In this document: piece by piece, positions 1 to 64,000 of the stretch
Position numbering within the stretch: the stretch's first letter is position 1
Layout of the letters: every line of letters starts with the position of its first letter
From: a virus
Reading direction: 5' to 3' (one strand)
Length of the DNA stretch: 64,000 bases
IMG/VR virus record: IMGVR_UViG_3300037475_000079
Span: 1-64,000 of that record
Program-made: the position numbers and the translations under genes
The notes under the pieces: generated by a model
Told to the model about the DNA's origin: nothing
Databases searched by the model: none
The model's input: the letters and a program-made list of their open reading frames with translations, nothing else

Positions 1-2
1 GG

Positions 3-248
3 GCCAACAATTGCCGCACATTCGAGGGGCCGGGAGTCGGCTGCTACCTGCTTTCGGATTGCGACGGCGCATTTTCGTGCAATGTCTATTCATCGTCGGA
101 CGATGCCATCGAGAAGATAAATCGCTCCCTTGTGTCGTGGGATGATGGCGGCAGGATCTTCGCAGAGTCATCACAAAAGTCGATTCTGGAACACCACTGT
201 TTTGAACACCGTGTGCCACATTTTTTGTCAGTTGTTGAATCACTATGA
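3..248 (+). CDS. hypothetical protein, 3' fragment (gene continues left of the window)
   Basis: Frame 3 is open from the window edge (ANNCRTFEGPGVGCYLLSDCDG...VVESL*). Its TGA overlaps the next ATG (ATGA), the same coupling seen along this operon. Confidence 0.35.
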   Translation, partial: ANNCRTFEGPGVGCYLLSDCDGAFSCNVYSSSDDAIEKINRSLVSWDDGGRIFAESSQKSILEHHCFEHRVPHFLSVVESL

Positions 249-994
249 ACATTGCAGTCCCAAATCCGGTATGCGGTCCGTCGCTCTCAAAGGCCATTTC
301 CAGATTCAACGATAAGTGGATAGAGTCCACAGATCGTGAATTTGGCGGAACTCGATGCTGGGAATGGTCCGCGCAGATAATTCACGGATACGGTTCTTTT
401 TATTTCGATTCAAAGAACAATCGCGCGCATCGCATAAGCTACATGATGTTCGTCGGAAAAATACCGGACGGTCTTCTGGTGTGCCACAAATGCAACAACA
501 AGTGTTGCGTAAATCCATCGCACTTATACATTGGTACGCCAAAGCAAAATTCTCAGGATGCAGTGCGCGACGGACTTTCTCCTGTTGGATCAAGACAGCC
601 AAATTCAAAGCTGACTGAATCGCTGATTGACGAGATTCGGAGCCTTTGGTCGGCCGGAAATATAACTCAAGTTGCATTGGCATCGCAGTTTGGAGTCGAT
701 CAAACTCTGGTCAGCTTGATCGTGATGAATAAGGCGTGGAAACACTGCGCACCGGCTTCTCAGCCACCAATAAGAATTCCGCCGGGTCGTCCAAAGATAA
801 ATTTTGAAATCGCATCGCAAATCAGGAAATTGTATGCCGGCGGTGCTTCCCTCAAAGATATTTCCATGACGCACGGAATAAGCCTTGAGAACGCAGGCCA
901 TGTCGTGAGAAACGAGCAATGGCACGATCCATCATGGGCTTACAAGAGGCGGTACAACAAAAGCAAACGTGTAGTTCTGGAGAGCCTGCGATGA
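245..994 (+). CDS. HNH homing endonuclease with C-terminal HTH-like segments
   Basis: 249-aa ORF. 'HGYGSF..NRAHRISY..VCHKCNNKCCVNPSHLYIGT' matches the HNH_3-type core. Confidence 0.75.
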   Translation: MNIAVPNPVCGPSLSKAISRFNDKWIESTDREFGGTRCWEWSAQIIHGYGSFYFDSKNNRAHRISYMMFVGKIPDGLLVCHKCNNKCCVNPSHLYIGTPKQNSQDAVRDGLSPVGSRQPNSKLTESLIDEIRSLWSAGNITQVALASQFGVDQTLVSLIVMNKAWKHCAPASQPPIRIPPGRPKINFEIASQIRKLYAGGASLKDISMTHGISLENAGHVVRNEQWHDPSWAYKRRYNKSKRVVLESLR

Positions 995-1209
995 TCCCAG
1001 AACGAGAATGCTGCGGACAGCCGATGGAACCTCTAATGTTGATGCTTGAACACAAGCAGCCGTCAGAGGACGGCAGTCTAGGAATCGCATCGGCATGCCT
1101 TCGGTGCAAGGTGAACAGCGAACACAGATTTAACGAATTGTCGCAAGAGGAAATCAATGAGATCGTACAACTGCCAATGGTTCCGGTGGAATTTGCGAGA
1201 GATCCATGA
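991..1209 (+). CDS. hypothetical small Cys-containing protein
   Basis: ATG at 991 overlaps the upstream stop (ATGA) and the ORF end overlaps the next ATG. Sequence is MIPERECCGQP...CLRCK. Confidence 0.4.
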   Translation: MIPERECCGQPMEPLMLMLEHKQPSEDGSLGIASACLRCKVNSEHRFNELSQEEINEIVQLPMVPVEFARDP

Positions 1210-1925
1210 ACGACGTTGCCGTTCTTATTCCGAGTTGTGACCAATTTTCTGATGTGCATCCAGTCGCCTTGGCCTGCCTCAGAAAGTATTGGCCGGACTG
1301 CCCGTGGCCAATCTACACGCAATCGAACAGGCTGCCGTGGGGCAAGAGTCCGATACTCTGCGGAGACGATAAAGGCTGGATTCAGAACACGCTGACGACA
1401 CTCGACTTCATGCCGGAACTCGAATTCGTGTGCCACTTCCTGGACGATATGCTTCTCTGCCGTGACGTCTACACAGACGAACTGCTTGAATATCTGAAGA
1501 TCATGCGTGCCTTCAAGGAGATCGGCGCCTTCCGGGTCGGCCAGACTGGAGGCGACAAGCCGATTGATCCATCTCAGGACTGTGAGCCATTCAAGGCGCT
1601 GCGCATCGACCCGGCATCGCAGTATTACGTCTCGACTGGTCCAACGATCTGGCGCGTAGCGTTTCTGCGGAAGGTGCTGGAGCACGTCAACGGTTCGACG
1701 GCATGGGATTTCGAGATCGGAGGGACGGCGTATGCGCGAACGTGCGAGGAAGAAATCTGGATGCCGACGGGGCCGGAACACGAGCGGCCATTTCGGACAT
1801 TTTATACGGCGATCACGAGAGGACGGTGGAACCGAGGCTGCCTGAATTGGCTGAAGGAAATCGGAATTGAAGAACCAGATTTGTCGCGTAGTGTTATCGA
1901 GGACAATGATCGGAGGCCGATGTGA
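1206..1925 (+). CDS. putative glycosyltransferase-like protein
   Basis: 239-aa ORF with 'VAVLIPSCDQFSDV..YWPDCPWPIY' and an 'FLDDM' acidic motif, resembling polysaccharide-cluster GT-like proteins. Family not identified. Confidence 0.35.
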   Translation: MNDVAVLIPSCDQFSDVHPVALACLRKYWPDCPWPIYTQSNRLPWGKSPILCGDDKGWIQNTLTTLDFMPELEFVCHFLDDMLLCRDVYTDELLEYLKIMRAFKEIGAFRVGQTGGDKPIDPSQDCEPFKALRIDPASQYYVSTGPTIWRVAFLRKVLEHVNGSTAWDFEIGGTAYARTCEEEIWMPTGPEHERPFRTFYTAITRGRWNRGCLNWLKEIGIEEPDLSRSVIEDNDRRPM

Positions 1926-2140
1926 GCGAACCGATTACCGTATGGCCGATCGGTGCCGAAGTGGAAATTGCTACTGACATCGTTGGCAAGATTATCGGCA
2001 TTTGGATCTGCGGAGGACGCAGAATTCCATACAACGTCGCATGGTGGAATGGTCGAGTTCGTGAAGAAAAGTGGCTCGAAGAGTTCGAAGTAAAAAACAC
2101 GAAGCGAACAGCAACAAAAGAAGTAGGATTTCATCAATGA
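1922..2140 (+). CDS. hypothetical small protein (GTG start)
   Basis: 72-aa ORF coupled at both ends by GTGA and ATGA overlaps. Confidence 0.35.
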   Translation: MSEPITVWPIGAEVEIATDIVGKIIGIWICGGRRIPYNVAWWNGRVREEKWLEEFEVKNTKRTATKEVGFHQ

Positions 2141-3327
2141 TCGTCCCTCTCGGCCACGTCGAAGTCACCCCGCGCCAGATCGAACTGGTGACGGAAGCCT
2201 TGCGCAACAACCGCATCTCACGCGGACCGTTTACCGACAAATTCGAGTCCCTGATCGGAGAGATTCATGGCGTCTCGCATTCCGTGTTCATGGCTTCCGG
2301 GACTTGTGCCTTACTTGTCGCTCTCGAAGCCGCAAAAGAACTCCAAGGCTGGCCAGACGGCGCTGAAGTCATCGTCCCCGCCACCACGTTTATCGCCACG
2401 GTCGCGGCGGTCAGGCAGGCAGGATTAACGCCGGTTCTGTGCGACGTGCGGGCGGATGATGCCAATATCGACGTTTCCAAGATCGGCGGCTCAATCACCC
2501 CGAGAACCGTCGCCATCCTGCCAGTTCACCTGCTCGGCCGGGCCTGCGATATGACAAACCTGATGATGTTGGCTGACGATTTCGGGCTGGAAGTCATCGA
2601 GGACTGCTGCGAGGCCATCGGGGTATCGCATTGTGGGCGTCCTGTAGGCTCCTGGGGGCTTGCTGGCGTGATTTCGACATATGTGTGCCATCACGTCTCT
2701 ACGGGCGTCGGAGGCTCGATTCTGACGAATTCTGACGCTTTGGCGACGATCTGCCGCTCATTGATGGTCCACGGTCGAAATCCGGTCTATCTGAGGCTGG
2801 AGGATGACGACGATCTGGACGATTCGAGCATGAAGATCATGATGAACGCCCGGTACAACTTTTGCCGCTGGGGGCATTCGTTTCGGGCGTCGGAGATGGA
2901 AGCGGCGCTGGGGGTTGGCGAGATGGAGGAATGTCCGGTAGACGAGTCCCGCAAGAAGCGGAATGCTATCGCTGGAGCGTTGTCGCTGATCTTCCAGAAA
3001 TGGCCAGATCGAATTGCCTTGCAAGAATGGCCTCATGGATCATCGCCGCTGTTCGCTCCGATCATGTGCGACACTCCCGAAACGTGCCGCGGATTGTCAC
3101 GCCACTTCGAGAAGAATCAAATCGAGACGCGCCCGGTGATGAGCCTTTGTCAGCCGATCATTGTCAAGATGCTGGCGGAACAAGACAAGTCGTTCGATGA
3201 CTTCCCGATAGCCTGTCAGTGGCGTGATAGAGGGTTTTTGGTGGGCTGTCACCCGGCGATTTCGATGGATCAAATCCGCCACATTGAGTCCGTTACTGCA
3301 GCCTATTTCTCTGGAGAATCGTCGTGA
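2137..3327 (+). CDS. DegT/DnrJ/EryC1-family PLP/PMP sugar enzyme, ColD/RfbH-like (putative 3-dehydratase rather than aminotransferase)
   Basis: Fold-type I sugar-aminotransferase layout ('FMASGTCALL', 'VIEDCCEAIG', 'ETRPV', 'GFLVGCHP'). The Schiff-base Lys position reads 'TYVCHHVSTGVGG' (His-His), as in ColD 'FYSHHIATMEGG' recalled from memory. Confidence 0.7.
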   Translation: MIVPLGHVEVTPRQIELVTEALRNNRISRGPFTDKFESLIGEIHGVSHSVFMASGTCALLVALEAAKELQGWPDGAEVIVPATTFIATVAAVRQAGLTPVLCDVRADDANIDVSKIGGSITPRTVAILPVHLLGRACDMTNLMMLADDFGLEVIEDCCEAIGVSHCGRPVGSWGLAGVISTYVCHHVSTGVGGSILTNSDALATICRSLMVHGRNPVYLRLEDDDDLDDSSMKIMMNARYNFCRWGHSFRASEMEAALGVGEMEECPVDESRKKRNAIAGALSLIFQKWPDRIALQEWPHGSSPLFAPIMCDTPETCRGLSRHFEKNQIETRPVMSLCQPIIVKMLAEQDKSFDDFPIACQWRDRGFLVGCHPAISMDQIRHIESVTAAYFSGESS

Positions 3328-3560
3328 GTCAGTATGGCGAGCCGTGGCGTTCCGTCATTGGGCCGCGCTCAAGCAACGTGATGATCTTCTCGAATCAGGA
3401 ATTGCCTGGAATGTTCGTCGCCATGACAGGCACCGGGCCTAATGACACACAGAGAAAGAAGATTGATCGACTCGTCGCATGCGTCAATGCGTGTTCCGGG
3501 TTGTCGGATGAAACGCTTGCCGCAGCGAATAAAGGCAACGTTGTGTTGAAGCCAGTTTAA
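3324..3560 (+). CDS. hypothetical protein
   Basis: 78-aa ORF coupled to the upstream gene. Contains a 'RLVACVNACSGL' motif common in small phage proteins. Confidence 0.4.
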   Translation: MSQYGEPWRSVIGPRSSNVMIFSNQELPGMFVAMTGTGPNDTQRKKIDRLVACVNACSGLSDETLAAANKGNVVLKPV

Positions 3561-3582
3561 CCACCACTTTTCAGGAGCCACC

Positions 3583-4104
3583 ATGCCTCCCCCGAATCAT
3601 CCGCAAAAACAACCTGCTCAGACGCCGCCTGTTGTGCAGTCCCCTCCGGTTCAACCGACAAGCCCGCAGGTTCAACAGCCAACGGAACCAGTCGCGCCGC
3701 GCCCGCATGCATTCAAGCAGACACTAGAAGCCGGGATGCTGACAATCAGTGCCGATTCGATTCTCAAGTTCAAGCTCTGTTGGGCACAGGCAGGAGCGTC
3801 CATCGAGGCTCTCGTGCGTCACATCCGGGACAAGTGCGTCGTCGAAGGAAAGGCTCTCTATCAAGCGGCGATCGACCACGGATTCAAGGATGTCATTCTG
3901 TTGGACAAGTCAGCCAGGATCGCCTCTGACGGCCACGTCGAGCCCGAGAAGCCGGATCTGCCGCGAGAACTGTTTCACGACACATCGGCGAATCCGCTGG
4001 GCATCTACGGCCGCAACGTCCTGCACTTGTCGATGACGGATGAATTCGCGGCGGCAGAGCGCAGGAAGGCGGCGGCGAAAGACGTGCGATACGGACGTGT
4101 TTAG
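3583..4104 (+). CDS. hypothetical protein with Pro/Gln-rich N-terminus
   Basis: 173-aa ORF preceded by AGGAG. Confidence 0.45.
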   Translation: MPPPNHPQKQPAQTPPVVQSPPVQPTSPQVQQPTEPVAPRPHAFKQTLEAGMLTISADSILKFKLCWAQAGASIEALVRHIRDKCVVEGKALYQAAIDHGFKDVILLDKSARIASDGHVEPEKPDLPRELFHDTSANPLGIYGRNVLHLSMTDEFAAAERRKAAAKDVRYGRV

Positions 4105-4139
4105 GAATGGATTGTGGTTTTACTTCAGGAGACTTTGAA

Positions 4140-4346
4140 ATGACGGGGACGATCAAGAAACTCATGCCCGAAGAAAAGGGCTTCGGATTCATTCGCAAGC
4201 AGGATGGAACCGATACTTTCTTCCACTGCCGATCTCTAATCGGCTGCGAATTCGGCCAGCTCCGCGAGGGACTGTCTGTTGAATTCGATGAGGAGCCCGG
4301 CAAGGAAGGGAAGCTACGAGCAAAGAACGTGAAGGTGGTTGCGTGA
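4140..4346 (+). CDS. cold-shock domain protein (CspA family)
   Basis: 'GTIKKLMPEKGFGFI..DTFFH' and 'EGLSVEFD' match the CSD RNP1/RNP2 pattern. GGAG lies 8 nt upstream of the ATG at 4140. Confidence 0.8.
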   Translation: MTGTIKKLMPEEKGFGFIRKQDGTDTFFHCRSLIGCEFGQLREGLSVEFDEEPGKEGKLRAKNVKVVA

Positions 4347-5257
4347 GCGTGCATTTCCTGTGTCACTTCCACGCTCCGTCCATGCCGCATGCGCAGGCGA
4401 TGATCCAATCCCTGCGCCAGTTCGACGATTCACCGATTACGTGCGTCTGCGATCCAGACTGCTACCACGCCTTCGCCGAATCGCCGTTCGTCGAGCGGAT
4501 GGGGAACATCTTCCCGGTTCCGATCCATGTCGTCGAAGCGGAGTGCCGGAGCGAACTGCCGTTCTACCTGGAGAGGCCAAGGAAGTCGCCACGAGATTTC
4601 GCCTGGGCCATGCAGGCTTGCCTTCCGTGGTGGATCATGGAACGCTGCAATGAGGACTGGCTGATCTACATCGACTCGGATTGCTATGCCTTCCAGTCGT
4701 TCCAGCCGATCATCGACCCTCTACCAGATACTGCGCATGTCGGGATTTGTCCACACCATTTCCCTCCCGGTAAAGAGAACGAATCGGCAGGTCGCTATAA
4801 CAACGGAATCGTTATATGGCGTAAGTCTCCGCTCTCGATCGAGCATGCTCTGCGCTGGGGCCGCGAGACGCTAGAACGCTGGCAGCCGGGGCATCCGCGC
4901 TCGATTCCACATGAGCAGAAATTGCTCGATGAATGGTCGGAACAATTGGGACAGGCGTGCGTCGAACTTCCACGCGGTTGCGATGTTGGCCCTTGGCAGT
5001 TCTGGTCAAAGGAAGGCGCTGGCCAAGTGATAGCGTGTGACGGAATGGTTCGTGAGTCACTGAAGACCGATTATGGCGGGAAAGGTCAGGATTGGAATAT
5101 TCAGTCGTATCACTTTCACGAGTTCCGTCGCGGCCCCGGCAAGAATCCCGTTACAATCAAAGGCCAGCAGTGGAATCGTTCGGGCTACCCGCTGCATCCC
5201 GAGACTATTGAGTCGGTTTATCTGCCATACGAACGACAGCTTGCGGAGTTTCTGTAA
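4343..5257 (+). CDS. putative nucleotide-sugar glycosyltransferase (DxD)
   Basis: 304-aa ORF with a GTGA overlap to csp. 'LIYIDSDCYAF' is a DxD-type motif. Confidence 0.45.
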   Translation: MSVHFLCHFHAPSMPHAQAMIQSLRQFDDSPITCVCDPDCYHAFAESPFVERMGNIFPVPIHVVEAECRSELPFYLERPRKSPRDFAWAMQACLPWWIMERCNEDWLIYIDSDCYAFQSFQPIIDPLPDTAHVGICPHHFPPGKENESAGRYNNGIVIWRKSPLSIEHALRWGRETLERWQPGHPRSIPHEQKLLDEWSEQLGQACVELPRGCDVGPWQFWSKEGAGQVIACDGMVRESLKTDYGGKGQDWNIQSYHFHEFRRGPGKNPVTIKGQQWNRSGYPLHPETIESVYLPYERQLAEFL

Positions 5258-5916
5258 TGCCTGACATTCCAGCCGAAGACTGGTCCGCCCCCTGGATAGC
5301 ATCTGATACGTGCTGCAAGCATCAGGCAGAGCAAGCCGAGATCGACCTGCGCGACTGGCTGGCCGGGAAACCGCATGAGGCGTTCGATGCGTTGAAGGCG
5401 GTGCTATCGCCAATCTCGCCGACTGACGACATGACGTTCCTGGAAATCGGTTCAGGCTGCGGATACAACGCCGCTGTATTCCTGATGACTGGACAGAGGC
5501 AGATTTACCACGGACTCGACATCAGTCTGGCGATGGTCGAATATGCCAATAAGCAATTCGGACATATCGGCAAGTTCTCTGTCGGTTCTGCGGAGTCTCT
5601 GCCATTTTCTGATGGCTCGATGGACTGCACATGCCTCGCGGCTGTCATTCAGCACATGCCAGACTACCGGCCAGCGATCCGGGAAGCGATTCGCGTGTCA
5701 AACAGATCAGTTATTCTGCATCGCGTGCAGGCCACGCGCGGAGAGACGAACGAGTTCGTGAATGAGGCATATTCCACTAAATTGCCGACACGCGAACTAA
5801 ACGAGGACGAATTGCTTTCGTTCTGCGAATCGGCAGGGCTGAAGCTGGTTCACGCGCATCGGTGGGGAGATGTGTCGAAGGCATTCAACGCTTCGTTCTT
5901 GTTCGAGAAATCGTGA
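5257..5916 (+). CDS. class I SAM-dependent methyltransferase
   Basis: 'FLEIGSGCGYN' (motif I) and 'GLDIS..MVEYA', a typical Methyltransf_11-like order. Confidence 0.75.
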   Translation: MPDIPAEDWSAPWIASDTCCKHQAEQAEIDLRDWLAGKPHEAFDALKAVLSPISPTDDMTFLEIGSGCGYNAAVFLMTGQRQIYHGLDISLAMVEYANKQFGHIGKFSVGSAESLPFSDGSMDCTCLAAVIQHMPDYRPAIREAIRVSNRSVILHRVQATRGETNEFVNEAYSTKLPTRELNEDELLSFCESAGLKLVHAHRWGDVSKAFNASFLFEKS

Positions 5917-6113
5917 TGGCTGCCGGTGTCCGCGGTACTTCTGGAGGAGTAATAATGGGAATGAATGGACCGCCTCCGAGCGACAGACCGCGATATCCGA
6001 TCGCCACTCCGCCCATGCCACCAATCATCCGGCAGCCTATCAACTGCCGTGGCTGCGGCGCGAATCATGCAGCCAGCCAATGCCCCTATTGCGGAAGAGG
6101 ACGCGGAGGATGA
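5916..6113 (+). CDS. small Pro-rich protein with C-terminal CxxC..CxxC zinc-ribbon-like motif
   Basis: The internal ATG at 5916 overlaps the upstream TGA. Ends 'INCRGCGANHAASQCPYCGRGRGG', and its TGA overlaps the next ATG. Confidence 0.4.
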   Translation: MAAGVRGTSGGVIMGMNGPPPSDRPRYPIATPPMPPIIRQPINCRGCGANHAASQCPYCGRGRGG

Positions 6114-6742
6114 GTATTCGGATTTCAAGTGCCGTCACAACCTCCCCGCGAGCCAATGGCGTTGATTATCTTCCCGCTACTATGGAATCGTTAAGTAACT
6201 CCGGATTCGATCCCCTGATCGTGCAGGACGACGACTACCGCGGATCTTGGCCGATGCTGCGAGAGGCGTTGAGATTGCTGCTGGAACGTGGGGCTCACGA
6301 CGCTCTGATCGTGTTTCAGGACGACATCGTTGTCGCCAAGGGACTGTTCGCATGGCTCGAAGAAACACTATGGCCGGCGGATCCAGAGACGATCGGTTGC
6401 GTGTCGCTTTACACCGCAGGCGCGAACAGCCGTGAAGAAAACGGCTGGTACACGTCGGATGATTTGCCGAATTTCAAGCCGTGGGGCGCGTGTGGTTTGT
6501 GCTTCCCGAGACGATCGGCCGAACTGCTGCTGGCGAACCCGCCGAACAAGGCACTGATGAGTTGCTCTGACGCTTCCGTGGCGACTTTTTGTAGAATGAA
6601 CGAACTGAATTTCTGGATGCACAGTCCTTCGCTGGTCCAGCATATCGGCGAGACGAGTTCGCTGGGAATCGGGAACACGCGAGGCATCACCGAAGATCGC
6701 TGTGCCAGTCGGTTTTGCGTTGACGCGAGGGAACTGCAATGA
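6110..6742 (+). CDS. putative GT-A-type glycosyltransferase
   Basis: Starts at MSIRISSAVTTSPR. Has an 'IVFQDDIVV' DxD-like motif and a C-terminal 'HSPSLVQHIGETSSLG' typical of GT-A enzymes. The 5870 start in the ORF track is an out-of-context extension. Confidence 0.5.
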   Translation: MSIRISSAVTTSPRANGVDYLPATMESLSNSGFDPLIVQDDDYRGSWPMLREALRLLLERGAHDALIVFQDDIVVAKGLFAWLEETLWPADPETIGCVSLYTAGANSREENGWYTSDDLPNFKPWGACGLCFPRRSAELLLANPPNKALMSCSDASVATFCRMNELNFWMHSPSLVQHIGETSSLGIGNTRGITEDRCASRFCVDARELQ

Positions 6743-7425
6743 CATTCAAAGGCGCGGATGGAAAACTGTCGTTCGGTGGCCAGTCGTTCAATGTGACAGA
6801 ATGGTCCGCCGACATCATCGCCCCGCCAGTGTTCTACTTCGAAGGCAAGCCGTTCGAGATGAACGCGGCAGGGATTTATGTGCCGGCGTGTTCGTGCGAA
6901 CCATTTTCTCAGCCGATCGACTGGAGCAACGCGACAACCACGGTATCTTCATCTGATGCACCGAAAATCACGATGGCTTCTGTATTGTCTTCAGTAGAGA
7001 AAATGAAAGCAGCAGCCGAGAAGCACATCACCACAAGCCTGTTCGACAACTCTGGACTATGGAAGCCTCTGGTCGATTCGTCGATTGGAAATAATCACCA
7101 GAAGATGCTTGATACCGGAAAGCTGTTCGATTCATACAAAACTGTTCCAATTCCAGACGGCAATCCGATCAGTATCCATACGATGTTCGAGCATGTATTT
7201 ATTCCACCGCCAATCCATGTAACATTCGCTGGACTGATCGCCAGCATGTTATCGGCGAGAATCCGTCGCTTCATCATCGAGCACGACGACTCGCACCTGT
7301 TCACGCGAGAGCCGACAATGCGCCCGTGGCAGCAATCCGATGAACAGCACATTCTGAGAGCCATCCACGGCGGAGGCGATTGGGTATGGTCTGAGACGCT
7401 GAAGGCGCACGTCAGGGTTGTTTAG
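6739..7425 (+). CDS. hypothetical protein
   Basis: 228-aa ORF and last gene of the + operon. Its stop overlaps the stop of the convergent gene. Confidence 0.5.
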   Translation: MTFKGADGKLSFGGQSFNVTEWSADIIAPPVFYFEGKPFEMNAAGIYVPACSCEPFSQPIDWSNATTTVSSSDAPKITMASVLSSVEKMKAAAEKHITTSLFDNSGLWKPLVDSSIGNNHQKMLDTGKLFDSYKTVPIPDGNPISIHTMFEHVFIPPPIHVTFAGLIASMLSARIRRFIIEHDDSHLFTREPTMRPWQQSDEQHILRAIHGGGDWVWSETLKAHVRVV

Positions 7426-8492
7426 CGGCCTGCTGATTGGCCTGCCTTAGCAAGTCGAAATAGATCATCAGCCAGACCGTCAGATCCCGCTGCCCCCGTC
7501 GAATTGACAAATGCATCGGTCAAATCGGCTTCGTAGGTCTGCACTAATCCCGTAGCCGGCGTGACTGACAGAATCAGCGTGTCGCCACTCGCATTTGGTG
7601 CGGCTGGGTCAACTCCCGACGTCGCGTCCTGGATTGTGCGAACAGCGAACATTAGCACTCCGAGCGCACTTGGAACGCCAGTAATGTTTCCGCGTGGCGA
7701 GAACATCAGATCGACGTTGACCGGCGAGACCGGAGGCGGCACCGAGTAGCTGGCGAGTGTCTTAACCGCCTGATTTGAGTAGGCGATGTCGATGACGCAG
7801 CCAGATGGCATCGGTATCGGCTGGTGAAAAGCGAGTACTTCGTTGCCTACCAGAATGCCGATTGACGAATCGGTGTCCGTCGCCAGCTTGTTGACGAACG
7901 ATTTGGCCGGCGAGATTTGATTTCCGCCGTTGTCGAAGGCTGCGGCAAGCGTAAGAATTACATTCCCCGCATTGTCTTTCTGGCAATAGTACGGAGGCAC
8001 GTTAGAGACCTGCTGCAAAGGATACCACTGTCCAGTCAGTGCGGGAATCTGTGCCTTGACGAGTCCCGGTTGCCAGAGCGAAATAGATGATGAATCCTGC
8101 GCGAGCCATGCCGCCGATTCGGGACTGCCTACGACGATCTGAATTGAAGGATTCGGAAGCGGATTGATAACAGTCATGACGTTGCTCTCCTGTCCATTGG
8201 CGGAGTTTCCCGCAACCTGCATCGGCATCGGCTGCAAGTACACGAAACCGTTAATCAAGTTCGGATTCGTCGCGTCCCGTGTCAGCCGGACACCGCGATA
8301 GTCCTTAGCGTGCAGTGCTCGATCTTTGGCCCCCAGGAATGCGGACTGCCCGATTCGTACCGACGAACGGACACGCTCGCTCGACTTGCCACTATTGAAC
8401 ACGGCCATCGCCGCTCCTATTAGCAGCAGCATGATCGTGATGACCACGAGCAATTCGACAATGGTAAATCCAGATCGGCGGTTAGCTTTCAT
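7422..8492 (-). CDS. prepilin-type N-terminal cleavage/methylation domain protein (pseudopilin-like)
   Basis: N-terminus 'MKANRRSGFTIVELLVVITIMLLLIGAAMAVF' is the class III signal / pilin hydrophobic helix. Confidence 0.7.
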   Translation of the reverse strand: MKANRRSGFTIVELLVVITIMLLLIGAAMAVFNSGKSSERVRSSVRIGQSAFLGAKDRALHAKDYRGVRLTRDATNPNLINGFVYLQPMPMQVAGNSANGQESNVMTVINPLPNPSIQIVVGSPESAAWLAQDSSSISLWQPGLVKAQIPALTGQWYPLQQVSNVPPYYCQKDNAGNVILTLAAAFDNGGNQISPAKSFVNKLATDTDSSIGILVGNEVLAFHQPIPMPSGCVIDIAYSNQAVKTLASYSVPPPVSPVNVDLMFSPRGNITGVPSALGVLMFAVRTIQDATSGVDPAAPNASGDTLILSVTPATGLVQTYEADLTDAFVNSTGAAGSDGLADDLFRLAKAGQSAGR

Positions 8493-8682
8493 TCTTGCAT
8501 CCCCCTACATTGAGTCGGTACGTTTCCCAAGCCTGCATCGTGAACGCGATGCCGGCCATTCCCCAGAACATCAGATCGAGCTGTATCAACTGCCAGAGAC
8601 GCCCGTCAATCATCCTCTCGAATAGCGGCGTGCTGTCGAATGGCAAGTAGATCGAAAAAAGGTGATCCTGAATAGGAGGCAT
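8482..8682 (-). CDS. hypothetical small hydrophobic protein
   Basis: Start taken at MPPIQDH (AGGTG upstream). Overlaps the pilin-like start by 11 nt. Confidence 0.3.
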   Translation of the reverse strand: MPPIQDHLFSIYLPFDSTPLFERMIDGRLWQLIQLDLMFWGMAGIAFTMQAWETYRLNVGGCKNES

Positions 8683-8701
8683 TTGGCACCTGAAATGATT
8701 T

Positions 8702-8740
8702 GACCTCGCCAGCACCGGGTTCAGCGGTGCGGGCGAGGTC
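8702..8740 (-). other. nested stem-loop in an intergenic region
   Basis: GACCTCGCC..GGCGAGGTC (9 bp) encloses GCACCG-ggttcag-CGGTGC. No T-run follows. Confidence 0.3.
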
Positions 8741-8829
8741 GTGACAGCGGAAAAGCTGCTTCGTGATACCCGGCTGAACCACGGGCCTCTGTGTCTGTAA
8801 CGTATTGTGGACGTGAATGGATCACGCCG

Positions 8830-9114
8830 TCAAGTAAATTTACCCCACCGCTTCGTTCCGTGCGGGCATTCCATGACGGCCATTTCGGCTTTCGCCTGCA
8901 AGTTACAGCCGCAAATCAGGCACTTTCCGCCACGACAGAGGGGGCATTCGGAGCAAATCCGCAGTCTCTCGCGGTAGACTTCCTCTGGCACGTTTCGGCA
9001 GCCCGAAGCGACATATCGCGCGACTGCCTCGATATAGTTCAGGCCAGAACGCCACCACGGCGGCAGTTCGGTGGGGTCGCTATTCGTAGACTCGTCCGGT
9101 TTCTCGATCGACAT
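8830..9114 (-). CDS. Cys-rich zinc-binding-like protein
   Basis: Cysteine cluster 'CSECPLCRGGKCLICGCNLQAKAEMAVMECPH'. Start taken at MSIEKPDE. Confidence 0.45.
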   Translation of the reverse strand: MSIEKPDESTNSDPTELPPWWRSGLNYIEAVARYVASGCRNVPEEVYRERLRICSECPLCRGGKCLICGCNLQAKAEMAVMECPHGTKRWGKFT

Positions 9115-10282
9115 GCTTGATCCTGGCGGACGTGCCAACAAACAATTTCCATCCGGCCTCGCGGGCCTGCTGGCTGAAGAATGAGTCTTGCGTCAGGCTG
9201 CCTGTTGTCACGAACCAAGGCTGCGGGATCTCGCGGAATGCCTGGACGGGAATGAGCGTGAAGCCTTGAGGGATGCTGTAGACTTCATGCACGTCGCCAT
9301 CGTCTTTGAGGTAGCCGCGTGTAGTTTTTGACATGATTGCGCCGCAGGCGGATTTGTCAGTCAATGAAAATAGTCGATCATCGCTGAGAACAATCGGCGC
9401 ACCAGTGCGCGGCTCCTTGCGCTGTGGATACCACGCCCCAACAATCGAGCGTGGTCCCTCTTTCTGATGAACTGCCCAGACCTTTTCAAACGTCCCCTGC
9501 GGAATTATGTGATCATCTTCGACGCAAAGCAGGTAATCGGCCTCATCCTCAATCGCCTTTCGCGCGGCCTCATTGTACGCATCGGCGACCGGCTTGCCGT
9601 CGATAACCAAAAACTTCTGCTCGAATACACCTGGCACACCCCAGCCATCAAGGCAACGGAGCCCATCGCGTTTGATTGTCTCTTTGTCGATGAGTGTTGG
9701 TGTGACAATCAGAATTCGTAGTCTGCCGCCTTCGAGGAATCGCTGTTCGGCTGCTTTGATGTGTCCCTGTCCGGTGGGTTGACCGATCATTCGCAAAGCG
9801 TCCTGATTGCCGACACCGACGCGACCGTTCGCGTTCATGTCGTGTTGAGCCTGCATGGCTAGTCGGAGTTGCCAGTATTCCGATTCGGCCGCTTCCAATT
9901 CTTCGCGTGTAAAAGTCCTGTCGAATGATTTGTAAATTCCCCAGAGGCACTGAGCCTCGCGGACGGCCCCGAGCATGGCGAGCGAATGGTCCTCAAGGTC
10001 GATGCGTTCGAGTTCGGCCTTATCGAGTGCTGCGGGAGTTCCGATCTTTTCGAGGCGCTCGATCTTTCGTCGGCTCTGTCGCTGGTGAATCTCTGCCCGC
10101 CTGATGTTCTGCAATTTGATTTGCAGTTCGAGAACGCATTGCCACCATCTTCGCGGCTCCGAAACGTGCTGACCGACAACGAAATGTTTGATCTGGAAAT
10201 CGGTTCGTGGTTGCTGAATCGCTTTGATCGACTCGTCAAGTTCCGCGCGCCAGTTGTCGAATGGAATAAGATCGTCGCTCAT
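9080..10282 (-). CDS. two-domain protein: helical N-terminal region plus GT2-like glycosyltransferase
   Basis: Start at MSDDLIPF. C-terminal half has 'LRILIVTPT', 'YLLCVEDDH' (DxD) and 'PWFVTTGSLTQDSFFSQQAREAGWKLFV..IKHVD', typical of GT-A/GT2. Confidence 0.6.
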   Translation of the reverse strand: MSDDLIPFDNWRAELDESIKAIQQPRTDFQIKHFVVGQHVSEPRRWWQCVLELQIKLQNIRRAEIHQRQSRRKIERLEKIGTPAALDKAELERIDLEDHSLAMLGAVREAQCLWGIYKSFDRTFTREELEAAESEYWQLRLAMQAQHDMNANGRVGVGNQDALRMIGQPTGQGHIKAAEQRFLEGGRLRILIVTPTLIDKETIKRDGLRCLDGWGVPGVFEQKFLVIDGKPVADAYNEAARKAIEDEADYLLCVEDDHIIPQGTFEKVWAVHQKEGPRSIVGAWYPQRKEPRTGAPIVLSDDRLFSLTDKSACGAIMSKTTRGYLKDDGDVHEVYSIPQGFTLIPVQAFREIPQPWFVTTGSLTQDSFFSQQAREAGWKLFVGTSARIKHVDRETGRVYE

Positions 10283-11214
10283 AGTCCCGCCGTTGTGGCT
10301 CCTGTAACGCGAGTTCGCGCCTGCGAAAGCGTGCCGGATGAAGAAAAGGTTTCCGTAGAAAAGTTGAATCCGCCGATGACGTTTCCCCAGTTCCCGCCTG
10401 CCGCCAGCAGAGTGACGCCATCGGAACCAGACGCGCCATCGGAACCTTTCACCGCCGCCTCTTGCCATGCCGTTGCCGTCGCGGACGTGGTGTCGGTCGA
10501 GAAAACAATCTTGTCTGTTGTGCTGACCGGTGCGCCTGTCTGCCCACCGCCCCAGAATCCCTTGGTCGATCCATCACCACCAGCAAACACGCCAAACCGA
10601 GCCGTCGAAATATCGGCCGATGCGACGTGTGATGTGCTGTCGCTGGCGAATGTAATCTTGTCGGTTTGTTTCGTTCCGGTGATTGCCCCAGCCGATACGC
10701 CACCTCCCCAATAGCCTTTTGTCGATCCTTCAGACATCCCCGCCACATTCGCGCGAGCGAGCGAGAGATTCGCGCCACCTGCGGCCGACGTTGTGTCTGT
10801 GGAAAATACAATCATGTCTGCCGTAACTTGTTTGACGCCCGCGCCGCCAGTTAGACCGCCCGCGAAATATCCCTTCGTGGTTCGCTCGCTGATTCCGGCT
10901 AACTGTGCCCGTGCTTGCGACAGTGCGGACGATCCCGATACCGAAGTCGTGTCGGTTGCAAAGACTAGCTTGTTTCCTGTTGATTGATCACTTGCGGTCG
11001 TGTCGGTTCTTCCGCCGCAGTAATAGGCGGCAACAGATGGATTGGCACACGCACCCATCATCTCTGTGGTAGTCGGGACGTTGGCGGATGTAACTGCCGA
11101 CGAGACAAGAGACGTGCAATCGGTCTTGTCAGCCGTGGCGACGACGGTGGTGCCGCCCGTTAGTCCACCAAGCGAATACATCTGCGCGGCAGAGGATTGG
11201 CAACAGCAAATCAT
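10279..11214 (-). CDS. repeat protein with about six ~50-aa degenerate repeats (propeller-like), probable tail-tip component
   Basis: Recurring unit 'KGY(F/W)(A/G)GG....T(D/A)KI(V/T)F(S/A)TDTTS......LS.AR'. Confidence 0.55.
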   Translation of the reverse strand: MICCCQSSAAQMYSLGGLTGGTTVVATADKTDCTSLVSSAVTSANVPTTTEMMGACANPSVAAYYCGGRTDTTASDQSTGNKLVFATDTTSVSGSSALSQARAQLAGISERTTKGYFAGGLTGGAGVKQVTADMIVFSTDTTSAAGGANLSLARANVAGMSEGSTKGYWGGGVSAGAITGTKQTDKITFASDSTSHVASADISTARFGVFAGGDGSTKGFWGGGQTGAPVSTTDKIVFSTDTTSATATAWQEAAVKGSDGASGSDGVTLLAAGGNWGNVIGGFNFSTETFSSSGTLSQARTRVTGATTAGL

Positions 11215-11993
11215 GCAGTCCGCCCGTCAGTAATCTGCCAAGGATTGATGTCCTCCGCGTCCGGGTTATAAAGCACTCGGCAGTTTTTTGACCCCTTCAC
11301 CGTGCAGTCTGAGTCGTTCAGGACGTTTGTCATTGTGACTCCAGTCGTGCTGCCGTTGTAGAAAATGGTTACGGTTCCAGTCGCGCCGGCTGCAATATCG
11401 GCTGTCGGCTGACCACGGAACCACCACATTCCTTCCGGGATAACTAGCGCCAGGCCATCGCTCGCACTGTACACGCCCTGAATCAAAAATCCATAGGTGT
11501 TCTTCCTGAGCAGATAGCTTCCACTACGAAGGCCCCAACGCTGTTTTGCCGCTGGCGTTCCATCACCTGTGTTGTACGCTGCAATAAACCCCATGCTCCC
11601 GCACGGCCCCATCCCGGAAATCGCCCGCGCCCACCCGTAGGAACTCTTCGGTATGACTGATCCGCCGTTCAAAAGCCAGTTGTTCTGACAGCCGTACGTA
11701 TCCGGCTGCTTCGTCTTGTACATCGGCGTGCCGGAATCGGTGTTAATCCCATTCAGGAGCGCCACGCCGTACGCCGGTATCGAGTTCACCGAATCCGCGT
11801 TGTAGAACAGGATCGCTGGGTCGAACTGGTCCGGCATGATGTTCACGCCGTTGCCGTTCGCCGTGATGTTCGCACCGGCGACGTTCGGGAACAGCGACAG
11901 GCGCTCAATGGCGCGGGCCATGCCGTTCAGGTTACGGCCGACAATCTCGTCATCCGCTCCGAAATCGCAGAACTTTTCGTTGACGCCTGCCAT
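11211..11993 (-). CDS. hypothetical tail-associated protein
   Basis: ATG at 11993 overlaps the upstream TGA (TGATG). Sits in the tail module downstream of the tape measure. Confidence 0.5.
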   Translation of the reverse strand: MAGVNEKFCDFGADDEIVGRNLNGMARAIERLSLFPNVAGANITANGNGVNIMPDQFDPAILFYNADSVNSIPAYGVALLNGINTDSGTPMYKTKQPDTYGCQNNWLLNGGSVIPKSSYGWARAISGMGPCGSMGFIAAYNTGDGTPAAKQRWGLRSGSYLLRKNTYGFLIQGVYSASDGLALVIPEGMWWFRGQPTADIAAGATGTVTIFYNGSTTGVTMTNVLNDSDCTVKGSKNCRVLYNPDAEDINPWQITDGRTA

Positions 11994-12856
11994 CAGAATG
12001 TGTTCGGAAAGAGGCTTGCGAAATTGGCTGATTGATACGTGAAGGCGCCGGAATTGACGTTGACCAATCTGTCCCATCCCTGGACAGCGCCGGCACCGCC
12101 ATCGTCTCGATAGAAGTAGTTCCAGTCGAGATTCGTTCCGTTAGAAGATTGCAGCGGACGCTCCGAGAACTTGTACGTCAGAGTGCGCACGAGCGTTCCA
12201 TCCGACATGAGCGTGCTGCGGCACTTCGCTCCCAGAAACAAGGCTTGCCCGGTGGCAATAGTGCCCGTGGCAAATGTCATCGAGCTATTGTTGATTAGAC
12301 CTGCACACAGGCGAATCGCGGCGAATGGCGGGTTCTGAAGTTTCGGCCAGGTGATGCTGTGCTCGATTGTGGGGATGTTGATTGCGCCAGTCACCTGCTG
12401 CAAGACAGGCTTGTTGTCGCTGTTCCACTTCAAGCTCTGCCGCGGCAACGTGAACTTCTGGACTCCATCGTCCCATTCATGTTCCAGCCACGGCACGGGA
12501 TCGGTGTTGTACGGCTGCGTGAGGTCAAGGTTCTGCCCCATCGGGACGTGGCATTTGATCGTCCACTTGGCTAACTGGAAGGCGTTGAGACCTTCCGCCT
12601 GTCCAGTCAAACCCCCGAAGCCTTCGACGTTGTAATCGAACACACGGAACAGCGGATTGGCGATGAGTTTAGCGCCGAACTGGCCTCCGATGCTCGTGCC
12701 AACCGGCATCAGGAAGTTGATGAACCCGTCCACGTTAGTCCATGACGTCATCCCCATAACAGTGATGACCGGCTGGCCTCCGTTGTGCGATCGGCTGGGC
12801 GACTGGTCAATCTCGTCGAAGTCGATCGACTGTCCGTAGAATGCGGTTGTGCTCAT
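11993..12856 (-). CDS. putative distal tail protein (call by position only)
   Basis: 287-aa ORF immediately after the tape measure, with a 4-nt overlap. Confidence 0.4.
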   Translation of the reverse strand: MSTTAFYGQSIDFDEIDQSPSRSHNGGQPVITVMGMTSWTNVDGFINFLMPVGTSIGGQFGAKLIANPLFRVFDYNVEGFGGLTGQAEGLNAFQLAKWTIKCHVPMGQNLDLTQPYNTDPVPWLEHEWDDGVQKFTLPRQSLKWNSDNKPVLQQVTGAINIPTIEHSITWPKLQNPPFAAIRLCAGLINNSSMTFATGTIATGQALFLGAKCRSTLMSDGTLVRTLTYKFSERPLQSSNGTNLDWNYFYRDDGGAGAVQGWDRLVNVNSGAFTYQSANFASLFPNTF

Positions 12857-15045
12857 TTCGCCCAGATCCCCATTCCCTTGCCGACTTTCTTCAGTAGCTC
12901 ATCAAGGGTGGTCGCTGCCTTGAACGTGTTGTCTCGAATCGCCTTTTCGTCTGGATCTCCTCCGGCAATTTGCGACATCAGGTGCTGAGAATACTGCTCA
13001 AGCCCGAAGAACTGTCCGCCTTTGGGGCGGTTGGCGTTCATGATGCGCTGGTTCTCGGCCTTGGCAGTTTCCATTGCCTGCGCCTTGGCGTTGGCCTCGC
13101 CCGGTGTTCCTGCGCCGAATAGACGAGTGGCACGCTCCAGGTTTTCCGACAATTTATCTTGAACGGCATAGACAGATCCGACGCCTTTTTGCGCGGATTC
13201 CATGCCGCGCATAAAACGATTCTGTGCATGAATCTCATCTCTGGAAACATCTTTCCATGCCGCGTCAGTATGAGCCTGATTGGCCGCAGACAGGTCTCGC
13301 TTCCATCCGGGAATGCCAACCGTCTCGCGGTTGATTCTTTCCTGTGCTTCCTGATGGCCAAATAGAATTCTATTTCGACGATTGGTGAACTCGTTTCCGG
13401 TCTCATCCTTTCCGCTCAATTCCCGCTCGTATTTACTGAGCCTCTCCTGAACGGCGGCATCTTCTTCTTTCATGACATCGGGAGTAATTCTGTTGCGCTC
13501 TGCTTCGAGGATTCCGCGATTCCTTTTGTTCTGTTTAAGGGACGCTTCATCATCCTCAATCTGATCGTGAAGTGACTGGAACCGCTTCTGCTGTAAATCA
13601 TGCTCCTGCTTCGACATCTCCGTAGTGACACCCGCTCTCCCTGTAAAGAAGAATGGGTTGGCTGTTTCCATAGCAGCAGCAGCGCCGGGCAAGCCAGTAG
13701 CTTGACCGAATTTCTCTTTTCTGATTAGGACGTCGCGGTGCTTCTGCATTTCCTGTGCAGCCTTAGCCCTCAGATCCTTATTTTTTGCGATTCGATCTTG
13801 CAGTTCGGCGTCGGAAGTCTTGGATTGCTCGATTTGATTTCGCAGTTCCTTATCTTCGTTGCGGTTGGCAAACTTGCCTTCTCCGAACTCCATGCCAAGG
13901 CGTGCCGCATCACCTTTCGCAAATCCAACCTGAGCCTGCCGAGCACGCATGTCCGCGACTAGCTTGGCCTCGCCTGCGCCAAGACCTACCTTGAAGTCGA
14001 TACGCGCGAATTCACGCTGCAATTCAATTGCCCGCTGCTTCAGTCGTTCCGCCGCATCTTCTGTTTTGGTGAACCACTTATAGAGCGGTTCTATAGATAA
14101 TGCGCCAAGAGTGATTCCAAGTCCGGCAACCGCTCCCGTGATATCGCCTGTCATTGTGAGCATGGCACCAAGGTTATTCGACATGGCAATCATGCCCTGT
14201 TGAAACGAACCACCGCCGGCCATGACGGTCACGAGGTCTTGAAGCCCATAGCTGGCCTGAATCGACATCATGCGAAAGTTCTGGCCAGTCCTTTGTGCTG
14301 CCAGACCGGCACGCTCTGTATTCGCAGCCAGCACTCCTGCCATTTGTGCTGGATCGCCACCTGTAAGCATTGCAGCACCCACCATAGTTGTTCGCTGGGC
14401 AGCAATTTCATGAAGACGGTCGGTATGATCTTTCATGTCTGCGGCTTGACGGAAACTCTTCCTCCTGGCCTCTGCGGCTATTTCCGCTTTACTTCTAGCG
14501 CGTTCTTCTGCTTCGACAATTGCGGCTGCTCGCAAGTCGGCCTCTGCTCGAAATCTGGCTGTGACAGCGCCGCCCGCAGCACCTGCCGCAGTCTTTTTTG
14601 CAGCCGCTCTCTCTTCCGCTTCTGCCATTGCAGCCGCGCGCAGTTCTGCTTCCTGCCTGAAGCGGCCAGTAATCATGCCGCCCGCAATGCCTGCCGCAGT
14701 CTTTTTTTCTGATGCTTTAGCTTCCGCTTCGGCAAATGCCCTGCTCTGAAGCTGCATTGCATCTCGGAACTTCATCGCAGATGACGCCGCCTTCTCATTG
14801 CTTTGTGCAATACGATCAACGGCCTTCGCTAAATCGTTTGCTGACTGCTCTGCTTGCGCTAGATGCTTCAGTTCGTTTTCCAGACGGAACTTAATTGCAA
14901 ACTTGGCGCCTTCGCTACCGCCCGACATCTTGTCCATTCGGCTTTTGAATTCGGACTCAATGCGACCCAAGTCCTGCCAAAGATTGCCGGAATTGAGCTT
15001 CAGATCGACCGATGCCTCCATGAATCGCGTCACGTCAGACTCCAA
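12853..15045 (-). CDS. tail tape measure protein
   Basis: 730 aa, coiled-coil and Ala-rich, with a central Gly/Met-rich hydrophobic block ('VTVMAGGGSFQQGMIAMSNNLGAMLTMTGDITGAVAGLGITLGAL'). Follows the G/GT chaperones. Confidence 0.8.
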   Translation of the reverse strand: MESDVTRFMEASVDLKLNSGNLWQDLGRIESEFKSRMDKMSGGSEGAKFAIKFRLENELKHLAQAEQSANDLAKAVDRIAQSNEKAASSAMKFRDAMQLQSRAFAEAEAKASEKKTAAGIAGGMITGRFRQEAELRAAAMAEAEERAAAKKTAAGAAGGAVTARFRAEADLRAAAIVEAEERARSKAEIAAEARRKSFRQAADMKDHTDRLHEIAAQRTTMVGAAMLTGGDPAQMAGVLAANTERAGLAAQRTGQNFRMMSIQASYGLQDLVTVMAGGGSFQQGMIAMSNNLGAMLTMTGDITGAVAGLGITLGALSIEPLYKWFTKTEDAAERLKQRAIELQREFARIDFKVGLGAGEAKLVADMRARQAQVGFAKGDAARLGMEFGEGKFANRNEDKELRNQIEQSKTSDAELQDRIAKNKDLRAKAAQEMQKHRDVLIRKEKFGQATGLPGAAAAMETANPFFFTGRAGVTTEMSKQEHDLQQKRFQSLHDQIEDDEASLKQNKRNRGILEAERNRITPDVMKEEDAAVQERLSKYERELSGKDETGNEFTNRRNRILFGHQEAQERINRETVGIPGWKRDLSAANQAHTDAAWKDVSRDEIHAQNRFMRGMESAQKGVGSVYAVQDKLSENLERATRLFGAGTPGEANAKAQAMETAKAENQRIMNANRPKGGQFFGLEQYSQHLMSQIAGGDPDEKAIRDNTFKAATTLDELLKKVGKGMGIWAK
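14515..14730 (-). repeat. tandem 36-aa (108-nt) duplication inside the tape measure
   Basis: EAEAKASEKKTAAGIAGGMITGRFRQEAELRAAAMA followed directly by EAEERAAAKKTAAGAAGGAVTARFRAEADLRAAAIV. Confidence 0.7.
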
Positions 15046-15861
15046 TTGCCCGCAGGATCATGGCTTTCAACTGCTCAATCTTCGACGACATCTGCGAGAG
15101 ATACGACCGCCATTGCAGGGGGAAGGCATCTCGCGGAACCGTGGGTTCAACCAGCGTTTTCACGTCGTCGTCTCCGCTCAAATACATGCGCATCTGATAA
15201 CTGGTGAGTTGGTTGACTTGATCTGGTGTCCAACCATATTCCTTAGCCATGTGACGGTAAATCTGACGCCAGTTTGCAGGCTGCCCGTCGGGCGTCTTTA
15301 CGACGGGCCAGTCGAGTTTCCCAGTGGATCCTCACCCGTGGCCAAGTCGATTGCATGGATGATTTCTGCGATCTTCTTCCATCCAGTGTTGACGTACGTT
15401 TCTTCTGTTTTCGGCTTGCCTGTTTTCTTGTCAATGACAGGTTCGCCGGTATGTTCATCGAGAACAGGCAAATCCTGTACTTCACCTTCGCCGGCGATTT
15501 CTCCCAGTTCAAATTGAATCTGATCGACGTCTGGGCAATTCGGGTTGTGCTTAATCGCCAGCCAGACCGACAATGCCTGCCCGCGTGGAGTCCGATTGAA
15601 CTCCGCGAAGTCAGAATGATCGGCCATGCCCCAGTTTCGGAACCTGTCGGCAATGATGCCAGCTACGCGGTCCAACAGAGCCAGATCGCCTTTCAGCGAC
15701 TTAGCCGCATTGACGACCAGTGAAATCGGATCTCCGCGCAGACGGACGATCTCCGCTTCCAGAATGCCTTGATACTCCTTTGTCCTCCCTTTGACCGTGT
15801 AGGTTTTTCCGGCGAGCGTGATTGTCCCGCCGGTTCCCGCCGCACGCGCAACGCTATCCAT
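15035..15861 (-). CDS. tail assembly chaperone -1 frameshift fusion (gpGT-like)
   Basis: The -1 frame is open from the slippery site (..GKLDWPVVKTPDGQPANWRQIYRH-MAKEYGWTPDQV..) into the 15035..15250 ORF, which ends overlapping the tape measure start. Confidence 0.6.
15298..15861 (-). CDS. tail assembly chaperone (gpG-like)
   Basis: 187-aa ORF between the major tail and tape measure genes. Contains a slippery site near its 3' end. Confidence 0.7.
   Translation of the reverse strand: MDSVARAAGTGGTITLAGKTYTVKGRTKEYQGILEAEIVRLRGDPISLVVNAAKSLKGDLALLDRVAGIIADRFRNWGMADHSDFAEFNRTPRGQALSVWLAIKHNPNCPDVDQIQFELGEIAGEGEVQDLPVLDEHTGEPVIDKKTGKPKTEETYVNTGWKKIAEIIHAIDLATGEDPLGNSTGPS
15316..15322 (-). promoter_or_regulatory. 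programmed -1 ribosomal frameshift slippery heptamer G GGA AAC
   Basis: The zero frame reads CTG GGA AAC, a canonical X XXY YYZ pattern. It lies 18 nt before the G stop. Confidence 0.6.
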
Positions 15862-15906
15862 GAATCATCCTTTCAAAAGTGTTCCCCAAAACTTCCCCAA
15901 CACGCA

Positions 15907-16314
15907 CTAGATCAAGGTCTCTGTGATCGCTCCGTCGCTTTCGAACGTGCCACTCCACGGAATCGGATCGGCCGTATTGAAATTCGCCCCCAATGTGCGA
16001 GTGGAAATACGTCCCTGAAACGAAACGAAACTGGTTGGAAAATTCAGGAAGAGCTGGAACTGAATCAGCGCCCCCTTGTTGAACACGCTTCCAGGGCTGT
16101 AGTTCGGATCGAACAACCCTGAAATCGTGCCGCTGCATTTCTGATTGCCGAGAACGGTGGCCTGGCTTCCAACTCCCGCCACTACTTTCGACTGAGCGAC
16201 GTAAGTCTTGACGCCGTAGTCGATCGTGCCGGTGAACTCTGTGACCTCGGAAATGGCCGAGCCGCCAACTTTCAAATAACCCTGGTTTCCGCTGATTGCG
16301 CGGGGCGCAGCCAT
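15907..16314 (-). CDS. major tail (tube) protein
   Basis: 135-aa ORF directly upstream of G/GT, with AGGGAG in front of the ATG. Call is by position and size. Confidence 0.6.
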   Translation of the reverse strand: MAAPRAISGNQGYLKVGGSAISEVTEFTGTIDYGVKTYVAQSKVVAGVGSQATVLGNQKCSGTISGLFDPNYSPGSVFNKGALIQFQLFLNFPTSFVSFQGRISTRTLGANFNTADPIPWSGTFESDGAITETLI

Positions 16315-16340
16315 GATGAACTCCCTTCAGGAAATAGACA

Positions 16341-16472
16341 GGACCGACGCGGACCATCCGCGCCAGCCCCATCCCCAGCAGGGCTGCGATGTGGGGAGCA
16401 TCTCGCCGGATAATTAGGCCGGCATCTCGCCACGCTTCAGATGTAGCCGACACAGATAGTCCGCGTCGGTCC
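16341..16472 (-). other. structured intergenic element (14-bp perfect long-range inverted repeat plus internal repeats)
   Basis: GGACCGACGCGGAC (16341-16354) pairs with GTCCGCGTCGGTCC (16459-16472). Inside lie CAGCCC/GGGCTG and a duplicated CATCTCGCC around CCGG-ataattagg-CCGG. Confidence 0.45.
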
Positions 16473-16485
16473 CAAGTAAACTGAA

Positions 16486-17022
16486 CTAACCTCCAAACAG
16501 ATGTAGACTGAAACTGGCACTCCCAGACGGAGACGCCGCGTCGTTTTGAATACGCAAGACCTTTGTTCCACCGTTGACCGTGATGCCTGCGTACGGACTT
16601 GAGATAACGAAATCGCCACCGGCCGGCACAAGGTTCACTCCGCTTCCCGATCCGTTCCACGGGCCTACCCAGCCATTCGACGGGCCCGGCTTGACGATCA
16701 ACCCGGAGCCTCCCGTGGTGTCGTTGTTGTGCAGAATCATCCGATAGATTTTGCTGAAATTGGTCAAGTTTCCGAAGGCGTCCACGAGCAGCGTCAAGTC
16801 GATATCGTAAATGCTTGATGCGATCGTGATCGAGTGTTTGCCTTCGTAGTATTTCGTCGGAATCGTCAGGGTGTTATTGGCATCGCTCTGCTGCGCTGCG
16901 TACGACATCTGATACGTGGATTGCAGGCCGGCGGACTGGATCGTGTTGAATCCAATCGCGTCGGCGTTCTGGTAGGAGAACTGATCCCCGATGCGGCTGA
17001 CGAGTGCGAGTGTGACGCTCAT
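16486..17022 (-). CDS. hypothetical structural protein
   Basis: 178-aa ORF between the tail terminator-like and major tail genes, with a 4-nt overlap upstream. Confidence 0.45.
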   Translation of the reverse strand: MSVTLALVSRIGDQFSYQNADAIGFNTIQSAGLQSTYQMSYAAQQSDANNTLTIPTKYYEGKHSITIASSIYDIDLTLLVDAFGNLTNFSKIYRMILHNNDTTGGSGLIVKPGPSNGWVGPWNGSGSGVNLVPAGGDFVISSPYAGITVNGGTKVLRIQNDAASPSGSASFSLHLFGG

Positions 17023-17477
17023 GCTGGCCTCAATCCGGCCAATCGGCCATATTCAATGCTGAACGTCATGGTCCCCTGGTTCACCGTGTCTCCAACGTCC
17101 TCAATGACGTACGGCGACATCAGTTGGCACGAGAGGACTGAATCCTGCCCCGGACCAACTCCTGCCATCGTCAACGGATTGGATGCCGCCTGATTGGCAT
17201 TCAGAAACGCCTGTTCGACCAGCTCGCACAACTGACCGCACTGCACATCCTGCAAGGCGATGACTTGAAATTGCACAAGCGACGTCTGATAGCGGCTGTT
17301 CGAGCTTCTCATCGAAGTCGAGTCAGACACGTCCGTCCAGATGCAGTAAGGAACGTCATTGGCCAGATTCAGAATGACGGCCTCGGGAACGCTCCCGTGC
17401 CACACACCTCCGGGAATACTGGTCGTGAGATTCTTCGCGTTCCAGCGGTTCAGGATGGCTTCATCGAGATACAGCAT
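17019..17477 (-). CDS. putative tail terminator / tail completion protein
   Basis: Start at MLYLDEAILNRW overlaps the upstream stop. Size and position fit gpU/DUF3168-like proteins. Confidence 0.45.
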   Translation of the reverse strand: MLYLDEAILNRWNAKNLTTSIPGGVWHGSVPEAVILNLANDVPYCIWTDVSDSTSMRSSNSRYQTSLVQFQVIALQDVQCGQLCELVEQAFLNANQAASNPLTMAGVGPGQDSVLSCQLMSPYVIEDVGDTVNQGTMTFSIEYGRLAGLRPA

Positions 17478-18091
17478 TACGGCGTACTCCCAGCGGACGC
17501 ATCGGGAGCCGAGAAGATAGCCTGAATCTCCGCTTGCGATTCCATCAATGCCGGACGCAACCACGGATGCGGCGGAATATGCGAATGCGTTACCAGAATG
17601 AAGTGAATCGCCGTGTACCGCTTGACTCGCGCCTTTGTTCCGCCGATGTCCTCGACAAGCAGAATTGCACCTGTCTTAGCCGACACGATCGGAGACAGTT
17701 TCCTCGGGAAGTTGCGAACTGAAGCGCCTGGAGCCATCATGAACCGTTGAGCTTCAGCGCTCACCGGGATCGTCAGCCGTGACCCGCTCTTTGGCGTAAT
17801 GCTGGGAACGCCCTGTTCCTGCCATCGACCGACCTTTAGAGGAGTCCCAATTTCCGCTGTGTTCTCATCCTTGAATTGCCAGAAAACAGACTGGGAAAGC
17901 TGTCCGCTGATGCCGACATGGGGAGGTTCTCCAATACCGCTGATATTTCGCACGTCTCCAATCGAACCGCGGCGCCCACGCTTCAGTTTGCGAGTCGCGT
18001 TATTGCGCACCACGTTCGCAGCCTTGCCAAGTTTGATCCTGGCATTGCGCATCACCTGCGACTCAAATGCTGTATTGACTTTGACGCCCAT
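17477..18091 (-). CDS. HK97 gp10-family head-tail joining protein
   Basis: The C-terminal 'IPPHPWLRPAL' resembles the gp10-family 'RPFLRPA' signature. Position is in the neck module. Confidence 0.55.
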   Translation of the reverse strand: MGVKVNTAFESQVMRNARIKLGKAANVVRNNATRKLKRGRRGSIGDVRNISGIGEPPHVGISGQLSQSVFWQFKDENTAEIGTPLKVGRWQEQGVPSITPKSGSRLTIPVSAEAQRFMMAPGASVRNFPRKLSPIVSAKTGAILLVEDIGGTKARVKRYTAIHFILVTHSHIPPHPWLRPALMESQAEIQAIFSAPDASAGSTP

Positions 18092-18423
18092 TACGACACG
18101 TACATCCCTCTGCGAACCTTTAGTCCATGTAATTCAAGCTGTTCTGTCAGTGCGGCCATATCTTCGTTCGCTACTTCATCTCCCGGCTGCATTCCGCTGT
18201 TTACCTTTACTGGAGAGAGTCCGCAGCAAATCAGTAACTGATGTAAGTCGCCTTCCGACGTCATGTATCCCGCACGCAGCCAGTATTTTGTGATGGCGCA
18301 GTTGATTTCTTCCTCTTCGATTTGCACACGCACAAGGTTTTCGGCCATGCCGTCGGTGCCGAGTTCCTTGAGTTCGTCGATGAAATCGGCGATCGACTGA
18401 AACATGACGCTTTGGTCTGGCAT
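18091..18423 (-). CDS. hypothetical neck-module protein
   Basis: ATG at 18423 overlaps the upstream TAA (TAATG). 110 aa. Confidence 0.4.
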   Translation of the reverse strand: MPDQSVMFQSIADFIDELKELGTDGMAENLVRVQIEEEEINCAITKYWLRAGYMTSEGDLHQLLICCGLSPVKVNSGMQPGDEVANEDMAALTEQLELHGLKVRRGMYVS

Positions 18424-18779
18424 TACTGCTGCAATTTTCTGGAAGTGAGGAATAGGCCCAGCATGTAAAACAAGCCCACATGATCCGGGTTCTTCTGAAC
18501 ATGCACGAAGTAGATTTCCGATCCGATGACAAGTTGATCCCGGTTGTCGCACTGTGGGTCTGTGACCGTGTACCAAACCGCATCGAACTCCATGTCTGCG
18601 CCGCCCCACCGAATTGATCGCTGTCCACCGCTCTGATTCATGCGTCCTGTTGTGGTTGTCGGCAGTGCTCCACGATTTCCCGTTGTATAACTCCGCACCT
18701 CGCCGCCGGCTGCCGATTGAGTCGAGACGACACGCTTGATAGTCGCTGTCGATGTCGAGCAGAGTGATGCAAGTGACAC
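18423..18779 (-). CDS. head-tail adaptor / head closure protein
   Basis: 118 aa. 'IKRVVSTQSAAGGEV..W..VWYTVTD..RDQLVIGSEIYFV' fits the phage head-tail joining pattern. Confidence 0.55.
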   Translation of the reverse strand: MSLASLCSTSTATIKRVVSTQSAAGGEVRSYTTGNRGALPTTTTGRMNQSGGQRSIRWGGADMEFDAVWYTVTDPQCDNRDQLVIGSEIYFVHVQKNPDHVGLFYMLGLFLTSRKLQQ

Positions 18780-19606
18780 TACCGTTTGCTCCTTTGGTGT
18801 TCACGGAGCAACTGTTCTGCCTTGAATGGCAACGGCCTCATCATGCCTGTCATTTGTGCGACACTTTCCTTGTCGTAGGTGAAGGCCGCATCCCCAATCT
18901 TTTCGCTGACGATCGGTCCCTGCGCCCCGAGTCCATTCGCGCCTGTCGCCTTGGCTTCGTTGAAAGCCGCAGCCGCCGTCAAAATCGCCGCATATTTGAT
19001 TGCCAGCGGAGCACCGGGCCGATATGCAAGTTTCGTCTTACCGTCAAGCTCGTCCGGCGTCAGTCCAGCCGTATACTGCAACTGCATCGTTCTCTGGCGT
19101 CCCGCAAACGTCCCGATCCACGCGCGCATGTGTCCGGTCCACGAAACGCCCGATCTGTAAGGGATGGTTTGTCCGGGATCTGGCGCGTCATAGTCTGCGT
19201 ACCATTGTGACCCCTGAAGAATGTCCGTGGCCGCTGCGAAGTCAGTTGCTCCCTGCCCGCCGAGTGCCGCATAATCCATCGCAAAGACGCTCACCGAACG
19301 CACCGGGATTTCTGGCAATTGGAGAATCACAGGAGGTCCGGGGAATGCGTATGCAATCCGGTTGTTGATAACGTCCATCGGGAGCCCGACGTCGTTCTGA
19401 TTGACGACGAACATATCCAAGTCGGGAAGCATGTGCGTGTACGTGTCTTGCACGACGCTATAGCCGAGGAACGACTTGATCGCCCCATCAGTCAACGGCA
19501 TGAGCATCGTAATGAGGCCCAGGTCGGCCTCTGCCGTAGCTGCACCAGCCTTTCCCAGATAGGCCAGCACTTCGGCCGGATTGCAAATTGTGGTGCGTAC
19601 GCTCAC
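18779..19606 (-). CDS. putative head-tail connector (gp6-like N-terminus) with extension
   Basis: GTG start overlaps the upstream TGA (GTGA). The N-terminus 'CNPAEVLAYLGK..AEADLGLITMLMPLTDGAIKSFLGY' resembles gp6-like connectors. Confidence 0.4.
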   Translation of the reverse strand: MSVRTTICNPAEVLAYLGKAGAATAEADLGLITMLMPLTDGAIKSFLGYSVVQDTYTHMLPDLDMFVVNQNDVGLPMDVINNRIAYAFPGPPVILQLPEIPVRSVSVFAMDYAALGGQGATDFAAATDILQGSQWYADYDAPDPGQTIPYRSGVSWTGHMRAWIGTFAGRQRTMQLQYTAGLTPDELDGKTKLAYRPGAPLAIKYAAILTAAAAFNEAKATGANGLGAQGPIVSEKIGDAAFTYDKESVAQMTGMMRPLPFKAEQLLREHQRSKR

Positions 19607-19974
19607 GTCGTTTTCCCTGCTACCGGGCCATTGACGAAGCACACACCGAAATCCACATCTTTCTCCAGGTTTCCATCACCGGCGTCCACGAGCGCAATCT
19701 TCACCTGATAGACGCCGGGATTCAGTGATGCCGTATCTGACCCGCAGATTTTGACTGCGTAGGCACCGCTGGAGCCTGGCGTGAATGACGTAACGGAACC
19801 GCCCGCTAACTGTGTCCCGCTCAAATCCAGGTCAGGCGTTGCACCATCACCGCGGTAGAGCTTGAACAGCACATCCGAATTGGCCGTAATCGGAATGGCG
19901 TTTCCGCTCGCATCCTCCAGCGTTCCCGTGAAGCTGCGCGTCAGTCCGGCGGTGATTGAAAGCTCGACAGACAT
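19603..19974 (-). CDS. hypothetical beta-rich protein
   Basis: 123-aa ORF. The upstream stop overlaps its ATG (TAATG). Confidence 0.4.
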   Translation of the reverse strand: MSVELSITAGLTRSFTGTLEDASGNAIPITANSDVLFKLYRGDGATPDLDLSGTQLAGGSVTSFTPGSSGAYAVKICGSDTASLNPGVYQVKIALVDAGDGNLEKDVDFGVCFVNGPVAGKTT

Positions 19975-20123
19975 TACTTGGTTGCGAATCCCTTCCCATC
20001 AGTACAACCCGGACACGGTTCCTTGAACTTCTTTCCGCCCCGGTTCACGAGGATATACTTACGCCCCTTGCAGTGCCGGCACGTTCGATTCTTCATGTCT
20101 TTGGTCGATGATGGCTTGTGCAT
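19974..20123 (-). CDS. small DnaJ-type zinc-finger protein (below the ORF-track size cut-off)
   Basis: MHKPSSTKDMKNRTCRHCKGRKYILVNRGGKKFKEPCPGCTDGKGFATK* carries two CxxCxGxG-like motifs. It overlaps the glycosyltransferase 3' end in another frame. An alternative start is at 20096. Confidence 0.45.
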   Translation of the reverse strand: MHKPSSTKDMKNRTCRHCKGRKYILVNRGGKKFKEPCPGCTDGKGFATK

Positions 20124-21045
20124 GATTCAGCAGTTCCCGGCAGCGGCGTTCATAGGAGTTGTAGGGAATCGCCAGGTTCCGCGCTAACTTCCCCTGAGCA
20201 ACCCTTTCCCCGAAGTCGCTGCAATATGATTTGACGGTTTCAATGAGTTCGGCATCTGAACGGTAATGGTCAGCCGGCAAGACGTACTGGCCATCGCTGA
20301 CCCGGCGGACAATGCAGCCACCCGCCCCGGCAGCCAGCCAGACACGATCCGACCAGTAGCCGTCAATATGCTGTGCTGCATCGACGCAGAGCACGACTTT
20401 GCCCTGTTCGATGACTGACGGAAGCTCCAAGGGCTGACATCCAGGCCGGCGGATGCAGCCTGACGGGAGCGGTTCCCCGTGATCTGTAAACCAGCCGACT
20501 TTGAACCCCATGCGGCAAAGCAGGTCTGCGTCGTTCCACCGTTGCTTCCAGAGCGGCCGAGACGCCGACCCCCACAAAACAACGTCGAACTCAGGCGACT
20601 CGCGTAGGACGGCCTGACGCATCGTGGAAGGGCACCCCTGATCGAACCAGATGGCATTTATCCCGGCCAGCCGGTATTCGTCGAGCCTGTCCCGTTCTTT
20701 AACGAGAACGAGGTCCATTCCCTGCATCACTTCGAGAAACGGAGCGATCGGCGCCTGATCCTTGATCGGTAGCGTGTCGTCGAACACATTGAGGTCAAAG
20801 AACCACTGAATACAAAACGACTTGCGCGGTCCCGACAGGAAGTCGCGCAAATCTGGTAAGCAGAGTTCTGCCGGTCCACGCTGTTCGAACAACAGCAATT
20901 CACAGGTTTCGTCCGCCGCCCGCAATTCAGCCATCGTCTGCACATGGATGACGTCATGTCCCAGCGCACGAAAAGCGTCTGCGATGAAGTGGAACTTCCC
21001 GCATCCGGCGTGCAATCGAGGATGGTAAACGCAGGCGATGCGCAT
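20059..21045 (-). CDS. putative glycosyltransferase (CgeB-like / GT1-type C-terminal domain)
   Basis: Start at MRIACVYHP. 'KVVLCVDAAQHIDGYWSDRVWLAAGAGGCIVRR' resembles the Glyco_trans_1_2/CgeB-type motif. Confidence 0.5.
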   Translation of the reverse strand: MRIACVYHPRLHAGCGKFHFIADAFRALGHDVIHVQTMAELRAADETCELLLFEQRGPAELCLPDLRDFLSGPRKSFCIQWFFDLNVFDDTLPIKDQAPIAPFLEVMQGMDLVLVKERDRLDEYRLAGINAIWFDQGCPSTMRQAVLRESPEFDVVLWGSASRPLWKQRWNDADLLCRMGFKVGWFTDHGEPLPSGCIRRPGCQPLELPSVIEQGKVVLCVDAAQHIDGYWSDRVWLAAGAGGCIVRRVSDGQYVLPADHYRSDAELIETVKSYCSDFGERVAQGKLARNLAIPYNSYERRCRELLNHAQAIIDQRHEESNVPALQGA

Positions 21046-21046
21046 G

Positions 21047-21865
21047 TTAAACAGCGACTTCCTCTTCTCGTTTAATTCCTGCAAGATAGGGCGTCAGCGT
21101 GATCTCTCCGGTTCTGGTATTTAGCCTACCCGAAAAGTCAGGATCGTTCTTTTTGAACTCTTCGTTAAATTCTCGAACGTCTTCGGCGTTTCCGACGAAC
21201 CCGAGAGGCAGCACGACTTTTAGCGATCGGCAGCACTCCTCGAATGACGGCAGCAAATCGACGTTTTGCACAGGTCGGCAAAGTCGCGGGCCACTCAAAG
21301 CGCATCCGCGATTCCGTTCCGGTCCAGAGTTGTGCTCCGGGTCTCCATTGCAAATCATGCGCATGTGATAAATCCAGTTCCACAACTCCCTGTCGGTTTT
21401 CAGCTCAACCTCGATATGATCGCTCGGCAAAAGAGTGAACGGCATTGACCTTTCCATTTTGCTGGAGGCGCGCGACAGCTTGTGAAGCAATTCCTCGTTT
21501 TCAGGATCGAAGCAGCCGTCCGTAATGCGACCAATTCGCTTTTCGATATCGACGTGGATTCGCTCGCCCGGAATGAAATCAATTCCGTTCAGTGATGGAT
21601 CCATGCTGAATCGGATTCTCTCTCCATACCGTTGAAGGACTTGCCGCGAGCGAATCGTGTTTGTCTTGTTCTTGCGCGAATCATATGGAGGAAAGTGTTG
21701 ATTGCGATTTCCGGCGATTGTCTCTTCCCGGACCTTCTTGTATTTAGACGCATCGAATGGGTCGCGTGGATCGGCAACTGTGTTTTCAACAACGTGGATG
21801 TGTTCGTTATCAATCTCGATAACAATCTCGCCAGAACGAACAGTATGGTGAATCGCTAAATCCAT
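21047..21865 (-). CDS. hypothetical protein
   Basis: Start at MDLAIHHTV, downstream of the capsid terminator. 272 aa. Confidence 0.45.
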   Translation of the reverse strand: MDLAIHHTVRSGEIVIEIDNEHIHVVENTVADPRDPFDASKYKKVREETIAGNRNQHFPPYDSRKNKTNTIRSRQVLQRYGERIRFSMDPSLNGIDFIPGERIHVDIEKRIGRITDGCFDPENEELLHKLSRASSKMERSMPFTLLPSDHIEVELKTDRELWNWIYHMRMICNGDPEHNSGPERNRGCALSGPRLCRPVQNVDLLPSFEECCRSLKVVLPLGFVGNAEDVREFNEEFKKNDPDFSGRLNTRTGEITLTPYLAGIKREEEVAV

Positions 21866-21891
21866 GACGTCTCCCCAAAAAACAGCAGTGA

Positions 21892-21936
21892 CAAAAAAAG
21901 ACGCCGCAGGGGATCTTTCGATTTCCCTGCGGCGTC
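21892..21936 (-). terminator. rho-independent terminator after the major capsid gene
   Basis: 12-bp perfect stem GACGCCGCAGGG/CCCTGCGGCGTC followed by a T8 run on the minus strand. Confidence 0.65.
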
Positions 21937-21975
21937 GTGAACATCCCCATGCCCACAACACCCGTCCGATCGGAA

Positions 21976-23589
21976 TTACCCGATCTGCAACGAGGTCATG
22001 ACTGAGCAGTAACCGCCCAAAGTCAGCTTGCCGCCGAACCGGGCGCGAGCGAACAAGAGCTTTTCGTTCGCCAGTGTCAGCGTCTGGCCGGTCGTCAGGA
22101 GTTCGAAGTAGAGACCCAGGCGACGATAGAGACGGTATCCGCGAAGGTTGCAGGCGAAGACCGTACCGTCGGCGATGTCGTTCTGAACGGCGACGTGGTA
22201 GTCCCCGAGCTGGTAATCCTTCAAGTGCATGCCGTAGATCGGCCGCGTGTCGCCGGTGACACCCGTCGCCAACTGCATGAACTTTTTGTATTCCTTGTCC
22301 GACGTGATGAACATGGTGTTTTCACCACCGAACGCCTTACGGTAAGGCTTCGTGATGCCATACATCAGGTTCAGTCCGTCGTTGTAAACCATCGTGGCGT
22401 GTGACGCTCCAGTTGCCGTCACGGTGATCGTGGACGACGCATTCTTCAGACCCTGCGGCTGAGTCGTTCCGTCTCCGACGGCGATCCAGTTGTCCATCTG
22501 GTACTTGAACTGGTCGCCGAGCTGGGCCACGATCATTTGGCCGATATTGGGAGCGGCGTCCATTTCGAAGTCACGGCCCCACAGGAACCCGCAACTCGCC
22601 GGGAAAAACGTCACATCGTACGTCGTAACGAATGACGTGGCGTCGAATGCAGTGATGGCCGTACCAGAGGCGGTCGTCACGTACGTCGGGGTTCCGATCG
22701 AATAGCTGTGCGCCGAAGCACCGCGATCGGTCGGAGTGATTTCGACGAACGGAACCAGCTCCCCATAAAGCAGGGGAATACGGATGGCTTCGAAGTCGAA
22801 GTACTGAGGAACGGCCTGAGTACCGCCAGACGTGTTGTCGCCGAGCAGCGGAGCCTTAGACTGACTGGGCGCAAAAGCAGCACCGCCGCGAAGTCCGCCT
22901 TGCTTGGTGAACACATCGCGTTCGGCATCTTTCAGCCTACGAGGCATTCCAATCATGTCGCCTTTATTGGCTCCTGGGCCAACCCATTCGTCGTCGTGCA
23001 TTGCCGATTTGACGAGCATTTCGTCCTCTTCGGTGACGCGAATGTTCATCTTCTGGAGAATTGGATGCTCTGGACCGTTATCACGGACAAGCATCTTCTT
23101 GAAGATTGCCCCCATCTTGGCGTATTCAAACTGCGACGGATCCTGAATGTACTTCTTCTCCGCAGTCTGAATTTTCGGGTCAGTAATATGCTCCATGCCG
23201 GGTCTCGTTTCCCAGTAGAAAGCATCATTTCCGGGTGCGTACAGACCCTTGCGTGCGAATTCGCGCTCATTCGGCCACTTGGCAGTTGATTTTGTGCAAT
23301 CGAAGCGTTCCTTGACGTGCTTGACGCGGGGATCGCCGCCAAAGTCTCCAGCAGCCTTTTCGCCGGGATTCGTGGCACCAGCGAACACCTCTCGCGGATC
23401 GGGATTGCCCTTTCCGTTCGTGTCAGCCGGGGCGTTGGGCTGCGCCATCAGTTCGGTCAGGCGAGCCTTCGTGATCTTGCCGGCCTTGACTGAATTGATT
23501 GCCGTTGCCGCAACATCCTTGTCGGAAGCGCCGGCCGGCAAGCCGTGGTTCTGGACGAGTTCGTCCCTGAGACTCTTCGTAATCGTCAT
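21976..23589 (-). CDS. major capsid protein, HK97 fold, with ~240-aa N-terminal extension
   Basis: The C-terminal ~290 aa match the HK97-family pattern ('VGDGTTQPQGL', 'LFARARFGG'). Follows the prohead protease. Confidence 0.85.
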   Translation of the reverse strand: MTITKSLRDELVQNHGLPAGASDKDVAATAINSVKAGKITKARLTELMAQPNAPADTNGKGNPDPREVFAGATNPGEKAAGDFGGDPRVKHVKERFDCTKSTAKWPNEREFARKGLYAPGNDAFYWETRPGMEHITDPKIQTAEKKYIQDPSQFEYAKMGAIFKKMLVRDNGPEHPILQKMNIRVTEEDEMLVKSAMHDDEWVGPGANKGDMIGMPRRLKDAERDVFTKQGGLRGGAAFAPSQSKAPLLGDNTSGGTQAVPQYFDFEAIRIPLLYGELVPFVEITPTDRGASAHSYSIGTPTYVTTASGTAITAFDATSFVTTYDVTFFPASCGFLWGRDFEMDAAPNIGQMIVAQLGDQFKYQMDNWIAVGDGTTQPQGLKNASSTITVTATGASHATMVYNDGLNLMYGITKPYRKAFGGENTMFITSDKEYKKFMQLATGVTGDTRPIYGMHLKDYQLGDYHVAVQNDIADGTVFACNLRGYRLYRRLGLYFELLTTGQTLTLANEKLLFARARFGGKLTLGGYCSVMTSLQIG

Positions 23590-23633
23590 GACTTAGCCCC
23601 TTTCAGAGCAATGGAAAAAGGATTGCCGGGCGT

Positions 23634-25895
23634 TTAGACTCCGACTTCATCAAATAAGGATTCAGCCAGCATGGCCTCGAATTCGAGTTCTTCTGGCGAC
23701 TTCACCGAAGTTTCTTCCAGCCATTTCATCAACTCTTCCGGGTCGATCGGCTGCTCCGACAGGCTTTCAGACGTGTTGATCCCATCGACTCCGCTGGCAA
23801 TGTCTGGATCCGTTCGCGGACGATCCGCCAATGTTCCTGGGACGTTCGTCACTCCGGCAGCAGGTGTCGATTTTCCGAGAGAAGCCGCGGTGACGTTGCT
23901 CCCGGCGATAGCGTTTGCATCGTCCGCCGCCCTGACATTCTCGGTGGGCAATCCAGGAAAGTGATTCATCGACGGCATATTGAGCACGTTCTGCGAAGGA
24001 ACACCTGTGAAGTGTGCCGATGCAGTAGCGTTTGTCGCGTTGTCCGTCGGTACGCCTTGGACTGGTGGGTTTCCTGTCGGATCGAGGCTGCTGTCTTTCA
24101 GGATTGACACCAGGCGATTGCCGGCAGCCATGACGTGCTGCTTAGCGATCTTCGAGACGTGCTGTTCACCGGCTCCGGCCAGAAACTCCAGGTGATCCTT
24201 GACTTCCTTCAGGGCTGTGGCGACTGCGGAATTCAATCCCGACATTCCGTCGTCATTCGCCATCGAAGTCTTATGGACCAGCGAATACCCCTGTCCTTTG
24301 GTGGGATGGGCGCCGACGACACATTTCGTACCCATGACGCCGTGGCAGCAGCCGTACATCTTCTGGATCTGCTCGGGGCTGTGGTACATATGGGCATTGT
24401 CGGGATGCACGTCGTCGGGATGCATGACGTGATGCACATACCCCTTCGCCGAGTTCAGGTAGACGCTCCCCTCTTTGCCGCTGTGCTGAACGACTCGCGC
24501 CATGGCCTTCAGGTGAGGCACATCGACATCGACGTGAGTGTTCACATTGCCGGCCGTGTCGTGATGCGAGGCGCTGTCCGAATCGAGAGGCTGAACGTAA
24601 CTCGCGTCGTTGACGTCTTTGACGGTAGGAGTTGCAGATCGCTGGACTCCGGGGTTCGTGCTCGGATTCGTCGGCGCAGGATTCACAACGCCAGTGCTGG
24701 GCGTCGGAATTCCTGGTTCTCCAGCCGGACCCTCATTGTTGGCGAGTGCCGTGTTCGGAGATGGGTTCTGCTGCGGGCCAGTGTTGGAACCGGATGCGAT
24801 TGCAAACACCGGATCGCCAACCTGCGTGGCGTCGAGTTGGAATGTCGGCCTGTCGAGTCCAGCGACCTCCTCATCAACGACCTCGTTCGCCATATGTCGC
24901 TCATGCCAATCATGGTCCCCCTGTTGTGGGCCCTGACCGCGATTCCCTTCGTTGTCTTCGAAGCGAGCACTGGTATTGGTCCATCCACCCGATGGCGACA
25001 AGCTGTCTCGCGGGGCGGTGCTGTCGGAAGATTCCCGAGATTGGCTGTTGTCCGACGCTTTGACTTCTGGAGCGGCCACGGAAGCCTCCTTCTTATGACA
25101 GGTGCAGGAATGATCTGCGGGTGATTTGACTTCTAGCGTCACGCCTTGCACTTGCGCCGTACGGGCGTCGAACATTCGCTTGGCGAACGATTTCACAAAC
25201 GGGTGATGCAGTTTTCCGCGCGAGAAGGCGGTGATGACTGCCGCTGGGTTGCTCGGAATCGGAACGACGCTGATCTCGTAGATTTCAAACCGTGAAATTA
25301 AGTACCTTCCGTTCTTCAACGGCTCATATTCAACGGGATCAAAACCGTGACTGATCCGCAAAGCGCCGCCTTCAATCAGAACCGCTGCATCGCGCCCCAA
25401 TGCAGTGTTGAACACGCAGCAGCGAGCTGACAAAATGCGATCGTTCTGTGCGATCTTGTTGACCAGTCGGCCGACCGGCATTTCGGGATTATGAAACATC
25501 AACAGCGGCGCGGCGGGATCGAGTATCGCCCCGGAACTCTTGAGGATGTCCCGATCGCGGTCCATCGACGATGCGGTCACGATGCAATCGAAATCCAGAA
25601 TCGAACCGGGAGTCAGAGACTGCCCTTTCGTTCCCAGATCGCCGATGATCGTGTCGCTGTCGCTATAGGTCAGTCGCCGATCCGCATCCTTCAGGATTGT
25701 GGACCAGTGCTCCAGCGACTTCGCGCCGAACATAGACGGATCGCACGGACCAGTCCCATTCAGGCAGGCTTGCAACGACCGCAGGTACTGACCTGCGTTG
25801 GCGATGTCGAAGTCTGCCGGCACATTGCGGCTGGAAATTGCAGTCAGTAAATCCGCAGTGCCTGCCTTCGTGGCCATCGACCAGTTGCTTTTCAA
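23634..25895 (-). CDS. prohead protease (HK97/S78 family) fused to a ~500-aa low-complexity, His-rich C-terminal region
   Basis: 'VTASSMDRDRDIL..PLLMFHNPEMPVGR..LIEGGALRISHGF..EISVVPIPSNPAAVI'. The start may instead be MATKAG at 25877. Confidence 0.75.
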   Translation of the reverse strand: MKSNWSMATKAGTADLLTAISSRNVPADFDIANAGQYLRSLQACLNGTGPCDPSMFGAKSLEHWSTILKDADRRLTYSDSDTIIGDLGTKGQSLTPGSILDFDCIVTASSMDRDRDILKSSGAILDPAAPLLMFHNPEMPVGRLVNKIAQNDRILSARCCVFNTALGRDAAVLIEGGALRISHGFDPVEYEPLKNGRYLISRFEIYEISVVPIPSNPAAVITAFSRGKLHHPFVKSFAKRMFDARTAQVQGVTLEVKSPADHSCTCHKKEASVAAPEVKASDNSQSRESSDSTAPRDSLSPSGGWTNTSARFEDNEGNRGQGPQQGDHDWHERHMANEVVDEEVAGLDRPTFQLDATQVGDPVFAIASGSNTGPQQNPSPNTALANNEGPAGEPGIPTPSTGVVNPAPTNPSTNPGVQRSATPTVKDVNDASYVQPLDSDSASHHDTAGNVNTHVDVDVPHLKAMARVVQHSGKEGSVYLNSAKGYVHHVMHPDDVHPDNAHMYHSPEQIQKMYGCCHGVMGTKCVVGAHPTKGQGYSLVHKTSMANDDGMSGLNSAVATALKEVKDHLEFLAGAGEQHVSKIAKQHVMAAGNRLVSILKDSSLDPTGNPPVQGVPTDNATNATASAHFTGVPSQNVLNMPSMNHFPGLPTENVRAADDANAIAGSNVTAASLGKSTPAAGVTNVPGTLADRPRTDPDIASGVDGINTSESLSEQPIDPEELMKWLEETSVKSPEELEFEAMLAESLFDEVGV

Positions 25896-26013
25896 TCAGA
25901 GAAGCGAATTATTCTGCGATTCCGGCGCAGACTTAGAATGCTTCTAACGATGATTGAGAAGTTGTCGCAGAATGAATAGATGTGCGTACTACGCGAACGG
26001 AAATACGCGCGTG

Positions 26014-26046
26014 AAAAAACCCACGACGGTTAGTCGTGGGTTTTTC
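26014..26046. terminator. bidirectional rho-independent terminator
   Basis: AAAAA-ACCCACGAC-ggtta-GTCGTGGGT-TTTTT. Confidence 0.55.
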
Positions 26047-26049
26047 ACA

Positions 26050-26240
26050 ATCATCCATTCCCGTCCTCACGAATTCTCTCCAGACCTCGCCTCGCCTGCC
26101 ACGCCAATCCCTACCGTTCCATGCCGGCCCTCTCCGATACGTTCCCGTCCTATCCATTCCTGCCATTCCTCGCCAACCCGATCCGCGCCGCTCCCAGCCG
26201 TTCCGGCCACGCCATGCCGGCCCAATCCGGCCACGTCGCT
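26050..26240 (-). repeat. strand-asymmetric heptamer array A (CCNWTCC on +, GGAWNGG on -)
   Basis: About 16 TCC triplets in ~190 nt by hand count. Shares the 15-mer TTCCCGTCCTATCCA (26142-26156) with array B. Confidence 0.6.
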
Positions 26241-26248
26241 AACATCAT

Positions 26249-26666
26249 CTACTTCGCACTCATCTTTCTGGCAACCGACTTCGCCGTCATTTTAGAACGA
26301 TTCGATTTCTTATTTCGTTCCCGAATCCGAATGACTCTTGCCGCTTCAAACACCTGCGCGAGTTCCGACAGCACGGCGTATTTCTGTTGGAAGAATTCCA
26401 ATTCACGCAGGGCCATCGCTAACATCGCCGCACGATGACCGGAATTACGAACAACGTCTGTCGTTCTCCGATACCCTCCAGTTTCTGTACCGCGGTCCTG
26501 AGGAAGTGAAACATAGGCACGGATGTTCTGTTCAACTGCCGGCTCAAAGTAGACACAGACACGGATGATTTGCCGAGCCTGCCACAGACGGTATTCGACG
26601 GCCGCCTTCGAGTCATCCCAGACGAATTCTGCGTGAAGCGCCGTCTTTCGATTTCTAGCAAACTCT
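26249..26666 (-). pseudogene. 3' part of a phage gene split by the transposon
   Basis: Protein-like open frame with no start codon (..EFARNRKTALHAEFVWDDSKAAVEYRLWQARQIIRV...KMSAK*). Joins in frame to 31441-31534 once the element is removed. Confidence 0.7.
26659..26666. repeat. target-site duplication, left copy (CAAACTCT)
   Basis: An identical 8-mer abuts the outer end of both terminal inverted repeats. Confidence 0.75.
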
Positions 26667-26691
26667 GGTACTGGCTAGATAGTGCGGTGCT
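26667..26691 (+). repeat. left terminal inverted repeat
   Basis: GGTACTGGCTAGATAGTGCGGTGCT. Confidence 0.75.
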
Positions 26692-26726
26692 CGACAGAAT
26701 GTCTGGATTGGCGACGTAAGTGCGGA

Positions 26727-26981
26727 TCAGGATTTTGTCATGCCAAGTCCCCAGACCCATTCGAGATAATTATGTAGCCACGCTGGACCGCTCTCGTATG
26801 CCCAACGAGCCGGGGCGCAATAAGACCATGTAATCTTTCCGGCAACGCTATTATCGTTCAGGAGTATTCCGCGAACGTCCAGCCACGCAATTGGAAACAG
26901 GCTCAGCGGATACCCCACGAGCACCGCGACCAGCACCACGGTCACCCAAAACGCCACACCGGGTTTCTTGCGGTCAGTCAT
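26727..26981 (-). CDS. small membrane protein (transposon cargo)
   Basis: Starts MTDRKKPGVAFWVTVVLVAVLVGYPLSLF. Its ATG overlaps the upstream TGA. Confidence 0.45.
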   Translation of the reverse strand: MTDRKKPGVAFWVTVVLVAVLVGYPLSLFPIAWLDVRGILLNDNSVAGKITWSYCAPARWAYESGPAWLHNYLEWVWGLGMTKS

Positions 26982-27094
26982 GGTTTGCGCCGCATGAATA
27001 TGATGGTGGACACCAGAGCGATCAGGCACGCGACTACGACTGGAATCCAGACCGCCGGAACAATCTCGTAATACCGCGCAATGATCGGGCTCAT
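26978..27094 (-). CDS. 38-aa membrane peptide (below the ORF-track cut-off)
   Basis: MSPIIARYYEIVPAVWIPVVVACLIALVSTIIFMRRKP*, coupled to the next gene by an ATGA overlap. Confidence 0.35.
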   Translation of the reverse strand: MSPIIARYYEIVPAVWIPVVVACLIALVSTIIFMRRKP

Positions 27095-27131
27095 GCCCGC
27101 ATTCTACCCACGGTGGCGTGGGAGCGGGAAG

Positions 27132-27650
27132 CTAATTATTTCGTTTTGTAGCTTTTTGGAATTCCGGAAACAGGCCATCGCCCAATATTGGAATAGGGAC
27201 TGGTGGGAAGCCCATGCGCACGCTCATTGATTGAACGAATTCTCGCCAATAAGGCCAAACCATGCGAAGACCCGACACCTGTCCAAAAGCTAAGGCGTCA
27301 TCTTCTGGCGGTGCCGACGATTCTGGTTTTAGTTGGAATACAATACGAAACGTTGCCTCGATCAAAATTGGCTGTTCCAGTGTTTTGAAAAACGCAGTCA
27401 TATTGAGTTTAACGATGTAATTGAGCGCCTTTGATCCATCTACGCCCTCCCCAAAGGCTGATTTAATCTCGACGTCAAATTTTGCCTCTGCTGGACCTGA
27501 AAGAGGCGATACCGGATGTTTGTCTCGCGATGAACCGCAATTTTCCAAGCGGATAAAACTAACCGTGGTAACGTCCTTCGCGACTCTCACAGCTCTGGTC
27601 AATTCATCTTCACTCCGATCGGTCGGCGTTTTTTTAAGCTTTTTGGACAT
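27132..27650 (-). CDS. SecB-like chaperone (third component of a TAC module)
   Basis: 'GLRMVWPYWREFVQSMSVRMGFPPVPIPILG' parallels SecB '[32 protein letters not shown]', and the upstream beta-strand pattern is also SecB-like. Confidence 0.65.
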   Translation of the reverse strand: MSKKLKKTPTDRSEDELTRAVRVAKDVTTVSFIRLENCGSSRDKHPVSPLSGPAEAKFDVEIKSAFGEGVDGSKALNYIVKLNMTAFFKTLEQPILIEATFRIVFQLKPESSAPPEDDALAFGQVSGLRMVWPYWREFVQSMSVRMGFPPVPIPILGDGLFPEFQKATKRNN

Positions 27651-28047
27651 GGTGAAGCGGCCGTTCAGTTTTGGTTTCCGGGAATTTCAGAATCCATCCG
27701 TCCGAGTCATCTTCAAATTGATTCGCAGAGAATGGAAAGCTCATCTGAAGCTTAATTCCAGTGCCAGAACTTGCCGGCCTAATCGTCGGGACAAATTCAT
27801 GTCCGAGCACCAAAAACACATCGGCTATTGTCCGAATCGTCATGTTTGCGCTGCCGTCCAAAAGCTGAGTGATATAGCCCTTGGTTTTCCCCAGTCTTGC
27901 CGCAAGCTCAGAACGAGTCACGCCGGCCTCATCCATGACGTCACAGACGAGATCCGTTGTATCCAATATTGACCGCTCCTGGTTCCATAGTAGCGCTCCC
28001 TCTTTGGAAGACGTTAAACGATCCTTCAGACTGGTCCATTTCGTCAC
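27634..28047 (-). CDS. XRE-family HTH antitoxin (HigA-like) with ~45-aa C-terminal extension
   Basis: HTH 'GVTRSELAARLGKTKGYITQLLDG'. Overlaps both the toxin and the chaperone genes. Confidence 0.7.
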   Translation of the reverse strand: MTKWTSLKDRLTSSKEGALLWNQERSILDTTDLVCDVMDEAGVTRSELAARLGKTKGYITQLLDGSANMTIRTIADVFLVLGHEFVPTIRPASSGTGIKLQMSFPFSANQFEDDSDGWILKFPETKTERPLHHVQKA

Positions 28048-28451
28048 TTATTCTGTCCCCCCTTTTCGTTAACCCTCTCCCATTGAAAATGTTCGGCTGC
28101 AATATTCTGGGCGTGCGTGATTGCCCCTTGTGGGCATTTCCCACGACCGCCAGCTTTCTTGATTCGATGCGTCAGAAGGACTCTCGGGCCGATGCGATAA
28201 CACAGCAATCTGTGGTCGCCTCGCTTGAACTCCCAAATATCTCCGTCAAGTTGCCGAAATTGCTCTTTGTTTGGAATTCGTCCAGAATCAACAAGGCGAC
28301 GAAACAAAACGTCAAAACTGGCTAGAACATTGACAGGACTTTTGTCGAACCACGACTTCGCTTCCATCGTTCCATCGGCGCGAATGGCAAATTCAACAGT
28401 GCCATAGCGACCCTTTTCCAGCGTTCTATCGTCGCGAGATGGGGCAGCCAT
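28044..28451 (-). CDS. HigB/RelE-superfamily toxin (Gp49-like)
   Basis: 'LDGDIWEFKRGDHRLLCYRIGPRVLLTHRIKKAG..P..AITHAQNIAAEH' fits the Gp49/HigB pattern. The toxin-first gene order is typical of HigBA. Confidence 0.7.
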   Translation of the reverse strand: MAAPSRDDRTLEKGRYGTVEFAIRADGTMEAKSWFDKSPVNVLASFDVLFRRLVDSGRIPNKEQFRQLDGDIWEFKRGDHRLLCYRIGPRVLLTHRIKKAGGRGKCPQGAITHAQNIAAEHFQWERVNEKGGQNK

Positions 28452-28610
28452 GAAGTTTATCTTAAACTAAACCACTGGTCAACGAAAAATCGAGATATAT
28501 TTGCGATCTCAATTCAATCATCTCAGCGAACCCGATGCGCATTGTGGTGTCAAGCGGATATGCACATTTCTTTATTCATCAATGACCGTCCGTTCACCCC
28601 GATGTAGTTC

Positions 28611-28705
28611 GGAGAACGGCCCGCGCCCTGGCGGCGCAGCAGACTTATACCCTGAAGGAGGGGACCGGCAGGCTGCCGGCTTGGGTTCGATTCCCCCGCT
28701 CTCCG
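28611..28705 (+). other. tRNA-like remnant (not a functional tRNA)
   Basis: GGGTTCGATTCCC T-loop-like box, a 6-bp CCGGCA/TGCCGG variable-arm-like hairpin, and a 6/7 acceptor pairing (GGAGAAC/GCTCTCC). The D and anticodon arms do not fold. Confidence 0.25.
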
Positions 28706-28711
28706 CTCGCT

Positions 28712-28894
28712 CTATCGAGTGTCACGCTTGGCGGCTCTGTTAAGCCGGTCACGAATCCAAGCGGCAAGAGACATTCCAGATTCGTCGGCGGCTGACCGCC
28801 ATGCGGTCTTGTCGGCGCTCGTCAGCCGCAACTGGAACACTTCTTCCGCGCGTTCGTCGGCTGGCTTCGGTGGTCGTCCACGCTTGGCTTTCAT
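28712..28894 (-). CDS. ribbon-helix-helix DNA-binding protein (paralogue 1 of 3)
   Basis: Basic N-terminus, then 'FQLRLTSADKTAWRSAADESGMSLAAWIRDRLNRAA' (strand-helix-helix pattern). Confidence 0.55.
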   Translation of the reverse strand: MKAKRGRPPKPADERAEEVFQLRLTSADKTAWRSAADESGMSLAAWIRDRLNRAAKRDTR

Positions 28895-28900
28895 GGCTGG

Positions 28901-28971
28901 ATTGTAATTACAAGAAATCTTTTGTCAACCGCTGATTTTCTGTTGACACCTGACTAAATGTAATTACAATA
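28901..28971. promoter_or_regulatory. mirror-image divergent promoters with TGTAATTACA palindromic operators
   Basis: Minus: TTGACA (28923-28928), 16 nt, TACAAT (28901-28906). Plus: TTGACA (28943-28948), 16 nt, TACAAT (28965-28970). Each -10 is embedded in TGTAATTACA. Confidence 0.5.
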
Positions 28972-29107
28972 AAGCCAGTGAAAGAGAAAACCCCGATCAG
29001 TGTTATCAGCACCGACCGGGGCGAGAACACAACCCGGCGAATCGCCGAATCGCGTCCCTGACAAGAACGATTCTAAACGATTCGCCCCCACAAAGGGAGA
29101 GCGAATC

Positions 29108-30061
29108 ATGGCATGTCCGAAATGCGGATCAGAGAACGTAAAGGCCAACGGAAAGCATCGGAACGGGAGTCAGCGGTTCAAGTGTCGTGACTGCAAGAAA
29201 ACATTCACGGAAAATCGCCTCAAGCCGCTTGGCGACATGCGGCTGCCGGTCGAAAAGGCATTGAACATTCTCCGGCTGCTGCTCGACGGCATGTCGATTC
29301 GCGCGTGTGAACGGTTCACGGGCGTCTGCCACAAGACGATTTGTGACATGATTCTTGAGGTCGGTGATCGATGCGGACAGTTCCTTTCAGACCGCCTGCA
29401 AGGCGTGCCGGTTTCCGACGTGCAGTGTGATGAAATTTGGTCGTTCGTCGGCATGAAGGAGCGGACGAAAACGAACACGCACAATAGCGACCCGCTCATG
29501 GGCGACAGCTATTGCTACGTCGGACTGGAACGCGATACGAAACTGATCGTCTCGTACCTGCTCGGAAAGCGCGACGAATTCGACACGCATGAATTCGCGT
29601 CCGGTTTGCGGCGCGCGACGGCGGGACGGTTCCAGCTTTCGACAGATGGGTGGCAGCCGTACTACACCTACATGCCGCTCGAATTCGGGCAGCGGATTGA
29701 CTTCAGCACGATAATCAAGACGTTCGCCAATGCACCGCGCGGGAGCGGGAGGTACTCGCCGGGTGAGATAGTGACGATCAACAAGCGCCCGGTTGTCGGT
29801 GATCCCGACTTGTCTCGCGTTTGCACTTCGCACGTCGAGCGATCGAACTTGACAATTCGCATGTCTATTCGCCGCTGGACCCGGCTCACGAATGCATTCT
29901 CGAAATCGTGGAAGCACCACAACGCCATGATGGCAATTTTCGTCGCGTTCTATGATTTCTGCCGGACCCACATGACGCTCAAGACGACTCCCGCTGTCGC
30001 GGCTCGCTTGACGGATCATCCGTGGACACTTGAGGAATTGCTGACGGCAGCCGCGATATAG
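29108..30061 (+). CDS. IS1-family transposase (single ORF with N-terminal zinc finger)
   Basis: 'MACPKCGSENVKANGKHRNGSQRFKCRDCKKTF', DDE candidates 'VQCDEIWSF', 'LSTDGWQPY', 'SHVERSNLTIRMSIRRWTRLTNAFSK', and 'FYDFCRTHMTL'. Confidence 0.8.
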   Translation: MACPKCGSENVKANGKHRNGSQRFKCRDCKKTFTENRLKPLGDMRLPVEKALNILRLLLDGMSIRACERFTGVCHKTICDMILEVGDRCGQFLSDRLQGVPVSDVQCDEIWSFVGMKERTKTNTHNSDPLMGDSYCYVGLERDTKLIVSYLLGKRDEFDTHEFASGLRRATAGRFQLSTDGWQPYYTYMPLEFGQRIDFSTIIKTFANAPRGSGRYSPGEIVTINKRPVVGDPDLSRVCTSHVERSNLTIRMSIRRWTRLTNAFSKSWKHHNAMMAIFVAFYDFCRTHMTLKTTPAVAARLTDHPWTLEELLTAAAI

Positions 30062-30075
30062 GACCGGAAACGACC

Positions 30076-30114
30076 AACCCCGCCGGAGTGATTCGGCGGG
30101 GTTCTTGTATTTTC
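30076..30114 (+). terminator. rho-independent terminator after the transposase gene
   Basis: AACCCCGCCG-gagtgatt-CGGCGGGGTT followed by a T-rich tail. Confidence 0.6.
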
Positions 30115-30127
30115 GAGACTTTGTATA

Positions 30128-30172
30128 TTATGCAAGATCCCCCTTGACAATCGTTGCATATCTTGCATAATT
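30128..30172 (+). promoter_or_regulatory. promoter with TTGCATA operator repeats for the second TA pair
   Basis: TTGACA (30144-30149), 17 nt, ATAATT (30167-30172). Inverted repeat TTATGCAAGAT/ATCTTGCATAA. Three copies of the heptamer TTGCATA/TATGCAA. Confidence 0.5.
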
Positions 30173-30225
30173 GAATGCGGCTGGGGCGGCACGAGTGCCG
30201 AAACATTTTCAGGGGAGTCTTGACC

Positions 30226-30681
30226 ATGCCGGACGATGCTAAATCGCAAATCGAGAAACCGCAGCAATCTCTTACTGTAGTTGCGCTCGACTGGGCCAAG
30301 GACGAAGGAAGGCGGATTCTGACGAATGAGCAATACTGGCACGTCGTCAGATACATCAAGCGGCTAGTCGAATTTGGCGACAAATCGGCAATGTCAGACC
30401 TCTCGATAAGCCAACTGGGGAGTGGATTTTGGGCACTTAAACTGAAGGGGCGGATCTTGAAAAAGATCAACCTCCGAATTTATTTCGCCCATGTTCCTGA
30501 AAGGAATGAAATTGTTGTGTTGATGGCCTACAAAAAAGAAGAAGATCGTCGCGTATGTCCAGCAGTTAAGTACCTTTTGGAGGACAGGCTTGAAGATTAC
30601 TTGGCGGGCCGCACAGAGCGGGCGAGCTATTTTTCTGGGGAAACGGGCGAACCACGGGGCTCTGAATCGGAGGGCGAATAA
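30226..30681 (+). CDS. RelE/HigB-like toxin (Gp49-like), second TA pair
   Basis: 'FWALKLKGRILKKINLRIYFAHVPERNEIVVLMAYKKEED'. GGGGAG lies 8 nt upstream of the ATG. Confidence 0.55.
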   Translation: MPDDAKSQIEKPQQSLTVVALDWAKDEGRRILTNEQYWHVVRYIKRLVEFGDKSAMSDLSISQLGSGFWALKLKGRILKKINLRIYFAHVPERNEIVVLMAYKKEEDRRVCPAVKYLLEDRLEDYLAGRTERASYFSGETGEPRGSESEGE

Positions 30682-31166
30682 TGAGTGTCACAATCGAAAA
30701 AAATAATGCGGCGGTTGAGAAAGAGCGCGTCCAGGATCTGTTGCTTGCATATACAAAACTGCCGAAGAAAAAAAAGGATCGCGTCGAAAAGCTGGTGGAA
30801 TTGCTCAGAACGGCCGACCCTGGCAGTGAAGAGCAGCGGGAGATCGCCGGTGCGATCGCCGAAATCCTCATTCCGCATATAATCGGAAGGAGTCAATCGC
30901 GACCAGTGGATTTGGAGGAAGGGATTTCATCTGCTGGACGCCAAAGCGTTGATGCGTATCACAAAAGCGTTGGCGAAGCGATCCGCAATGCGAGGGACGA
31001 AGCAGGCATGACGCAAGAGATGTTGGCGAAAAATAGTGGCTTGCCGCAGAGCCACATCAGTAGGCTGGAAGCTGGAATCCACGCCCCGACGAACAAGACG
31101 ATTGAGAAAATTGCGGAAGCTCTAAATATTGATCCATCAAAACTCGACCTGCTTTATGATTCATGA
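30681..31166 (+). CDS. XRE-family HTH antitoxin, second TA pair
   Basis: C-terminal HTH 'GMTQEMLAKNSGLPQSHISRLEAG..PTNKTIEKIAEAL'. The ATG overlaps the toxin stop. Confidence 0.65.
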   Translation: MSVTIEKNNAAVEKERVQDLLLAYTKLPKKKKDRVEKLVELLRTADPGSEEQREIAGAIAEILIPHIIGRSQSRPVDLEEGISSAGRQSVDAYHKSVGEAIRNARDEAGMTQEMLAKNSGLPQSHISRLEAGIHAPTNKTIEKIAEALNIDPSKLDLLYDS

Positions 31167-31193
31167 TTGTCAGGGCGTGATGTTTCTTACAAA

Positions 31194-31225
31194 AGCCAGC
31201 CGTCCGATGACGGTTGGCTTTTTCG
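31194..31225 (+). terminator. rho-independent terminator after the second TA pair
   Basis: 11-bp stem AGCCAGCCGTC/GACGGTTGGCT (one G-U pair), loop CGAT, then a T-run. Confidence 0.55.
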
Positions 31226-31269
31226 CTTTCCACTCGCCCTCCCGTCGCCATCCAGGGTATGATTGCGGC

Positions 31270-31404
31270 ATGAACATTTGGCCTGAACTTCTGGTGTGGG
31301 GCGTCCTGCTGGCGGTGGCCGGCTATCAGCTATTCGATCTCGCGCGAGACTTGGACGCACGCGATAAAAAGTCGCGGTCGCAATCGCCCGATTCCGCTCC
31401 CTGA
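31270..31404 (+). CDS. possible 44-aa membrane peptide
   Basis: MNIWPELLVWGVLLAVAGYQLFDLARDL.. ends 11 nt before the right terminal repeat. No clear RBS. Confidence 0.25.
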   Translation: MNIWPELLVWGVLLAVAGYQLFDLARDLDARDKKSRSQSPDSAP

Positions 31405-31415
31405 CCGGACGAGCC

Positions 31416-31440
31416 AGCACCGCATTGTCTAGCCAGTACC
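31416..31440 (-). repeat. right terminal inverted repeat
   Basis: The reverse complement is GGTACTGGCTAGACAATGCGGTGCT, 23/25 identical to the left repeat. Confidence 0.75.
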
Positions 31441-31448
31441 CAAACTCT
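31441..31448. repeat. target-site duplication, right copy (CAAACTCT)
   Basis: Identical to 26659-26666. Confidence 0.75.
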
Positions 31449-31534
31449 ACAACATCAGCCGGGTTGACCGCGCCGTCTTCGGAGCGGCTGCGAATCAGTT
31501 CGATTTCTTCACGAATCTTGTCGCTTGACTTCAT
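31441..31534 (-). pseudogene. 5' part of the phage gene split by the transposon
   Basis: GGAGG RBS, then MKSSDKIREEIELIRSRSEDGAVNPADVVEF. After 31441 the frame runs into the terminal repeat and turns Arg/Pro-rich. Confidence 0.7.
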
Positions 31535-31555
31535 TTTTAACCTCCATGCTTAGAG

Positions 31556-31830
31556 TTGGTTTTCCTGCCGTTCCGGTCCATTCGCGACCTCTGCGGTCCA
31601 ATCCTCTCCGATCCGTTCCGGCCATTACTATCCTGTCGTTTCCACTCCGATCCGGTACGGGCCTATCCGGCCTCTCCGTTCCTCTCCGCTGCCCTCCGAT
31701 CCATTCCCGTCCTATCCACTCCACCCCTGCCACTCCCTTCCATTCCCCACCATTCCGCATCTTTCCGGTCCTATCCAGCCATTCCGCTGCCTACCTATCC
31801 GCACCGATCCGTACCATACCGTTCCGGCCT
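31556..31830 (-). repeat. strand-asymmetric heptamer array B (GGAWNGG on the transcribed strand)
   Basis: About 33 TCC triplets in ~275 nt by hand count. Recurring CCGTTCC, CCATTCC, CCGATCC and CCTATCC words. Open in most frames because stop codons are depleted. Confidence 0.6.
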
Positions 31831-32519
31831 TACTGAATCACATCAAACGTGCCCCAGCCCATGCCCGGAGAATCCTTCGATGACGGACGGCCTTCGAGAA
31901 CGCCGCAGCTTGCGCCAGCATGCGCCAGCAGATTGGCAATGTCCTGAAGCGTGAACGCATCAGCGTCGAAGCGAATCGTGACGACAGCTTCCCAGCCAGA
32001 GTTGAACTTGGCACGCGCTCGAAGATCGCACGATCCGTTGTCGTTGCGTACCGGGGAAACCATCATCTCTGGTTTCCCCTTCGTCAACTTTACGAGCGGC
32101 GTGAAATCCTCCGACTCTCCATCAGGCAGCACGTTGAACGCCTGCTTTGCCGCAGCCATCGAGAAGTCAATGGCCGGTGAGCGGCAGGCGTCAATCAGCG
32201 CATGACGGAACGACGCGCACGGAATTCCGAGCCATCCATCATTCGAGATGTGCTTCGACGCTTCATAGCAGGCGTCGAAATCCTTGGCGTCTCGCTTGCG
32301 GTTTTTCTTCGCCGTGCATCCGGCCTTCTGGTCGCTCTCCATTTTGTCCTTGGCCTTTTGGCTGAACTTGTTCATCACGAGCCATGCGTTCCCGCGCACC
32401 TTGAATTGCGCGACCTGCCGATTCGGTGCCTTGATTGTGACGTGCCGCGTCTCGACGGTCGCCGCAATTCGATTGACGCCGTTCGTTCCGTTCTTCGTTG
32501 CCGTTGCCATCTCAAACAC
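31830..32519 (-). CDS. hypothetical head-region protein
   Basis: 229-aa ORF with protein-like composition. Family not recognised. Confidence 0.5.
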   Translation of the reverse strand: MFEMATATKNGTNGVNRIAATVETRHVTIKAPNRQVAQFKVRGNAWLVMNKFSQKAKDKMESDQKAGCTAKKNRKRDAKDFDACYEASKHISNDGWLGIPCASFRHALIDACRSPAIDFSMAAAKQAFNVLPDGESEDFTPLVKLTKGKPEMMVSPVRNDNGSCDLRARAKFNSGWEAVVTIRFDADAFTLQDIANLLAHAGASCGVLEGRPSSKDSPGMGWGTFDVIQ

Positions 32520-32651
32520 TCCTGATTAAAAGCGAAAACCCGATATCCTGGCCGGTCAGACCTGCGGAAATCGGGCTTCGCGTAAACTTCTGATTTGGCT
32601 GACCGGCCATTGGCCACATTGTACCCACGATGCGGCAACGGTCAACCCACA

Positions 32652-32680
32652 TTGCAAAGAATCCCGATTTATGCGATATT
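32652..32680 (+). promoter_or_regulatory. promoter for a leaderless ribbon-helix-helix gene
   Basis: TTGCAA, 17 nt, GATATT, then 7 nt to the ATG at 32688. Confidence 0.4.
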
Positions 32681-32687
32681 CCCGCGA

Positions 32688-32861
32688 ATGAAGAAGCCCA
32701 AGCCGAAGAAGGCGACCGATACGACGTTCAAGTTTCGCTGCCATACTGCGGACCTTGAAGCATTCCGCATTGCGACCGAGGCGGCTGGCCTTAACGGGAA
32801 CCTGACGGCATGGATTCTTCAGACGCTACGCAAGGCTGCGAGAGAACAGACGAAATCCTAA
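32688..32861 (+). CDS. ribbon-helix-helix DNA-binding protein (paralogue 2 of 3)
   Basis: MKKPKPKKATDTTFKFRCHTADLEAFRIATEAAGLNGNLTAWILQTLRKAA. A lone + strand gene inside the minus-strand head module. Confidence 0.5.
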   Translation: MKKPKPKKATDTTFKFRCHTADLEAFRIATEAAGLNGNLTAWILQTLRKAAREQTKS

Positions 32862-33025
32862 TGCCGCTCCCGTTTTGCCGTACACTTACACACCGGCCAC
32901 TGCCAGCAGCGCAGGTATCTGCATCCGGCGCGTGTCGTATAGACCAGCATTGCGCCTCCGCACTCGGGACATGCCGGGCGAATCAGCGGCTCGCGTTTGG
33001 GTTTCTTCTGTGCCGTCGTGGCCAT
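32858..33025 (-). CDS. small zinc-ribbon protein
   Basis: Start at MATTAQKK overlaps the upstream stop. Contains 'CPECGGAMLVYTTRAGCRYLRCWQWPVCKC'. Confidence 0.45.
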   Translation of the reverse strand: MATTAQKKPKREPLIRPACPECGGAMLVYTTRAGCRYLRCWQWPVCKCTAKRERH

Positions 33026-33306
33026 CAGAGAATGAGTCCTTTCAATAGCGTCGCACAAATAGCAATAGCGATAGAAATCAGTCCCCATGTAATACTTAGT
33101 GACATCCTAAGCCGAAGAACACGCCTCTCGGATGACATCCACTTGTCATGAAATTCATTTGCCTTGGCGGCGTACCGTTCGCACCGATCGAGTGCTGAAT
33201 TGCAATTCCTGTCACTGATTTCGAATGCCTGCTCCAGCATCGCAAACGAAGTTTTCCCCATTTCTTCATTGCGGAGACAGGCATCGCTCATTTTCAGTTC
33301 TGTCAT
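33025..33306 (-). CDS. hypothetical protein with C-terminal transmembrane helix
   Basis: 93 aa ending in 'ITWGLISIAIAICATLLKGLIL'. Confidence 0.45.
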   Translation of the reverse strand: MTELKMSDACLRNEEMGKTSFAMLEQAFEISDRNCNSALDRCERYAAKANEFHDKWMSSERRVLRLRMSLSITWGLISIAIAICATLLKGLIL

Positions 33307-33782
33307 ACCTGCGGACCCTTCGGCATCTCGGCCCAGTGGGTGGGATTCAGTTTGGTTTTGTCATCGAGACAGAACCCGTATCCATTCACGAACAGCGATT
33401 CCATTACTCTCGCACCTATTTTTGCAAGTATTCTCCTCGCAGGCACAGCGCAGACAATATCATGAACTGGAAGATAAGCCGGCATGTCAAGATACGCCAA
33501 TGTGGAATTATTCGGCTCCGGCAACCGCTCCTCAACAGAAATCCATCGAATCGTCTCTTCCAGCGAACTTCGAATATGAATTTTAATCGGTGGACCGGGG
33601 GCAATGTATGTCTCGATACTCTCGCTAGGCATTAGCGCATCTTCGAACCGGTAGCAGGCATTCTCATTGAATACGAACAGCGAACGACTGCGTTTGCAGT
33701 CTGTAGAAAAAACCTTCCCCACAAACGGCAACCCAGCCAGCATAGAAGTCAGACCGGAAAAGAAACTGCGTCGGTTTAACAT
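33303..33782 (-). CDS. hypothetical protein with Tat-like signal and DUF551-like C-terminus
   Basis: N-terminal 'NRRSFFSGLTSMLAGLPFVG', then 'WISVEERLPE' and 'THWAEMPKGP'. Confidence 0.45.
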   Translation of the reverse strand: MLNRRSFFSGLTSMLAGLPFVGKVFSTDCKRSRSLFVFNENACYRFEDALMPSESIETYIAPGPPIKIHIRSSLEETIRWISVEERLPEPNNSTLAYLDMPAYLPVHDIVCAVPARRILAKIGARVMESLFVNGYGFCLDDKTKLNPTHWAEMPKGPQV

Positions 33783-33802
33783 GATTTCCCCATATCAAAG
33801 TG

Positions 33803-34207
33803 TTACGGCAGCACAATCCCCGATGGCTGGTCCCCGCTCTCCTGCGACTCATCCTGAATCCGTGCAGCAGCCATTTCAGCCTGCATGCGCACGGCCTCGC
33901 GCCCGACGGCTGCATAAAACTCGCGGGCCTTATTCAGACACTCTTCGCCGGTCATCTGGCATTTCGTCTCGACGAATAGATCGTGCGCCAGTTGAGTAAC
34001 CGGATCGAGTCCGCCGACCGCGATGAGCTTCAGCTTGTTTCCAATGACGACGCTTGCCGAAACAGGCACCGCCATCGGGGCGTGAACGTGCTCATAATCA
34101 AATTCAAGCTCGATGTTCTGCCGCTGCGCGAGTGCCTTGGCGATGTCGGCCGGCGTCATGTTACCGAGCCCGTTACTCCGATGATCCCTGTGATTCCGAG
34201 TCCCCAT
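33803..34207 (-). CDS. hypothetical protein
   Basis: 134-aa ORF. Confidence 0.45.
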   Translation of the reverse strand: MGTRNHRDHRSNGLGNMTPADIAKALAQRQNIELEFDYEHVHAPMAVPVSASVVIGNKLKLIAVGGLDPVTQLAHDLFVETKCQMTGEECLNKAREFYAAVGREAVRMQAEMAAARIQDESQESGDQPSGIVLP

Positions 34208-34225
34208 TGTGTCTCCCCAAAAGAG

Positions 34226-34402
34226 TTACTTCCCCTGAACGGCTTCCTTCCCCTTCTCGACTGCGGCGTCTACTTCAGCGAGAGCGTCGTTTTGCTCTGT
34301 GCCGAACGTAGCACATTCGACCTGCACATCAGCCAACAGTCTTGCAGGAACTCCATCCTGAATGTTGATGACGGTTCCTGCCTTGAGCGTAAGTGTTTTC
34401 AT
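34226..34402 (-). CDS. hypothetical small protein
   Basis: Start taken at MKTLTLKAG, just after the portal stop. Confidence 0.4.
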   Translation of the reverse strand: MKTLTLKAGTVINIQDGVPARLLADVQVECATFGTEQNDALAEVDAAVEKGKEAVQGK

Positions 34403-34407
34403 AATTA

Positions 34408-36759
34408 TTACTCCGATAATAGACTGCAACGGCAGTTGATCCTCTGGGAAGCCGACAAATCGGGATCTCCCGGATATTTTGCCTTTTCCCCGCCGACAGT
34501 GAAGTTCCCTTCCGCGTCCGACTTCTGGCCGTTCGCATTCCAGTGCGATTGTCTGGCGTGCTCATCCATCGTGGTCAGCCATTCAGAACCAGTGGCAATC
34601 CCCTCTTCGATCATGTCCTGAATCTCGGAGAACTGGCCGGCGTTCAATGCCATCGTGCTCTCTGATCTGGCAATCATCAGCGATCTCGCGCCAGCAGAAC
34701 GGCCACCCAACGCCTGATCGACTCGGAACACACGTTCCCGCAGTGTGTCGCCTTCCTCGAAGGAAATACGCAGGCAGTTGCTCAGGTCATCGAGCATCGT
34801 ATCGTTGATGCCGGACCAGTACGGTTTCTTCAGTGCCTCATCGAGCGTGCGCTTCATGGCAGCCACGACGCCGGCCGGAAGTCGCATCGTCGGATCGGCG
34901 TCATCCTTCCTGAATGACTTCAGTTTGTGCCGAGCTAATTCGGCACCGGCAACCCCACATCGCAGCAAGTGTGGATAGGCCATCTTGCGTAACGGCGCAT
35001 CCCAGTCTCGTGGATTGAACACCGCGGCAGCATCGAAGGCGTCGGCCTGCTGGTCCATCTTGGCGACGATTGACGCCACCTGTGCCTTGATGAACTTATG
35101 CACGTCTCTGGCGAACGGCTTCTCGTTGTTCGAATGCAGTTTAAGCCATGACGTCTCGAAGTCCTTCGTCGTGTCTGACGTAATCAGCAGTTGCTTCGCG
35201 GTATCAGATTCGGAATTCGATTGTTGCTGCGTGGTTGGATCTGGCGGCAGGTATTCTTCCCGAACTTCCAAGGCAGTGGCAGCTTCGTCGTCGATCGGTT
35301 CGAGGATCTGCATGGCCGTCGTGATTCGGACTTTCCCCATCCCATTCGGCATCGGAGGAAATCCGAGAGACGAGCGCAGTTCATCGACAACCAGGCCGGC
35401 ATTACCGCACAGCAGTTCCAGGTCTTTGCGGAGACCGTCCTTGTCGGAAGAAACGGCTTCCTCGATCCACATGACCGTATGGCCGGTCTTTTTCTTATCG
35501 AACAATGGCAGGAGCCGGTCGTTCATGATCGTCGAGAGGAAATTGATCTCGGGATTGGCGATGTTCGAAGTGAACACCTCATCTGCCACGAGTGCCGTGG
35601 CGCGATTGGCGTCCGTGATGTCCCCGCCGACGACCGCAGGCGTGCCGTAGTTCCGCCAGATGGCCTGGCGGTTGTAGGTTCCCGATTCGGTGAAGTCCAT
35701 TTCGTTGGCGGTGTTCGAAATCTTCTTGATGTCCGAAATTGCTCGATCGAGGATGATTGCCCGACCGTGCTTCGAAGCCCCTTGGAACAGGTGCTGAAGC
35801 CGTGTCATCATTTGCGTGATCTGGAATCTGTCGAGCTGGGCCTTGCCAAGATTCTTGCCGTTCGGGTCGATGATGTCCCCGGTGATGACCGCTAACCAAG
35901 GCAGAATCGAGTTCTCGAAGAACTGTCGCTGACTCAAACGGATTGACTCATCAACCTGCACGGCCAGTACGCCGGCTCGCGTCGGCGAATGCGGCACGAA
36001 GATATTCGCCGGGTCGGGATGGCAGAAGAAGATCACCCGATCGGCCGGAAGATCGACGCCTTCCATCTGGTTGAACGGAGGCGCGAGCACATACCCCGCG
36101 TCCAGCATGGCATTTCTCGGCTTCTCGCGGATCCAGTGCGAGGGGAGATACCACAAGTCGTACGGGCGATCTCCGGTGTGAGAGTCGGTCAGCCACCAGA
36201 AGCAGCGGCCGGTCATATCCAGGCTGGCGACGGTGCTTTCCAGGAGCGTGTGCTGCGTCAACCGGGGAATCGGCTGCGACAGCAAGTCCAAGACCGGATG
36301 GTTCTCCAGGATCTCGACTCGGGCCGCTTCTGAATGAAAGCTCTTGTGCAGCTTGATCCGGGTTCCGAGGTTCTCATGAAACGGCAGTCCGATTCGAGAG
36401 CAAATCCACTTCGGGAGAACGGCAGTCTCTTCCGGTTGAAGCTCCCGGCGCCCCGGAGTCTTGAACGGGTTCGAGAATCCCTTACGCTTGCCTGATTCTT
36501 CCCGAGCGGACACAACTTCCGCCACATGAATCGGCTGGCCGGCGATGCGCTGCCTTTTGGGGCGCATGGCGGCGTAGGCTTCTCCCGTGTTGTGGGAGTA
36601 GGAGTTTTGCGACTGAAACTGTTCGGGATCGGCCTGTTGAGGATACTGGCTTTCGTTCAGCGAATTGAAGATGCGTCCGGCATCGTTCGATCCGCGACGC
36701 CGCTTCAGTTCACGATCCTTGTCCGCCCACGAGCGGATTTCGGCAAGAGCAGACGACAT
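34408..36759 (-). CDS. portal protein fused to a MuF/SPP1 gp7-like head morphogenesis domain
   Basis: 783 aa, downstream of terL. The C-terminus 'TTMDEHARQSHWNANGQ....YPGDPDLSASQRINCRCSLL' matches the MuF signature. GAGGA RBS. Confidence 0.7.
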   Translation of the reverse strand: MSSALAEIRSWADKDRELKRRRGSNDAGRIFNSLNESQYPQQADPEQFQSQNSYSHNTGEAYAAMRPKRQRIAGQPIHVAEVVSAREESGKRKGFSNPFKTPGRRELQPEETAVLPKWICSRIGLPFHENLGTRIKLHKSFHSEAARVEILENHPVLDLLSQPIPRLTQHTLLESTVASLDMTGRCFWWLTDSHTGDRPYDLWYLPSHWIREKPRNAMLDAGYVLAPPFNQMEGVDLPADRVIFFCHPDPANIFVPHSPTRAGVLAVQVDESIRLSQRQFFENSILPWLAVITGDIIDPNGKNLGKAQLDRFQITQMMTRLQHLFQGASKHGRAIILDRAISDIKKISNTANEMDFTESGTYNRQAIWRNYGTPAVVGGDITDANRATALVADEVFTSNIANPEINFLSTIMNDRLLPLFDKKKTGHTVMWIEEAVSSDKDGLRKDLELLCGNAGLVVDELRSSLGFPPMPNGMGKVRITTAMQILEPIDDEAATALEVREEYLPPDPTTQQQSNSESDTAKQLLITSDTTKDFETSWLKLHSNNEKPFARDVHKFIKAQVASIVAKMDQQADAFDAAAVFNPRDWDAPLRKMAYPHLLRCGVAGAELARHKLKSFRKDDADPTMRLPAGVVAAMKRTLDEALKKPYWSGINDTMLDDLSNCLRISFEEGDTLRERVFRVDQALGGRSAGARSLMIARSESTMALNAGQFSEIQDMIEEGIATGSEWLTTMDEHARQSHWNANGQKSDAEGNFTVGGEKAKYPGDPDLSASQRINCRCSLLSE

Positions 36760-36905
36760 GGAATGCGTCCTCGCAATTCCGGGTCATAGTTGATGGTCCC
36801 CATGTCGTTCGTTCTTTCGTTAATTGAAAGTTCCGTATCATCAGGCCAGACGTATGACTCAACCGTATCGCCGTTGCTGAAAGTAACATGCGATTCGATT
36901 GACAT
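36705..36905 (-). CDS. hypothetical small protein (overlaps the portal start)
   Basis: GGGGGA RBS. The last ~20 aa look compositionally poor. Confidence 0.3.
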   Translation of the reverse strand: MSIESHVTFSNGDTVESYVWPDDTELSINERTNDMGTINYDPELRGRIPCRLLLPKSARGRTRIVN

Positions 36906-36906
36906 A

Positions 36907-37425
36907 CTATTCCCCCATCATCCTCTGCTGCCAGTTCACCGCTGGATCTTTTGCACCGACGATGCGCTCGTTGTAAACCGCGATCTCCGCCTTCTCGCGC
37001 GTCAGGTTCTTCTCGTGCAGGGCCGCGAGCAGCTTGTTCTCATCTTCCAGGACGTCGATGCGATTCTTCAGACGTGGAATGTCTGTATCTTCGAGCCGAC
37101 TTACCTCCCGAGCCTTGGTAGCCAGACGTCCTTCGAGTTCCTTGATCTGATTATCCTTGGCGGTCAGTTTCAACGCAATGTCAGCAACCTGCTTGGCGGC
37201 GTCACGCTTAGACTTGACGGCCTCTAACCGGGCGTCACGGATGGCTTGTGATTCCTGGCGACGGCGGATGAGCTTGCGGAGAGCGGTCCAGGTGCGAAGG
37301 AAGATGCCGGGTGTAACATCGACGACGCGGACATTGACGGCACACTCACCAATTAGTGGACGGCGAGTCTCGTGGCCGTTTGTTGAGGGCGGTTCAAGTT
37401 CAGGCCATTCGTGCCTTTTCACCAT
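36907..37425 (-). CDS. coiled-coil protein
   Basis: Start taken at MVKRHEW. Long heptad-like region 'AKQVADIALKLTAKDNQIKELEGRLATKAREVSRLED'. Confidence 0.45.
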   Translation of the reverse strand: MVKRHEWPELEPPSTNGHETRRPLIGECAVNVRVVDVTPGIFLRTWTALRKLIRRRQESQAIRDARLEAVKSKRDAAKQVADIALKLTAKDNQIKELEGRLATKAREVSRLEDTDIPRLKNRIDVLEDENKLLAALHEKNLTREKAEIAVYNERIVGAKDPAVNWQQRMMGE

Positions 37426-39182
37426 TCCATTTTCCCATTCTCTTCCAACGCCATCGACATGACAGCGGTATCCAGATTGACGGCTTTCTCGACGGGGATC
37501 CTCTTGCGGCCAGAGCACTTCGGACACATCCGATTCTTCCCGTCGCATTCGTCACACGGGATTGTACGCATCTTCGGATCGTCCTGAAAAGGCTGATCTG
37601 GTTCGGAGAAGCCTTCGTCGTCCTCATTTCGCGGCTTTTCAGGCACGCCGTGTTCGATGTCGTACAGTCGCTTTTCCATGCTGTCCAGGGTATACATCAA
37701 CTCACGATCGGTGAACGGATTGACGGGAACGATCGAGGCTAATTCGACGGCAGCCGGGAGCGCAATAGCGAACGCAAACGCCCTGTCAGCATGGCCCGAC
37801 TGATCCTCCGACGCCTCGATCTTGAACCCGAAGGCACGCTCCACGATGTTCAACTTCGTCAGGTCGCTGATGAGTTCTTCGTCCCGGTAAAGCTCGATGT
37901 ACCGCCCCTTAAAGGCTTCGATGATGGTCGTGGCCATCACAGACAGCCCCTTGCCGCTGAACGACATTTCCTCGCAGTAGATTCCCACGCTCTGAAGCTG
38001 CTGCGCCATGAGCACGGCCTGTGCCTGGTCATACATCAGCTTTGTCAGCCGAAAAGCCCTGTGTTGCCGCTCGATGTCCACCTGGATCGCCTGAAGGTCC
38101 ACCTTCCCGGTGTATTCATCCGGCTTCCAACTGCGGGCATAAGCCAGCTTGACGCGATGCTCGTCAGGCTGTACTGCCAGCATCACAAACGCCGACCGAT
38201 GCCGCTTCGTAGACAAGTCCAGCCCGCCGATGTAAACCCACCCCGGCTCCGGTGCGAAGATCGGCCGGACATTCCGCTCGATACCCATCACAACGCAGGC
38301 TTCGATATCGGACAACTCCAGAGCATCGCCTGTTTCAACCTGCCAGATATTGAGCCAGAGACGGGCAAAGGCCTTCTTCGTGAGCCCTTTACCCTGCCGC
38401 TTCAGGAAGTCAGTTCCCATCCACGAGGCACACGGACCATTCAGATTTCGGTAGATCCAGTCATGACTATCCGCGATCGCCATATCCCTGACCTGCGCCT
38501 GCCACGTCCTCTCGTAGCCGGCGTTTGTCATGATGACGAGAATGCAATGCGGCACCTTGTCAGCCGACGAAAATAACGAGTCCCAAAGCTCGCATTTTCC
38601 GTCTTCCGAACGCCAATGCGTCAACTCGTCGCACAGAATGAAATCGGGAGTGGCGCCGAACGACGAGGGAGCATCCGACGAAATGATGTCTACTTCTGAC
38701 TTCGTTTTCGGATTGAACACCCGATAATTCTGGACGTTGATGATGTTAAGGCCAGTCTTGCCCAGCCACGGATTGAGCAGAATGATCCTCAACACGGCGT
38801 CCCGGATGAACTTCGCCTGATCTTTCGCCCCGGCAGCGGCAATTCCATTCAAAGGCTTCGTGGAAAAAGCAATCACCCACACCAACTGCATCGCCTCATC
38901 CATCGTCTTCGAATGTCCACGCGCACGACCCAGCCACGCAAACTTTCGCAACTCCGGGTTCTCCATCGGCACGCCAGCCACACGCATCCACATCGGATCC
39001 AATGCCGCTAAATTCTCTTCCTGCCAGGGATCTGGACTGAATAGCCCCACCCCATTCCCCTTGCGGATGAACAGCGAAGCCCGAAATGCAGCCGGAGACC
39101 TCTTAAACCGACGAATGTCATCCGGCGTAATCGCCGCCAAAACCTTGCGTGACGGAACAGTCGGTCGTCCAGCCTTTGCCAC
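37419..39182 (-). CDS. terL: terminase large subunit
   Basis: Walker A-like 'GRARGHSKT', Walker B 'FILCDELTHW', nuclease 'GGLDLSTKRH' and 'GHADRAFAFAIA'. C-terminal CxxC..CxxC tail. Confidence 0.85.
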   Translation of the reverse strand: MAKAGRPTVPSRKVLAAITPDDIRRFKRSPAAFRASLFIRKGNGVGLFSPDPWQEENLAALDPMWMRVAGVPMENPELRKFAWLGRARGHSKTMDEAMQLVWVIAFSTKPLNGIAAAGAKDQAKFIRDAVLRIILLNPWLGKTGLNIINVQNYRVFNPKTKSEVDIISSDAPSSFGATPDFILCDELTHWRSEDGKCELWDSLFSSADKVPHCILVIMTNAGYERTWQAQVRDMAIADSHDWIYRNLNGPCASWMGTDFLKRQGKGLTKKAFARLWLNIWQVETGDALELSDIEACVVMGIERNVRPIFAPEPGWVYIGGLDLSTKRHRSAFVMLAVQPDEHRVKLAYARSWKPDEYTGKVDLQAIQVDIERQHRAFRLTKLMYDQAQAVLMAQQLQSVGIYCEEMSFSGKGLSVMATTIIEAFKGRYIELYRDEELISDLTKLNIVERAFGFKIEASEDQSGHADRAFAFAIALPAAVELASIVPVNPFTDRELMYTLDSMEKRLYDIEHGVPEKPRNEDDEGFSEPDQPFQDDPKMRTIPCDECDGKNRMCPKCSGRKRIPVEKAVNLDTAVMSMALEENGKMEW

Positions 39183-39775
39183 TACACCGACTCCTCTTCC
39201 CGCGGTGGCGTAATAATGATCCCGGCGTTTCTGTAATCCTCCGTAGGATCCTCGCTGAATGCCGCAGAAAACACATCCATCTCGTTCTTGTCGATACCCA
39301 GCATCAGAATCAGCTTGTCCCGCTTTTCAACGGCTTTCAGCAACCCTCTCAACGCCAAGTCCATCGCCGCCAACGAAAGCGGCGCCTTCTCCCCATCCTC
39401 CATCCCGTACTGGCTAATCACCCGCTCATAAAGCAAAGCCGCCCGCTCCGACCTCACAATCGACTGCAACATCGCCGCATGAGACAGCGACACGCTACCA
39501 CGAGACTCTAAAATCGCATCGAACAACTGATTCTTCAGCTTCACCAGCTTCCGAGCAATGTACTTGCAGCCCACCGGAAGGCCGCTATGCGTACAAGAAT
39601 CAACCCCGCTCTTTCTCCGAACACCAGACTCCGATAACCCGTTCCGCAGCCTCTTCTTGATCGAATACTCTCGTGGTGACGAATCTGGAACAGGAACGTC
39701 CCGACGCTCCCACTTCCCTCGCTCCAACCCCACAGGAGCCGCGCCAGCAACGGATTCGACAGGTATCACAGACAT
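39182..39775 (-). CDS. putative terminase small subunit (call by position only)
   Basis: The stop overlaps the terL ATG. No motif recognised. Confidence 0.35.
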   Translation of the reverse strand: MSVIPVESVAGAAPVGLERGKWERRDVPVPDSSPREYSIKKRLRNGLSESGVRRKSGVDSCTHSGLPVGCKYIARKLVKLKNQLFDAILESRGSVSLSHAAMLQSIVRSERAALLYERVISQYGMEDGEKAPLSLAAMDLALRGLLKAVEKRDKLILMLGIDKNEMDVFSAAFSEDPTEDYRNAGIIITPPREEESV

Positions 39776-40223
39776 CAAACCCGTTTCACAAAACTGGGGA
39801 AAAATTTGAGGCGGAATCACACACCGAAACCCGATTCAGTTTTACGGGAAATTCCGTGCGATGGGTGAGCATGATTCTGGGTAAGCGGCGTAAAATGGAC
39901 TTTGTTTGCAAGCTAACGAATAGCGCTCATTATCGTGCGCTTTGCCCTATTGTCAAGCGCAGTCGAATTGAGCCAGTCATCAGTTTTCGGATTAAACGCC
40001 TCGTCATTTGCCGTAACTCCATACGCTGTAACGGTTCATTATAGCATTGACTATGCTATCTAGTCGTTAGGCCTGGAAATCGACCAGGAATGAGTTAATA
40101 ACTTATTCGTATAGTTGTTATTACACCACACTATTCGCTCCTCTTATACTGCTCCATATTCCTCACTACGCATCGCAAGACAGTCGTATCATAACACCAA
40201 TGCGCATAGCACGTTGCGTCAAT

Positions 40224-40979
40224 CTAACCTGACGTATCGTATGCCAATACAGGCTTGGCGCGTACAACAGTGTAGACTGCTCGGCCATTGTCAGGCGAAT
40301 TATCCTTATGTACGCCATTGGTGACGTTAGGATAACTCCCTGCCGCACTGGCCTTGACCTGCGCCCATTGAATCGACCTTGCCAGGACAAGCAAGCCTAG
40401 AACCGTGGGAGCATCGCAGCGAAGCGTCAAGCGTGAGCCTTGATGATTGTGTGGTATTCCCTGCCGATCGGCTGCCAGGGCGAGAGAATCGGCCGATACC
40501 TTTGACTTAGCCAGGATTATGCAGCCGTGATTCGTACGACGTTTCCCGATTGACCACGGGCGACAAGCTGACCACGGAGACTTACCGTAGGTGATTTCCC
40601 CGATGATCCGCTGAAGTAGCTTAGCCAGGGCGAGGCCAGCGAATGACTTCGATTCTTTCCCGAGCGGCTTGGCGCTGAAGATGTGATATTGGCCGTTTGC
40701 GGTCAGTCGAAAGTATCGGGCGCCTTTGAGCTGGCGATAGGCTCGGCGCCAAGCCAGGTCAGTCGCTTCGATTGCCAGGTAGTGCAGTTTCCGATTGTCG
40801 GCTGCGATTCTCTGGCAGTGGCGCAGTAGTTCGGGTCGCAGGCCTGTTTCAGTGCAATGCGGACATGACCAGCAATTGCAGTCTACTCGTGAATGGGCGA
40901 TTCTGCCTGATTCACGATGCTGAAACGTGAGATAATGACCGCAAAAACCGCGTCTTTTCGGTGTTGAATTCATTAGCAA
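40224..40979 (-). CDS. hypothetical protein with CxCWxCxxC motif (possible replication initiator)
   Basis: 'VDCNCWSCPHC' near the N-terminus. Last gene of the leftward early operon. Confidence 0.3.
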   Translation of the reverse strand: MLMNSTPKRRGFCGHYLTFQHRESGRIAHSRVDCNCWSCPHCTETGLRPELLRHCQRIAADNRKLHYLAIEATDLAWRRAYRQLKGARYFRLTANGQYHIFSAKPLGKESKSFAGLALAKLLQRIIGEITYGKSPWSACRPWSIGKRRTNHGCIILAKSKVSADSLALAADRQGIPHNHQGSRLTLRCDAPTVLGLLVLARSIQWAQVKASAAGSYPNVTNGVHKDNSPDNGRAVYTVVRAKPVLAYDTSG

Positions 40980-41042
40980 GCCTTTCGACCGTCGTGGTCA
41001 AATGGCCGGCGTTCCCCGAACGATTCCCCATACTACGCTGGC

Positions 41043-41075
41043 AAAAAAGAAAACCCGCAAGAATCGGTTGCGGTC
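41043..41075 (-). terminator. rho-independent terminator
   Basis: The minus strand reads CCGCAA-ccgattc-TTGCGG followed by GTTTTCTTTTTT. Confidence 0.5.
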
Positions 41076-41159
41076 GATTCAAACGGGTTTCCAGAATCCG
41101 TATTGGGTATGACGCCGCAACACGCCAGCTTGAATCCTACGATTGCGGCACATATTCCG

Positions 41160-41495
41160 TCAAGCCTGATTTCCCCCCGTTGCCTTGGCGATTGCGTCCC
41201 GGATCCGCGAGGGAACGGCTATTGGTCCGGCTGGGCAACCGTCGCGCTGGCAATGTGCAATCAATTCGGCCGCCAGGTGGAGCGCTTCCAACATATCCGG
41301 TGCCGCGGCAATCAGGCGTGCGTTGGCCTCGCGCTGGTGTCGAAATTTGCCTTCCGCAGATTGCATGTAATCGCAAATTGCAATTTGATCGCTTTGCGAG
41401 AATCCGCCGCGAGGGTCTTCTATCCCGCTATAGACATTAGTTCCAACAAAATGCCACGGTCCAGGCGTGTGCTTAACTTCGCTTGTCGTATCCAT
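41160..41495 (-). CDS. hypothetical protein, 'GPW...ANARLIAAAPDM' family (paralogue 1 of 3)
   Basis: 'HTPGPWHF' and 'EANARLIAAAPDMLEAL'. GAGGGG RBS. Confidence 0.5.
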   Translation of the reverse strand: MDTTSEVKHTPGPWHFVGTNVYSGIEDPRGGFSQSDQIAICDYMQSAEGKFRHQREANARLIAAAPDMLEALHLAAELIAHCQRDGCPAGPIAVPSRIRDAIAKATGGNQA

Positions 41496-41572
41496 GTTCA
41501 TCCCCTCAAATCGTTGTGAATTCGGCAATGGTAATGTACGTCCAGCATCGTTTGCGTCGTTCCTGATCAATC

Positions 41573-41776
41573 CTAGGCGGTCGAAATCGTCTCTGGCTGG
41601 CCATTCTCTGGTGTTTTCTCCTTCCATCGTGCATTCGCGGCCAGTCTTGCCAGCTCCCGCCGTTGCCGAGCCGTCATTCCTCGCATTCGCGCTTTCCCGG
41701 CTTTTCGGCTTTGCTTGCGGCGCTTTTCTGCCGGGATCTTCGACCAGCGGAGTTTAGCCATTTCGCTCGCGGTCAT
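41573..41776 (-). CDS. small basic protein
   Basis: 67 aa, Arg/Lys-rich, with two 'ARW/LRW' repeats. Confidence 0.4.
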   Translation of the reverse strand: MTASEMAKLRWSKIPAEKRRKQSRKAGKARMRGMTARQRRELARLAANARWKEKTPENGQPETISTA

Positions 41777-41979
41777 GAGAATTCCCTTTCCAGTCGCGCG
41801 ACTTCTCTGGCGACAATCGGCCGAACGAATTCAGACCGTCGATTTTCCAACAGTCGCCAAGCGTCAGTTTCCGTCAGCCTATGACCTGCGATGCGTTCGG
41901 CAAGCTGGATAGCCTTGCGCACTTCACGCTTTGGCTGGCCTTCGCGCTTCAGAATGTTCAATGCTTCTGATTCGGTCAT
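41773..41979 (-). CDS. hypothetical small protein
   Basis: Start at MTESEAL overlaps the upstream stop (ATGA). Confidence 0.4.
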   Translation of the reverse strand: MTESEALNILKREGQPKREVRKAIQLAERIAGHRLTETDAWRLLENRRSEFVRPIVAREVARLEREFS

Positions 41980-42161
41980 TTGACGGCGCTCGATTCGTCG
42001 GCTGGCCGGCGGAACCATTCGGCAGCAGTATGCAGATCAGTCGTCGTAGTGACTTTGCGCACTATCCCGCGACACTTGCAGCCGGAGAACGTGCATTTTT
42101 CTCGGTCATAATCTTGCGTAGTGGATGACCAGCGGGCGCCGCCAGGACACTGGAACAGCAT
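41976..42161 (-). CDS. hypothetical small Cys-containing protein
   Basis: 61-aa ORF. Confidence 0.35.
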   Translation of the reverse strand: MLFQCPGGARWSSTTQDYDREKCTFSGCKCRGIVRKVTTTTDLHTAAEWFRRPADESSAVK

Positions 42162-42171
42162 CCATTTCGTT

Positions 42172-42282
42172 TCACGGTTCGCGCTTCGATTGCTCTCTGT
42201 TGGCGACTTCCTGCCAATATGCCGGCAAGTAAAGCGCCGGCTCGATTTGATCCCAGTTTGGGCACACGGTTTGATTTAACAT
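42172..42282 (-). CDS. possible 36-aa protein, first gene of the leftward early operon
   Basis: MLNQTVCPNWDQIEPALYLPAYWQEVANREQSKREP*. GGGAA lies upstream. Confidence 0.25.
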   Translation of the reverse strand: MLNQTVCPNWDQIEPALYLPAYWQEVANREQSKREP

Positions 42283-42306
42283 GATCTATTCCCTTGCGTT
42301 GAATTG

Positions 42307-42383
42307 CTAGTGGTCCTAGCACTCGATAACCTTACCAGTGTATGAGAATTCGCATTGACTTATAGGACCACTAGGAGTAATAT
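42307..42383 (+). promoter_or_regulatory. early promoter flanked by 12-bp inverted operator repeats
   Basis: CTAGTGGTCCTA (42307-42318) and TAGGACCACTAG (42363-42374). TTGACT (42355-42360), 17 nt, TAATAT (42378-42383), then 6 nt to the ATG. Confidence 0.55.
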
Positions 42384-42389
42384 ATCCTC

Positions 42390-42569
42390 ATGCCACGCAA
42401 AAATCAATCCACGTCCGGTGCCAGCAACCTGAAGCAAGCAGGTCGCGTTGGTGTTCTGGTCAGTATGACCGCAGAACAACGGCAGTCGATTCGTGTCGCT
42501 GCCGCCAAAGCCGGAAAATCCATGTCTGCGTGGATGCTGGAAATCGCACTCCGGGAATCCTTATGCTAA
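42390..42569 (+). CDS. ribbon-helix-helix DNA-binding protein (paralogue 3 of 3; 59 aa, below the ORF-track cut-off)
   Basis: MPRKNQSTSGASNLKQAGRVGVLVSMTAEQRQSIRVAAAKAGKSMSAWMLEIALRESLC*. Confidence 0.5.
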   Translation: MPRKNQSTSGASNLKQAGRVGVLVSMTAEQRQSIRVAAAKAGKSMSAWMLEIALRESLC

Positions 42570-43168
42570 AGATTTGCAACCGCTGCTTGCGCCTGTTGCC
42601 TATGTCGAAATACCACTCCGACCCAAATAATGCGGACGGCAGATATCCAACATGCAAAGACTGCAAGAACAAAGGCGTCCTCACGCGAATTGATCCGCCC
42701 CCGACTCGTGTTTGCTATAAATGCGGTATAGAGAAATCAATTCTCAAGTTCGCGCCCACCAAAAAACGTCGTGACGGACGGGATACGATTTGCAATAGCT
42801 GCAAGTCGCCCAGCAAGAGAAAGTGGTCCAAGACATACATCAACGCGAAGGCCCGTACATCAGAAAGAAATATTAGAGTTCGGGTCGAAATCAAAACAAT
42901 GTTGATCGAGCGGCTTGGCGGCAAGTGCCATCATTGCGGAATCGCACCCGGAGCCGAGTGGCCAGTCGCATGTTTTGACTTCCACCACAAAGATCGTGAT
43001 TCCAAGACGATGCTATTTGCCAAAAAGTTGGCGAACAACACGCAGATTGAAGAACTCATTAAAGAAGCAGATGGGTGCATGGTTCTTTGTGCAACCTGCC
43101 ATCGTCGAGAACATGCAATTGCAAGCGCCGAACGAATCGCAAAAAGAGTCAAGGACCATGTCTATTAG
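42563..43168 (+). CDS. HNH endonuclease-like zinc-finger protein
   Basis: Start at MLKICNRC. Multiple CxxC pairs, 'CHHCG', 'FDFHHKD' and 'VLCATCHRREH'. Confidence 0.6.
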   Translation: MLKICNRCLRLLPMSKYHSDPNNADGRYPTCKDCKNKGVLTRIDPPPTRVCYKCGIEKSILKFAPTKKRRDGRDTICNSCKSPSKRKWSKTYINAKARTSERNIRVRVEIKTMLIERLGGKCHHCGIAPGAEWPVACFDFHHKDRDSKTMLFAKKLANNTQIEELIKEADGCMVLCATCHRREHAIASAERIAKRVKDHVY

Positions 43169-43430
43169 AAAAACCTACGGCAACGGCACACGACACGAGG
43201 TCATCAATCGCGCCATCCGCGCCGAGCTAACTGGCGGCAATGAGTGCCTCGAAACGATTCGGGCGCTGAATGAACGCATCGCCAATCTGCGTAACGCTGG
43301 CGAATCAACCGCTTATGCCGAGCAGAGATTGCGGAGTTGGGAGCAAGAGCGAGATAAGATGGCAACACACATCGAGGCCAAGCATCAGGTCGGGGCGAAT
43401 ATGAATCGCAGGGGGAGCGTCGCATCGTGA
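43158..43430 (+). CDS. hypothetical protein (position suggests an excisionase or regulator)
   Basis: Start at MSIRKTYG. 90 aa. Its stop overlaps the integrase GTG. Confidence 0.35.
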   Translation: MSIRKTYGNGTRHEVINRAIRAELTGGNECLETIRALNERIANLRNAGESTAYAEQRLRSWEQERDKMATHIEAKHQVGANMNRRGSVAS

Positions 43431-44341
43431 CCGCTGCCGCCACATGGCCAGAATTCAAAGCAGCCTACCGCGCCGACGTCATGCCCGGCATGGCTCCGTC
43501 AACGGTAGCTAAAGTCGCCAGCCTGTTCCGCAAGTTTGAGAAGTCGGCACGCCCGATTCGACTTGCTGACATATCCAGCCACACGATCTCGACATTCATT
43601 GCCTACCGGCGCCGCAAGGGGATCCGCGACACCACTATCCGCGGAGACCTCGGGCACCTGCAATCGGCATTCTCCTGGATGAAACGACATGGCCTGATTG
43701 CTGAAATACCCCAGATTGACAAACCTAAGCGCGCTAAGGGTCAGAAAGCCATGAAGGGCCGTCCCATCACACAGGAAGAGTTCGATTCAATCCTGGCACA
43801 AACGACCGATCCGGCTTGGGCGTGGCTCCTGCGTGGCCTGTGGGCTTCAGGATTGAGGCTTAGCGAGGCTCTGGCCCTGACGTGGGAACCTGGCTTGTCG
43901 ATGTCGCTCGATTTCACCCGCAAGAGGCCCATGCTGCGGGTTCCCGCCTCATCCGAGAAGGGGAATCAGGAACGCCTCTTACCTATATCTCCAGAGTTCT
44001 CGGAATTGCTGTCGGAAGTGCCGGAAGATAAGCGATCGGGGCGCGTATTTCGAGTACGGTTTCGCAGCCAAGAAACGATTTCGACTGTCATCAGTGGATT
44101 CGGCAAAGCCGCCGGTGTCGAGGTCAACAGGGAACCTGGACGAATCAAATATGCCAGTGCTCACGACTTCCGCCGCTCATTCGGAGAACGCTGGTCTGCC
44201 AAGTTAATGCCGGCAATCCTGATGCAACTCATGCGGCACGAGAAGATCGAGACGACACTTCGATACTATGTGGGACGCAATGCCGATACGGCGGCCGAAG
44301 CGATCTGGAGCGCCCATGAATCTTCGATCTGGAGCGACTAA
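43427..44341 (+). CDS. int: tyrosine recombinase / phage integrase
   Basis: 'GLRLSEALAL' (Arg I), 'AHDFRRSF' (His-x-x-Arg) and 'LMRHEKIETTLRYY' (His..Tyr). Confidence 0.85.
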   Translation: MTAAATWPEFKAAYRADVMPGMAPSTVAKVASLFRKFEKSARPIRLADISSHTISTFIAYRRRKGIRDTTIRGDLGHLQSAFSWMKRHGLIAEIPQIDKPKRAKGQKAMKGRPITQEEFDSILAQTTDPAWAWLLRGLWASGLRLSEALALTWEPGLSMSLDFTRKRPMLRVPASSEKGNQERLLPISPEFSELLSEVPEDKRSGRVFRVRFRSQETISTVISGFGKAAGVEVNREPGRIKYASAHDFRRSFGERWSAKLMPAILMQLMRHEKIETTLRYYVGRNADTAAEAIWSAHESSIWSD

Positions 44342-44356
44342 GACGTGCGCGGCCCC

Positions 44357-44395
44357 AATGTGGCCTGCGCCACACCTGTCCGAGATAATGTGGCC
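44357..44395. other. candidate attP core/arm region
   Basis: AATGTGGCC occurs twice 30 nt apart, with the palindrome TGTGGC-ctgc-GCCACA, directly downstream of int. Confidence 0.3.
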
Positions 44396-44531
44396 GATGC
44401 AGCTCCTGTTTGAGAAATCGTCGCCCGATTCGGATAGACTGGATTTCCGGTGGAACTTGTTCGGCCAGCAAAGGAGCCGTACCGCCTTCCGCTGATTGCT
44501 GGCGCGCACGTCCCGATTTGTGTTTTTGCGC

Positions 44532-46181
44532 TCATTGGACAGTGAAGGTATCCCCGCTGACGGGTGCCGTGGTAAGTGCCGATCCGGTGAGGTCGAACAC
44601 TCCCCCCGATGTGGAATCATTGATAACGGCAGCTTGGCCGCGCAGTGCCGCAGTGGTTGTAGTCTTGTCGAACTTGACAACGAGTCCCTTAAACTGACTA
44701 TTTACGGTTGCCGACGGCGATAGAACACTTGTCACAAGACTCGTCGTCGTGCTCCCGGTGCCGACTGTCCCCGTGGTGATTGACCGCGCCGCCCTGTCGA
44801 GCCCGGCCGCACCTCCCGTGTTGCCAGCGAGTTCTTCAATGTCGGCCTTCATGTTGCCGTTTGGCGATAAGGATGACGGCAGACGACCGGGAATCGTGGT
44901 TCCGGTGTCTGTCTTGACACTGGAGATGTCGGCCGAGACAGAAGCTCCAGCCGGCGCCCCGAGTCGAGCATAGGCGTCCCCCGTTTGCGGCGTGTTTCCA
45001 GTATAACTGCCGATTGATCCCGACAGATTTCCTGTCACGTTGCCCGCGATATTACCGCGGATGTCCACCCCGCCAGTTCCGGCGACGGCTTTGATGCCGT
45101 CACTCGTGCCGCCATTGCCGCCGGTCGAAAAGATGCCGTGCTTGCTTGATCCGACAGGGGCGATGTTAATGCCGTGTCCGCTGACGGTGATAATCCCGAT
45201 TCCGTCGCCGGATGCCGCGCCACCATTTATAAGCATCCCCTGCCCTGTCGAGCCGCCATCAGACTGTATCCCTGGTCCGCTTCCAAATCCAACCGCATGA
45301 ATTCCAAGTGAATTTCCGGCGGCGGCTTCTCCGCGAATACCGGCACCCGATATATTTCCGCCAGTTGCATGGATACCGCGTCCGGTTGCTCCGCCTGTCG
45401 CAGAGATTCCGTCTGATGTCCCTGAACCAAACGCTTCAATCGCGTTTGAATTTCCACCGCCACCTTCAACTCTAAGTCCGGCGCCTGAAGAGCTTCCGCC
45501 GATCGCATATATAGCGCGGCCTGTCGCGCCGGCGGATCCTTTAATAGCACTCCCGCTCCCGTTCCCTGACGCATTGATACCATTTCCATTCGAACCAGAA
45601 GACGAGCAAACGAAACCGTCTCCTCCTGAATTGGTGAATGTCACTCCGCCACTGACAGAGAGTGGACCAGTATTTGATCCATTGATGACGAGTCCGTTTG
45701 CCGCACCGGCCGCGACTGCTGGAACCGCTCCGCCAATGTCTTTAGCAGTCTGGGCCGTTCCCGATCCTGTGGGACCGACCTTAACCATATTTGCATCAGC
45801 CAATCCGGCGGCATCGACAACCAAGGTTCTTCCGGCCGTGGCAGGCTTCAGAGGGGCGCGATTTCGGATTGCGAAATGCCCGACAACTTCACCCACCACT
45901 GAAACGCCACCGACCGTTCCGGCAGTAATCACTACCTGGAAGTCTGTAGCCGTAGCGTAGAATGTTCCATCGGTCGAAGTGTCAATGTTGACGTGGTTAC
46001 AGCCTGTTCGCGCGTCAAAGTCCACAGTCAAAGTTACGCCCGTCGTGCTTTCGGTCGTACTGTTGGACTTGTAGACACTGACCGCCGGAGTTCCAGATAA
46101 TGTCGTTGGCAACCCGGTCGATCCGCGAGACGTGAACTTAAAATTCACGACTGCTGAGAGGTCGAACTCTCCTAACCACAT
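44532..46181 (-). CDS. tail fibre/spike protein with Gly-rich beta-helix-like repeats
   Basis: 549 aa. The central ~250 aa carry 'G.G..G.GI.A.GG' periodic repeats. Confidence 0.6.
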   Translation of the reverse strand: MWLGEFDLSAVVNFKFTSRGSTGLPTTLSGTPAVSVYKSNSTTESTTGVTLTVDFDARTGCNHVNIDTSTDGTFYATATDFQVVITAGTVGGVSVVGEVVGHFAIRNRAPLKPATAGRTLVVDAAGLADANMVKVGPTGSGTAQTAKDIGGAVPAVAAGAANGLVINGSNTGPLSVSGGVTFTNSGGDGFVCSSSGSNGNGINASGNGSGSAIKGSAGATGRAIYAIGGSSSGAGLRVEGGGGNSNAIEAFGSGTSDGISATGGATGRGIHATGGNISGAGIRGEAAAGNSLGIHAVGFGSGPGIQSDGGSTGQGMLINGGAASGDGIGIITVSGHGINIAPVGSSKHGIFSTGGNGGTSDGIKAVAGTGGVDIRGNIAGNVTGNLSGSIGSYTGNTPQTGDAYARLGAPAGASVSADISSVKTDTGTTIPGRLPSSLSPNGNMKADIEELAGNTGGAAGLDRAARSITTGTVGTGSTTTSLVTSVLSPSATVNSQFKGLVVKFDKTTTTAALRGQAAVINDSTSGGVFDLTGSALTTAPVSGDTFTVQ

Positions 46182-46192
46182 AACTTATTCCT

Positions 46193-46552
46193 TCAGTCTT
46201 GAACAGCCAGCGAATCGCCGATGGCCTTGTAGAGCGTAGAAATCGCGGCAAAGCATGCAGACAGGTTGTCCCGATGCTGCTTATTGACAGACTCAAGCTG
46301 GGTAATACGTACCGCGCTTCGCTGTGCGTCTGCGTGAGAGTCCGCCAAATCAGACCGACATTGCTCAAGCTGCTGACGTTCTACATCAGCAGTGGCAATT
46401 CTCGAATTGGCTATCACCAATCCCTGCTCCGCGAGGGCCAGTTTAGCTTTCAGTGCGTCCACCTGAGGATTGAGGACGTCATTCTCCTGCTTCAGTTGAG
46501 CTGTCTGATCAGCCCACCATTGAGCATCTTTACCGAGTGTGTCTGCTGCCAT
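46193..46552 (-). CDS. coiled-coil protein between the fibre genes
   Basis: Start at MAADTLGK with an AGGGAG RBS. Confidence 0.45.
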   Translation of the reverse strand: MAADTLGKDAQWWADQTAQLKQENDVLNPQVDALKAKLALAEQGLVIANSRIATADVERQQLEQCRSDLADSHADAQRSAVRITQLESVNKQHRDNLSACFAAISTLYKAIGDSLAVQD

Positions 46553-46571
46553 AGTCTCCCTTTCTTGATGT

Positions 46572-48341
46572 TTAACCAATCAATCCGCCGCCAATACCCA
46601 CAAGTCCAGCTACTCCAGAACTGCCACCGGCATCCTGATGTTGAGCGGCCCCCACATCAGTGTAATCAGCCGTGGTTGCTAACCCTGGAAATGAGTTGGG
46701 AATTCCTAACGCTCGTAACAGCGCTCCGCCCCCAGAATTGTTATTCAAGCTGAAGTCACTGCCACTCTTGTTGGTGAATGGATCGGCAGTCAATGTGATG
46801 TTGCTGTGCTGGTTGAGCTGATTGTATTGGGTATCCCAATTGACGCCACTATTTCCACCGGCGGCACAATTCCAAAATACAGGATTGTCCACGTTTGAGC
46901 CGGCCGTCCCATAACCCTTCCCGGTCGCAGAAACCCCATTCCCGTAAGAGATGCAATTTACCGCCGTCCCGATGGCACCCGTCGTAACGTAGAACCGGAA
47001 CCCGTCGCGGCCGTTACCGTAGGCCGTGCAGCCGATCATGTTGTGGGTTCCGCTGTCAGCATCCGAGAATCCGTCGCTCGTGGCCCCCGTATTGTTGACA
47101 GATATGCACTGGTGAAAGAAGTGCTCGGCATTGACGGCAGAGCCACTGAAGCCCGTTACGGTGTTAGACCATGCTACACAGAATGACGCAGCGCAGGCCG
47201 CGAATGCCGCTGTCGTGGTGCATCCCGTCGCGTCACAGAAGTAACACTGGATTGTTGAGAACCCGCCGCCACGGCAATTCTTGACGCTACAGTAATATGC
47301 GATCGATTGGGCATTGCTCGACCCACCGATACCGATTGATGACGTATTATTATTACCGTCAACAATAATACATTCCGCGTCCGCGGCCTGTCCCACCGAG
47401 ATCGTTGTCATGCCGGCCGTAGCGGCCTGCTGTTGAATTGTGGGTCGCCCTGAACCCGTCGGGTTGTCGCCCATCAGAGCGTTGTAGCCAATGATCTGCG
47501 TGTGTCCTGTCGCTACTCCGGCAGCCAATGTGCATTTGCCCGCAGCCGTGTTGCTCGTGTTGGACGTTTGACTATAGGCACTCGCATTGAATTTAACGTA
47601 GATGTGATTGCCACCGACGTGGTTCTTACCAGCCTGCCCAGTTGTCAACAGACATCCGCCGAGATTAGCTGTGCCTGACGCTCCAGCTCCAGTCGTACAC
47701 GCTCGGTCTGTCGTAGCCGTCGTGCCCGACGTGCTGATCACCTCGAACAGTCCGGTCGTGAAGTTTGTACCTCCCGTGATGTTGATTAGGTTGCCGACCA
47801 TGTTGGGGCCGACCGGCTTCGCGGCACTCGTGAACGTCGAGCCAGCGCCGGCGCTTGCCAGGTCTGTGAAAGCATAGGGGCAGGTTCCACACTGAGAATA
47901 ATCGACTGACCATTTACCAGACGTCGGGGTGCCCACCGTTGCAATCCCGGCGACAGTATTTGCCCCAATTGGTCCGCCCGTCGTGAACACTACCATCGCC
48001 CCAACAGCCGCATTGAGGGTGGCCTTGCCCGCAGCGACACTGGTAATTTTCGCCCACAGCCCAGTTACCGTGATCGTCTGACCATTGTAGGTCATGCTCG
48101 GCAACGTCCAGCCCGAACCGCCGGTCAGAAATACCCAGTGATTGACGTCTCCCGCCACGAACGTGTAATTGGCCGTACTTATTTCCGGCGTGGTCGTGTT
48201 GCCGGTGTTGGTCGTGGTCGTCAGCGTCGCATCGAAGCTGGCGTTCGCTGGGTTGAACCCGCCACCGTTCGTGTCAACTCCTGCGTTCCCATCGGAACCT
48301 GCTAAGTTGACTTGATGAATCGTCGCTAAGTTTAGGGCCAT
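46572..48341 (-). CDS. tailspike-like right-handed beta-helix protein (possible depolymerase)
   Basis: 589 aa, rich in Gly/Thr/Asn/Cys with repetitive turns. The C-terminal 'DPFTNKSGSDFSLNNNSGGGALLRALGIP' is typical of pectate-lyase-fold proteins. Confidence 0.55.
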   Translation of the reverse strand: MALNLATIHQVNLAGSDGNAGVDTNGGGFNPANASFDATLTTTTNTGNTTTPEISTANYTFVAGDVNHWVFLTGGSGWTLPSMTYNGQTITVTGLWAKITSVAAGKATLNAAVGAMVVFTTGGPIGANTVAGIATVGTPTSGKWSVDYSQCGTCPYAFTDLASAGAGSTFTSAAKPVGPNMVGNLINITGGTNFTTGLFEVISTSGTTATTDRACTTGAGASGTANLGGCLLTTGQAGKNHVGGNHIYVKFNASAYSQTSNTSNTAAGKCTLAAGVATGHTQIIGYNALMGDNPTGSGRPTIQQQAATAGMTTISVGQAADAECIIVDGNNNTSSIGIGGSSNAQSIAYYCSVKNCRGGGFSTIQCYFCDATGCTTTAAFAACAASFCVAWSNTVTGFSGSAVNAEHFFHQCISVNNTGATSDGFSDADSGTHNMIGCTAYGNGRDGFRFYVTTGAIGTAVNCISYGNGVSATGKGYGTAGSNVDNPVFWNCAAGGNSGVNWDTQYNQLNQHSNITLTADPFTNKSGSDFSLNNNSGGGALLRALGIPNSFPGLATTADYTDVGAAQHQDAGGSSGVAGLVGIGGGLIG

Positions 48342-48344
48342 TGA

Positions 48345-50495
48345 TTAATTCATCTTGAGGGTATAGTGGTCAATCCGCTCGTCACCGCTGTTGAGATAGA
48401 AACCCCGCAGAACATACAGATGCACAATCCCGTTCGCATCCGGCGGGGTAGCGCGCACGTCCTGAATATATCCGATCGTGGGGAAGAAATCAGTAGCGTA
48501 AATCAGTGACCAAATTTTTCCAGTTGGCAATCGGTAGGTGCCGTTTTCAACCGCCAGCTCGGCCATGATAACGCCCTTCCCGCCGGGGAAGTTGCCGCGC
48601 CCAATTCCATAAACCTTGCCATTCCACTGGAACACGTTATTCCACCACTGCACCGAATCATATCCGGCCGGGAACGGTGAGGCTGAATCAAGCTCCTCGA
48701 CATCCGCCGCTGCGTTCCACATTTTTCCGTCGGACGAAACATTGCAGCGGTACAGTAATGTCGCATCGTAGGTGTAATGGTACGACACCCATGCGGACGG
48801 GTTATTCGGAAGTTCGCCGGGGGCAAGGACGCAGGCGTACCCGGTATGGCCTACGGCGGATAAATTCCCACTGGCGGGGAATGCCGGATTGACAACCCCG
48901 CGACTTGTCCAGGTAACGAGGTCCGACGAATCGAACATAACCCCCTCTTGCGTAGGGCCGGAAAGTCCCGTTCCATAGGGGCCGCCGCTGGCCGTTTCGA
49001 GATGCACGTAGATCCGCACCTTCTGATTGACCGCATCCCAGCACAGCATGGCCGCTTCAATGTCGATATAATTCCTGTCTGGGAAAGTATCGGCACTACA
49101 ATGGGCCGTACCAATACCGGGGACAGCCATCGTCCACGAAGTCGGTACAATTCCGGGGTCGGACGAGAATCCCAGGTAGACGCCCTTACCATTCGTCGCA
49201 GGATGGTCCGTCGTGTAAATCCAAATGTAGTTGCCGAACGTCGCTGCAAGGCTGGGACTCCAGGCCGCTAGGTTTCGACAACTCATCCAGTACAATCCTG
49301 CCGTCCCGGTCTGCGCCGTCATAACGAGATTCGCCGTCACAAGGGTAAGGGCAGAGAATGGCGCGGGTCCACAGTCGCGCGGCGCGGCGAGTAGCGATGG
49401 GCTGAATGTCAACGGCGTTCCCGCGTTGTGCAAAACTTGGATCTGCGCATCGGTCAGGGCGTCGTGGTAGAACGACGTCTCGTACATCTTCCCCTGCAAC
49501 GGATCAAGGTGTCCGCCGCCCACAAAATATCCCTGCGTCGATGTAACCGACCGGCGCCCGACCGATGACGCCGATTCTACCCGCGTCAACGTGCCGTTAT
49601 CTGCCACAACGACGATGAACAATTTGCCCGTTAGGACATTCCAGCCGGCCGCAACGGAATAGTTGTGACCGGCCTGGGCTACCACGGGACACGTAACGGT
49701 CGATCGAACCCCGGTCCTCGCGGCAACGGAAGAAAGAATAAATTTCTTCGTACCGCCGTCCAGATATAGCTTCCAGCTTAGGTTGACATTACGACCCGCC
49801 AACGTAACGGACGAATTCGGCAACGTATCCCACCCAACCCGCGCGAAGAAAGTCCACGAACCGTTTGCGCCTTGGAATATCGCCCCGTCCACCGTGGCGC
49901 TTAGAGAATGCGCATTCAACATTGGGATAGCCGCGCCATTATTCCCCGGCACGTTCCCGTTATCCTTAAGATTGATCTGCGCCGGGTGAAGTGCGGGTAG
50001 CGGCGACAATGACCCCAATCGTGGGACATTGGCCGTTCCGTCCGAAACCTCGTCCAACGCCCACCATTCCACCAGATCGGTAAGCGGTCCAGTAGGTGGA
50101 GGGGGATTCGGATTTGTCAAAACAACATATCCAGTCTTAACCTTCGCATTACTTCCCCAGGCGTTATTCGCCGTCAACTTCACATCGAACGTACCCGCCG
50201 CCGCATATTCCCTGACGGGGTTCTGTACCGTATCGGTCCCGCCGTCCCCGAAGTCCCAGGCCCACCCCGTAGGGGAGCCAGTCGAAAGATCGTTGAACTG
50301 AACAGAAAATGGAACAATTCCAGAAAGCGGGGCGCCTACGAAATCAGTCACAGGTGGAGGTGGGGAATTGACCGTGATCTGAACCGACGACCCGGCGGGG
50401 ATGTCTACTCCGGGAATCTCATTGATGGACAGAGTTCCCCCCACCGGAATATCCGTAGAGATGGGATCGGTCTTAGTGTAGAGGATAGTCATCAA
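48345..50495 (-). CDS. receptor-binding-type protein: PKD domain + LamG/ConA-like domain + beta-rich C-terminal domain
   Basis: 'PFSVQFNDLSTGSPTGWAWDFGDGGTDTVQNPVREYAAAGTFDVKLTANN' is a PKD signature. 'LVEWWALDEVSDG' resembles a LamG-like start. Confidence 0.6.
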   Translation of the reverse strand: MMTILYTKTDPISTDIPVGGTLSINEIPGVDIPAGSSVQITVNSPPPPVTDFVGAPLSGIVPFSVQFNDLSTGSPTGWAWDFGDGGTDTVQNPVREYAAAGTFDVKLTANNAWGSNAKVKTGYVVLTNPNPPPPTGPLTDLVEWWALDEVSDGTANVPRLGSLSPLPALHPAQINLKDNGNVPGNNGAAIPMLNAHSLSATVDGAIFQGANGSWTFFARVGWDTLPNSSVTLAGRNVNLSWKLYLDGGTKKFILSSVAARTGVRSTVTCPVVAQAGHNYSVAAGWNVLTGKLFIVVVADNGTLTRVESASSVGRRSVTSTQGYFVGGGHLDPLQGKMYETSFYHDALTDAQIQVLHNAGTPLTFSPSLLAAPRDCGPAPFSALTLVTANLVMTAQTGTAGLYWMSCRNLAAWSPSLAATFGNYIWIYTTDHPATNGKGVYLGFSSDPGIVPTSWTMAVPGIGTAHCSADTFPDRNYIDIEAAMLCWDAVNQKVRIYVHLETASGGPYGTGLSGPTQEGVMFDSSDLVTWTSRGVVNPAFPASGNLSAVGHTGYACVLAPGELPNNPSAWVSYHYTYDATLLYRCNVSSDGKMWNAAADVEELDSASPFPAGYDSVQWWNNVFQWNGKVYGIGRGNFPGGKGVIMAELAVENGTYRLPTGKIWSLIYATDFFPTIGYIQDVRATPPDANGIVHLYVLRGFYLNSGDERIDHYTLKMN

Positions 50496-50512
50496 TGTTC
50501 CTTAATGATGTT

Positions 50513-50716
50513 TCACGATTGATGCCGCAGTTCCGGCAGGTGCTGATTAAGCAGTCGCCGATGTTTGTCAGCACATTCTTCTGTGCAGTAATCGAATCTC
50601 TTTCGTTCGGCGTAAAATATCGTCAGTTCGGGATTCGCTCTCTCGACGCATCCGGGAGAACTGCACCATCTGATTCGCGTGTCTTGTCGCAGAAGATCCA
50701 TCGTTCTGCCCTCCAC
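50513..50716 (-). CDS. small zinc-finger protein
   Basis: 'WCSSPGCVE..YCTEECADKH'. Confidence 0.4.
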   Translation of the reverse strand: MEGRTMDLLRQDTRIRWCSSPGCVERANPELTIFYAERKRFDYCTEECADKHRRLLNQHLPELRHQS

Positions 50717-50837
50717 GATTGCTATTCACAAAACTCGCCGCCGTGCAATAAAATGTCCGGGACGCTTCGAATGTCACGTCTCACGGTGTTCGATAAGGAA
50801 CTCATTTCCTAAGCGCCCGGACGCTCCGTCGTGGCTC

Positions 50838-51155
50838 CTACGGTGTCACGTTCGCGTTCAATGCCGCGTCGATCTTTGCCTTATTGGCTTCGGCGCCTGC
50901 AAAGACGGCGTCTACCTTGGCTTGAACTGCCGGCGGCAAAGTGGTGCCCGCCAGTGCGTCGGCGACCTGCTGTTTCAGTCCTGCGATCAAAGTCGAAAGA
51001 CTGTCCAGCTTCGTCGATTCATCCGTAACGTCCTGAAGAACTTCGTCGAGACTCGCCATAATTGTCTTTCCTTGATGCAAAAGTTGATTGAGAAGCCCGA
51101 TGATCTGGGCGTGTTTCCCGTCATCCACAAAACGAACATTCAGGTCGATTGTCAC
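50838..51155 (-). CDS. hypothetical helical protein
   Basis: 105-aa ORF. Confidence 0.45.
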   Translation of the reverse strand: MTIDLNVRFVDDGKHAQIIGLLNQLLHQGKTIMASLDEVLQDVTDESTKLDSLSTLIAGLKQQVADALAGTTLPPAVQAKVDAVFAGAEANKAKIDAALNANVTP

Positions 51156-51195
51156 ATATTCACTCCTTCCGGTCGGTTGTCATGGCCCGGTTGAT

Positions 51196-51618
51196 TTATG
51201 TCGCCCCCATTGCCGCGAGCATCTGTGGGTTTTCTTTTAGATCCAGTTCGAGATAGTGAGAAAACAAAGCAGACGCTATCCCCATCGCCAGCCCAAATGG
51301 CCCCGTGAAAATGAACAGAACCACGGCAGCAATGATCGTCATCCACGACATTTGAAACTGGCTCCCCACATCTCCCATGACCGCCTTCCTGAATTTCTTT
51401 TCCTGTTTCCGCTGCATCCGCGGCTTGCCGCCAATTCCGACTGCGAACTGCGGCCTGAGTCGCCTGTAACTGTCATCAACCATCGCCGCAATGTCGTCAT
51501 GCGTGTACGTCTTGCCTTGGTAGTAAACGGTGTCCGAAGTGTCGAATCCGGCATCCTTCAGTGCTGACTGATATGTCGGGCTACCGATCGCCGTTGCGAG
51601 CATAGCGCTTGGCATCAT
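51196..51618 (-). CDS. membrane protein
   Basis: Start taken at MMPSAM. C-terminal transmembrane segment 'WMTIIAAVVLFIFTGPFGLAMGIASALF'. Confidence 0.45.
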   Translation of the reverse strand: MMPSAMLATAIGSPTYQSALKDAGFDTSDTVYYQGKTYTHDDIAAMVDDSYRRLRPQFAVGIGGKPRMQRKQEKKFRKAVMGDVGSQFQMSWMTIIAAVVLFIFTGPFGLAMGIASALFSHYLELDLKENPQMLAAMGAT

Positions 51619-51710
51619 CAATCCCTCCCATCCTCTTTCCATATCTCCCACGCCGCAAACATAACAACTATCGTCGCCAAGATTGAGACTGCCCATCCGG
51701 CCTCGCTCAT
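51618..51710 (-). CDS. possible 30-aa membrane peptide
   Basis: MSEAGWAVSILATIVVMFAAWEIWKEDGRD*, overlap-coupled at both ends. Confidence 0.3.
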   Translation of the reverse strand: MSEAGWAVSILATIVVMFAAWEIWKEDGRD

Positions 51711-52027
51711 CACGCATCCCCGAACGACAGGTTGACTTTCTCGTGAAACGCAATCAGTCCAAACGGCCCGACAGTACCGGACGCAAATGTCGCTTCCGGG
51801 GTTATGTCAAAACCGCTCACCTTGGCATGCACGCCCGGCTTGAACTCAACAGTCACGACTGAATCGAGCGTTACTGAATACCCCGCATCCGTCTTGGCCA
51901 GCGTCCCCGAAAGCGCCGGTCCATACTGCAACTGCTTGCCGTCGATGAGCACTTTCTTGCGCGTGCTGACCGGCAGCGTGAATGGCACTGGATCGCAGTA
52001 GGACTCAATGAATTCGAAGGCGGTCAC
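51710..52027 (-). CDS. hypothetical protein
   Basis: 105-aa ORF. Confidence 0.45.
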   Translation of the reverse strand: MTAFEFIESYCDPVPFTLPVSTRKKVLIDGKQLQYGPALSGTLAKTDAGYSVTLDSVVTVEFKPGVHAKVSGFDITPEATFASGTVGPFGLIAFHEKVNLSFGDA

Positions 52028-52215
52028 AGTTTGTACCCCTTGAACAACACTTCCGGCCTCTGCTCCGCTGCGATTTGCTCTTGCTTATCTTGCAGCAGGA
52101 ACCACGCTGTATTGATCGTGGCGCGAAGCCCCTTGCCGGAGCTTCCGTTGCGGTTGATCTCGTTCATGTCGAGCCACTTCTGGGCGAAGAATTTGTAGCG
52201 TTCCAGGTTGCTCAC
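52024..52215 (-). CDS. hypothetical small protein
   Basis: 63-aa ORF. Confidence 0.4.
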   Translation of the reverse strand: MSNLERYKFFAQKWLDMNEINRNGSSGKGLRATINTAWFLLQDKQEQIAAEQRPEVLFKGYKL

Positions 52216-52227
52216 GGTTGATTGGAC

Positions 52228-53280
52228 TCACCTTCTCTGTCCGAGTTGCCGGCGTATCGCATTGCACATAGCACAATGTGGCGAGTTACATACAGGCTGG
52301 TTGTAAACCATGCCCTGCCAGACGGCTCCCTGCTGCTGCGCCATAGCCGTCTGAACTTGACGCCGATAGAACCATGTGTCTCCGTTCTTCGTGCAATTCA
52401 GTCCGGGAGGCTGATGGAGGTAACTGGCGAATGCCTTGAAACTTTCCAATCTCGGTTTCAGCCTGGCGAGGACGCTGGGATACAGGTATGCCACCGCCAC
52501 GTCCCCAGAAACCGGAACAGTCCCGGCGTCTCCTTCCAGGATCGTAATCAGGTTGTCGAGACCCAGATTCCTTACTCGCTCGCGTGCGGCACTGGCCCTT
52601 TGGGGATCAATCTCGATACCGACACATTTGCATCCCCAGCGTTCAGCCGCCGCAACGCACCAACGGGCATCGTATCCACAGCCAAAGTCAACGAAGGCAA
52701 TTTCTGGTTTTGGAAGCAGTCCGATTACCCGGACTACCTCGGACATCGGCGTGTGCGCAGCCTCTCCGGTTGCGAGTGGGACGCTGGATTGAGCTATGCT
52801 TCCGGCAGAGTTTTTGTAGATATCGGAAAATGCACTCAACCCAGGCCATCCAATGGAAAAGTGTCCATCATTCTCTCCGACGAATCGCCACCAAAAGATG
52901 GGATAACCGCCAGCATTTTTCACCCAATCTGGAAACTTCGATTCATCAGAATTCCAGCGAAAATCGAAATTCTTACTAGATACTGTTTCATTCTTGGCAC
53001 CGGGGCATGCGCTGCACCACGGAGGGCCAAATGCCAAAACAACCGGCGGCACGGATGGACCGTCGGAGCCACCCTGACGTTCCGCTCGCGTGTCGCCGGG
53101 TTTCGGCGGATCGGGAACGACTACCTCGGGTGGCTCAGGTGGTTCGACTACTTCAATAGGTGTCGGAATCGGAGGATTCTCGAATGTAAACCCATCAGGG
53201 CTGGCCGTGAGCATGGGCGAAGGCTCGACGCAGCCAGAGCACAGGATGACGAAAGCGGCGATGGGGAGTAGGATTTTCAT
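52228..53280 (-). CDS. predicted lipoprotein: thioredoxin-like CxxC region fused to a SAM-methyltransferase domain
   Basis: 'MKILLPIAAFVILCSGC' (lipobox), Pro-rich linker, 'FGPPWCSACPG', then 'FVDFGCGYDARW..GIEID'. The ATG overlaps the upstream stop. Confidence 0.6.
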   Translation of the reverse strand: MKILLPIAAFVILCSGCVEPSPMLTASPDGFTFENPPIPTPIEVVEPPEPPEVVVPDPPKPGDTRAERQGGSDGPSVPPVVLAFGPPWCSACPGAKNETVSSKNFDFRWNSDESKFPDWVKNAGGYPIFWWRFVGENDGHFSIGWPGLSAFSDIYKNSAGSIAQSSVPLATGEAAHTPMSEVVRVIGLLPKPEIAFVDFGCGYDARWCVAAAERWGCKCVGIEIDPQRASAARERVRNLGLDNLITILEGDAGTVPVSGDVAVAYLYPSVLARLKPRLESFKAFASYLHQPPGLNCTKNGDTWFYRRQVQTAMAQQQGAVWQGMVYNQPVCNSPHCAMCNAIRRQLGQRR

Positions 53281-54077
53281 CCGAACATCTCTCCCCACGA
53301 AGTTATTTTTCGGTATCCGTAGCTCTGCAAATCGCTGATGCCGATGAGCGTTGCGCCGTGAGCGCCCCAATAGTCAACGACCTCGGGAGCAACCATGCAC
53401 CATCCGCCGTCTCCCCAGGCAGAACTGTGCGAGTTTTCAAGGTCCAGGTCGCCGGCATCGTTGTACCCTTCGAGCACCATTGCATGACCGCCGAGAAGCT
53501 GACCGCCGAGAGTCTGCTTCGTCATTCGCTTTCCAGCGTTTCGCATTCCCATTGTCCAATCGACGCCAATCAGAACTACTCCGACGCCCGAAGAAATCCA
53601 TTTCAGGCAGTCGGCATAGCCCTTCATTATCGAGTGCGAATTGATGAGATGTGCCTTGCCCTCGATTTCCGCGGCTGGCGGTATCTGTGTGACGTATCTT
53701 CCAGGATAAGGGAAACTGGCTTCGCGGCAGATGCCGGTCGTCTGGCTGGCCTTCAATGAGCCGTCAATCGTCGCCCCTTGGTCTCTGCCGAGCAGCCCGC
53801 ACGCTTTCTGGTTTTCGAGGTAACAGTACATCTCCGAGAAGCGTTCGACCATTCCGCCCGTAGCAATCCAGTTCAGAATTTCTTCGCCGGATGCACGCGA
53901 GAAACCGGAACACGACCCAACCTGTCCCTGATTCTTGGCTGGGGCTCGCCATGCCCGATGGCTAATCGAGGCTGGCGCGGAGAACGTCTGTTCCGGCAAT
54001 ACGAAAGGCTTCGACGTCGCAATGAGGCTTGCAAAATCCTCAAGATCGCGGCGGTATCCAAGTCCAAATTCGCTCAC
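53277..54077 (-). CDS. papain-like (C1 family) cysteine peptidase
   Basis: 'NQGQVGSCSGFS' (Cys), 'GGHAMVLEGY' (His) and 'NSHSSAWGDGGW' (Asn/Trp). Confidence 0.75.
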   Translation of the reverse strand: MSEFGLGYRRDLEDFASLIATSKPFVLPEQTFSAPASISHRAWRAPAKNQGQVGSCSGFSRASGEEILNWIATGGMVERFSEMYCYLENQKACGLLGRDQGATIDGSLKASQTTGICREASFPYPGRYVTQIPPAAEIEGKAHLINSHSIMKGYADCLKWISSGVGVVLIGVDWTMGMRNAGKRMTKQTLGGQLLGGHAMVLEGYNDAGDLDLENSHSSAWGDGGWCMVAPEVVDYWGAHGATLIGISDLQSYGYRKITSWGEMFG

Positions 54078-54466
54078 TTGCCGCTCGCTTTCTTCAGTCC
54101 GGCAGCCATTGCCCGGTACGCCTTCGAAGTGTCTGCTGCACTCAAATCTTTGCCCGGTGGCACATCCTGGTCCATGCGTTGCCCGAGCCTGACGTTGAAT
54201 AGAGAATTTCTAAGCGCAGCCGATGACGCCTTGAATGATTCAGTGACTTGCGACTGCGCCTTATATTTCCCGGAGTCCAAGTCTTTCGCAGTCGATTCGC
54301 ACAGATCAGCCATGCCTGCTAGGTAGTCGCGCCCGGTCTGTTCGGCGACAGCTTCAAGTGTCGTGCCGACAACAGGCTGCGGCTTCGCTGCGTCTGGCTG
54401 CACAATCAAATCGCAGCCGGTGATCAGCAGGACGCACGCGATTATCGGAATGCGGAAATTATTCAC
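54074..54466 (-). CDS. predicted lipoprotein
   Basis: GTG start 7 nt after AAGGAG. 'VNNFRIPIIACVLLITGC' contains a lipobox. Confidence 0.5.
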   Translation of the reverse strand: MNNFRIPIIACVLLITGCDLIVQPDAAKPQPVVGTTLEAVAEQTGRDYLAGMADLCESTAKDLDSGKYKAQSQVTESFKASSAALRNSLFNVRLGQRMDQDVPPGKDLSAADTSKAYRAMAAGLKKASGK

Positions 54467-54631
54467 CGTACATCTCCTTCCGCACCCAATCGGGAATGTC
54501 GTTTGGATTCCTTCGCAGAGCACATACAAAATTCATGCCGCCGAGAAAAGCGCACCACAAACAAAATACTGGACTCGTGTCACGAAACATCAACACGGCA
54601 GCCACGCATAGTCCTGTGAAAAATCCGTGGA

Positions 54632-55066
54632 TCATCGAGAGGTCTCCTTGTGAGAAGCCTTATGTTTGCCGTGCTTATGCTTCTCGTGGTGGCGCACCTT
54701 AGTAACCGGGGCATCATCGACGACCGAATACGTCGAGTAATCCGAGTAAGTCGGCATGCTTCTATACACAACCGGCGGCGCATCCTGAACCGGCGCAGGA
54801 TCGGCGGGCGCGGCGACAGGCGCTTGCGCTGCCGGCGGCGGCACATAGTAACCGACCTGCGGAGCGACGGAATACGTCACGACAGGCGAGCGGTAAACGC
54901 GATATGTGCGATAAGTCGGTCCATACGAATACGACCGGCCATAGGTCATGTTGTATCCGCTGCCGCCGTAGTTGTGGATGACCGTCCGGTTGGACTCACC
55001 GAACAGCAGCCCGGCGAACGCGGGGCATGGGAGCAGAAAAAGGCAGAGTGCGAGAATGTATCTCAT
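54632..55066 (-). CDS. secreted Tyr/Pro-rich protein with His/Lys-rich tail
   Basis: Signal peptide 'MRYILALCLFLLPCPAFA'. Confidence 0.55.
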   Translation of the reverse strand: MRYILALCLFLLPCPAFAGLLFGESNRTVIHNYGGSGYNMTYGRSYSYGPTYRTYRVYRSPVVTYSVAPQVGYYVPPPAAQAPVAAPADPAPVQDAPPVVYRSMPTYSDYSTYSVVDDAPVTKVRHHEKHKHGKHKASHKETSR

Positions 55067-55482
55067 GCTGTGTTCCTTGTGTCTGGAGCAATGTCCGGTC
55101 GAGTCCGGTTCTTACGTGCTTTGATGAGGACGTTCAAGCCGTCAAATTCCGCGTCCGATGCACCGGCCGTAACGAGTGCCGAATGAGTCACGTCGTATTG
55201 GTGCAAGACGGGATCAACGCCAGTGGGCGCCACAGACGGTGCCGACGCCGCCGCTCGATGATTCGAGACGACACCGGCTGCGCCAGCGATCAACGCCACG
55301 CCCGATAGGGCACCGACACCAAGCACGTTCGTTGCCTGTTGCGACACAGAGTCCGTTCCTGGCTTGTGGGCGAGAGCGTCGGCATGTGCTCCCGCTGCAT
55401 GAACTCCCGCGAGCAGAGAGACGATGAAACTGATGATCGGCCATGCAACGCGGAGAAAGCCGACGATGGATGCAAAGCTCAT
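55063..55482 (-). CDS. membrane protein
   Basis: Hydrophobic segments 'WPIISFIVSLLAGV' and 'VLGVGALSGVALIAGAAGVV'. Confidence 0.5.
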   Translation of the reverse strand: MSFASIVGFLRVAWPIISFIVSLLAGVHAAGAHADALAHKPGTDSVSQQATNVLGVGALSGVALIAGAAGVVSNHRAAASAPSVAPTGVDPVLHQYDVTHSALVTAGASDAEFDGLNVLIKARKNRTRPDIAPDTRNTA

Positions 55483-55763
55483 TACGGGCCTGCGCTTTCC
55501 ATCGCGTGCAGCGTTGCGACCAGCTCCCCCGCTTCTGCCGCCGGTACGCCCGCCCCCTCAAGAGCAAGAATGAACTTGATGGCCCGGTGCGCCTCGGCCT
55601 CGAACTTGGCGACGTTCGGCAGGTATTGACCAAGGAACGTCATGAAGCCGGCATTGGCCTCGCCCTTGGTGAAAACCGTGTCGAGAAACGTGAGTAAGGC
55701 GTTCGATTTTCCGATCAGAATCGTAACGTACTGTTTCAGCTTGTCGATATCGAGTGGTGGCAT
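55482..55763 (-). CDS. hypothetical protein
   Basis: 93-aa ORF. Confidence 0.45.
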   Translation of the reverse strand: MPPLDIDKLKQYVTILIGKSNALLTFLDTVFTKGEANAGFMTFLGQYLPNVAKFEAEAHRAIKFILALEGAGVPAAEAGELVATLHAMESAGP

Positions 55764-55777
55764 GTGTGGCTCCTGTG

Positions 55778-56170
55778 TTAGTGATACGCTTCCTCGTGAC
55801 TGTGAATCGACTCTGACGCGGCCTTCGCCTTGAATTCAGAAAGCGCGTCCCGTGCGTGCTTCGCTAATGCCTTGTGTCCCGCTTCGTTCGTGATGACCGC
55901 CAGCGTTTCAGTGACGGTCGCATTGATTTCGAGATGCGTCTTTTCGGAACTGCCTACTCGGCTATCAATAGACTTCAAGTCGCTGTCGCCTGATGCTCCA
56001 AGTTCGTTTATCCGTCTGTGCAGGTTTGCCAGATTCTTCGCGCTCTCTTCAGACGCGACGTCGATCTTCCCGCTGCACCGCTCGAAGAACGCCGCGTTCA
56101 TAAGAGCTGATCCCAGCAGCACCGCAATCGCGGCCAGCCAGAGTTCGTAATTGATCGTTGCGAGGATCAT
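55778..56170 (-). CDS. N-terminal transmembrane helix plus helical domain protein
   Basis: 'ELWLAAIAVLLGSALMNAAFF'. Confidence 0.5.
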   Translation of the reverse strand: MILATINYELWLAAIAVLLGSALMNAAFFERCSGKIDVASEESAKNLANLHRRINELGASGDSDLKSIDSRVGSSEKTHLEINATVTETLAVITNEAGHKALAKHARDALSEFKAKAASESIHSHEEAYH

Positions 56171-56622
56171 GATGGAAGTTGATTCTGATTCTTCATGTGG
56201 TTTTCATACATATCTTTTGATGCATCAGCCCTGGCCCTGTCTCCTTCGTCGCCTGTCGCCTTAGCCTTGAATTCTGAATCCTCTGCTGCCGACTTGAGAA
56301 GCGGTGCCAGACCCCCATTGACAAGATTGTGCGTTGCCTGTCCCAGTTCGTGATTCGCAGCACCAATCTCTGCAAGTCCTTCGAGCTTTTCATCAGTTTC
56401 TTCGCGCTGCTCTTTATTGGTTTTCTCTTGTATTTTCAGTGTTTCCTTAACCTCTTTGACGGCAGTTGCAGCATTATCTGAAGCCGTTGCGGCAGTCTTT
56501 GCCTGAGCGTTCAGTCTGGCCATCAGGTAAGTCAGCACGCCGCTAATGAGGGTCGCAATGCACCCGGTTATCAGCGTGGCGATTTGCACGGCATCGGATG
56601 TTTCGGCCAGTATTTCCATCAC
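56167..56622 (-). CDS. N-terminal transmembrane helix plus helical domain protein
   Basis: 'VQIATLITGCIATLISGVLTYLMA'. Confidence 0.5.
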   Translation of the reverse strand: MMEILAETSDAVQIATLITGCIATLISGVLTYLMARLNAQAKTAATASDNAATAVKEVKETLKIQEKTNKEQREETDEKLEGLAEIGAANHELGQATHNLVNGGLAPLLKSAAEDSEFKAKATGDEGDRARADASKDMYENHMKNQNQLPS

Positions 56623-56969
56623 AGCCCTGGAGGTTCCGGTTTCGCGTCCGCTGCTTTTTGCTCGACGACAACCTTAGCGGCTTCGACGGCTGCCACGGGA
56701 ATCGCCTGCGTGGCCTCAACATTCTTCTCGGCGGCGACCTTGACCTGCGCCGTCTCGGCAGTGTTCAGATCAACCTTGGCGGCGACGTTCGAAAGTCCGT
56801 CGGCAACCTCCGTCTTCAGTTCCTTCGCGTGCTTGACCTGCTGCTCCCCGTTCTCAACGATTGCCGAAGTGTTCGTGTGTGTCAGCCACCCGAGAACGGC
56901 TACTGCGAATGCCAGAAACAGTTTGTCCCAGATGTAGGACGGGATGCCCAACCACTTCTTGTCGTCCAT
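56619..56969 (-). CDS. N-terminal transmembrane helix plus helical domain protein
   Basis: Start at MDDKKW with a TAGGAG RBS. 'LFLAFAVAVLGWL'. Confidence 0.5.
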   Translation of the reverse strand: MDDKKWLGIPSYIWDKLFLAFAVAVLGWLTHTNTSAIVENGEQQVKHAKELKTEVADGLSNVAAKVDLNTAETAQVKVAAEKNVEATQAIPVAAVEAAKVVVEQKAADAKPEPPGL

Positions 56970-56992
56970 TGTGGCTCCTATAAATTGGTTCG

Positions 56993-57208
56993 TCACCAAG
57001 CGATTGAAAGCAAGAATTTGATGGCCACGATCCCTACGAAACACGCGACAATAATCCAGAAAATCGTCACAATAAATGTCGGTATCTCAACCCCCATCTG
57101 ACGCAGCACAACGAACATGATTCCGGCGACGGCGCCGATCAGGATAATGATGATTGCCCAGTGAGCGATTGATCCGGCCATTCCGGCTTGAGCGAGAAGC
57201 GACAACAT
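56993..57208 (-). CDS. small multi-pass membrane protein (holin-like by size and topology)
   Basis: 71 aa with hydrophobic stretches 'WAIIIILIGAVAGIMFVVL' and 'IVTIFWIIVACFVGIVAIKFLL'. Confidence 0.4.
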   Translation of the reverse strand: MLSLLAQAGMAGSIAHWAIIIILIGAVAGIMFVVLRQMGVEIPTFIVTIFWIIVACFVGIVAIKFLLSIAW

Positions 57209-57223
57209 GACGCACGCGGCTTT

Positions 57224-57586
57224 CTAGAGTGAGGGCTGGCATCCCTGCGCGGTGTATTGTGACTTCATGCTGCCGAGTGCTGCATTCGTCGTTGTCAACG
57301 CAGCCTGCACACCGGCAAGAGTTTCGAGTTCATTCAGTATGTTCGTCCATTCGGAAATCAGTGCAGACGGGACTGGCGCGAGCGTGTTCAGATAGGTGAT
57401 CCGTGCCTGAACTCCGCTGATCGTTGGCGGCGGTCCTGGTGGCAGTGTGCCGCCCTTGTTGTCATCAATGATCGCATTCGTAAAGTCAGAACCGATCTCC
57501 GCCTGGTCGTCAATGACGTCCTGATTCAGCGTATCGGACTGTGCCGTCAAATCGGCAATCTGCTCTCTAAGCTGGTCGCAAGTCAT
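57224..57586 (-). CDS. hypothetical protein
   Basis: 120-aa ORF. Confidence 0.45.
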   Translation of the reverse strand: MTCDQLREQIADLTAQSDTLNQDVIDDQAEIGSDFTNAIIDDNKGGTLPPGPPPTISGVQARITYLNTLAPVPSALISEWTNILNELETLAGVQAALTTTNAALGSMKSQYTAQGCQPSL

Positions 57587-58071
57587 TTACCATCCTCTGG
57601 AATTCCCATGCGATTCGTGATTTGATCCAGCTTGATTTCGATTCTCTTGTTCTGCGCCAAAGTCAGCGCCGAGACCTTGACAGACTCCTGAGAGATAACG
57701 ACCAACGACTTGCTGATTTCCGACTGATTTTCAATGTACTTCGTGAGTGAGTTGACAACTGGTATGACGACGTTCGTTCCGACCCACGGCAGCATGACGA
57801 GCACGGCCGGCGCCACGATAACGCAAAACGCCGTGATTCTTCCGCACTTGTTCACCAGATACGCAACATCAATCGCCTTCTGGCTCGGAAGACTTGGAAA
57901 TTTATCAGTGGTCTCATGTGGTGTCTTCCTGCGTGGTGGGGACACCTCGACCTCCTTCGTGGATAAGCGCGATTCCCTCTGATGTGGAGGTGTAGGGTCA
58001 TTCGCGGTCACGAGAGTTTCATCCCCGTTTAGCGAAATGCCGTCCATTTGTTTCGATTCTCGTAAAGTCAT
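57583..58071 (-). CDS. membrane protein
   Basis: Start taken at MTLRESK. 'ITAFCVIVAPAVLVMLPWVGTNVVIPVV'. Confidence 0.4.
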   Translation of the reverse strand: MTLRESKQMDGISLNGDETLVTANDPTPPHQRESRLSTKEVEVSPPRRKTPHETTDKFPSLPSQKAIDVAYLVNKCGRITAFCVIVAPAVLVMLPWVGTNVVIPVVNSLTKYIENQSEISKSLVVISQESVKVSALTLAQNKRIEIKLDQITNRMGIPEDGK

Positions 58072-58175
58072 GGCGGCATTCCGGTCGAGGTATTCGATTA
58101 GCGGCAATGCCCGGTTTGTTCGGGTGTCGTCGTAGGTCCGGCCGTCAGTTAGCCCTGGCGGTCGGGCCGGTGTTT

Positions 58176-58439
58176 TCAGGTGATTCGATTCCTTTTGGCG
58201 TAATGTGTTCTGACTGATAATTCGCGCTGTTCGTTTTGTGTCAGAGGTTTTCCGTTCCACAGGTTCTGATTGGCATCGGATCGTCTGCACAATTCGGCCA
58301 TCCGTCGTGGCTTGGAAGTGTGCGTCGAACCGCGCTCGCAGGGGCCATCGTCGTCGTCATCCTCTTCCAAATCCTCATCCGGCCCAAATCGATAAAGACT
58401 GGCTCGGGATGCGGCGAGTTCTGAGGCGGTGACTGGCAT
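58176..58439 (-). CDS. hypothetical acidic protein
   Basis: 87-aa ORF containing 'DEDLEEDDDDD'. Confidence 0.35.
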   Translation of the reverse strand: MPVTASELAASRASLYRFGPDEDLEEDDDDDGPCERGSTHTSKPRRMAELCRRSDANQNLWNGKPLTQNEQRELSVRTHYAKRNRIT

Positions 58440-58568
58440 GGATGCTATCCAACGAAAAACGGTCGAGGGATTAGCGGGGAGTCACTCAAAAGAATGAATC
58501 TCCGCCAACCCCCCGACCGCGATGCTTTACTGTCACACCCGTTGGATGCCGGGGCAGGATTGGTGCCG

Positions 58569-58733
58569 TTACTTTATCGTTGCCTCAGTCAATGTGTCAA
58601 CATCATAAATTGTCAAAACGCATTGCCTGGACGCCTTTACGATCTTGTCCCCAATGCGGATTGGCTCCTGCTTTTTGGCCTTGATCTTCGCCGGACGCTT
58701 CCGTGGCTTCCTGTTCGGCTTCCGTGTAAGCAT
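58569..58733 (-). CDS. possible 54-aa basic protein
   Basis: MLTRKPNRKPRKRPAKIKAKKQEPIRIGDKIVKASRQCVLTIYDVDTLTEATIK*. AAGGGA lies upstream. Confidence 0.3.
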   Translation of the reverse strand: MLTRKPNRKPRKRPAKIKAKKQEPIRIGDKIVKASRQCVLTIYDVDTLTEATIK

Positions 58734-58790
58734 CGTGAGTCCCTTCGTGTCGCGTGCGATGTGATTCCCTGTTATTGCGTTTTCAGCGTT

Positions 58791-59306
58791 TTAGCCCCAA
58801 TATGAAACCAGCCACCAGCCCGGTTTCTGGCCCGGCGGCGGCTCAATGCCCAGTTCCTTGCAGAACTTTTCCAGCTTCCCGTCCCAGTCGTCACCGGCCT
58901 TTGGCCATGCGTCAATGCGTGCTGGGTATCCACGTCTCGCGAACAAACCGGAATCCGCGATCTCGATGTAGGGAATCATGCAGTCTTGGCTGCAATGGTG
59001 ATTGATCTCGCATCCCAATTCTTGCTCAATCGACTTTTTGAGATGGGCCCAGGCGTCAATGGCGGCTCGATTCTCGGCCATCCATTTGTCGCCAATGGCG
59101 TTCCGCTCTTTTCCATAAGGGGCGGCGTCGCACTCCGCTTCGGGGTAAGAATCCCAGGGGGATTTGTGGCCCCGCTTTCTGGCGACAACATCCACCCATT
59201 CCGAGTCGTTGAGTTCGTCGTCGCTTTCGCCATCCGGGTCGAACAGGTCGATCTCGTCGTCCCAGCAGTAGCCGTAGAACAGAATAGCGTTCGTCGAAAC
59301 TCCCAT
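58791..59306 (-). CDS. hypothetical protein
   Basis: 171-aa ORF. Confidence 0.5.
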   Translation of the reverse strand: MGVSTNAILFYGYCWDDEIDLFDPDGESDDELNDSEWVDVVARKRGHKSPWDSYPEAECDAAPYGKERNAIGDKWMAENRAAIDAWAHLKKSIEQELGCEINHHCSQDCMIPYIEIADSGLFARRGYPARIDAWPKAGDDWDGKLEKFCKELGIEPPPGQKPGWWLVSYWG

Positions 59307-59375
59307 TTGGTTATCCCTCCTATCGCGTTTTGCGGCCGTTTTTTGGGTGGAGAATGACGTGGGTTATTCGGTTTT

Positions 59376-59510
59376 CTACCGCCCTCGAATGAGTATAAAG
59401 GCTTCTTCGAGCGACGTTACTTTAGTCGAAAAAAGAAGGCTCCCTTCGATGAACGCACGCACAATCCACCAACCTTTCTGGTGGTCGTCTTGCTCGATTT
59501 CATACTTCAC
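59376..59510 (-). CDS. possible 44-aa protein (GTG start)
   Basis: VKYEIEQDDHQKGWWIVRAFIEGSLLFSTKVTSLEEAFILIRGR*. GAGG lies 7 nt upstream. Confidence 0.3.
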   Translation of the reverse strand: MKYEIEQDDHQKGWWIVRAFIEGSLLFSTKVTSLEEAFILIRGR

Positions 59511-59697
59511 GACTGAACCTCATTTAGTTGTGATTTAAGACGCTAAGGCGCATCCGCAGCCGCCCCATTCTTCCGAACCAAAGCACTCCCCGGCCTCGAT
59601 ACGTTCCCGCAGCATTGTCAACGTGAGCGGTTTCTTTTGGTACTGACACAGTTGAAGCAGAACGGAAATTGATGGAATAAAAAATGCACGATCGACC

Positions 59698-59829
59698 TTA
59701 CTTCTTTCGCCTCTTGCGTTTGCCAGCCTTGATTGCCGCGTCCACGTCGGCTTTCGGCACGCTCACGACCTGTCGCAACAAACTCTTGAACTTTCCCATG
59801 CCTTTCGGCTTTGGCGTTTCCTTGGCCAT
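59698..59829 (-). CDS. possible 43-aa basic protein downstream of the IS1595 transposase
   Basis: MAKETPKPKGMGKFKSLLRQVVSVPKADVDAAIKAGKRKRRKK*. Confidence 0.3.
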   Translation of the reverse strand: MAKETPKPKGMGKFKSLLRQVVSVPKADVDAAIKAGKRKRRKK

Positions 59830-59842
59830 GCTCGCAATCCTT

Positions 59843-60802
59843 TTACTTGAGTCCCATGAATCCGCTGTCGCCAATTGCGGCCAGACGGCGATACGTCAAA
59901 CGCTTCCCGACAACGCCGCGCAGGACCAACAGGAACCGCATGGCGTCGTTGACTTCCCTCTCGTTCCAGCGGAACGCCTGTTCGGTCGTGTAGCGATGCA
60001 AATGGTACGGCTCGACGTGAGTCCAGGTTCCTTTGAGCGACCTGTTCAGGAGCGACCAGAAGCATTCCAGGGTATTCGTGTGGGCGCGGCCCTTGACGTA
60101 TTCCCCGATGCCGTGGTTGACGGTTTCGTGGACGTACTGGCTGAGCAAGCCCAGATAGGCCAACGCCTCGTCCGTATACAGGTGCGATCCTTTCTCGACG
60201 TTCATCAGGACATTGCCTTGCAACACGTCCGCGGATGCGGACGGCACAACGAAAGTCTTGATTCGTCCGTCGCGTTCGACGAGTCCCTGAACCGGAGTTT
60301 TACCGACCGACCCGCGACCCCTGATTTTGGCTTCACGTTTTGCCTTGTGCATGTTCTTCGCGGCCCCACCGATGAACGTCTCGTCCGATTCGACTTCACC
60401 GGCCAGCTTGGCGAACGAACCGACTTCCATCGCTTTGCGGATGCGATGGGTCATGAACCACGCCGTAGCCTGCGTCACGTCGAGCGCTCTGCCGAGTTCG
60501 TGAGACGAGATTCCATTCTTGCAATTGGCCACGCACCACAACGCGACAAACCACTTATCAAGCCCCAAGGGGCTATCCTCAAAGATCGTTCCGACCTTGA
60601 AGCTGAATTGCCGCTTGCACGCTCGCACGTTGCATTGCATCTTGCGACGGCCTTTGACCGGCGACACGGATTCACCGCCGCACTTCGGACAGACGATCTT
60701 GCCGGACGGCCATTTGACTTCCTTCATCAGTTCGTCGCACTTGTCCAAGTCAGAGAAGTAGCGGACGGCTTCGAGCAGAGATTTAGGGAGTTCTTCGATC
60801 AT
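59843..60802 (-). mobile_element. IS1595-family (ISXO2-like) transposase gene; element ends not resolved
   Basis: N-terminal zinc ribbon 'CPKCGGESVSPVKGRRKMQCNVRACKRQFS', DDE region 'VESDETFIGG', 'HLYTDEALAY' and 'HTNTLECFWSLLNRSLKGT'. Confidence 0.8.
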
Positions 60803-60826
60803 GATGAATCCTCAAGTGATTGGCCT

Positions 60827-61075
60827 CTACCAAGTCTCAAATTCGCCGCCGTGAACATCCTCGGGAAATTCCCTCTGCCCATCATCAACTTTGCCGCCCT
60901 TGAGCGGGTGTCGATCATTCTTGGTGACAGTGGCCAGGACTACGCGGAATGGTCCCGGCGATCTTTCGGAGTTCCTGAATCCAGTCACCGTCACGCGCTC
61001 GCGATATGTCACGTCCGTTTCGGGGAGAATGATTTTGCTTCCAACTTTAAGGGATCGTCCATTGATGAGTTTCAT
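60827..61075 (-). CDS. hypothetical protein
   Basis: 82-aa ORF. Confidence 0.45.
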   Translation of the reverse strand: MKLINGRSLKVGSKIILPETDVTYRERVTVTGFRNSERSPGPFRVVLATVTKNDRHPLKGGKVDDGQREFPEDVHGGEFETW

Positions 61076-61160
61076 GTTTTGTTCCTAAAGCCTGCGCCCG
61101 GCTTTTCGGCTTTCGCCGGGAGTGTGACTAGCACGCCACCGGGCGCAGGGGAGTCGGGAA

Positions 61161-61469
61161 TTATTCTTGAACGAACTGGCTCACGTCTTTTGCCTTCCGA
61201 ATCAATTCGCCGATGCGCTGTTGGAGATCGGAAAAACTTCGCGGCCCGGCTGCATACGCCAACTGGGAACCCGCGACCTCTAGCAGTTCAAGCATTTCGG
61301 GAGCGACTGCGATCAATGCCGCATTCGCCTTTGCTTCCTCGGAATCGGCGTCATCCGCTGACACTTCGGCAATCAGAATCGTTTCGTCCTGATTCCAAAT
61401 GTAGATGTTGCCGGAATCGGACAGCGGAAATTCTCCATACTTCCACGGGCCTTGAGTTGGTTCATTCAT
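61161..61469 (-). CDS. hypothetical protein, 'GPW...ANAALIAVAPEM' family (paralogue 2 of 3)
   Basis: 'TQGPWKY' and 'EAKANAALIAVAPEMLELL'. Confidence 0.5.
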   Translation of the reverse strand: MNEPTQGPWKYGEFPLSDSGNIYIWNQDETILIAEVSADDADSEEAKANAALIAVAPEMLELLEVAGSQLAYAAGPRSFSDLQQRIGELIRKAKDVSQFVQE

Positions 61470-61792
61470 CGCCGCGGCGCTCCTTTCGCCAACTGCAACG
61501 CATTCTTGGCAATCGCCAGCAAATCGCCGATGGAATGTTCGGAAGTGTACGTATTGAACTCCCCGTTGTCGGAGAACGAGTCAATGAAGTTCTCCAGTGC
61601 GTCGAACATGTCCGGCGCGGCAGAGATCAACGTGGCGTTCGCCTCCGCTTCGGGGTCGTGCCCTCCGGCATATGGAACTCTGGCAACGACCTTTGCGCCC
61701 GGCTTGCCGTCTTTGAATACATACACGTCAATCGAAGGCTGATCCGCATCCCCTCTCTTCCACTTACCTTCCGTCCATCGCTTGCGTCTCAT
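61466..61792 (-). CDS. hypothetical protein, same family (paralogue 3 of 3)
   Basis: 'EAEANATLISAAPDMFDAL'. 4-nt overlap with paralogue 2. Confidence 0.5.
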   Translation of the reverse strand: MRRKRWTEGKWKRGDADQPSIDVYVFKDGKPGAKVVARVPYAGGHDPEAEANATLISAAPDMFDALENFIDSFSDNGEFNTYTSEHSIGDLLAIAKNALQLAKGAPRR

Positions 61793-61870
61793 AAAAATCT
61801 CCCGAGCCAGTCACGGCTCACTCCGACTTTGCCAGTCGGCGGCTTGCGGGTTTGTCCCACGTATGAACCA

Positions 61871-61899
61871 ATTTTACAGGTGTCCCCGTTCTGCGTCAA
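61871..61899 (-). promoter_or_regulatory. sigma70-like promoter
   Basis: The minus strand reads TTGACG, 17 nt, TAAAAT, about 70 nt upstream of the ATG at 61792. Confidence 0.4.
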
Positions 61900-61926
61900 C
61901 CATATAATCAGAGACGGTATGTCTTT

Positions 61927-62826
61927 TTATGAAAGTTCTGCTTCAACTGTGTCAGTACCTTTCTTTTCTCCGTCCCCACGCCGATCGCTCATCATCGAAT
62001 AATCCCCAACGAGTGACCGTAGCCGGTTTTCCCACCATTCATGCCACGCGAATCGAGCCGGCCAGATTCGGTACAGGTGGGCGAAATGAGCCTGGCCGGC
62101 CTTGCAGCAGAACCCGCCGCAGTTGTTATGTGGAAAGCCCATGCCATAGGCTCTCGGCGGCGCGATCCCCTCGCGTGTCATCCACGCAATAACACCTTCC
62201 TTTGACAAATACGGCTTGTCGCACAACGGGGCCTCGTACAGCCACGGCTTGACCAGCGGCAACATCCGGTCAAGCCTGTGCCGTTCCATCGCGTCGATAC
62301 CGACGTAGCAGACCGTGGCGTCTGGCGTGCAATTTTTGTCGCGCCAAACGTCCATGAATTCGCGCTTCAGTTCGCGGGAGCATGGGTCGGTGAGTGAGTT
62401 GCCGATGAATCGAACTTCCTCGAAAACTTCCCACGGATGCCGGCCGTCCGCGATCCACGTCAGTCCTGGAATTGCGGTCATTGCGTCGGCCCGAATACTG
62501 GACAGCAGCGACTTCCGTTTCAGGCAATGCGGATCGTCGATTGACAATTCGGGCAGCATCAGGCATCGCTCTGGCAGCGACCGCAAATAGTTCGCCCCGA
62601 AGATGTTCGCGGCCCCCTCGATCAAGAATCGGTAGGTATCCTGGTCCTCGATGATCGTGTCCGAAAACAGTAGTGTGATTTGGCGCAACGGTACGCTTTC
62701 GGCCAGCCGTTTTGCAGCCGCCCAGCTTCCCCCGCCGCCCGAAAACCAGACGACATGCCGTATGTCGTCTGGTTGGCACGGAAAGAGCCCGCATGTCGTC
62801 AGGTTTTCGATTGCGTCGCAAATCAC
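61927..62826 (-). CDS. PAPS-reductase-like PP-loop (adenine nucleotide alpha-hydrolase) protein
   Basis: 'VVWFSGGGGSWAAA' (an SGGxxS PP-loop variant) and a C-terminal Cys cluster 'HNNCGGFCCKAG'. Confidence 0.6.
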   Translation of the reverse strand: MICDAIENLTTCGLFPCQPDDIRHVVWFSGGGGSWAAAKRLAESVPLRQITLLFSDTIIEDQDTYRFLIEGAANIFGANYLRSLPERCLMLPELSIDDPHCLKRKSLLSSIRADAMTAIPGLTWIADGRHPWEVFEEVRFIGNSLTDPCSRELKREFMDVWRDKNCTPDATVCYVGIDAMERHRLDRMLPLVKPWLYEAPLCDKPYLSKEGVIAWMTREGIAPPRAYGMGFPHNNCGGFCCKAGQAHFAHLYRIWPARFAWHEWWENRLRSLVGDYSMMSDRRGDGEKKGTDTVEAELS

Positions 62827-62839
62827 AAATAATCCTCAG

Positions 62840-63142
62840 TCAGTAAGTTGTCTCGAATTTCCAGAACCGATAAACGAGCCACGGCCCCAGCGGAAGCAGG
62901 ACGCACGTCAGCAGAAAGTGAACCGGTCCCGGAAGCTGTTTGGCCCAGTCCGCATCGCCCCTCGTGTGCGCCAGCCGGCACTTCTGGCCTACGAATGGGA
63001 GATTCCACGACAGTTCCTCAAACCAACAGACGAGCGGCAGCCAGAAACCGCCAGTAGTTGCGCCGTTGATGAAGCACTCCAGCCCATAGTACAGCCACCA
63101 CGCGACCAGGCCGAAGCACAGGAACGCAATATCAAGCACCAT
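62840..63142 (-). CDS. multi-pass membrane protein
   Basis: 100 aa with several hydrophobic, Trp-rich segments. Confidence 0.45.
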   Translation of the reverse strand: MVLDIAFLCFGLVAWWLYYGLECFINGATTGGFWLPLVCWFEELSWNLPFVGQKCRLAHTRGDADWAKQLPGPVHFLLTCVLLPLGPWLVYRFWKFETTY

Positions 63143-63153
63143 CTAATTTCCCC

Positions 63154-63534
63154 TCATTGCGAATTTGTGGTTTCTGGTACGGAGTTATCCGTCATTTCGG
63201 CCAGACGGACGCGGATCGCGGCCTCAAGTCGCCAGCGAATGCGGGCAACCAACGGCTCGCGGTCTATCGGCCAAACGACGACGAGTCGCCCACGCGGCGG
63301 TTTCGTGCTTTCCCATCCCGCCAGCAGTTCGATAATCGCGTCGGCAATTGCTTCCGCGGTCCCCTTTTTGCATTCGGCGATCCCTTGAAGGTCTCGCTGC
63401 CATTGTGCTTTCCAGGCATCGCGCTCGGCCGTCAGGCTCTTGATCTGGCAATCCCAGCAGTCGTCCTCTCCGTCGCTGAAGTCCCTGCCATCGGGCACGT
63501 AGACGTCGCAGCCGCAGGTTTTGCAGAATGGCAT
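63154..63534 (-). CDS. hypothetical protein with N-terminal zinc-ribbon-like motif
   Basis: 'CKTCGCDVYV...CWDCQ'. Confidence 0.45.
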   Translation of the reverse strand: MPFCKTCGCDVYVPDGRDFSDGEDDCWDCQIKSLTAERDAWKAQWQRDLQGIAECKKGTAEAIADAIIELLAGWESTKPPRGRLVVVWPIDREPLVARIRWRLEAAIRVRLAEMTDNSVPETTNSQ

Positions 63535-63551
63535 TGGCTGTCTCCCCTTAT

Positions 63552-63797
63552 TTAGCGTTTTGTGTCGCGGCCGTTCAGCCAGCCGCAGATATAGGCACTC
63601 GTAACCATTGCGTCGGTGGGCAGCAGCTTGCCCGTATCGACAGGCTCAATCCAACCGTCATAGGCACCGCAGCGGCCGCGAAACACTGTCACTCTGACGA
63701 ACGATGGGTGCCGCTGTTTCTCCCAGGCGTCGAGTTGCCAGTCGTGAAGTCCGTAGGCGGTCGGCGGAATCGTCTCGTTCGGCGTTGAGATCAACAT
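63552..63797 (-). CDS. hypothetical protein
   Basis: 81-aa ORF. Confidence 0.4.
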   Translation of the reverse strand: MLISTPNETIPPTAYGLHDWQLDAWEKQRHPSFVRVTVFRGRCGAYDGWIEPVDTGKLLPTDAMVTSAYICGWLNGRDTKR

Positions 63798-63825
63798 GGC
63801 TTACTGACTCTTTCTTAGTTGGCGT

Positions 63826-64000
63826 TCAGTTCTTTTTGTGCGTCCAGAGAATCGAGCGTCCGAACCTTTTGCCTGTTACGACGCCGCGTCTCTCCATCGC
63901 CCTCAGCCGATTGTTCATGGCAGTTGGCTCGCAACCAGCGATTCCAGCCAGTGCCGCGCCGTTGCGTCCTGGATGGAGAATCACAAGATTGAGCGTCTCG
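63826..64000 (-). CDS. winged-helix (MarR-like) regulator, 3' fragment (gene starts right of the window)
   Basis: The minus frame is open to the edge: ..ETLNLVILHPGRNGAALAGIAGCEPTAMNNRLRAMERRGVVTGKRFGRSILWTHKKN*. Confidence 0.4.
   Translation of the reverse strand, partial: ETLNLVILHPGRNGAALAGIAGCEPTAMNNRLRAMERRGVVTGKRFGRSILWTHKKN

Follow-up and report, generated by a model that had tools for sequence, protein, structure and literature searches.

What does a tailed phage of roughly 93 kb do with a tightly packed, conserved glycan gene set, and onto what would the glycan be placed? The window analysed here, 64,000 nucleotides in length, is phage DNA, as first thought, with matches to portal, large terminase, capsid, and protease proteins. 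The phage carries two tyrosine integrases, indicating a temperate lifestyle, and its host is possibly a Gram-negative-type bacterium of the Planctomycetota. A contig identical to the window phage (L002) extends upstream of the window start, so that 83 of about 93 kb of the phage could be considered. The relevant genes are collected in Table 1.

Table 1. Genes of the + strand chain and transferase-like genes of the structural modules
Position	Strand	Predicted product	Supporting feature
245–994	+	HNH endonuclease, C-terminal HTH-like region	Pfam HNH_3 3.9e-12
991–1209	+	Small Cys-rich (CxxC...CxxC) protein	ATGA overlaps on both sides; 82% identical in L001
1206–1925	+	GTa, orphan GT-A-fold glycosyltransferase	Conserved DD (DxD-like) motif, FLDDML
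1922–2140	+	72-aa ORF	GTGA and ATGA overlaps; also annotated automatically on identical contigs
2137–3327	+	DegT-family, PMP-dependent NDP-4-keto-6-deoxyhexose 3-dehydratase, ColD/E1 type	Pfam DegT 1.9e-73
3324–3560	+	78-aa ORF	55% identical in L001
3583–4104	+	173-aa protein, Pro/Gln/Thr/Ser-rich N terminus	45% identical in L001
4107–4346	+	Cold-shock domain protein	Pfam CSD 1.6e-14
4343–5257	+	GTb, GT8/Nucleotid_trans-like (retaining-type) GT-A glycosyltransferase	DxD (IDSDC), HEQ motif, C-terminal His
5257–5916	+	Class I SAM-dependent methyltransferase	Pfam Methyltransf_11 4.3e-15
5916–6113	+	Possible small Cys-rich ORF (CxxC...CxxC), reality uncertain	TGATG and ATGA junctions
6110–6742	+	GTc, GT-A-fold glycosyltransferase like GnT-I/POMGnT1 (GT13) and GT25	FQDD motif, C-terminal PSLVQHIG His
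6739–7425	+	228-aa protein, last gene of the + strand chain	56% identical in L001
9080–10468	-	Two-domain protein, distal (tail-fibre) end of tail module	C-terminal part weakly GT2-like (RILIVTPT ... CVEDDH)
20059–21084	-	GT-B-type glycosyltransferase-like protein, head module	Pfam Glyco_trans_1_2 1.3e-8

The original prediction saw in 245–7425 an overlap-coupled operon of fourteen genes dedicated to sugar chemistry. The coupling is real: 10 of the 12 junctions are start/stop overlaps, eight of them of the 4-nt ATGA/GTGA kind (994/991, 1209/1206, 1925/1922, 2140/2137, 3327/3324, 4346/4343, 6113/6110, and 6742/6739) and two of 1 nt (TAATG at 5257 and TGATG at 5916), with gaps of 22 nt at 3560/3583, where there is a GGAG-like site, and of 2 nt at 4104/4107. 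Such overlaps are commonplace in phages. Elsewhere in the window, about 11 of 48 same-strand junctions overlap in a crude ORF set, so that packing in the cluster exceeds the phage's own background. The ORFs number 13, however, and "dedicated" is too strong, as sugar-related predictions attach to only five of them (GTa, GTb, GTc, the dehydratase, and a SAM methyltransferase of generic type). A scan of positions 1–9200 found no promoter-like site on the + strand, and terminator-like sites there occurred no more often than in shuffled sequence. The N termini of homologues back GTG (4343) and ATG (6110) as the starts of GTb and GTc; on identical contigs, automatic gene callers placed the starts of GTb, GTc, and the cold-shock gene later and skipped 5916–6113.

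The operon is cut by the window start, and the true cluster runs about 6.5 kb further upstream in L002 with GT2-like, double methyltransferase, GT47-like, and GT-B (Glyco_trans_1_2) genes. What the window shows is the downstream half of a larger cluster of phage genes that are inherited as a set. The whole holds about six transferases, one dehydratase, and at least three SAM methyltransferases, and its enzymes, upstream part included, lie in a single overlap-coupled chain on the + strand.

The enzyme core recurs in two other phage contigs at 30–76% identity, namely in a sister phage (L001, 46–76%) and in L007 (30–43%), which has the most distant copy. Common to the three lineages are the GT2-like, double methyltransferase, GT47, GT-B, GTa, DegT, methyltransferase, GTb, and GTc genes; L007 has none of the HNH, cold-shock, zinc-ribbon, and small ORFs. 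This conservation bears on the idea that there is no single pathway here but a mosaic of independent accessory genes, with GTc serving a pilin-like protein or a tail-fibre cassette. In three phages a pilin-like (N_methyl) gene stands a few genes from GTc, and one of these phages (L019) lacks GTa, GTb, and DegT in the 20 kb seen; this would be in keeping with a mosaic, as would the gain and loss of HNH and other genes between lineages and the lack of paralogy among the three GT-A proteins (hhalign probability 1.3%). Against it, the full enzyme set has stayed together in three lineages, even at identities as low as 30%, the 20 kb of L007 examined match cluster genes and no other window ORF, and the overlap coupling suggests co-translation. 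We regard the mosaic as improbable and the cluster as very probably a glycan-assembly pathway.

The three proposed glycosyltransferases are borne out, GTa and GTc by structure and GTb by profile methods; none of the three has a match above threshold among Pfam, NCBIfam, or PDB sequences. GTa, which is likewise without a sequence match in PHROG, has only 10 homologues among 5.8 billion proteins. Its AF2 model (pLDDT 90.3) is matched best by POMGnT1, B4GALNT1, SpsA, and GnT-I in Foldseek (about 6e-6, probability 1.0), its best named matches in a viral library are all GT2/GT25, and Asp81 is invariant (alignment A1). The fold matches also include the prophage enzyme TarP, as well as sugar nucleotidyltransferases with E-values only about 10-fold weaker, which counts against our overall reading. 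The GTc model (pLDDT 89.8) resembles GnT-I (4.5e-8), POMGnT1, Mimivirus R655, the GT25 β-1,4-GalT, and COLGALT1; a PHROG match to a glucosyltransferase (3e-4) and the invariance of Gln70, Asp71, Asp72, and His178 accompany this result. As modelled, the GT-A fold of GTa and GTc is confirmed. For GTb, a profile of eight homologues reaches 2123 proteins at E ≤ 1e-3, and 65 distant matches include 20 assigned to Pfam Glyco_transf_8 and 15 to Nucleotid_trans. Alignment A2 of GTb compared with the distant matches in hhalign gave a probability of 100% (3.6e-43), four of the eight close homologues match Nucleotid_trans weakly, and the invariant residues include Asp111, Asp113, Gln192, and His257. GTb had no match among 50,697 phage records.

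The DegT protein was called ColD-like, and a His does stand at the catalytic Lys position: His185 (STYVCHH) aligns with His220 of E1 and with the catalytic Lys of aminotransferases and is kept in the L001 and L007 orthologues, indicating a ColD/E1-type sugar 3-dehydratase. Replacement of this Lys by His marks out PMP-dependent 3-dehydratases, ColD among them. The Fe-S motif of E1 is absent, as in the GDP-L-colitose pathway of O-antigen clusters (Gmd, then ColD, then ColC). The best PDB matches are the 3-dehydratases 9wvy (1e-38) and E1 (2e-38), with ColD weaker at 3e-26; that the closest solved relatives are glucose-series enzymes and not ColD itself speaks against our reading. In L007, Gmd (GDP-mannose 4,6-dehydratase, 1.5e-116) directly follows GTb, a GDP-fucose-synthase homologue (Fcl/ColC-like, 6e-59) lies one gene beyond Gmd, and the DegT orthologue sits two genes upstream of the two; their presence points to a colitose-type pathway. 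The window phage, in contrast to the complete pathway, has only the ColD-like step, neither a 4,6-dehydratase nor a final reductase being found in the 83 of about 93 kb considered. Two further points weigh against us: L007 also encodes an FdtA-like cupin, which we take to be of a family of dTDP-sugar isomerases, and 3,6-dideoxyhexoses are known chiefly from O-antigens.

We put at roughly 40% the probability that the cluster assembles a methylated deoxy-sugar oligosaccharide in the host cytoplasm and that this is put on virion proteins. The host would supply an NDP-4-keto-6-deoxyhexose, most likely GDP-4-keto-6-deoxymannose, to the dehydratase, which would yield a colitose-type 3,6-dideoxy sugar; about six sugars would then be added in turn by the transferases, and methyltransferases would cap hydroxyl groups. 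Modification of virion proteins would occur in the cytoplasm, before or during assembly, as in mycobacteriophages and giant viruses. We favour the phage's own virion proteins as acceptor, but only tentatively. We agree with the original prediction that sequence alone leaves the acceptor unsettled; its two precedents, surface conversion and virion glycosylation, are taken up here, together with a third known destination that it omitted, phage DNA.

Several observations count toward a virion acceptor, among them two further transferases in the late structural operon. For one of these, 20059–21084, the proposal stands: its Glyco_trans_1_2 match scores 35.4 bits against a cutoff of 25, and it is flanked by the major capsid gene (21976–23589) and the head-tail adaptor gene (18779–19642). 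The other, 9080–10468, matches Pfam GT2 only weakly (9e-4, below cutoff), and its N-terminal part belongs with PHROG 1409 (1.3e-14). Its slot is variable, and in the sister phage it holds a P4H-like 2OG oxygenase and a methyltransferase, enzyme types that often modify proteins, which we also count in favour.

Mycobacteriophages offer the closest parallel: as summarised in PMC12363180 from Freeman 2023, capsid and tail-tube proteins of Che8, Corndog, and Myrna are glycosylated in the cytoplasm. Their operons, likened here by description, likewise place several soluble glycosyltransferases in a tailed phage, and Che8 is temperate like the window phage. The present cluster is larger, with about six transferases and two more in the structural operon, and one of its genes is for a 3-dehydratase; the phage's host seems to be of Gram-negative type (Planctomycetota), and the cluster is known from its genes alone. 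Among giant viruses, PBCV-1 encodes its own capsid glycan machinery, including an exostosin-like GT-B enzyme (PMC11571054; review PMC9614988). Mimivirus R655 matches the GTc model and R699 both the GTa and GTc models, with similarity at the level of fold only (8–16% identity), and here the virus is a bacterial one of about 93 kb. Like the cluster here, these giant-virus clusters (PBCV-1 A064R/A075L; Mimivirus R655/R699) join transferases of GT-A and exostosin-like GT-B type to SAM methyltransferases and to virus-encoded enzymes for deoxy-sugar nucleotides; on the phage side, L007 has Gmd and the fucose-synthase homologue, a pair also known from PBCV-1.

Conversion of the host surface is a serious rival to virion glycosylation, if on balance an unlikely one. 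The prophage-expressed cluster would remodel an envelope glycan (LPS O-antigen, capsule, or surface glycoprotein), for example by attaching to lipid-linked precursors a side chain that is methylated and contains a dideoxyhexose; the phage receptor would thereby be altered and superinfection blocked. The two integrases and temperate lifestyle suit this proposal, as does the location of the cluster between an integrase gene and the distal tail genes, directly after a pectate-lyase-fold (tailspike-like) gene, which is the classic spot for conversion genes, as in P22 and Sf6, and counts against a virion acceptor. Colitose-type sugars are, moreover, typical O-antigen determinants, and lipid-linked intermediates at the inner membrane face can also be substrates for soluble transferases such as TarP. 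The serotype-converting cassettes themselves (gtrABC of P22/SfV, oac of Sf6, and prophage TarP) share the temperate setting and the slot from tail/tailspike genes to integrase, but they comprise one to three genes, with membrane proteins (GtrA flippase, membrane-anchored GtrB, and GT-C-type Gtr), whereas here the enzymes number more than ten, all of them soluble, and a membrane component is lacking. The cluster has no flippase, polymerase, GT-C, or export genes, and none of its enzymes contains a membrane segment, which favours a virion acceptor, and the further lack of a ligase, an initiating phosphoglycosyltransferase, and any membrane-spanning enzyme argues likewise against surface conversion. 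The product of six transferases would be an entirely new unit, one that Wzx/Wzy-type machinery of the host would need to accept. The extra transferases in the late structural operon also argue against it, as does the near-confinement of the transferase families to phage-like metagenome contigs, counted for virion proteins; the only bacterial carriers found were a single Pirellulales MAG contig and an Isosphaeraceae MAG fragment. Cyanophages do have comparable LPS-type gene sets, including DegT 3-dehydratase-like genes, that are read as host-surface modifiers (PMC12801897). Cyanomyoviruses such as S-SCSM2R, with 13 glycosyltransferases (PMC12801897), and P-SSM2 also carry many transferases and nucleotide-sugar enzymes per phage, and DegT 3-dehydratase-like genes occur in 54 Synechococcus phage records, but those phages are lytic and of about 200 kb or more, and DegT identity is below 30%.

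Hypermodification of phage DNA, with mono- to oligosaccharides on a modified base such as 5-hydroxymethylcytosine (5hmC) evading restriction, appears very improbable. There are phage glycosyltransferases, akin to LPS and teichoic-acid enzymes, that add mono- to trisaccharides to 5hmC, and DNA-glycosylating phage clusters can adjoin structural genes (bioRxiv 10.1101/2023.12.21.572611). Also in favour, the operon encodes an HNH nuclease together with a cold-shock protein, which binds nucleic acid, although both lie outside the conserved core. Glycosylation of 5hmC needs a cytosine C5-methyltransferase and a TET-like 5mYOX, or a dCMP hydroxymethylase as in T-even phages. None of these was found among 50 window ORFs or in precomputed Pfam tables of the flanks; the only DNA methyltransferase seen is of N6/N4 type. 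No DNA glycan known to us draws on a 3-dehydratase or on deoxy sugars supplied by Gmd/Fcl-type enzymes.

Among the remaining genes, the SAM methyltransferase and the cold-shock protein named at the outset both match Pfam (Table 1). The former adjoins GTb in L001 and L007 too, and we infer a sugar O- or N-methyltransferase; the latter is present in L001. The HNH gene, whose slot in L001 is occupied by a Methyltransf_24 gene, is probably a lineage-specific insertion outside sugar chemistry. For the HNH, cold-shock, and small Cys-rich genes we propose a passenger or regulatory role and no sugar-enzyme activity. The two supposed zinc ribbons, 991–1209 and 5916–6113, are both present as ORFs, the basis for the name being only their CxxC...CxxC spacing; the second has no detectable homologue in L001. 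No family match was obtained for 991–1209, 1922–2140, 3324–3560, or 6739–7425. The 173-aa protein has an upstream paralogue (L002:7547-8083, phmmer 1.7e-6), and the stop of 6739–7425 overlaps the stop of a convergent pilin-like gene.

The sugar-gene cluster at the start of the window is a chain of 13 ORFs on the + strand (245-7425), one fewer than the 14 genes of the original prediction, and the overlap coupling claimed for it is borne out. Ten of its 12 junctions overlap, eight by 4 nt (ATGA/GTGA) and two by 1 nt (TAATG, TGATG); at the other two, the genes are separated by 22 and 2 nt. Outside the chain, about 11 of 48 same-strand junctions in the window overlap, a background counted on a crude ORF set. 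In window 1-9200, no promoter-like site was seen on the + strand, and the frequency of terminator-like sites did not exceed that in shuffled sequence. One of the 13 ORFs, 5916-6113, is passed over by automatic gene calling on identical contigs. The head and packaging genes collected in the table mark the window as phage DNA, judged by gene content.

The chain is cut by the window start and continues upstream. A 93,390-bp public contig (Logan SRR12917118_116423; locus L002) matches window 1-8694 at 100% identity, and positions 1-8795 of L002 immediately precede the first base of the window in this phage. The contig stops at window position 8694; its coordinates imply that it continues from its opposite end, the two ends sharing about 29 nt, and that it represents the same ~93.4-kb genome in circularly permuted form. 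The end overlap suggests that this genome is circular or circularly permuted. Most upstream junctions are again 4-nt overlaps, and next in line after these genes is the HNH gene at the window start. The slot of the 213-aa ORF corresponds roughly to that of a Methyltransf_21 gene in a sister phage. The whole cluster, from L002:2561 to window 7425, encodes about six transferases and a single 3-dehydratase and has three or more methyltransferase genes, and counting two genes of the structural operon brings the transferase-like total of the phage to about eight. These two had been predicted as further transferases of the virion modules; the one in the head module scores above its Pfam cutoff, and the one in the tail module gives a weak match only. 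PDB sequence searches were uninformative for both, and no relatives of the head-module enzyme were found in IMG/VR.

Features of the phage genome and of related contigs (window positions unless a contig is named)
Feature	Position	Strand	Remark
Integrase	L002:1-384	+	Tyrosine integrase; first in upstream order
Pectate-lyase-fold protein	L002, after integrase	+	
GT2-like protein	L002, after pectate-lyase-fold gene	+	
440-aa double methyltransferase	L002, after GT2-like gene	+	
RHH protein	L002:1-8795, listed between double methyltransferase and GT47	-	
GT47/exostosin-like protein	L002, after double methyltransferase	+	
Several small ORFs	L002, after GT47 gene	+	Including a lipoprotein-like one
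213-aa ORF	L002, before Glyco_trans_1_2 gene	+	No family detected
Glyco_trans_1_2 protein	L002, last before HNH gene	+	
GTa, putative glycosyltransferase	1206-1925	+	
DegT protein	2137-3327	+	
GTb, putative glycosyltransferase	4343-5257	+	
GTc, putative glycosyltransferase	6110-6742	+	
Pilin-like gene	7422-8492	-	Pfam N_methyl 1.9e-6 (prepilin N-terminal methylation motif); one N-terminal hydrophobic helix
Pilin-like gene counterparts	L018:12577-13497; L019:8670-9707		
GT2-like gene	9080-10468	-	Weak match; distal tail end
Head-tail adaptor, neck and tail-terminator genes	17019-19642		
GT-B-type transferase-like gene	20059-21084	-	Above Pfam cutoff; between capsid and head-tail adaptor genes
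Major head protein	21976-23589	-	PHROG profile
Prohead protease region	23634-25895	-	PHROG profile
Portal	34408-36759	-	PHROG profile, 2e-61
Large terminase	37419-39182	-	PHROG profile
FdtA-like cupin	L007:3301-3744		
SPASM-domain protein	L007:8643-9410		
GDP-mannose 4,6-dehydratase	L007:13416-14369		
GDP-fucose-synthase/ColC-like reductase	L007:14701-15672		

Three genes of the chain had been put forward as glycosyltransferases (here GTa, GTb and GTc), and this predicted function is upheld, for GTa and GTc by fold models and for GTb by profile bridging. GTa and GTc gave no Pfam, NCBIfam or PDB sequence match. A search of 5.8 billion proteins returned 10 relatives of GTa, 8 of GTb and 15 of GTc, none of them with a Pfam domain. 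No paralogue of any of the three was found within the window, and no relationship between GTa and GTc is detectable. The AF2 model of GTa (pLDDT 90.3, pTM 0.89) has as its best solved-structure matches the GT-A transferases POMGnT1, B4GALNT1, SpsA and GnT-I (Foldseek, ~6e-6, probability 1.0), and its best named matches in a viral structure library are all GT2/GT25 enzymes. Sugar nucleotidyltransferases, which share the fold, also match, about ten-fold more weakly (~4e-5); a transferase is the better fit because of the conserved FLDDML motif, with D81 invariant in the alignment, and the N-terminal 'IPSCD' strand. The model of GTc (AF2, pLDDT 89.8) matches GnT-I (4.5e-8), POMGnT1, Mimivirus R655, a GT25 beta-1,4-galactosyltransferase and COLGALT1, and its FQDD motif (Q70, D71, D72) and a C-terminal His are invariant. 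Both models form a single Rossmann-like alpha/beta/alpha GT-A domain, with Foldseek probability 1.0 to GT-A enzymes, which places the two proteins, as modeled, in the GT-A fold glycosyltransferase superfamily. Sequence membership of GTc in CAZy GT13 (GnT-I/POMGnT1) was rejected for want of any such database match; the likeness to GT13 is structural only (TM ~0.6, 14-15% identity).

GTb was reached by another route. Direct searches of Pfam, NCBIfam and PDB sequences gave nothing for it but a GT2 match (E=0.074), it falls below the gathering thresholds of Glyco_transf_8 and Nucleotid_trans, and its close homologues reach Nucleotid_trans at best at 0.014. A profile built from eight GTb homologues retrieved 2123 proteins at E<=1e-3. 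Among 65 distant matches, 20 carry Pfam Glyco_transf_8 and 15 carry Nucleotid_trans; the profile matches these relatives at 1e-16 to 1e-25, and profile-profile comparison with the distant matches (hhalign) gave a probability of 100% (3.6e-43). Among the GTb homologues, D111 and D113 of IDSDC are invariant, and in alignment A5 so are the D..D, Q and H columns. GTb is thus linked by transitive homology to Glyco_transf_8/Nucleotid_trans (CAZy GT8-like). The acidic DxD-type motif, which in GT-A enzymes follows the fourth strand and binds metal and nucleotide sugar, is conserved in all three proteins. All three are missed at the thresholds of Pfam, PHROGs and NCBIfam, an annotation lesson in that structure prediction and profile bridging were needed, and enzymes too divergent for standard family models are candidates for defining new CAZy-level families.

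The DegT protein matches the DegT/DnrJ/EryC1/StrS family over its full length (PF01041, residues 13-383; 1.9e-73, 248 bits where the cutoff is 19.8). Its closest solved relatives are 3-dehydratases (9wvy, 1e-38, and E1, a CDP-6-deoxy-L-threo-D-glycero-4-hexulose 3-dehydrase, 2e-38), with ColD further off at 3e-26. In residue-level alignments, His185 (in STYVCHH) aligns with His220 of E1, a position occupied by Lys in the 3bb8 H220K mutant, 7b0m and perosamine synthase, and it is conserved in both orthologues, one in the sister phage (L001) and one in a distant IMG/VR viral contig (L007). An aminotransferase role is rejected because His replaces the catalytic Schiff-base Lys. The [2Fe-2S] cluster of E1 is ligated by a C-X57-C-X1-C-X7-C motif; the segment of the DegT protein aligned to E1 'RDCYCAPGCDNTC' is 'GRNPVYLRLEDDDDL', without Cys, and E1-type chemistry is rejected because these cysteines are missing. 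With His185 at the catalytic Lys position, the protein is probably a PMP-dependent sugar 3-dehydratase (ColD/E1/SpnQ type), and the 'ColD-like' label of the original prediction is right in mechanism as a predicted activity.

In GDP-colitose synthesis, Gmd acts first, a ColD-type dehydratase second and an epimerase-reductase of the Fcl/ColC type last; ColD proper works on GDP-4-keto-6-deoxy-D-mannose. Gmd and ColC partners are absent from the 83 of ~93 kb inspected in the window phage; with the first and last steps missing there, the phage would have to borrow them from its host. The distant contig L007 has a GDP-mannose 4,6-dehydratase (1.5e-116) directly after GTb and, one gene beyond it, a homologue of GDP-fucose synthase (6e-59 against Fcl structures). 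Its Gmd and ColC-like genes lie downstream of the DegT orthologue, starting two genes away; an FdtA-like cupin and a SPASM-domain protein occur elsewhere in its cluster. Together with the dehydratase, these extra genes would form a self-contained deoxy-sugar supply.

The cluster recurs in the sister phage (L001/L018, a contig of 101 kb), where identities are 46-76% and a methyltransferase occupies the slot of the window HNH gene. The core enzymes persist in L007 at 30-43% identity (GTc in two copies, the GT2-like protein, the double methyltransferase, GT47, GT-B, GTa, DegT, a methyltransferase and GTb); within 20 kb of L007, no homologues of the HNH, cold-shock, Cys-rich and small ORFs were detected and no match to window ORFs from outside the cluster. 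Against 50,697 phage genomes, neither the first 8 kb of the window (blastn) nor GTb (tblastn) gave a match. In the window, a pilin-like gene is convergent with the sugar operon, their stop codons overlapping. Such a gene, only a few genes away from GTc or its homologue, takes the same slot in three phages: the window phage, the sister and a third (L019), whose copy is 26% identical to that of the window. In the 20 kb of L019 seen, the other cluster genes are missing, and the pairing of GTc with a pilin-like gene complicates the picture of a single pathway. At the tail-fibre end, the sister phage carries a P4H-like 2OG-Fe(II) oxygenase and a small methyltransferase (L018:13616-14750) in place of window 9080-10468 and its neighbor 10279-11214; the flanking tail genes are 72-78% identical to the window. 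From these gene orders, the slot appears to be a swappable cassette of modifying enzymes.

Phage-made glycans are known at three destinations, the host surface, phage DNA and the virion. In mycobacteriophages, phage glycosyltransferases attach glycans covalently to capsid or tail-tube subunits, and to our knowledge these are the only phages in which virion glycosylation has been demonstrated experimentally. We tentatively infer that the acceptor here is the phage's own virion. Membrane segments are absent from every cluster enzyme (no 19-residue hydrophobicity window above the cutoff of 1.62), as are flippase, polymerase, initiating transferase and GT-C. A GT-B gene sits between the capsid and head-tail adaptor genes and a GT2-like gene at the distal tail end, and the oxygenase and methyltransferase in the tail slot of the sister phage belong to classes that often act on proteins. 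Members of the transferase families are also nearly confined to phage-like metagenome contigs. Mycobacteriophages offer one precedent (Freeman 2023, cited in PMC12363180). Giant viruses offer another, with toolkits that combine transferases of the GT-A and exostosin-like GT-B kinds with methyltransferases and deoxy-sugar enzymes (PMC11571054, PMC9614988). The window cluster resembles these toolkits in its mix of enzyme types.

The phage is temperate, and the cluster has the integrase and a tailspike-like gene on one side and the distal tail genes on the other, the classic place for conversion genes. In addition, 3,6-dideoxyhexoses are typical O-antigen sugars, and soluble transferases are able to act on lipid-linked precursors. 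These points argue for the host envelope as acceptor, a possibility that we rate only somewhat below the virion. A gtrABC serotype-conversion cassette consists of a membrane flippase (GtrA), a membrane-anchored GtrB and a polytopic type-specific Gtr; such a cassette is rejected because these membrane proteins are absent, none of their Pfam families being found in the window or the L002 flank. Glycosylation of phage DNA is very improbable. Known phage DNA-glycan clusters (MT + 5mYOX + GT; Pyle et al.) depend on a C5-methyltransferase, TET-like enzyme or hydroxymethylase (bioRxiv 10.1101/2023.12.21.572611), whereas no cytosine C5-methyltransferase, TET-like dioxygenase or dCMP hydroxymethylase was found among the 50 window ORFs or in the flanking Pfam tables, a search covering 83 of the ~93 kb. 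A mixed or other role accounts for the remaining probability.

Relatives of GTc occur in an Isosphaeraceae MAG fragment and in a Pirellulales MAG contig, the latter being the single find of a genome-collection scan with a trimmed alignment. Together with the prepilin-type protein, which we take to be of a kind typical of Planctomycetota, this tentatively suggests a host in that phylum. The boldest reading, to which we give a probability of roughly 0.3, is that a ~93-kb temperate tailed phage, probably of Planctomycetota, uses autonomous machinery in the style of giant viruses to build a methylated oligosaccharide with a 3,6-dideoxyhexose in it and to attach this to its own capsid or tail proteins; the machinery would consist of some eight transferases together with several methyltransferases and a 3-dehydratase of the colitose type. 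If true, virion glycosylation would extend beyond actinobacteriophages, and an 'O-antigen sugar' would be carried on a virus particle.

The kind of system is already known, since many-transferase phages are on record, with 13 transferases in one cyanophage (PMC12801897) and four as core genes in a lineage of large aquatic phages (PMC12619734), as are DegT 3-dehydratase-like genes, in 77 of 50,697 phage records. The cluster is a new, compact, well-conserved and unusually complete example with very divergent enzymes, from an unexplored phage group whose phages and hosts are almost unstudied. It should be useful for asking how widespread virion glycosylation is in environmental phages, and it raises the question of how a phage benefits from making a 3,6-dideoxyhexose.

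Several other features of the genome deserve mention. Within the cluster, 3583-4104 (+) and L002:7547-8083 are paralogues lacking predicted functions; the N-terminal 40 residues of the 3583-4104 product are rich in Pro/Gln/Thr/Ser and look mucin-like, and a role as acceptor or linker is pure speculation. A 772-aa ORF at 59684-62002 (+), with no product on record, is almost certainly spurious, being antisense to several minus-strand genes called on an identical contig, and a PDB sequence search with 61927-62826 gave nothing informative. The ~93-kb genome has two separate tyrosine integrase genes (window 43427-44341 (+) and L002:1-384), and a Cro/CI-type HTH protein (Pfam HTH_3, 1e-17) is encoded in the window. 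Two transposase-like genes are also present (29000-30061 (+) and 59843-60802 (-)), one matching IS1-type InsA zinc-ribbon and DDE_Tnp_IS1, the other IS1595-type zinc-ribbon and DDE. Outside the cluster, 52228-53370 (-) encodes a 380-aa SAM methyltransferase-domain protein that shares 37% identity with part of a thioredoxin-methyltransferase fusion encoded on the phage contig L019.

Follow-up and report, generated by a model that had tools for sequence, protein, structure and literature searches.

An insertion in a phage head-region gene

What is the segment of about 4.8 kb that splits a phage gene in the window (the whole 64,000-nucleotide stretch of viral DNA analysed here), and how did it come to be there? 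The insert occupies 26667-31440 (4,774 bp) and is bounded by terminal inverted repeats, the left at 26667-26691 on the plus strand (GGTACTGGCTAGATAGTGCGGTGCT) and the right at 31416-31440 on the minus strand (reverse complement GGTACTGGCTAGACAATGCGGTGCT). A sequence-only reading of the window had claimed 25-bp inverted ends with an 8-bp duplication outside both of them, and both claims stood on recount: 23 of the 25 positions are identical, the match ending at position 26, and the target-site duplication CAAACTCT is present at 26659-26666 and again at 31441-31448. It is exactly 8 bp long because the adjoining bases differ. With up to three mismatches allowed, the terminal 25-mer occurs exactly twice in the window and not once across 100 dinucleotide-preserving shuffles. 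We consider it very likely that 26667-31440 is one autonomous passenger-carrying IS1-family transposon ('transporter IS') that entered a conserved phage gene through DDE transposition.

The interrupted gene lies on the minus strand, with its 5' part at 31449-31534 (start codon at 31534) and its 3' part at 26249-26666, the latter holding codons 29-167 and the stop and including the left copy of the duplication. In-silico removal of 26667-31448 fuses 31534-31449 (86 nt) to 26666-26249 (418 nt) and restores, in frame, the 167-codon ORF that had been claimed (504 nt with its stop); the earlier count of 94 plus 410 nt places the duplication in the opposite part, and the sum is unchanged. The match of the restored protein to phrog_15946 spans the junction (residues 8-138, E 2.8e-18), and the protein's AlphaFold model has a mean pLDDT of 89, with 94-97 in the residue blocks around junction residues 31/32. 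The sequence-only reading had also proposed searches for homologues of this protein and for an empty-site allele, and both were found. The homologues are full-length and uninterrupted (163-166 aa, 73-79% identity, 98-99% coverage), and a related phage contig (L002) is contiguous at the insertion point, its positions 9964-10092 aligning with window 31574-31443 and 10098-10418 with window 26656-26335. The phrog_15946 gene has the portal region on one side and the genes for prohead protease and capsid on the other. Around the site are genes for the portal, large terminase, prohead protease and major capsid protein, in agreement with the head or morphogenesis cluster claimed earlier. The insertion splits this gene, probably inactivating it. 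A phage-encoded integrase is found at 43427-44341, and the host of the insertion is a temperate phage or prophage.

The transposase and its control region

The IS1-family DDE transposase, 317 aa long with a zinc ribbon at its N terminus, is encoded by a single plus-strand ORF (29108-30061), and a terminator-like hairpin follows the gene (30076-30103, plus strand). The protein passes the curated NCBIfam transpos_IS1 threshold (106.9 bits, cut-off 100) and matches Pfam DDE_Tnp_IS1 and Zn_ribbon_InsA, which bears out the claim that the sole transposase is of IS1 type. Its catalytic residues are D108, D180 and E244, the DDE columns being conserved in at least 95% of 55 homologues. The motifs CDE(I/M)W, TDGW and ER.N are also present, as in IS1 InsB. 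The ORF list and family search gave no second transposase or recombinase gene inside 26667-31440, and a repeat search gave no internal inverted repeats within the element; a composite transposon is therefore ruled out.

Divergent from the transposase gene is that of a 60-aa ribbon-helix-helix (RHH) protein (28712-28894, minus strand), which matches the Pfam NikA-like family weakly (E 1.6e-4, 22.2 bits, cut-off 27) and has homologues at the same place in five related loci (L006, L095, L091, L100 and L004). The control region (28894-28977) holds a 36-nt imperfect palindrome with two copies of TGTAATTACA. These copies lie across the -10 boxes of a divergent pair of promoter-like sites (TTGACA-16-TACAAT), placed by a promoter scan at 28943-28970 on the plus strand and 28928-28901 on the minus strand, with 11/12 matches each. 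The regulator claimed from sequence thus has its counterpart in an RHH gene that faces away from the transposase gene on the other side of a palindromic predicted operator. The RHH protein is presumed to be a repressor of both divergent promoters.

The integrity of these parts bears on the age of the insertion. It may be real but old, now immobile in a decaying prophage and of no current consequence, an account compatible with ours since only the timing differs. The phage integrase fits a prophage, where IS insertions accumulate, and sequence searches found no second full copy of the exact element at another site; our case for recent activity accordingly draws on intactness rather than on observed movement. 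Yet the two copies of the duplication are identical, the reading frame of the split gene is otherwise undamaged and its restored product is still 73-79% identical to intact homologues, while the transposase ORF, DDE residues, RHH gene and promoters are all intact. We therefore regard an old, immobile insertion as unlikely. The sequence-only reading had also proposed a search for further copies of the ends in the host genome. Ends identical at 24 of 25 positions, or nearly so, occur in other contexts (L006 at 4882-4906, L087 and L089).

A family of cargo-carrying elements

The wider family was surveyed by an inverted-repeat scan, with the end sequence left unspecified, at 80 genome loci whose transposases share 36-48% identity with the one here. 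At 58 of these it found ends that begin GGTAGTG and are flanked by an exact 8-bp repeat, delimiting elements of 1,817-8,833 bp (median 3,241); the survey listed only inverted-repeat pairs having a flanking direct repeat, so that the duplication in every listed element is partly built in. The other 22 loci gave no inverted-repeat pair, in many cases because the contig ends near the transposase gene. Overall, related transposases at 61 other loci from many phyla lie within GGTA(G/C)TG ends with an exact 8-bp duplication, in elements of 1.8-8.8 kb whose cargo is variable and of defence or addiction type. All family ends (126/126) begin GGTA(G/C)TG, the first seven bases being essentially invariant. 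Closer relatives, with transposases 66-76% identical, are the elements of L006 (4,826 bp), L091 (5,358 bp), L092 (7,947 bp) and L095 (4,597 bp), each with an 8-bp duplication; the candidate ends of L100 lack one. The cultured Brevundimonas phage Gurke carries an unannotated 6,654-bp family member with the duplication CGAGTGTG. The 4.8-kb element belongs to a widespread group of cargo-carrying IS1-family transposons, and the recurrence of the same ends and duplications around related transposases in units of 1.8-8.8 kb upholds its earlier description as a passenger-carrying IS derivative. This family-wide context had been overlooked. In the literature searched we found no description of the group, nor of such elements with this size range, defence or addiction cargo, tRNA genes or phage location.

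The survey also bears on whether the transposase moves the element. In a non-autonomous cassette mobilised in trans by another transposase, the IS1-type gene would be merely a passenger. The two ends are not identical (2 of 25 positions differ), and some near-identical ends without a visible transposase in the available sequence occur elsewhere (a solo end in L006, and L089), as such a cassette might show. However, this transposase family lies within GGTA(G/C)TG ends and 8-bp duplications at about 60 independent loci where the cargo is otherwise unrelated, GG...TG ends with 8-9-bp duplications are an IS1-family hallmark, and the element contains no other transposase or recombinase gene. Mobilisation in trans is thus very improbable. 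We give still less credence to an assembly artefact, in which a phage contig and a bacterial transposon contig were joined via a short shared sequence. The source is indeed a metagenome assembly, but a chimera would not yield inverted ends, a perfect 8-bp repeat and in-frame restoration of a conserved gene together. A JGI record (L003) is 100% identical over the left junction and 3.7 kb of the element, although it may share the window's sample of origin and would then not be independent.

Toxin-antitoxin modules and membrane proteins

Two toxin-antitoxin modules had been claimed in the element, and both are supported, the first being in fact tripartite. This toxin-antitoxin-chaperone (TAC-like) operon runs on the minus strand from a promoter-like site at 28482-28454. 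Its first gene (28044-28451) encodes a HigB/Gp49-like toxin (Pfam Gp49, 22.6 bits, cut-off 23.9), identified also by operon position. The second (27634-28047) overlaps both adjoining genes and encodes a HigA-like HTH antitoxin with a C-terminal extension of about 60 aa, with HTH_3 and HTH_31 matches below cut-off and matches to PADLOC PDC-M64B/C (E 1.7e-8). The third (27132-27650) encodes a SecB-like chaperone with weak SecB matches in Pfam (E 3e-3) and NCBIfam, under curated cut-offs; its best solved-structure relative is Rv1957, a SecB-like TAC chaperone (5mtw_C, E 2e-3). The gene order, toxin, HTH antitoxin, SecB-like chaperone, is that of the HigB1-HigA1-SecB(TA) system (Rv1955-Rv1957) of Mycobacterium tuberculosis, which shares the gene overlap. 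Unlike that system, the three proteins here score weakly, at or below family cut-offs, and the chaperone role is predicted.

Module 2 is on the plus strand, with a promoter-like site at 30144-30171. Its 151-aa toxin (30226-30681) has no significant sequence-family match; its AlphaFold model (pLDDT 85) matches a HigB/RelE-type fold, the top Foldseek PDB matches being HigB2, HigB1 and RelE (probability 1.0), and 7 of its 22 homologues have weak Gp49 matches. The start codon of the 161-aa HTH_3 antitoxin/regulator (30681-31166) overlaps the toxin stop codon, and this protein matches Pfam HTH_3 (64 bits) and antitoxin-type HTH families in NCBIfam and PADLOC. The modules are most likely addiction or defence cargo favouring retention of the element.

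Small membrane proteins lie near both ends. An 84-aa protein with a hydrophobic stretch (26727-26981, minus strand) has no family match in Pfam and NCBIfam searches, and a homologue adjoins the same kind of end in the metagenome locus L089. Beside it is a putative single-pass membrane peptide of 38 aa, MSPIIARYYEIVPAVWIPVVVACLIALVSTIIFMRRKP (26978-27095, minus strand), with DNA similarity to L089, and at the right a putative 44-aa protein (31270-31404, plus strand) was read from the sequence.

A tRNA-like RNA gene

A further gene, at 28611-28704 on the plus strand, had been overlooked. It specifies a 94-nt tRNA-like RNA of the allo-tRNA(UAU) type, identified from Rfam, homologues and covariation, and abuts the RHH gene, just past its end, on the transposase strand. 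In this RNA the acceptor stem is 9 bp long and the T stem 3 bp; the variable arm is long, the anticodon loop reads CUUAUAC, the discriminator base is G and CCA is not encoded. It scores only 21.9 bits against Rfam tRNA-Sec. ARAGORN called no tRNA in the window, and at a relaxed threshold it called the L006 copy tRNA-Ile(tat). Homologues are present in L006, L095, L091 and L100. Across the five elements 90% of cells are paired and both sides have changed in 10 of 27 pairs; none of 500 shuffles reached this paired fraction or covariation score, and slid controls were 41-54% paired. This covariation supports a predicted 9/3 cloverleaf. Folded as a single sequence, the RNA does not exceed shuffled sequences in stability (z = 0.29), and the promoter scan gave no promoter-like site of its own. 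The gene shares the strand of the transposase in each of the five elements and keeps its position in four, even at 33% transposase identity, which suggests a link to the RHH/transposase module. It is not required for an element to exist, because it is missing from the bounded elements of the close relatives L004/L005 and L092.

The RNA resembles the allo-tRNA(UAU) of Mukai et al. 2017 (PMC5389517) in its 12-bp acceptor branch, 9/3 form, long variable arm, discriminator G and anticodon UAU, in the stem-weakening mismatches of some copies, and in adjoining toxin-antitoxin genes and a transposon-related gene. In that study UAU predominates among 8/4 forms, whereas the copies here fit 9/3; the D arm here has 5 bp with a 5-nt loop instead of a long stem with a tetraloop, and in three of the five copies the T loop is non-canonical (AUCGUAA). 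The mobile element was undefined in PMC5389517, while here its ends and duplications delimit it and it is placed in the IS1 family. An integrase-type genomic island using a tRNA-like attachment site, which the tRNA-like sequence inside and the phage integrase might recall, is scarcely credible, as a full-length tRNA-like gene lies inside the element, some 1.9 kb from its left end and 2.7 kb from its right, and is not repeated at the element boundaries; the element contains no recombinase, and inverted-repeat ends with an 8-bp flanking repeat of target sequence are the signature of DDE transposition.

Relation to known transposons

The autonomous transposon proposed here shares with IS1 of Escherichia coli and its family an N-terminal zinc ribbon and DDE domain (IS1 model cut-offs exceeded) and inverted ends that start GG...TG and span about 25 nt. 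IS1 makes target duplications of 8-9 bp, and that here is 8 bp. In contrast, the transposase is only 24% identical to E. coli InsAB and is one continuous ORF instead of insA and insB joined by frameshift, and the element is 4.8 kb long against 0.77 kb and includes passenger genes as well as a separately encoded RHH regulator. ISfinder includes single-ORF IS1-family subgroups such as ISMhu11 among transporter IS, and IS1-family members of up to about 4.6 kb. Transporter IS (tIS) are IS derivatives with passenger genes (PMC9330008, PMC7986276); like the element here, they combine one IS-type transposase and passengers inside a single inverted-repeat pair with a target duplication. Tn3-family transposons with toxin-antitoxin pairs (PMC7157771) likewise carry type II genes adjoining transposition genes in a unit transposon. 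They differ in transposase family and end type, and the present element has no resolvase or res site and has two modules, one with a SecB-like chaperone.

We propose that the transposase would bind the GGTA(G/C)TG ends and join them to a target cut with an 8-bp stagger, whose repair would produce the target duplication. The RHH protein may bind the two TGTAATTACA boxes over the divergent promoters and so throttle its own gene and that of the transposase. Everything between the ends would travel as cargo, that is, the HigB/HigA/SecB-like module, the HigB-fold/HTH pair, the three membrane proteins and the tRNA-like RNA. The transposon is a further example of a known element type, the transporter IS; its conserved allo-tRNA/RHH/transposase core varies on that type in a new way.

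The insertion and its phage setting

The inverted ends that a sequence-only reading had placed at 26667-26691 and 31416-31440 are identical at 23 of 25 positions on recount, and the pairing stops at position 26. The end sequence starts GGTACTG, and the 25-mer motif, with at most three mismatches allowed, occurs at only two sites in the 64-kb window and in none of 100 shuffles. The proposed target duplication, CAAACTCT, abuts the outer side of both ends and is exactly 8 bp, because the next bases on either side differ. When 26667-31448 is deleted in silico, the minus-strand segments 31534-31449 and 26666-26249 are joined (empty site …TTCTAGCAAACTCTACAACATC…) into the 504-nt ORF of 167 codons that had been predicted. 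In a search with the restored protein, as that reading had suggested, the match to phrog_15946 spans the junction. Its homologues are 163-166 aa long and 73-79% identical, with 98-99% of the length covered, and its predicted structure has a pLDDT of 89 overall and of 94-97 around the junction. A related phage contig, L002 (GCA_040383985.1), is uninterrupted at the insertion site and has the neighbouring genes conserved. The restored protein has no Pfam family; a structure search gave winged-helix-like matches only, which were insignificant, and its structural relatives are all uncharacterised phage proteins. The insertion would have inactivated this phage gene.

An exact sequence search of IMG/VR found neither the ends nor the joined empty site, and a metagenome scan found only three partial loci; neither gave a second full copy of the exact element. 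The metagenome fragment L089 shares a near-identical end with the element; the DNA immediately inward of that end is homologous too and encodes a relative of the element's 84-aa membrane protein.

The window sequence is identical to a 93-kb Logan contig from run SRR12917118. The head-morphogenesis setting claimed for the split gene is borne out by a minus-strand block with the large terminase (37419-39182), the portal (34408-36759) and, between portal and split gene, a 229-aa PHROG protein (31830-32519); beyond the split gene lie a 753-aa protease-containing protein (23634-25895) and the major capsid protein (21976-23589). There is an integrase at 43427-44341 and phage-type genes extend to both window ends; the window is therefore a temperate phage or prophage. 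Our guess of a planctomycete host comes from how the closest homologues of the transposase and toxin are annotated. The phage region also encodes a DegT-type aminotransferase (2071-3327), a protein with a pilin-like N-terminal methylation motif (7422-8492), a protein with a weak, below cut-off glycosyltransferase-like match (9080-10468) and a PAPS-reductase-like protein (61927-62826). The structural block of L002 contains sugar epimerases.

The split gene is flanked by two intergenic stretches, 31545-31835 and 25930-26260 (minus-strand sense), which are G-rich on the coding strand and full of GGA-containing units of about 10 nt; the first has 33 GGA over its 291 nt and the second 16 over 331 nt. 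No GC-skew peak in the window is stronger than these two (-0.54 and -0.65); at the -0.45 threshold two lesser ones appear, at 38876-39025 and 39326-39475. Part of this GGA-rich sequence is translated by gene callers as an 83-aa repetitive peptide. In L002 a GGA-repeat leader of about 520 nt (9460-9980) precedes the homologous gene, with little sequence identity to the stretches in the window. By analogy, these stretches might be likened to the GGA sponge RNAs of the CsrB/RsmZ type.

Placement in the IS1 family

Members of the IS1 family, as defined in ISfinder, have inverted repeats of about 20-25 nt that start GG...TG and target duplications of 8-9 bp. In the classical IS1 group, insA and insB are joined by a -1 frameshift, and the elements are about 0.7-1.2 kb long and without passenger genes. 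The earlier assignment of the transposase to the IS1 type is confirmed by NCBIfam transpos_IS1 (106.9 bits, cut-off 100), and the zinc ribbon matches IS1_IS1595_Zn (51 bits, cut-off 28); the Pfam scores are 35.4 for DDE_Tnp_IS1 (cut-off 24.1) and 30.1 for Zn_ribbon_InsA (cut-off 26.1). D108, D180 and E244 are kept in at least 95% of 55 transposase homologues, and more than 7,000 homologues are present in a large protein collection. The enzyme is 24% identical to E. coli IS1 InsAB. It is encoded by a single 317-aa ORF, with a terminator-like hairpin after the gene.

The element thus shares with the IS1 family the IS1-type zinc ribbon and DDE domain, GGTACTG ends and an 8-bp duplication, whereas it differs from the classical group in its single ORF without a frameshift, its 4,774 bp, and at least eight further protein genes plus one RNA gene. 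Within the family it falls in a branch with a single transposase ORF and cargo, outside the classical group. An integrase or tRNA-att island is dismissed by the signature, which is that of DDE transposition. A composite transposon would hold more than one transposase or internal ends; this element has one transposase gene, no IS-sized internal repeats and no closer inverted repeats around the transposase, which rules the composite out. The element qualifies instead as an IS1-family transporter IS (tIS), or unit transposon, a type that has already been described (PMC9330008, PMC7986276). The name 'ISMhu11' was not found in the literature searched. An intact IS1-type DDE enzyme, the ends, the staggered-cut signature and a self-contained regulatory region are all present. 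The transposase would be expected to act on the element's own ends.

Cargo and regulatory region

From the left end, the element carries two membrane-protein genes, a three-gene operon, a tRNA-like gene, a ribbon-helix-helix (RHH) gene, a palindrome, the transposase gene, a second toxin-antitoxin module and a 44-aa peptide. The small membrane proteins noted earlier were found again as the two genes near the left end and the 44-aa membrane peptide near the right. Both of the toxin-antitoxin modules claimed in the sequence-only reading find support; the first consists of three genes, one of them for a SecB-like protein.

This first module (28451-27132, minus strand) is an operon of overlapping genes. 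They encode a putative toxin of the HigB/Gp49 type, an HTH antitoxin that has a C-terminal tail, and the SecB-like protein. The first gene scores 22.6 bits with Pfam Gp49, just below the cut-off of 23.9, and the antitoxin extends about 60 aa beyond the HTH. The third gene follows directly after the antitoxin gene, with a 17-nt overlap; its product matches SecB models at E 1e-3 to 3e-3, far below their cut-offs, and its closest solved relative (E 2e-3) is Rv1957, the mycobacterial TAC (toxin-antitoxin-chaperone) chaperone. In a TAC system the HigB/RelE-type toxin gene comes first, the antitoxin gene is followed at once by one for a SecB-like chaperone, and the antitoxin depends on that chaperone by way of a C-terminal extension. 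The module may be of this kind, several of the assignments depending on weak scores.

In the second module (plus strand) the 151-aa product of the toxin gene (30226-30681) has no significant sequence-family match, the sole Pfam match being Gp49 at E 0.076. Its model (pLDDT 85) is matched by Foldseek to HigB2, HigB1 and RelE with probability 1.0 and target TM 0.57-0.74. The second protein (30681-31166) matches HTH_3 with 64 bits. The toxin stop and antitoxin start codons overlap at 30681, and there is a promoter-like site ahead of the toxin gene. The module is a HigBA-type type II arrangement, with a putative toxin of predicted RelE/HigB fold upstream of an HTH antitoxin. Neither toxin sequence gave a useful hit among solved structures. 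The Tn3 family provides known examples of toxin-antitoxin pairs carried by transposons (PMC7157771). The modules would probably stabilise or defend the replicon that carries the element.

The regulator previously noted in the element is the 60-aa RHH gene on the minus strand. The control region holds a 36-nt imperfect palindrome whose two TGTAATTACA boxes lie over the -10 elements of two divergent promoter-like sites (TTGACA-16-TACAAT), and the RHH protein would be expected to repress both.

Related elements

We surveyed 80 loci from species-representative genomes (Acidobacteriota, Alphaproteobacteria, Planctomycetota, Dehalococcoidia and others), whose transposases are 36-48% identical. The scan accepted any 20-nt inverted pair around the transposase gene with an identical flanking repeat, the end sequence being left free. 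At 58 of the 80 loci the best inverted pair starts GGTAGTG and has an exact 8-bp flanking repeat; a flanking repeat was required by the scan, so the universality of the duplication is built in. Many of the loci without a pair have the gene near a contig end. The surveyed elements range from 1,817 to 8,833 bp (median 3,241 bp), and across 126 family ends the start GGTA(G/C)TG is almost invariant. Representative cargo of the distant elements includes HTH and Peptidase_M78 proteins, STAND and AAA ATPases, an AbiEii-like ATPase, a dCTP-deaminase-like protein, ClpP-like proteases and Bro-N proteins. A conserved 87-aa ORF of these elements was rejected as an RHH counterpart, being mostly on the same strand and 1-2 kb upstream.

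Closer relatives, with transposases 66-76% identical, also have 8-bp duplications and differ in cargo: a ParA-like protein in L006 (4,826 bp), an SDH-type protease in L091 (5,358 bp), an MmeI-like restriction-modification enzyme in L092/L093 (7,947 bp) and a DNA methyltransferase in L095 (4,597 bp). The cultured jumbo phage Brevundimonas phage vB_BpoS-Gurke holds an unannotated 6,654-bp family member (L102 2477-9130; ON529850.1 ~173531-180184) with ends GGTAGTGGCACAGTTTGAA and the 8-bp duplication CGAGTGTG, 11 bp past the DNA polymerase gene. It lies within an unannotated 7.8-kb gap after that gene, and a tRNA-Gln(ctg)-like sequence (ARAGORN, relaxed threshold) lies just inside its left end.

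L006 has a solo end (4882-4906) that is 24/25 identical to the window left end. It points outward from a different 4.8-kb family element, whose left end is 240 bp away, and could mark the right border of a truncated or adjacent element. Candidate ends GGTAGTGGTACAGTTTG / GGTAGTGGTACACTTTG in the IMG/VR contig L100 (2797-6576) bracket allo-tRNA, RHH and transposase genes, with no flanking 8-bp repeat. At four of the roughly 60 delimited elements a host tRNA gene is found close by, 60-193 bp beyond one end (L022 5600-5690, L063 3294-3368, L073 8443-8519 and L060 9815-9900). By a rough estimate this proximity is above tRNA gene density, and a target preference is possible.

An allo-tRNA-like gene

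The tRNA-like gene is 94 nt long (28611-28704, plus strand) and is the best-conserved DNA shared by the window element and L006. Rfam gives a weak tRNA-Sec match and nothing at gathering thresholds, and ARAGORN finds no tRNA in the window. Homologues are present in L095 and L091, and an independent motif search found another in L100, beside an RHH gene and an IS1-type transposase (33% identical); a repeat motif search of IMG/VR again found L100 only. Taken singly, the sequence does not fold more stably than its shuffles (z = 0.29); the case for the RNA rests on covariation. In a model-based alignment of the five sequences 90% of cells are paired and 10 of 27 pairs are changed on both sides. 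None of 500 shuffles matches the observed paired fraction or covariation score and one of 500 matches the both-sides-changed count; when the structure is slid by 1-3 columns, just 41-54% of cells are paired. The alignment is fitted to the model and biased toward the structure, yet compensatory changes are evident in the raw sequences.

On this five-sequence alignment the acceptor stem is 9 bp (93% of cells paired, four pairs changed on both sides), the T stem is an invariant 3 bp, a 5-nt loop closes a D stem of 5 bp, and the anticodon stem has 3-5 pairs. The variable-arm stem is retained with unrelated sequences (CCGGC/GCCGG, CCGAU/AUCGG, CUGGA/UCCAG, UCG/CGA). A discriminator G follows the acceptor stem, and the anticodon UAU is invariant in a YUUAUAM loop, where the loop-closing position is a standard pair (G-U) in only one copy. 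Judging from the D-stem G-U pairs, we favour the plus strand as the RNA strand.

Allo-tRNAs have a 12-bp acceptor branch (9/3 or 8/4), a long variable arm, G73 or U73, a non-serine anticodon, a tRNA-Sec-like D arm with a long stem and tetraloop, and a 6-bp anticodon stem (Mukai et al. 2017, PMC5389517). The UAU group, for which 'stem-destabilizing mutations' are noted, is the most abundant and is located near toxin-antitoxin genes and a transposon-related gene; UAU-type allo-tRNAs converted to amber suppressors were inactive in E. coli (PMC5389517). The window RNA shares the 9/3 branch, long variable arm, discriminator G and UAU, but its D arm has 5 bp and a 5-nt loop in place of the long stem and tetraloop.

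The gene is on the transposase strand in 5/5 elements, and in four of them 0-15 nt separate its 3' end from the convergent RHH gene's stop codon. It was not found in the family members L004/L005, L092 and L102, even with filters off, which rules out its being universal in the close relatives. As L004/L005 and L092 are without it, the gene is not required for an element to exist. It seems doubtful, although conceivable, that this allo-tRNA(UAU)-like RNA is a working part of the clade's transposition or regulation module and not random cargo. As such a part, it might gate expression of the RHH repressor or the transposase; one possibility is that it decodes a rare AUA codon at transposase Ile221. 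This codon (29768-29770) is the rare ATA in six of six close-clade transposases (window, L006, L004, L091, L092 and L095) and ATG in the seventh, L100; codon 202 is ATA in 3/7. ATA accounts for 15% of the Ile codons of these transposases and for 3/167 in the window phage genes. Shared ancestry could explain this use of ATA, and we therefore treat it as a lead rather than as a result.

Class II tRNA genes of canonical appearance, with G73 and a long variable arm, occur in the distant IS1-family cargo elements L008 (7757-7844), L059 (6833-6931, minus strand) and L083 (3006-3101). The same kind adjoins the same kind of transposase in L062 (6733-6821, minus strand), where element boundaries were not found. 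Each anticodon is either UAG or UUA, the latter expected to read UAA stops (ARAGORN 'tRNA-Stop'), and in L008 a second odd tRNA adjoins the first. If the role proposed for the allo-tRNA-like RNA is true, allo-tRNAs adjoin toxin-antitoxin and 'transposon-related' genes because one vehicle carries all of them, and these class II tRNAs, whose anticodons are ochre-reading UUA or UAG, would be further versions of this arrangement.

Implications

The survey outlines a large, phylogenetically broad IS1-family clade, recognisable by GGTA(G/C)TG ends, by the 8-bp duplication and by variable cargo of 2-9 kb; annotation pipelines now label just its 'IS1 family transposase' gene. In the searchable literature we did not find a delimitation of this clade, which may already be named in ISfinder, nor its presence in three phage genomes, nor the allo-tRNA/RHH/transposase core conserved in five elements. 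The elements give a physical setting to the allo-tRNAs, a class of odd tRNA-like RNAs reported in 2017: in four of the five bounded mobile elements that carry the UAU type, it sits beside the genes for regulator and transposase. The element in the window is a clean example, delimited in full, of how a DDE transposon brings addiction or defence genes into a phage genome. Of the other phage members, one is in a viral metagenome contig and one, unannotated, in a cultured jumbo phage, so phages may regularly ferry such elements from one host to another.

Follow-up and report, generated by a model that had tools for sequence, protein, structure and literature searches.

Nucleotides 27132-28451 of the viral DNA that we analyzed (positions 1 to 64,000 of IMG/VR record IMGVR_UViG_3300037475_000079; hereafter the window, 64,000 nt in length) very probably constitute a tripartite toxin-antitoxin-chaperone (TAC) operon of the HigBAC type, whose chaperone dependence and biological role we infer from characterized relatives. 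The operon is a passenger of a 4,774-bp IS1-family transposon that has inserted into a phage gene (Table 1). Since TAC systems, including prophage-borne anti-phage ones, have already been described, the module represents a further case of a known type; it is a fresh example of known biology in an unusual vehicle and does not overturn current understanding.

Table 1. Features of the transposon, its cargo and its target gene (window coordinates)
Feature	Position	Strand	Size	Remarks
IS1-family transposon with TAC and other cargo	26667..31440	.	4,774 bp	inverted repeat pair, target-site duplication, empty site
Left terminal inverted repeat	26667..26691	+	25 bp	GGTACTGGCTAGATAGTGCGGTGCT
Right terminal inverted repeat	31416..31440	-		GGTACTGGCTAGACAATGCGGTGCT read inward; 23/25 identical to left
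Target-site duplication, left copy	26659..26666	+		CAAACTCT
Target-site duplication, right copy	31441..31448	+		CAAACTCT
Interrupted phage gene, 5' part	31449..31534	-
Interrupted phage gene, 3' part	26249..26666	-
IS1-family transposase	29108..30061	+	317 aa	single ORF from ATG; zinc ribbon + DDE
TAC toxin gene	28044..28451	-	135 aa	HigB/Gp49-type, predicted RelE-fold mRNA interferase class
TAC antitoxin gene	27634..28047	-	137 aa	GTG start; XRE-type HTH core + C-terminal tail
Antitoxin tail segment, residues 91-137	27637..27777	-		putative chaperone-addiction (ChAD) region
SecB-like TA chaperone gene	27132..27650	-	172 aa
Candidate TAC promoter	28454..28482	-		TTGACC-17-TAAACT; consensus scan, 9/12 matches, weak
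ORF with one hydrophobic segment	26727..27029	-	100 aa	downstream of chaperone, within transposon
Ribbon-helix-helix-like protein	28712..28894	-	60 aa	cargo or regulator; divergent from transposase
Second toxin-like gene	30226..30681	+	151 aa	weakly Gp49-like
Second antitoxin-like gene	30681..31166	+	161 aa	C-terminal HTH_3, E=1.1e-17, 64 bits

Gene layout and protein families of the TAC operon

An earlier note on this DNA had proposed three overlapping minus-strand genes in the order toxin-antitoxin-chaperone, encoding a Gp49/HigB-like toxin, an XRE-HTH antitoxin with a C-terminal tail of about 45 aa and a SecB-like protein, an architecture described for Mycobacterium tuberculosis. The three open reading frames are present, and gene order, overlaps, an Rv1957-like SecB fold and a tailed HTH antitoxin all agree with the M. 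tuberculosis arrangement. In the Pfam searches that the note had suggested, the single window proteins stayed below the family cut-offs; profiles of the chaperone and toxin families, searched against the PDB, reached the structures of Rv1957 and of HigB. Gene structure, homology, folds, conserved synteny and the ends and insertion of the transposon were observed in, or computed from, the sequences. The stop codon of the toxin gene overlaps the antitoxin start by 4 nt (GTGA), and the antitoxin and chaperone genes share 17 nt. The candidate TAC promoter contains an inverted repeat, AGTTTA/TAAACT, that overlaps with its -10 hexamer.

When the toxin and antitoxin sequences were searched singly against the PDB, only noise or generic XRE matches came up, so that profiles were needed for both proteins. 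Searched alone, the toxin scored 22.6 bits against Pfam Gp49 (PF05973), slightly under the cut-off of 23.9. Its family profile matched HigB of Streptococcus pneumoniae (6AF3) with E=4.1e-7 and M. tuberculosis HigB1 with an E-value of about 0.05. Because of the 6AF3 match, and because seven of nine aligned family members match Gp49 (best E=2.2e-13), we treat the toxin as a divergent Gp49 member. Alignment with hmmalign identified R66, E74, K76, R81, K98/K99 and K105 of the toxin as equivalents of the catalytic or mRNA-contacting residues of HigB1, namely K58, E66, R68, R77, K95 and K99 (PMC9098466). The short insert that holds N73 in the M. tuberculosis protein is missing from the window toxin.

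The antitoxin alone reached 19.4 bits against HTH_3 (cut-off 23), and its profile produced only weak XRE and HigA matches in the PDB (E>=0.011), so that HigA is used here as a name given by partner and architecture and not as a demonstrated orthology. We found 98 homologues, many with names that assign them to Planctomycetota; their alignments begin at residue 1-2, in support of the GTG start codon. In the AF2 model, residues 1-90 form a helical core (pLDDT 88-98), while the 47 residues from 91 to 137 lack secondary structure, have block pLDDT values of 49-72 and are predicted to be disordered. This segment contains five aromatic residues (F104, F106, F111, W118, F122). Every inspected full-length homologue possesses a long tail beyond the HTH, and two aromatic positions are semi-conserved among these tails. 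By prediction, the tail therefore has the disordered, aromatic-containing character of a ChAD; no sequence similarity to the ChAD of M. tuberculosis was detected. The family tails mostly terminate in LAS, LAG, MVA or LAA, and that of the window antitoxin in QKA, with Lys-Ala in place of a Val-Ala or Ala-Ala degron. The ssrA-like endings LAS, MVA and LAA resemble the C-terminal Val-Ala of M. tuberculosis HigA1, which is a ClpXP degron; the E. coli HigBAC system does not rely on ClpXP (bioRxiv 10.1101/2024.02.24.581848). Only some TACs have an antitoxin with a C-terminal aliphatic degron.

The 172-aa protein has, as judged from profile searches and a structural model, the SecB fold and is of the SecB^TA kind, not an export SecB. 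With the single sequence as query, Rv1957 was the best PDB match (E=0.002), and a profile built from the protein and its homologues matched Rv1957 (5MTW) over nearly its full length with E=1.1e-10. The identity between the two chaperones is only about 18-20%. The AF2 model (pLDDT 78.9, pTM 0.72) comprises four beta strands and a long helix; chains of 5MTW were the top four Foldseek hits (E=1.9e-9, TM 0.76), with the SecB proteins of E. coli and Haemophilus influenzae next in rank. The motif on which the earlier note had based its SecB assignment is the invariant core of the chaperone family (VWPYWREFVQ...RMGFPP), which aligns to FPYARE...R..FP of SecB. The finding that would have spoken against its reading, a third protein that neither scores as SecB-like nor adopts the SecB fold, was looked for, and the opposite was found. 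Residues F148-P149-P150-V151 are the conserved counterpart of the P-P segment after helix 1 of Rv1957, which contacts Y114 of the ChAD (PMC6377645). The family is large: an exhaustive HMM search matched 5,241 cluster representatives (E<=1e-3), and the chaperone motif occurs in 21 viral contigs. A word-indexed search had yielded six relatives of the chaperone and five of the toxin, and the rarity that these counts seemed to indicate was discarded in view of the thousands found for the chaperone by the exhaustive search.

A generic SecB fold, and Pfam SecB (PF02556; 17.8 bits, cut-off 26) as the only Pfam family touched, are also what one would find if an ordinary two-gene HigBA pair were followed by an independent SecB-like gene, the product of which acts, without controlling the antitoxin, as a general export chaperone/holdase or as a phage/assembly chaperone. 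We consider this arrangement improbable. Compared with export SecB (1FX3, E=0.14), Rv1957, which is dedicated to a TA system, lies about nine orders of magnitude nearer to the profile, and the SecB equivalog model TIGR00809 gave 18.3 bits against a cut-off of 102.8 (18.8 bits against a cut-off of 143 for NF004392). Likewise, the 17-nt overlap of the antitoxin and chaperone genes and the long tails of all inspected antitoxin homologues speak against an independent chaperone gene, as does the persistence of the three-gene order in unrelated genomic contexts. This order was found in eight of eight non-viral relatives examined, one of them partial (L006); it was seen at the non-viral loci L003, L005, L009 and L010, and in chromosomal contexts at L190-L192. 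Among the 21 viral IMG/VR contigs, the antitoxin family is encoded immediately upstream of the chaperone in 12, with a HigB-like toxin detectable upstream of the antitoxin in five of these.

The transposon and its phage carrier

The DNA surrounding the element is that of a phage, as the earlier note had it: genes for TerL, the portal, an S78 protease and the capsid (21976-23589) are present in the window, as is a tyrosine integrase gene (43427-44341). The carrier is a temperate phage, probably with a host among the Planctomycetota. The note's claim that the TAC is transposon cargo was borne out by the ends of the element and by its target. Only two matches to the inverted repeat pattern exist in the window, with none expected by chance, and this pair brackets the whole 4.77 kb. 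The 8-bp target-site duplication flanking it is exact (chance probability about 1.5e-5). When the transposon is removed in silico, an ORF of 167 aa is restored that matches phrog_15946 (E=2.8e-18) across the junction. This ORF is 73% identical, in an alignment without gaps, to an intact gene of 166 aa in the IMG/VR contig L011, which with its intact homologue and contiguous flanks represents the empty site. The gene hit by the transposon is an accessory one, situated between those for the portal and the prohead protease. An identical junction is present in a second dataset, which may stem from the same sample.

The transposase, which gene calling likewise gave as 317 aa, exceeded the cut-offs of NCBIfam NF033558 (transpos_IS1; 106.4 bits, cut-off 100) and of the Pfam families DDE_Tnp_IS1 (34.8, cut-off 24.1) and Zn_ribbon_InsA (31.2, cut-off 26.1). 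The nearest transposases that we found are only 35-48% identical. One of them (47%) belongs to a related element in contig L111, which is bounded by perfect 24-bp inverted repeats starting with GGTAGTG and an 8-bp target-site duplication and carries about 3 kb of cargo, including a methylase-Mrr fusion. At 157 related transposase loci (77 viral and 80 genomic), no gene resembling SecB or HigB was found within 6 kb; this transposase clade thus does not carry TACs as a rule, and the window element stands as a single observed case.

Because it disrupts a phage gene, this transposon copy may be a dead end, and the module might be an inactive relic, passively carried on a copy that killed its target. 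Such a reading would fit the break in a conserved phage gene, the divergence of the window proteins with their scores under family cut-offs, and the fact that the exact inverted repeat sequence, and with it a second copy of the transposon, was not found in the viral and metagenome collections. We nevertheless regard it as quite unlikely. Judged by their homologues, the transposase and all cargo ORFs are intact and of full length, the catalytic residues of the toxin are kept, and the overlaps expected for translational coupling are preserved. Furthermore, inverted repeats identical at 23 of 25 positions and a perfect target-site duplication suggest a recent insertion. The remaining picture, a small IS beside a pre-existing phage accessory (moron) region with coincidental outer repeats, draws on the further accessory genes between portal and protease and on the length of typical IS1 elements (about 0.8-1.2 kb), but we give it next to no credence, given that the sole repeat pair and the exact duplication enclose the entire segment, that excision of precisely this segment restores a gene colinear with its intact homologue, and that the L111 relative also holds its cargo between equivalent ends.

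Relation to known systems and proposed role

The TAC of M. tuberculosis (HigB1-HigA1-SecB^TA; Rv1955-Rv1956-Rv1957; PDB 5MTW, 7NBU/7AWK) has the same gene order in one operon. Its chaperone Rv1957 is the best match to the window chaperone by both profile and structure. The two toxins belong to one Gp49-like HigB class and have catalytic residues at equivalent positions, and in both antitoxins an HTH is followed by about 45 aa of disordered C-terminal sequence that contains aromatic residues. The extensions themselves differ, in that the M. tuberculosis ChAD has W108, R110, Y114 and a Val-Ala end, unlike the window tail with its Lys-Ala end. The TAC of M. tuberculosis is encoded on the chromosome and responds to stress; that of the window is transposon cargo in a phage, and its likely Planctomycetota host is of a different phylum.

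Anti-phage TACs encoded by prophages (bioRxiv 10.1101/2024.02.24.581848; PMC9519451; PMC11618068), namely HigBAC of E. coli NT1F31 and CmdTAC/PD-T4-9, are likewise located in (pro)phage accessory regions. HigBAC shares with the window operon a HigB-type toxin and a SecB-like chaperone. The ChAD of the E. coli prophage systems is recognized through aromatic residues, of which the window tail has five; that of E. coli HigA measures 96 aa, with four regularly spaced aromatics, in comparison with 47 aa here. The CmdT toxin is an ADP-ribosyltransferase, whereas the window toxin is HigB-like and did not qualify as a CmdT; against the PADLOC models for PD-T4-9, only the chaperone matched, and weakly so (PD-T4-9_C, E=1.7e-3). 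The E. coli systems reside in hypervariable regions and have not been described inside an IS, unlike the window TAC within its IS1-family element. Moreover, a defense phenotype and a trigger (lambda gpV) are known for them, while for the window TAC both are proposed by analogy.

Passenger pairs of Gp49 and HTH genes on Tn3-family transposons are likewise toxin-first and placed beside transposition genes; a role in stabilizing or assisting the transposon has been proposed for them, and a short extra ORF beside one such pair is apparently unrelated to TAC systems (PMC7157771). Tn3-family elements possess a resolvase, whereas the window element is of the DDE IS1 type and carries a chaperone gene and a second TA pair.

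The window element shares an IS1 transposase, terminal inverted repeats and an 8-bp target-site duplication with the members of the IS1 family that have passenger genes. Such insertion sequences form the ISMhu11-like subgroup in ISfinder. Its ends (GGTACTG) fit GGnnnTG, which we take to be the IS1 consensus. Classic IS1 is far shorter than the 4.77 kb of this element with its cargo of a TAC and a TA pair; the L111 element follows the same design with different cargo.

RNase activity, chaperone dependence, trigger and biological role are put forward here on the model of the characterized relatives. The toxin would be a ribosome-dependent mRNA endonuclease of the Gp49/HigB class with a RelE fold, which the XRE-HTH antitoxin would neutralize, probably also repressing the operon. 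Its disordered, aromatic-rich tail of 47 residues would render the antitoxin prone to aggregation or degradation, and the SecB-like chaperone, presumably a tetramer, would bind this tail and thereby keep the antitoxin functional. Once the chaperone is titrated or its synthesis stops, the toxin would be freed and translation arrested. The operon travels as a passenger of the transposon, with a second HigBA-like pair and putative ribbon-helix-helix (RHH) and membrane proteins as co-cargo. Since it sits in a temperate phage, the TAC is inherited by lysogens. By analogy, it most likely gives these cells an abortive-infection/superinfection defense, makes them dependent on the element as an addiction module, or does both. 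The proposed anti-phage role agrees with the published prophage-borne TACs (bioRxiv 10.1101/2024.02.24.581848).

TACs are a recently recognized class of anti-phage defense systems in which the chaperone doubles as a sensor, and with the present example the HigBAC type reaches a phage that its relatives link to Planctomycetota. To our knowledge, there is almost no characterized phage-host biology for this phylum. The example is also a clear instance of a complete TAC that entered a phage genome as the passenger of a small DDE transposon, and the transposon route is a concrete way for defense modules to move between chromosomes and phages. One may go further and picture the IS1-family element as a portable defense and addiction cassette with the temperate phage as its vehicle, an idea that we offer tentatively and hold to be rather doubtful. 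If it were true, structural proteins of competing phages would titrate the SecB-like chaperone in lysogens, which would make it a sensor, so that HigB is released and the infection aborted; the virion proteins of the carrier phage would then have to evade this sensor, and both toxin-antitoxin modules would penalize loss of the transposon. Together with the L111 element, the cassette would point to an IS1-like clade that shuttles defense genes between hosts and phages.

Remaining genes and sites within the transposon

The second toxin-like protein is related weakly to Gp49 (E=0.09) and better to phrog_5869 (E=4e-5), and no informative PDB match was obtained for it. Its stop codon overlaps the start of the second antitoxin-like gene. 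That the second pair might be a duplicate of the first was ruled out, as no similarity is detectable between the two toxins. The 100-aa ORF downstream of the chaperone gene was also predicted by gene calling, and our searches returned no family match for it. A tRNA-like stretch at 28611-28704 was likewise rejected: ARAGORN found no tRNA there, the Rfam tRNA-Sec score was 21.9 bits (cut-off 47), and the fold is no better than that of shuffled sequence, so that it is a remnant at most. The 60-aa RHH-like protein has weak matches to NikA-like proteins, MobC, RelB and an Arc-like repressor. Divergent promoter-like sites with 11/12 matches lie at 28901-28928 (minus strand) and 28943-28970 (plus strand), accompanied by TGTAATTACA palindromes. 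A further promoter-like site (30144-30171) precedes the second toxin-like gene, and a terminator-like hairpin is located at 30076-30103.

A three-gene toxin-antitoxin-chaperone operon

The three ORFs that an earlier note had read as a HigB/HigA/SecB-like module were recovered exactly where it had placed them, on the minus strand and in toxin-antitoxin-chaperone (TAC) order. The stop of the toxin gene and the start of the antitoxin gene have the tetranucleotide GTGA in common, and the antitoxin gene runs 17 nt into the chaperone gene; such gene overlaps are typical of translationally coupled operons.

Coordinates of the TAC genes, the additional transposon cargo and the phage genes in the window
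Feature	Position	Strand	Description
Toxin gene	28044-28451	minus	ORF, 135 aa
Antitoxin gene	27634-28047	minus	ORF, 137 aa, GTG start
Chaperone gene	27132-27650	minus	ORF, 172 aa
RHH-like protein	inside transposon		60 aa, divergent from transposase
Second toxin-first pair	30226-31166	plus	151-aa weakly Gp49-like protein (phrog_5869) and 161-aa HTH_3 protein
100-aa ORF	26727-27029	minus	inside transposon, just 3' of chaperone; single hydrophobic segment
TerL	37419-39182
Portal	34408-36759
S78 prohead protease	23634-25895	minus	ORF, 753 aa
Major capsid	21976-23589
Tyrosine integrase	43427-44341

When scanned alone, the three proteins matched the families named for them, each just under the curated cut-off: the toxin scored 22.6 bits against Gp49 (cut-off 23.9), the antitoxin 19.4 bits against HTH_3 (cut-off 23) and the chaperone 17.8 bits against SecB (cut-off 26), the last also being far below the cut-offs of the NCBIfam SecB equivalogs. 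Such single-sequence matches are suggestive and not sufficient alone, and we therefore built evidence at the family level. The order Gp49-like gene, HTH gene, chaperone gene was present in every chaperone relative with upstream DNA. Three antitoxin relatives on long chromosomal contigs all belonged to full triplets, as judged by HMM, and these adjoin PutA, an aminoacyl-tRNA synthetase and aconitase. The same antitoxin family abuts the chaperone in 12 of the 21 IMG/VR contigs encoding the chaperone motif, and HigB was detectable in five of these 12. The three-gene unit, given its recurrence in relatives and viral contigs, is a conserved, widespread module that is already common in viral contigs.

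Toxin, antitoxin and chaperone families

Of the five toxin relatives found, three have a precomputed Gp49 domain. A profile of these relatives and the syntenic toxins matched HigB of Streptococcus pneumoniae (6AF3) with E=4.1e-7 and HigB1 of Mycobacterium tuberculosis (7NBU, 7AWK) with E of about 0.05; Pfam Gp49 was matched by seven of the nine family members, in agreement with the Gp49/HigB-like assignment made initially. In the profile alignment, R66, E74, K76, R81, K98/K99 and K105 of the toxin occupy the positions of HigB1 residues K58, E66, R68, R77, K95 and K99, whose substitution lowers or abolishes toxicity (PMC9098466). With these key residues kept, the toxin is predicted to be an active ribosome-dependent RNase.

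Gene callers differ on the start of the antitoxin, giving either 137 aa from the GTG at the toxin stop or 100 aa from an ATG inside the gene; the former is supported by alignment with homologues, the 100-aa call being too short. The search yielded 98 antitoxin relatives, the named ones from Planctomycetaceae, Planctomycetia, Phycisphaerae, Thermoguttaceae and Sedimentisphaerales. An AlphaFold2 model based on 53 sequences has high confidence over residues 1-90 (block pLDDT 88-98; helices 7-11, 15-41, 45-52, 56-63 and 71-80) and shows no structure over residues 91-137 (block pLDDT 49-72). This 47-residue tail, corresponding to the extension of about 45 aa that had been noticed on the XRE-HTH antitoxin, contains five aromatic residues. 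The family tails are variable, with two aromatic positions (mostly Trp) kept, and their last residues are mostly LAS, LAG, MVA or LAA; the antitoxin in the window ends in QKA. Aromatic residues drive recognition of the chaperone-addiction (ChAD) segment of TAC antitoxins, and the family's tail ends resemble the Val-Ala ClpXP degron of M. tuberculosis HigA1 (bioRxiv 10.1101/2024.02.24.581848; PMC5105189; PMC6377645).

A word-indexed search returned six chaperone relatives, which have the invariant core VWPYWREFVQ...RM..P in common. The profile built from sequences of this search matched Rv1957, the M. tuberculosis TAC chaperone (PDB 5MTW), over nearly its full length with E=1.1e-10, and Haemophilus influenzae SecB with only E=0.14; Rv1957 was likewise the best PDB match of the single sequence. 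The AlphaFold2 model (mean pLDDT 78.9, pTM 0.72) consists of a short helix, four long beta strands and a 30-residue helix, and Foldseek placed the four 5MTW chains on top (E=1.9e-9 to 1.5e-8, target TM 0.75-0.77), followed by SecB of Escherichia coli and H. influenzae. The third protein is hence SecB-like in profile and predicted fold, and the three-gene order with Rv1957 as closest chaperone match bears out the likeness to Rv1955-1957 drawn in the earlier note. Following the long helix, F148-P149-P150-V151 aligns to L154-P155-P156-L157 of Rv1957, a segment that there forms the pocket receiving Y114 of the ChAD (PMC6377645). In an exhaustive HMM search, 5,241 cluster representatives passed E<=1e-3, and 2,744 passed E<=1e-10; the family is large, the small first result reflecting a limit of the word index, and is already present in PHROGs as an unannotated family (phrog_16879, E=1.9e-12).

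The IS1-family transposon and its other cargo

A conspicuous inverted-repeat pair (26667-26691 and 31416-31440) is identical at 23 of 25 positions; at up to three mismatches (<=3) the pattern occurs at only two places in the window, compared with none expected by chance, and the same 8 bp, CAAACTCT, flank both ends. In-silico removal of the 4,774-bp element and one duplication copy turned two ORF fragments into a 167-aa protein that matches phrog_15946 across the junction (E=2.8e-18) and is 73% identical, ungapped, to an intact 166-aa gene of L011, a related IMG/VR contig. In L011 the two insertion flanks adjoin, and this locus is an empty site. The operon is thus transposon cargo among phage genes, as had been proposed. 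The left junction recurs with 100% identity in a 4.3-kb contig of a JGI dataset whose sample is possibly not independent.

The 317-aa transposase scored above the cut-offs of the NCBIfam IS1 model and of the Pfam IS1 DDE and InsA zinc-ribbon families. Its relatives number over 581 in GTDB genomes, with a further 77 in viral contigs, but are only 35-48% identical, and no TAC lay near related transposases at the 157 loci fetched. One of the two closest (47% identity) comes from an Acidimicrobiia MAG, L111, in a related IS1-family transposon of 3,966 bp (4759-8724) with perfect 24-bp inverted repeats beginning GGTAGTG (GGTAGTGTCTGAAATGTGCGTTGA) and an exact 8-bp duplication (CAAGGCCC). As cargo it has a 99-aa ORF, an AbiEi-like protein and a 616-aa fusion of an N6/N4 DNA methylase with an Mrr-like endonuclease. 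Since this element also has defence-type cargo, the clade carries passenger genes, of defence type in both cases, which suggests a clade of small DDE transposons shuttling defence genes.

Between the RHH gene and the transposase, two divergent promoter matches (11/12 each; TTGACA-16-TACAAT), one pointing to either gene, lie in a 36-nt imperfect inverted repeat (28894-28977), with the palindrome TGTAATTACA over each -10 hexamer. The repeat resembles an operator at which the RHH protein could regulate the transposase gene. The second toxin-antitoxin pair has its own promoter-like site and no chaperone; its antitoxin-like protein has a strong C-terminal HTH_3 domain and a 95-aa N-terminal extension, and its toxin has no sequence similarity to the first. 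The 100-aa ORF, which had no family match, could be a further cargo gene, e.g., a small membrane protein for exclusion. The interval from the RHH gene to the TAC contains a tRNA-like stretch (28611-28704, plus strand) whose T-arm is perfect (GGGTTCGATTCCC); the stretch received no ARAGORN call, reached only 21.9 bits against Rfam tRNA-Sec (cut-off 47) and folds no better than shuffled sequence. This remnant may be the scar of a cargo pick-up site.

Proposed mechanism and phage setting

TACs have been recognised since 2011. Their toxin-antitoxin pair may be of the HigBA, MqsRA or HicAB type (PMC5105189), and prophage-encoded HigBAC and CmdTAC protect E. coli from phages (bioRxiv 10.1101/2024.02.24.581848; PMC9519451; PMC11618068). 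Tn3-family transposons are known to carry Gp49/HTH pairs as passengers, and an extra ORF beside one such pair in the Tn3 survey is apparently unrelated to TACs (PMC7157771). We found no literature report of a TAC as IS1-family cargo or in a phage of this lineage. The mechanism is not new; the TAC is of a known kind and its vehicle is unusual. We are fairly confident that the operon is a HigBAC-type TAC carried by a transposon within a phage.

The architecture, folds, residue conservation, synteny and insertion are results of the present analysis, to which we add mechanistic steps inferred from the homologous systems of M. tuberculosis and E. coli. The HigB toxin would cleave mRNA on the ribosome, and the antitoxin would bind and neutralise it and probably repress the promoter. 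Its disordered tail would render the antitoxin unstable unless held by a SecB-like tetramer, so that the toxin would be freed when the chaperone is competed for or its synthesis is arrested. In a lysogen, the system would abort infections by other phages, enforce addiction to the element, or do both.

The phage is probably temperate, given a gene set that includes a tyrosine integrase, and the transposon sits in the run of small accessory genes that separates portal from protease. In the protease, the S78 domain is confined to residues ~129-223; the rest is long, low-complexity and Pro/Ser/Asn/Thr-rich, possibly a fused domain with a scaffold or decoration function. Genes at the window's left end (1-8500) specify an HNH endonuclease, a DegT-type aminotransferase and a 356-aa protein bearing a pseudopilin-type N-terminal methylation motif; either the phage has sugar-modification genes or the window extends into host DNA. 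Two arrays with a 5-nt period (26050-26240 and 31570-31830; ~35 and ~50 units) flank the interrupted phage gene on both sides, reading (NNTCC)n on the plus strand and (GGANN)n on the transcribed minus strand. Successive TCC triplets mostly lie 5, 10 or 15 nt apart; a few spacings deviate by one or are longer. A comparable stretch occurs in L011 (~5541-5705), upstream of the intact homologue. The period excludes a coding role; the arrays may be protein-binding arrays on RNA or DNA.
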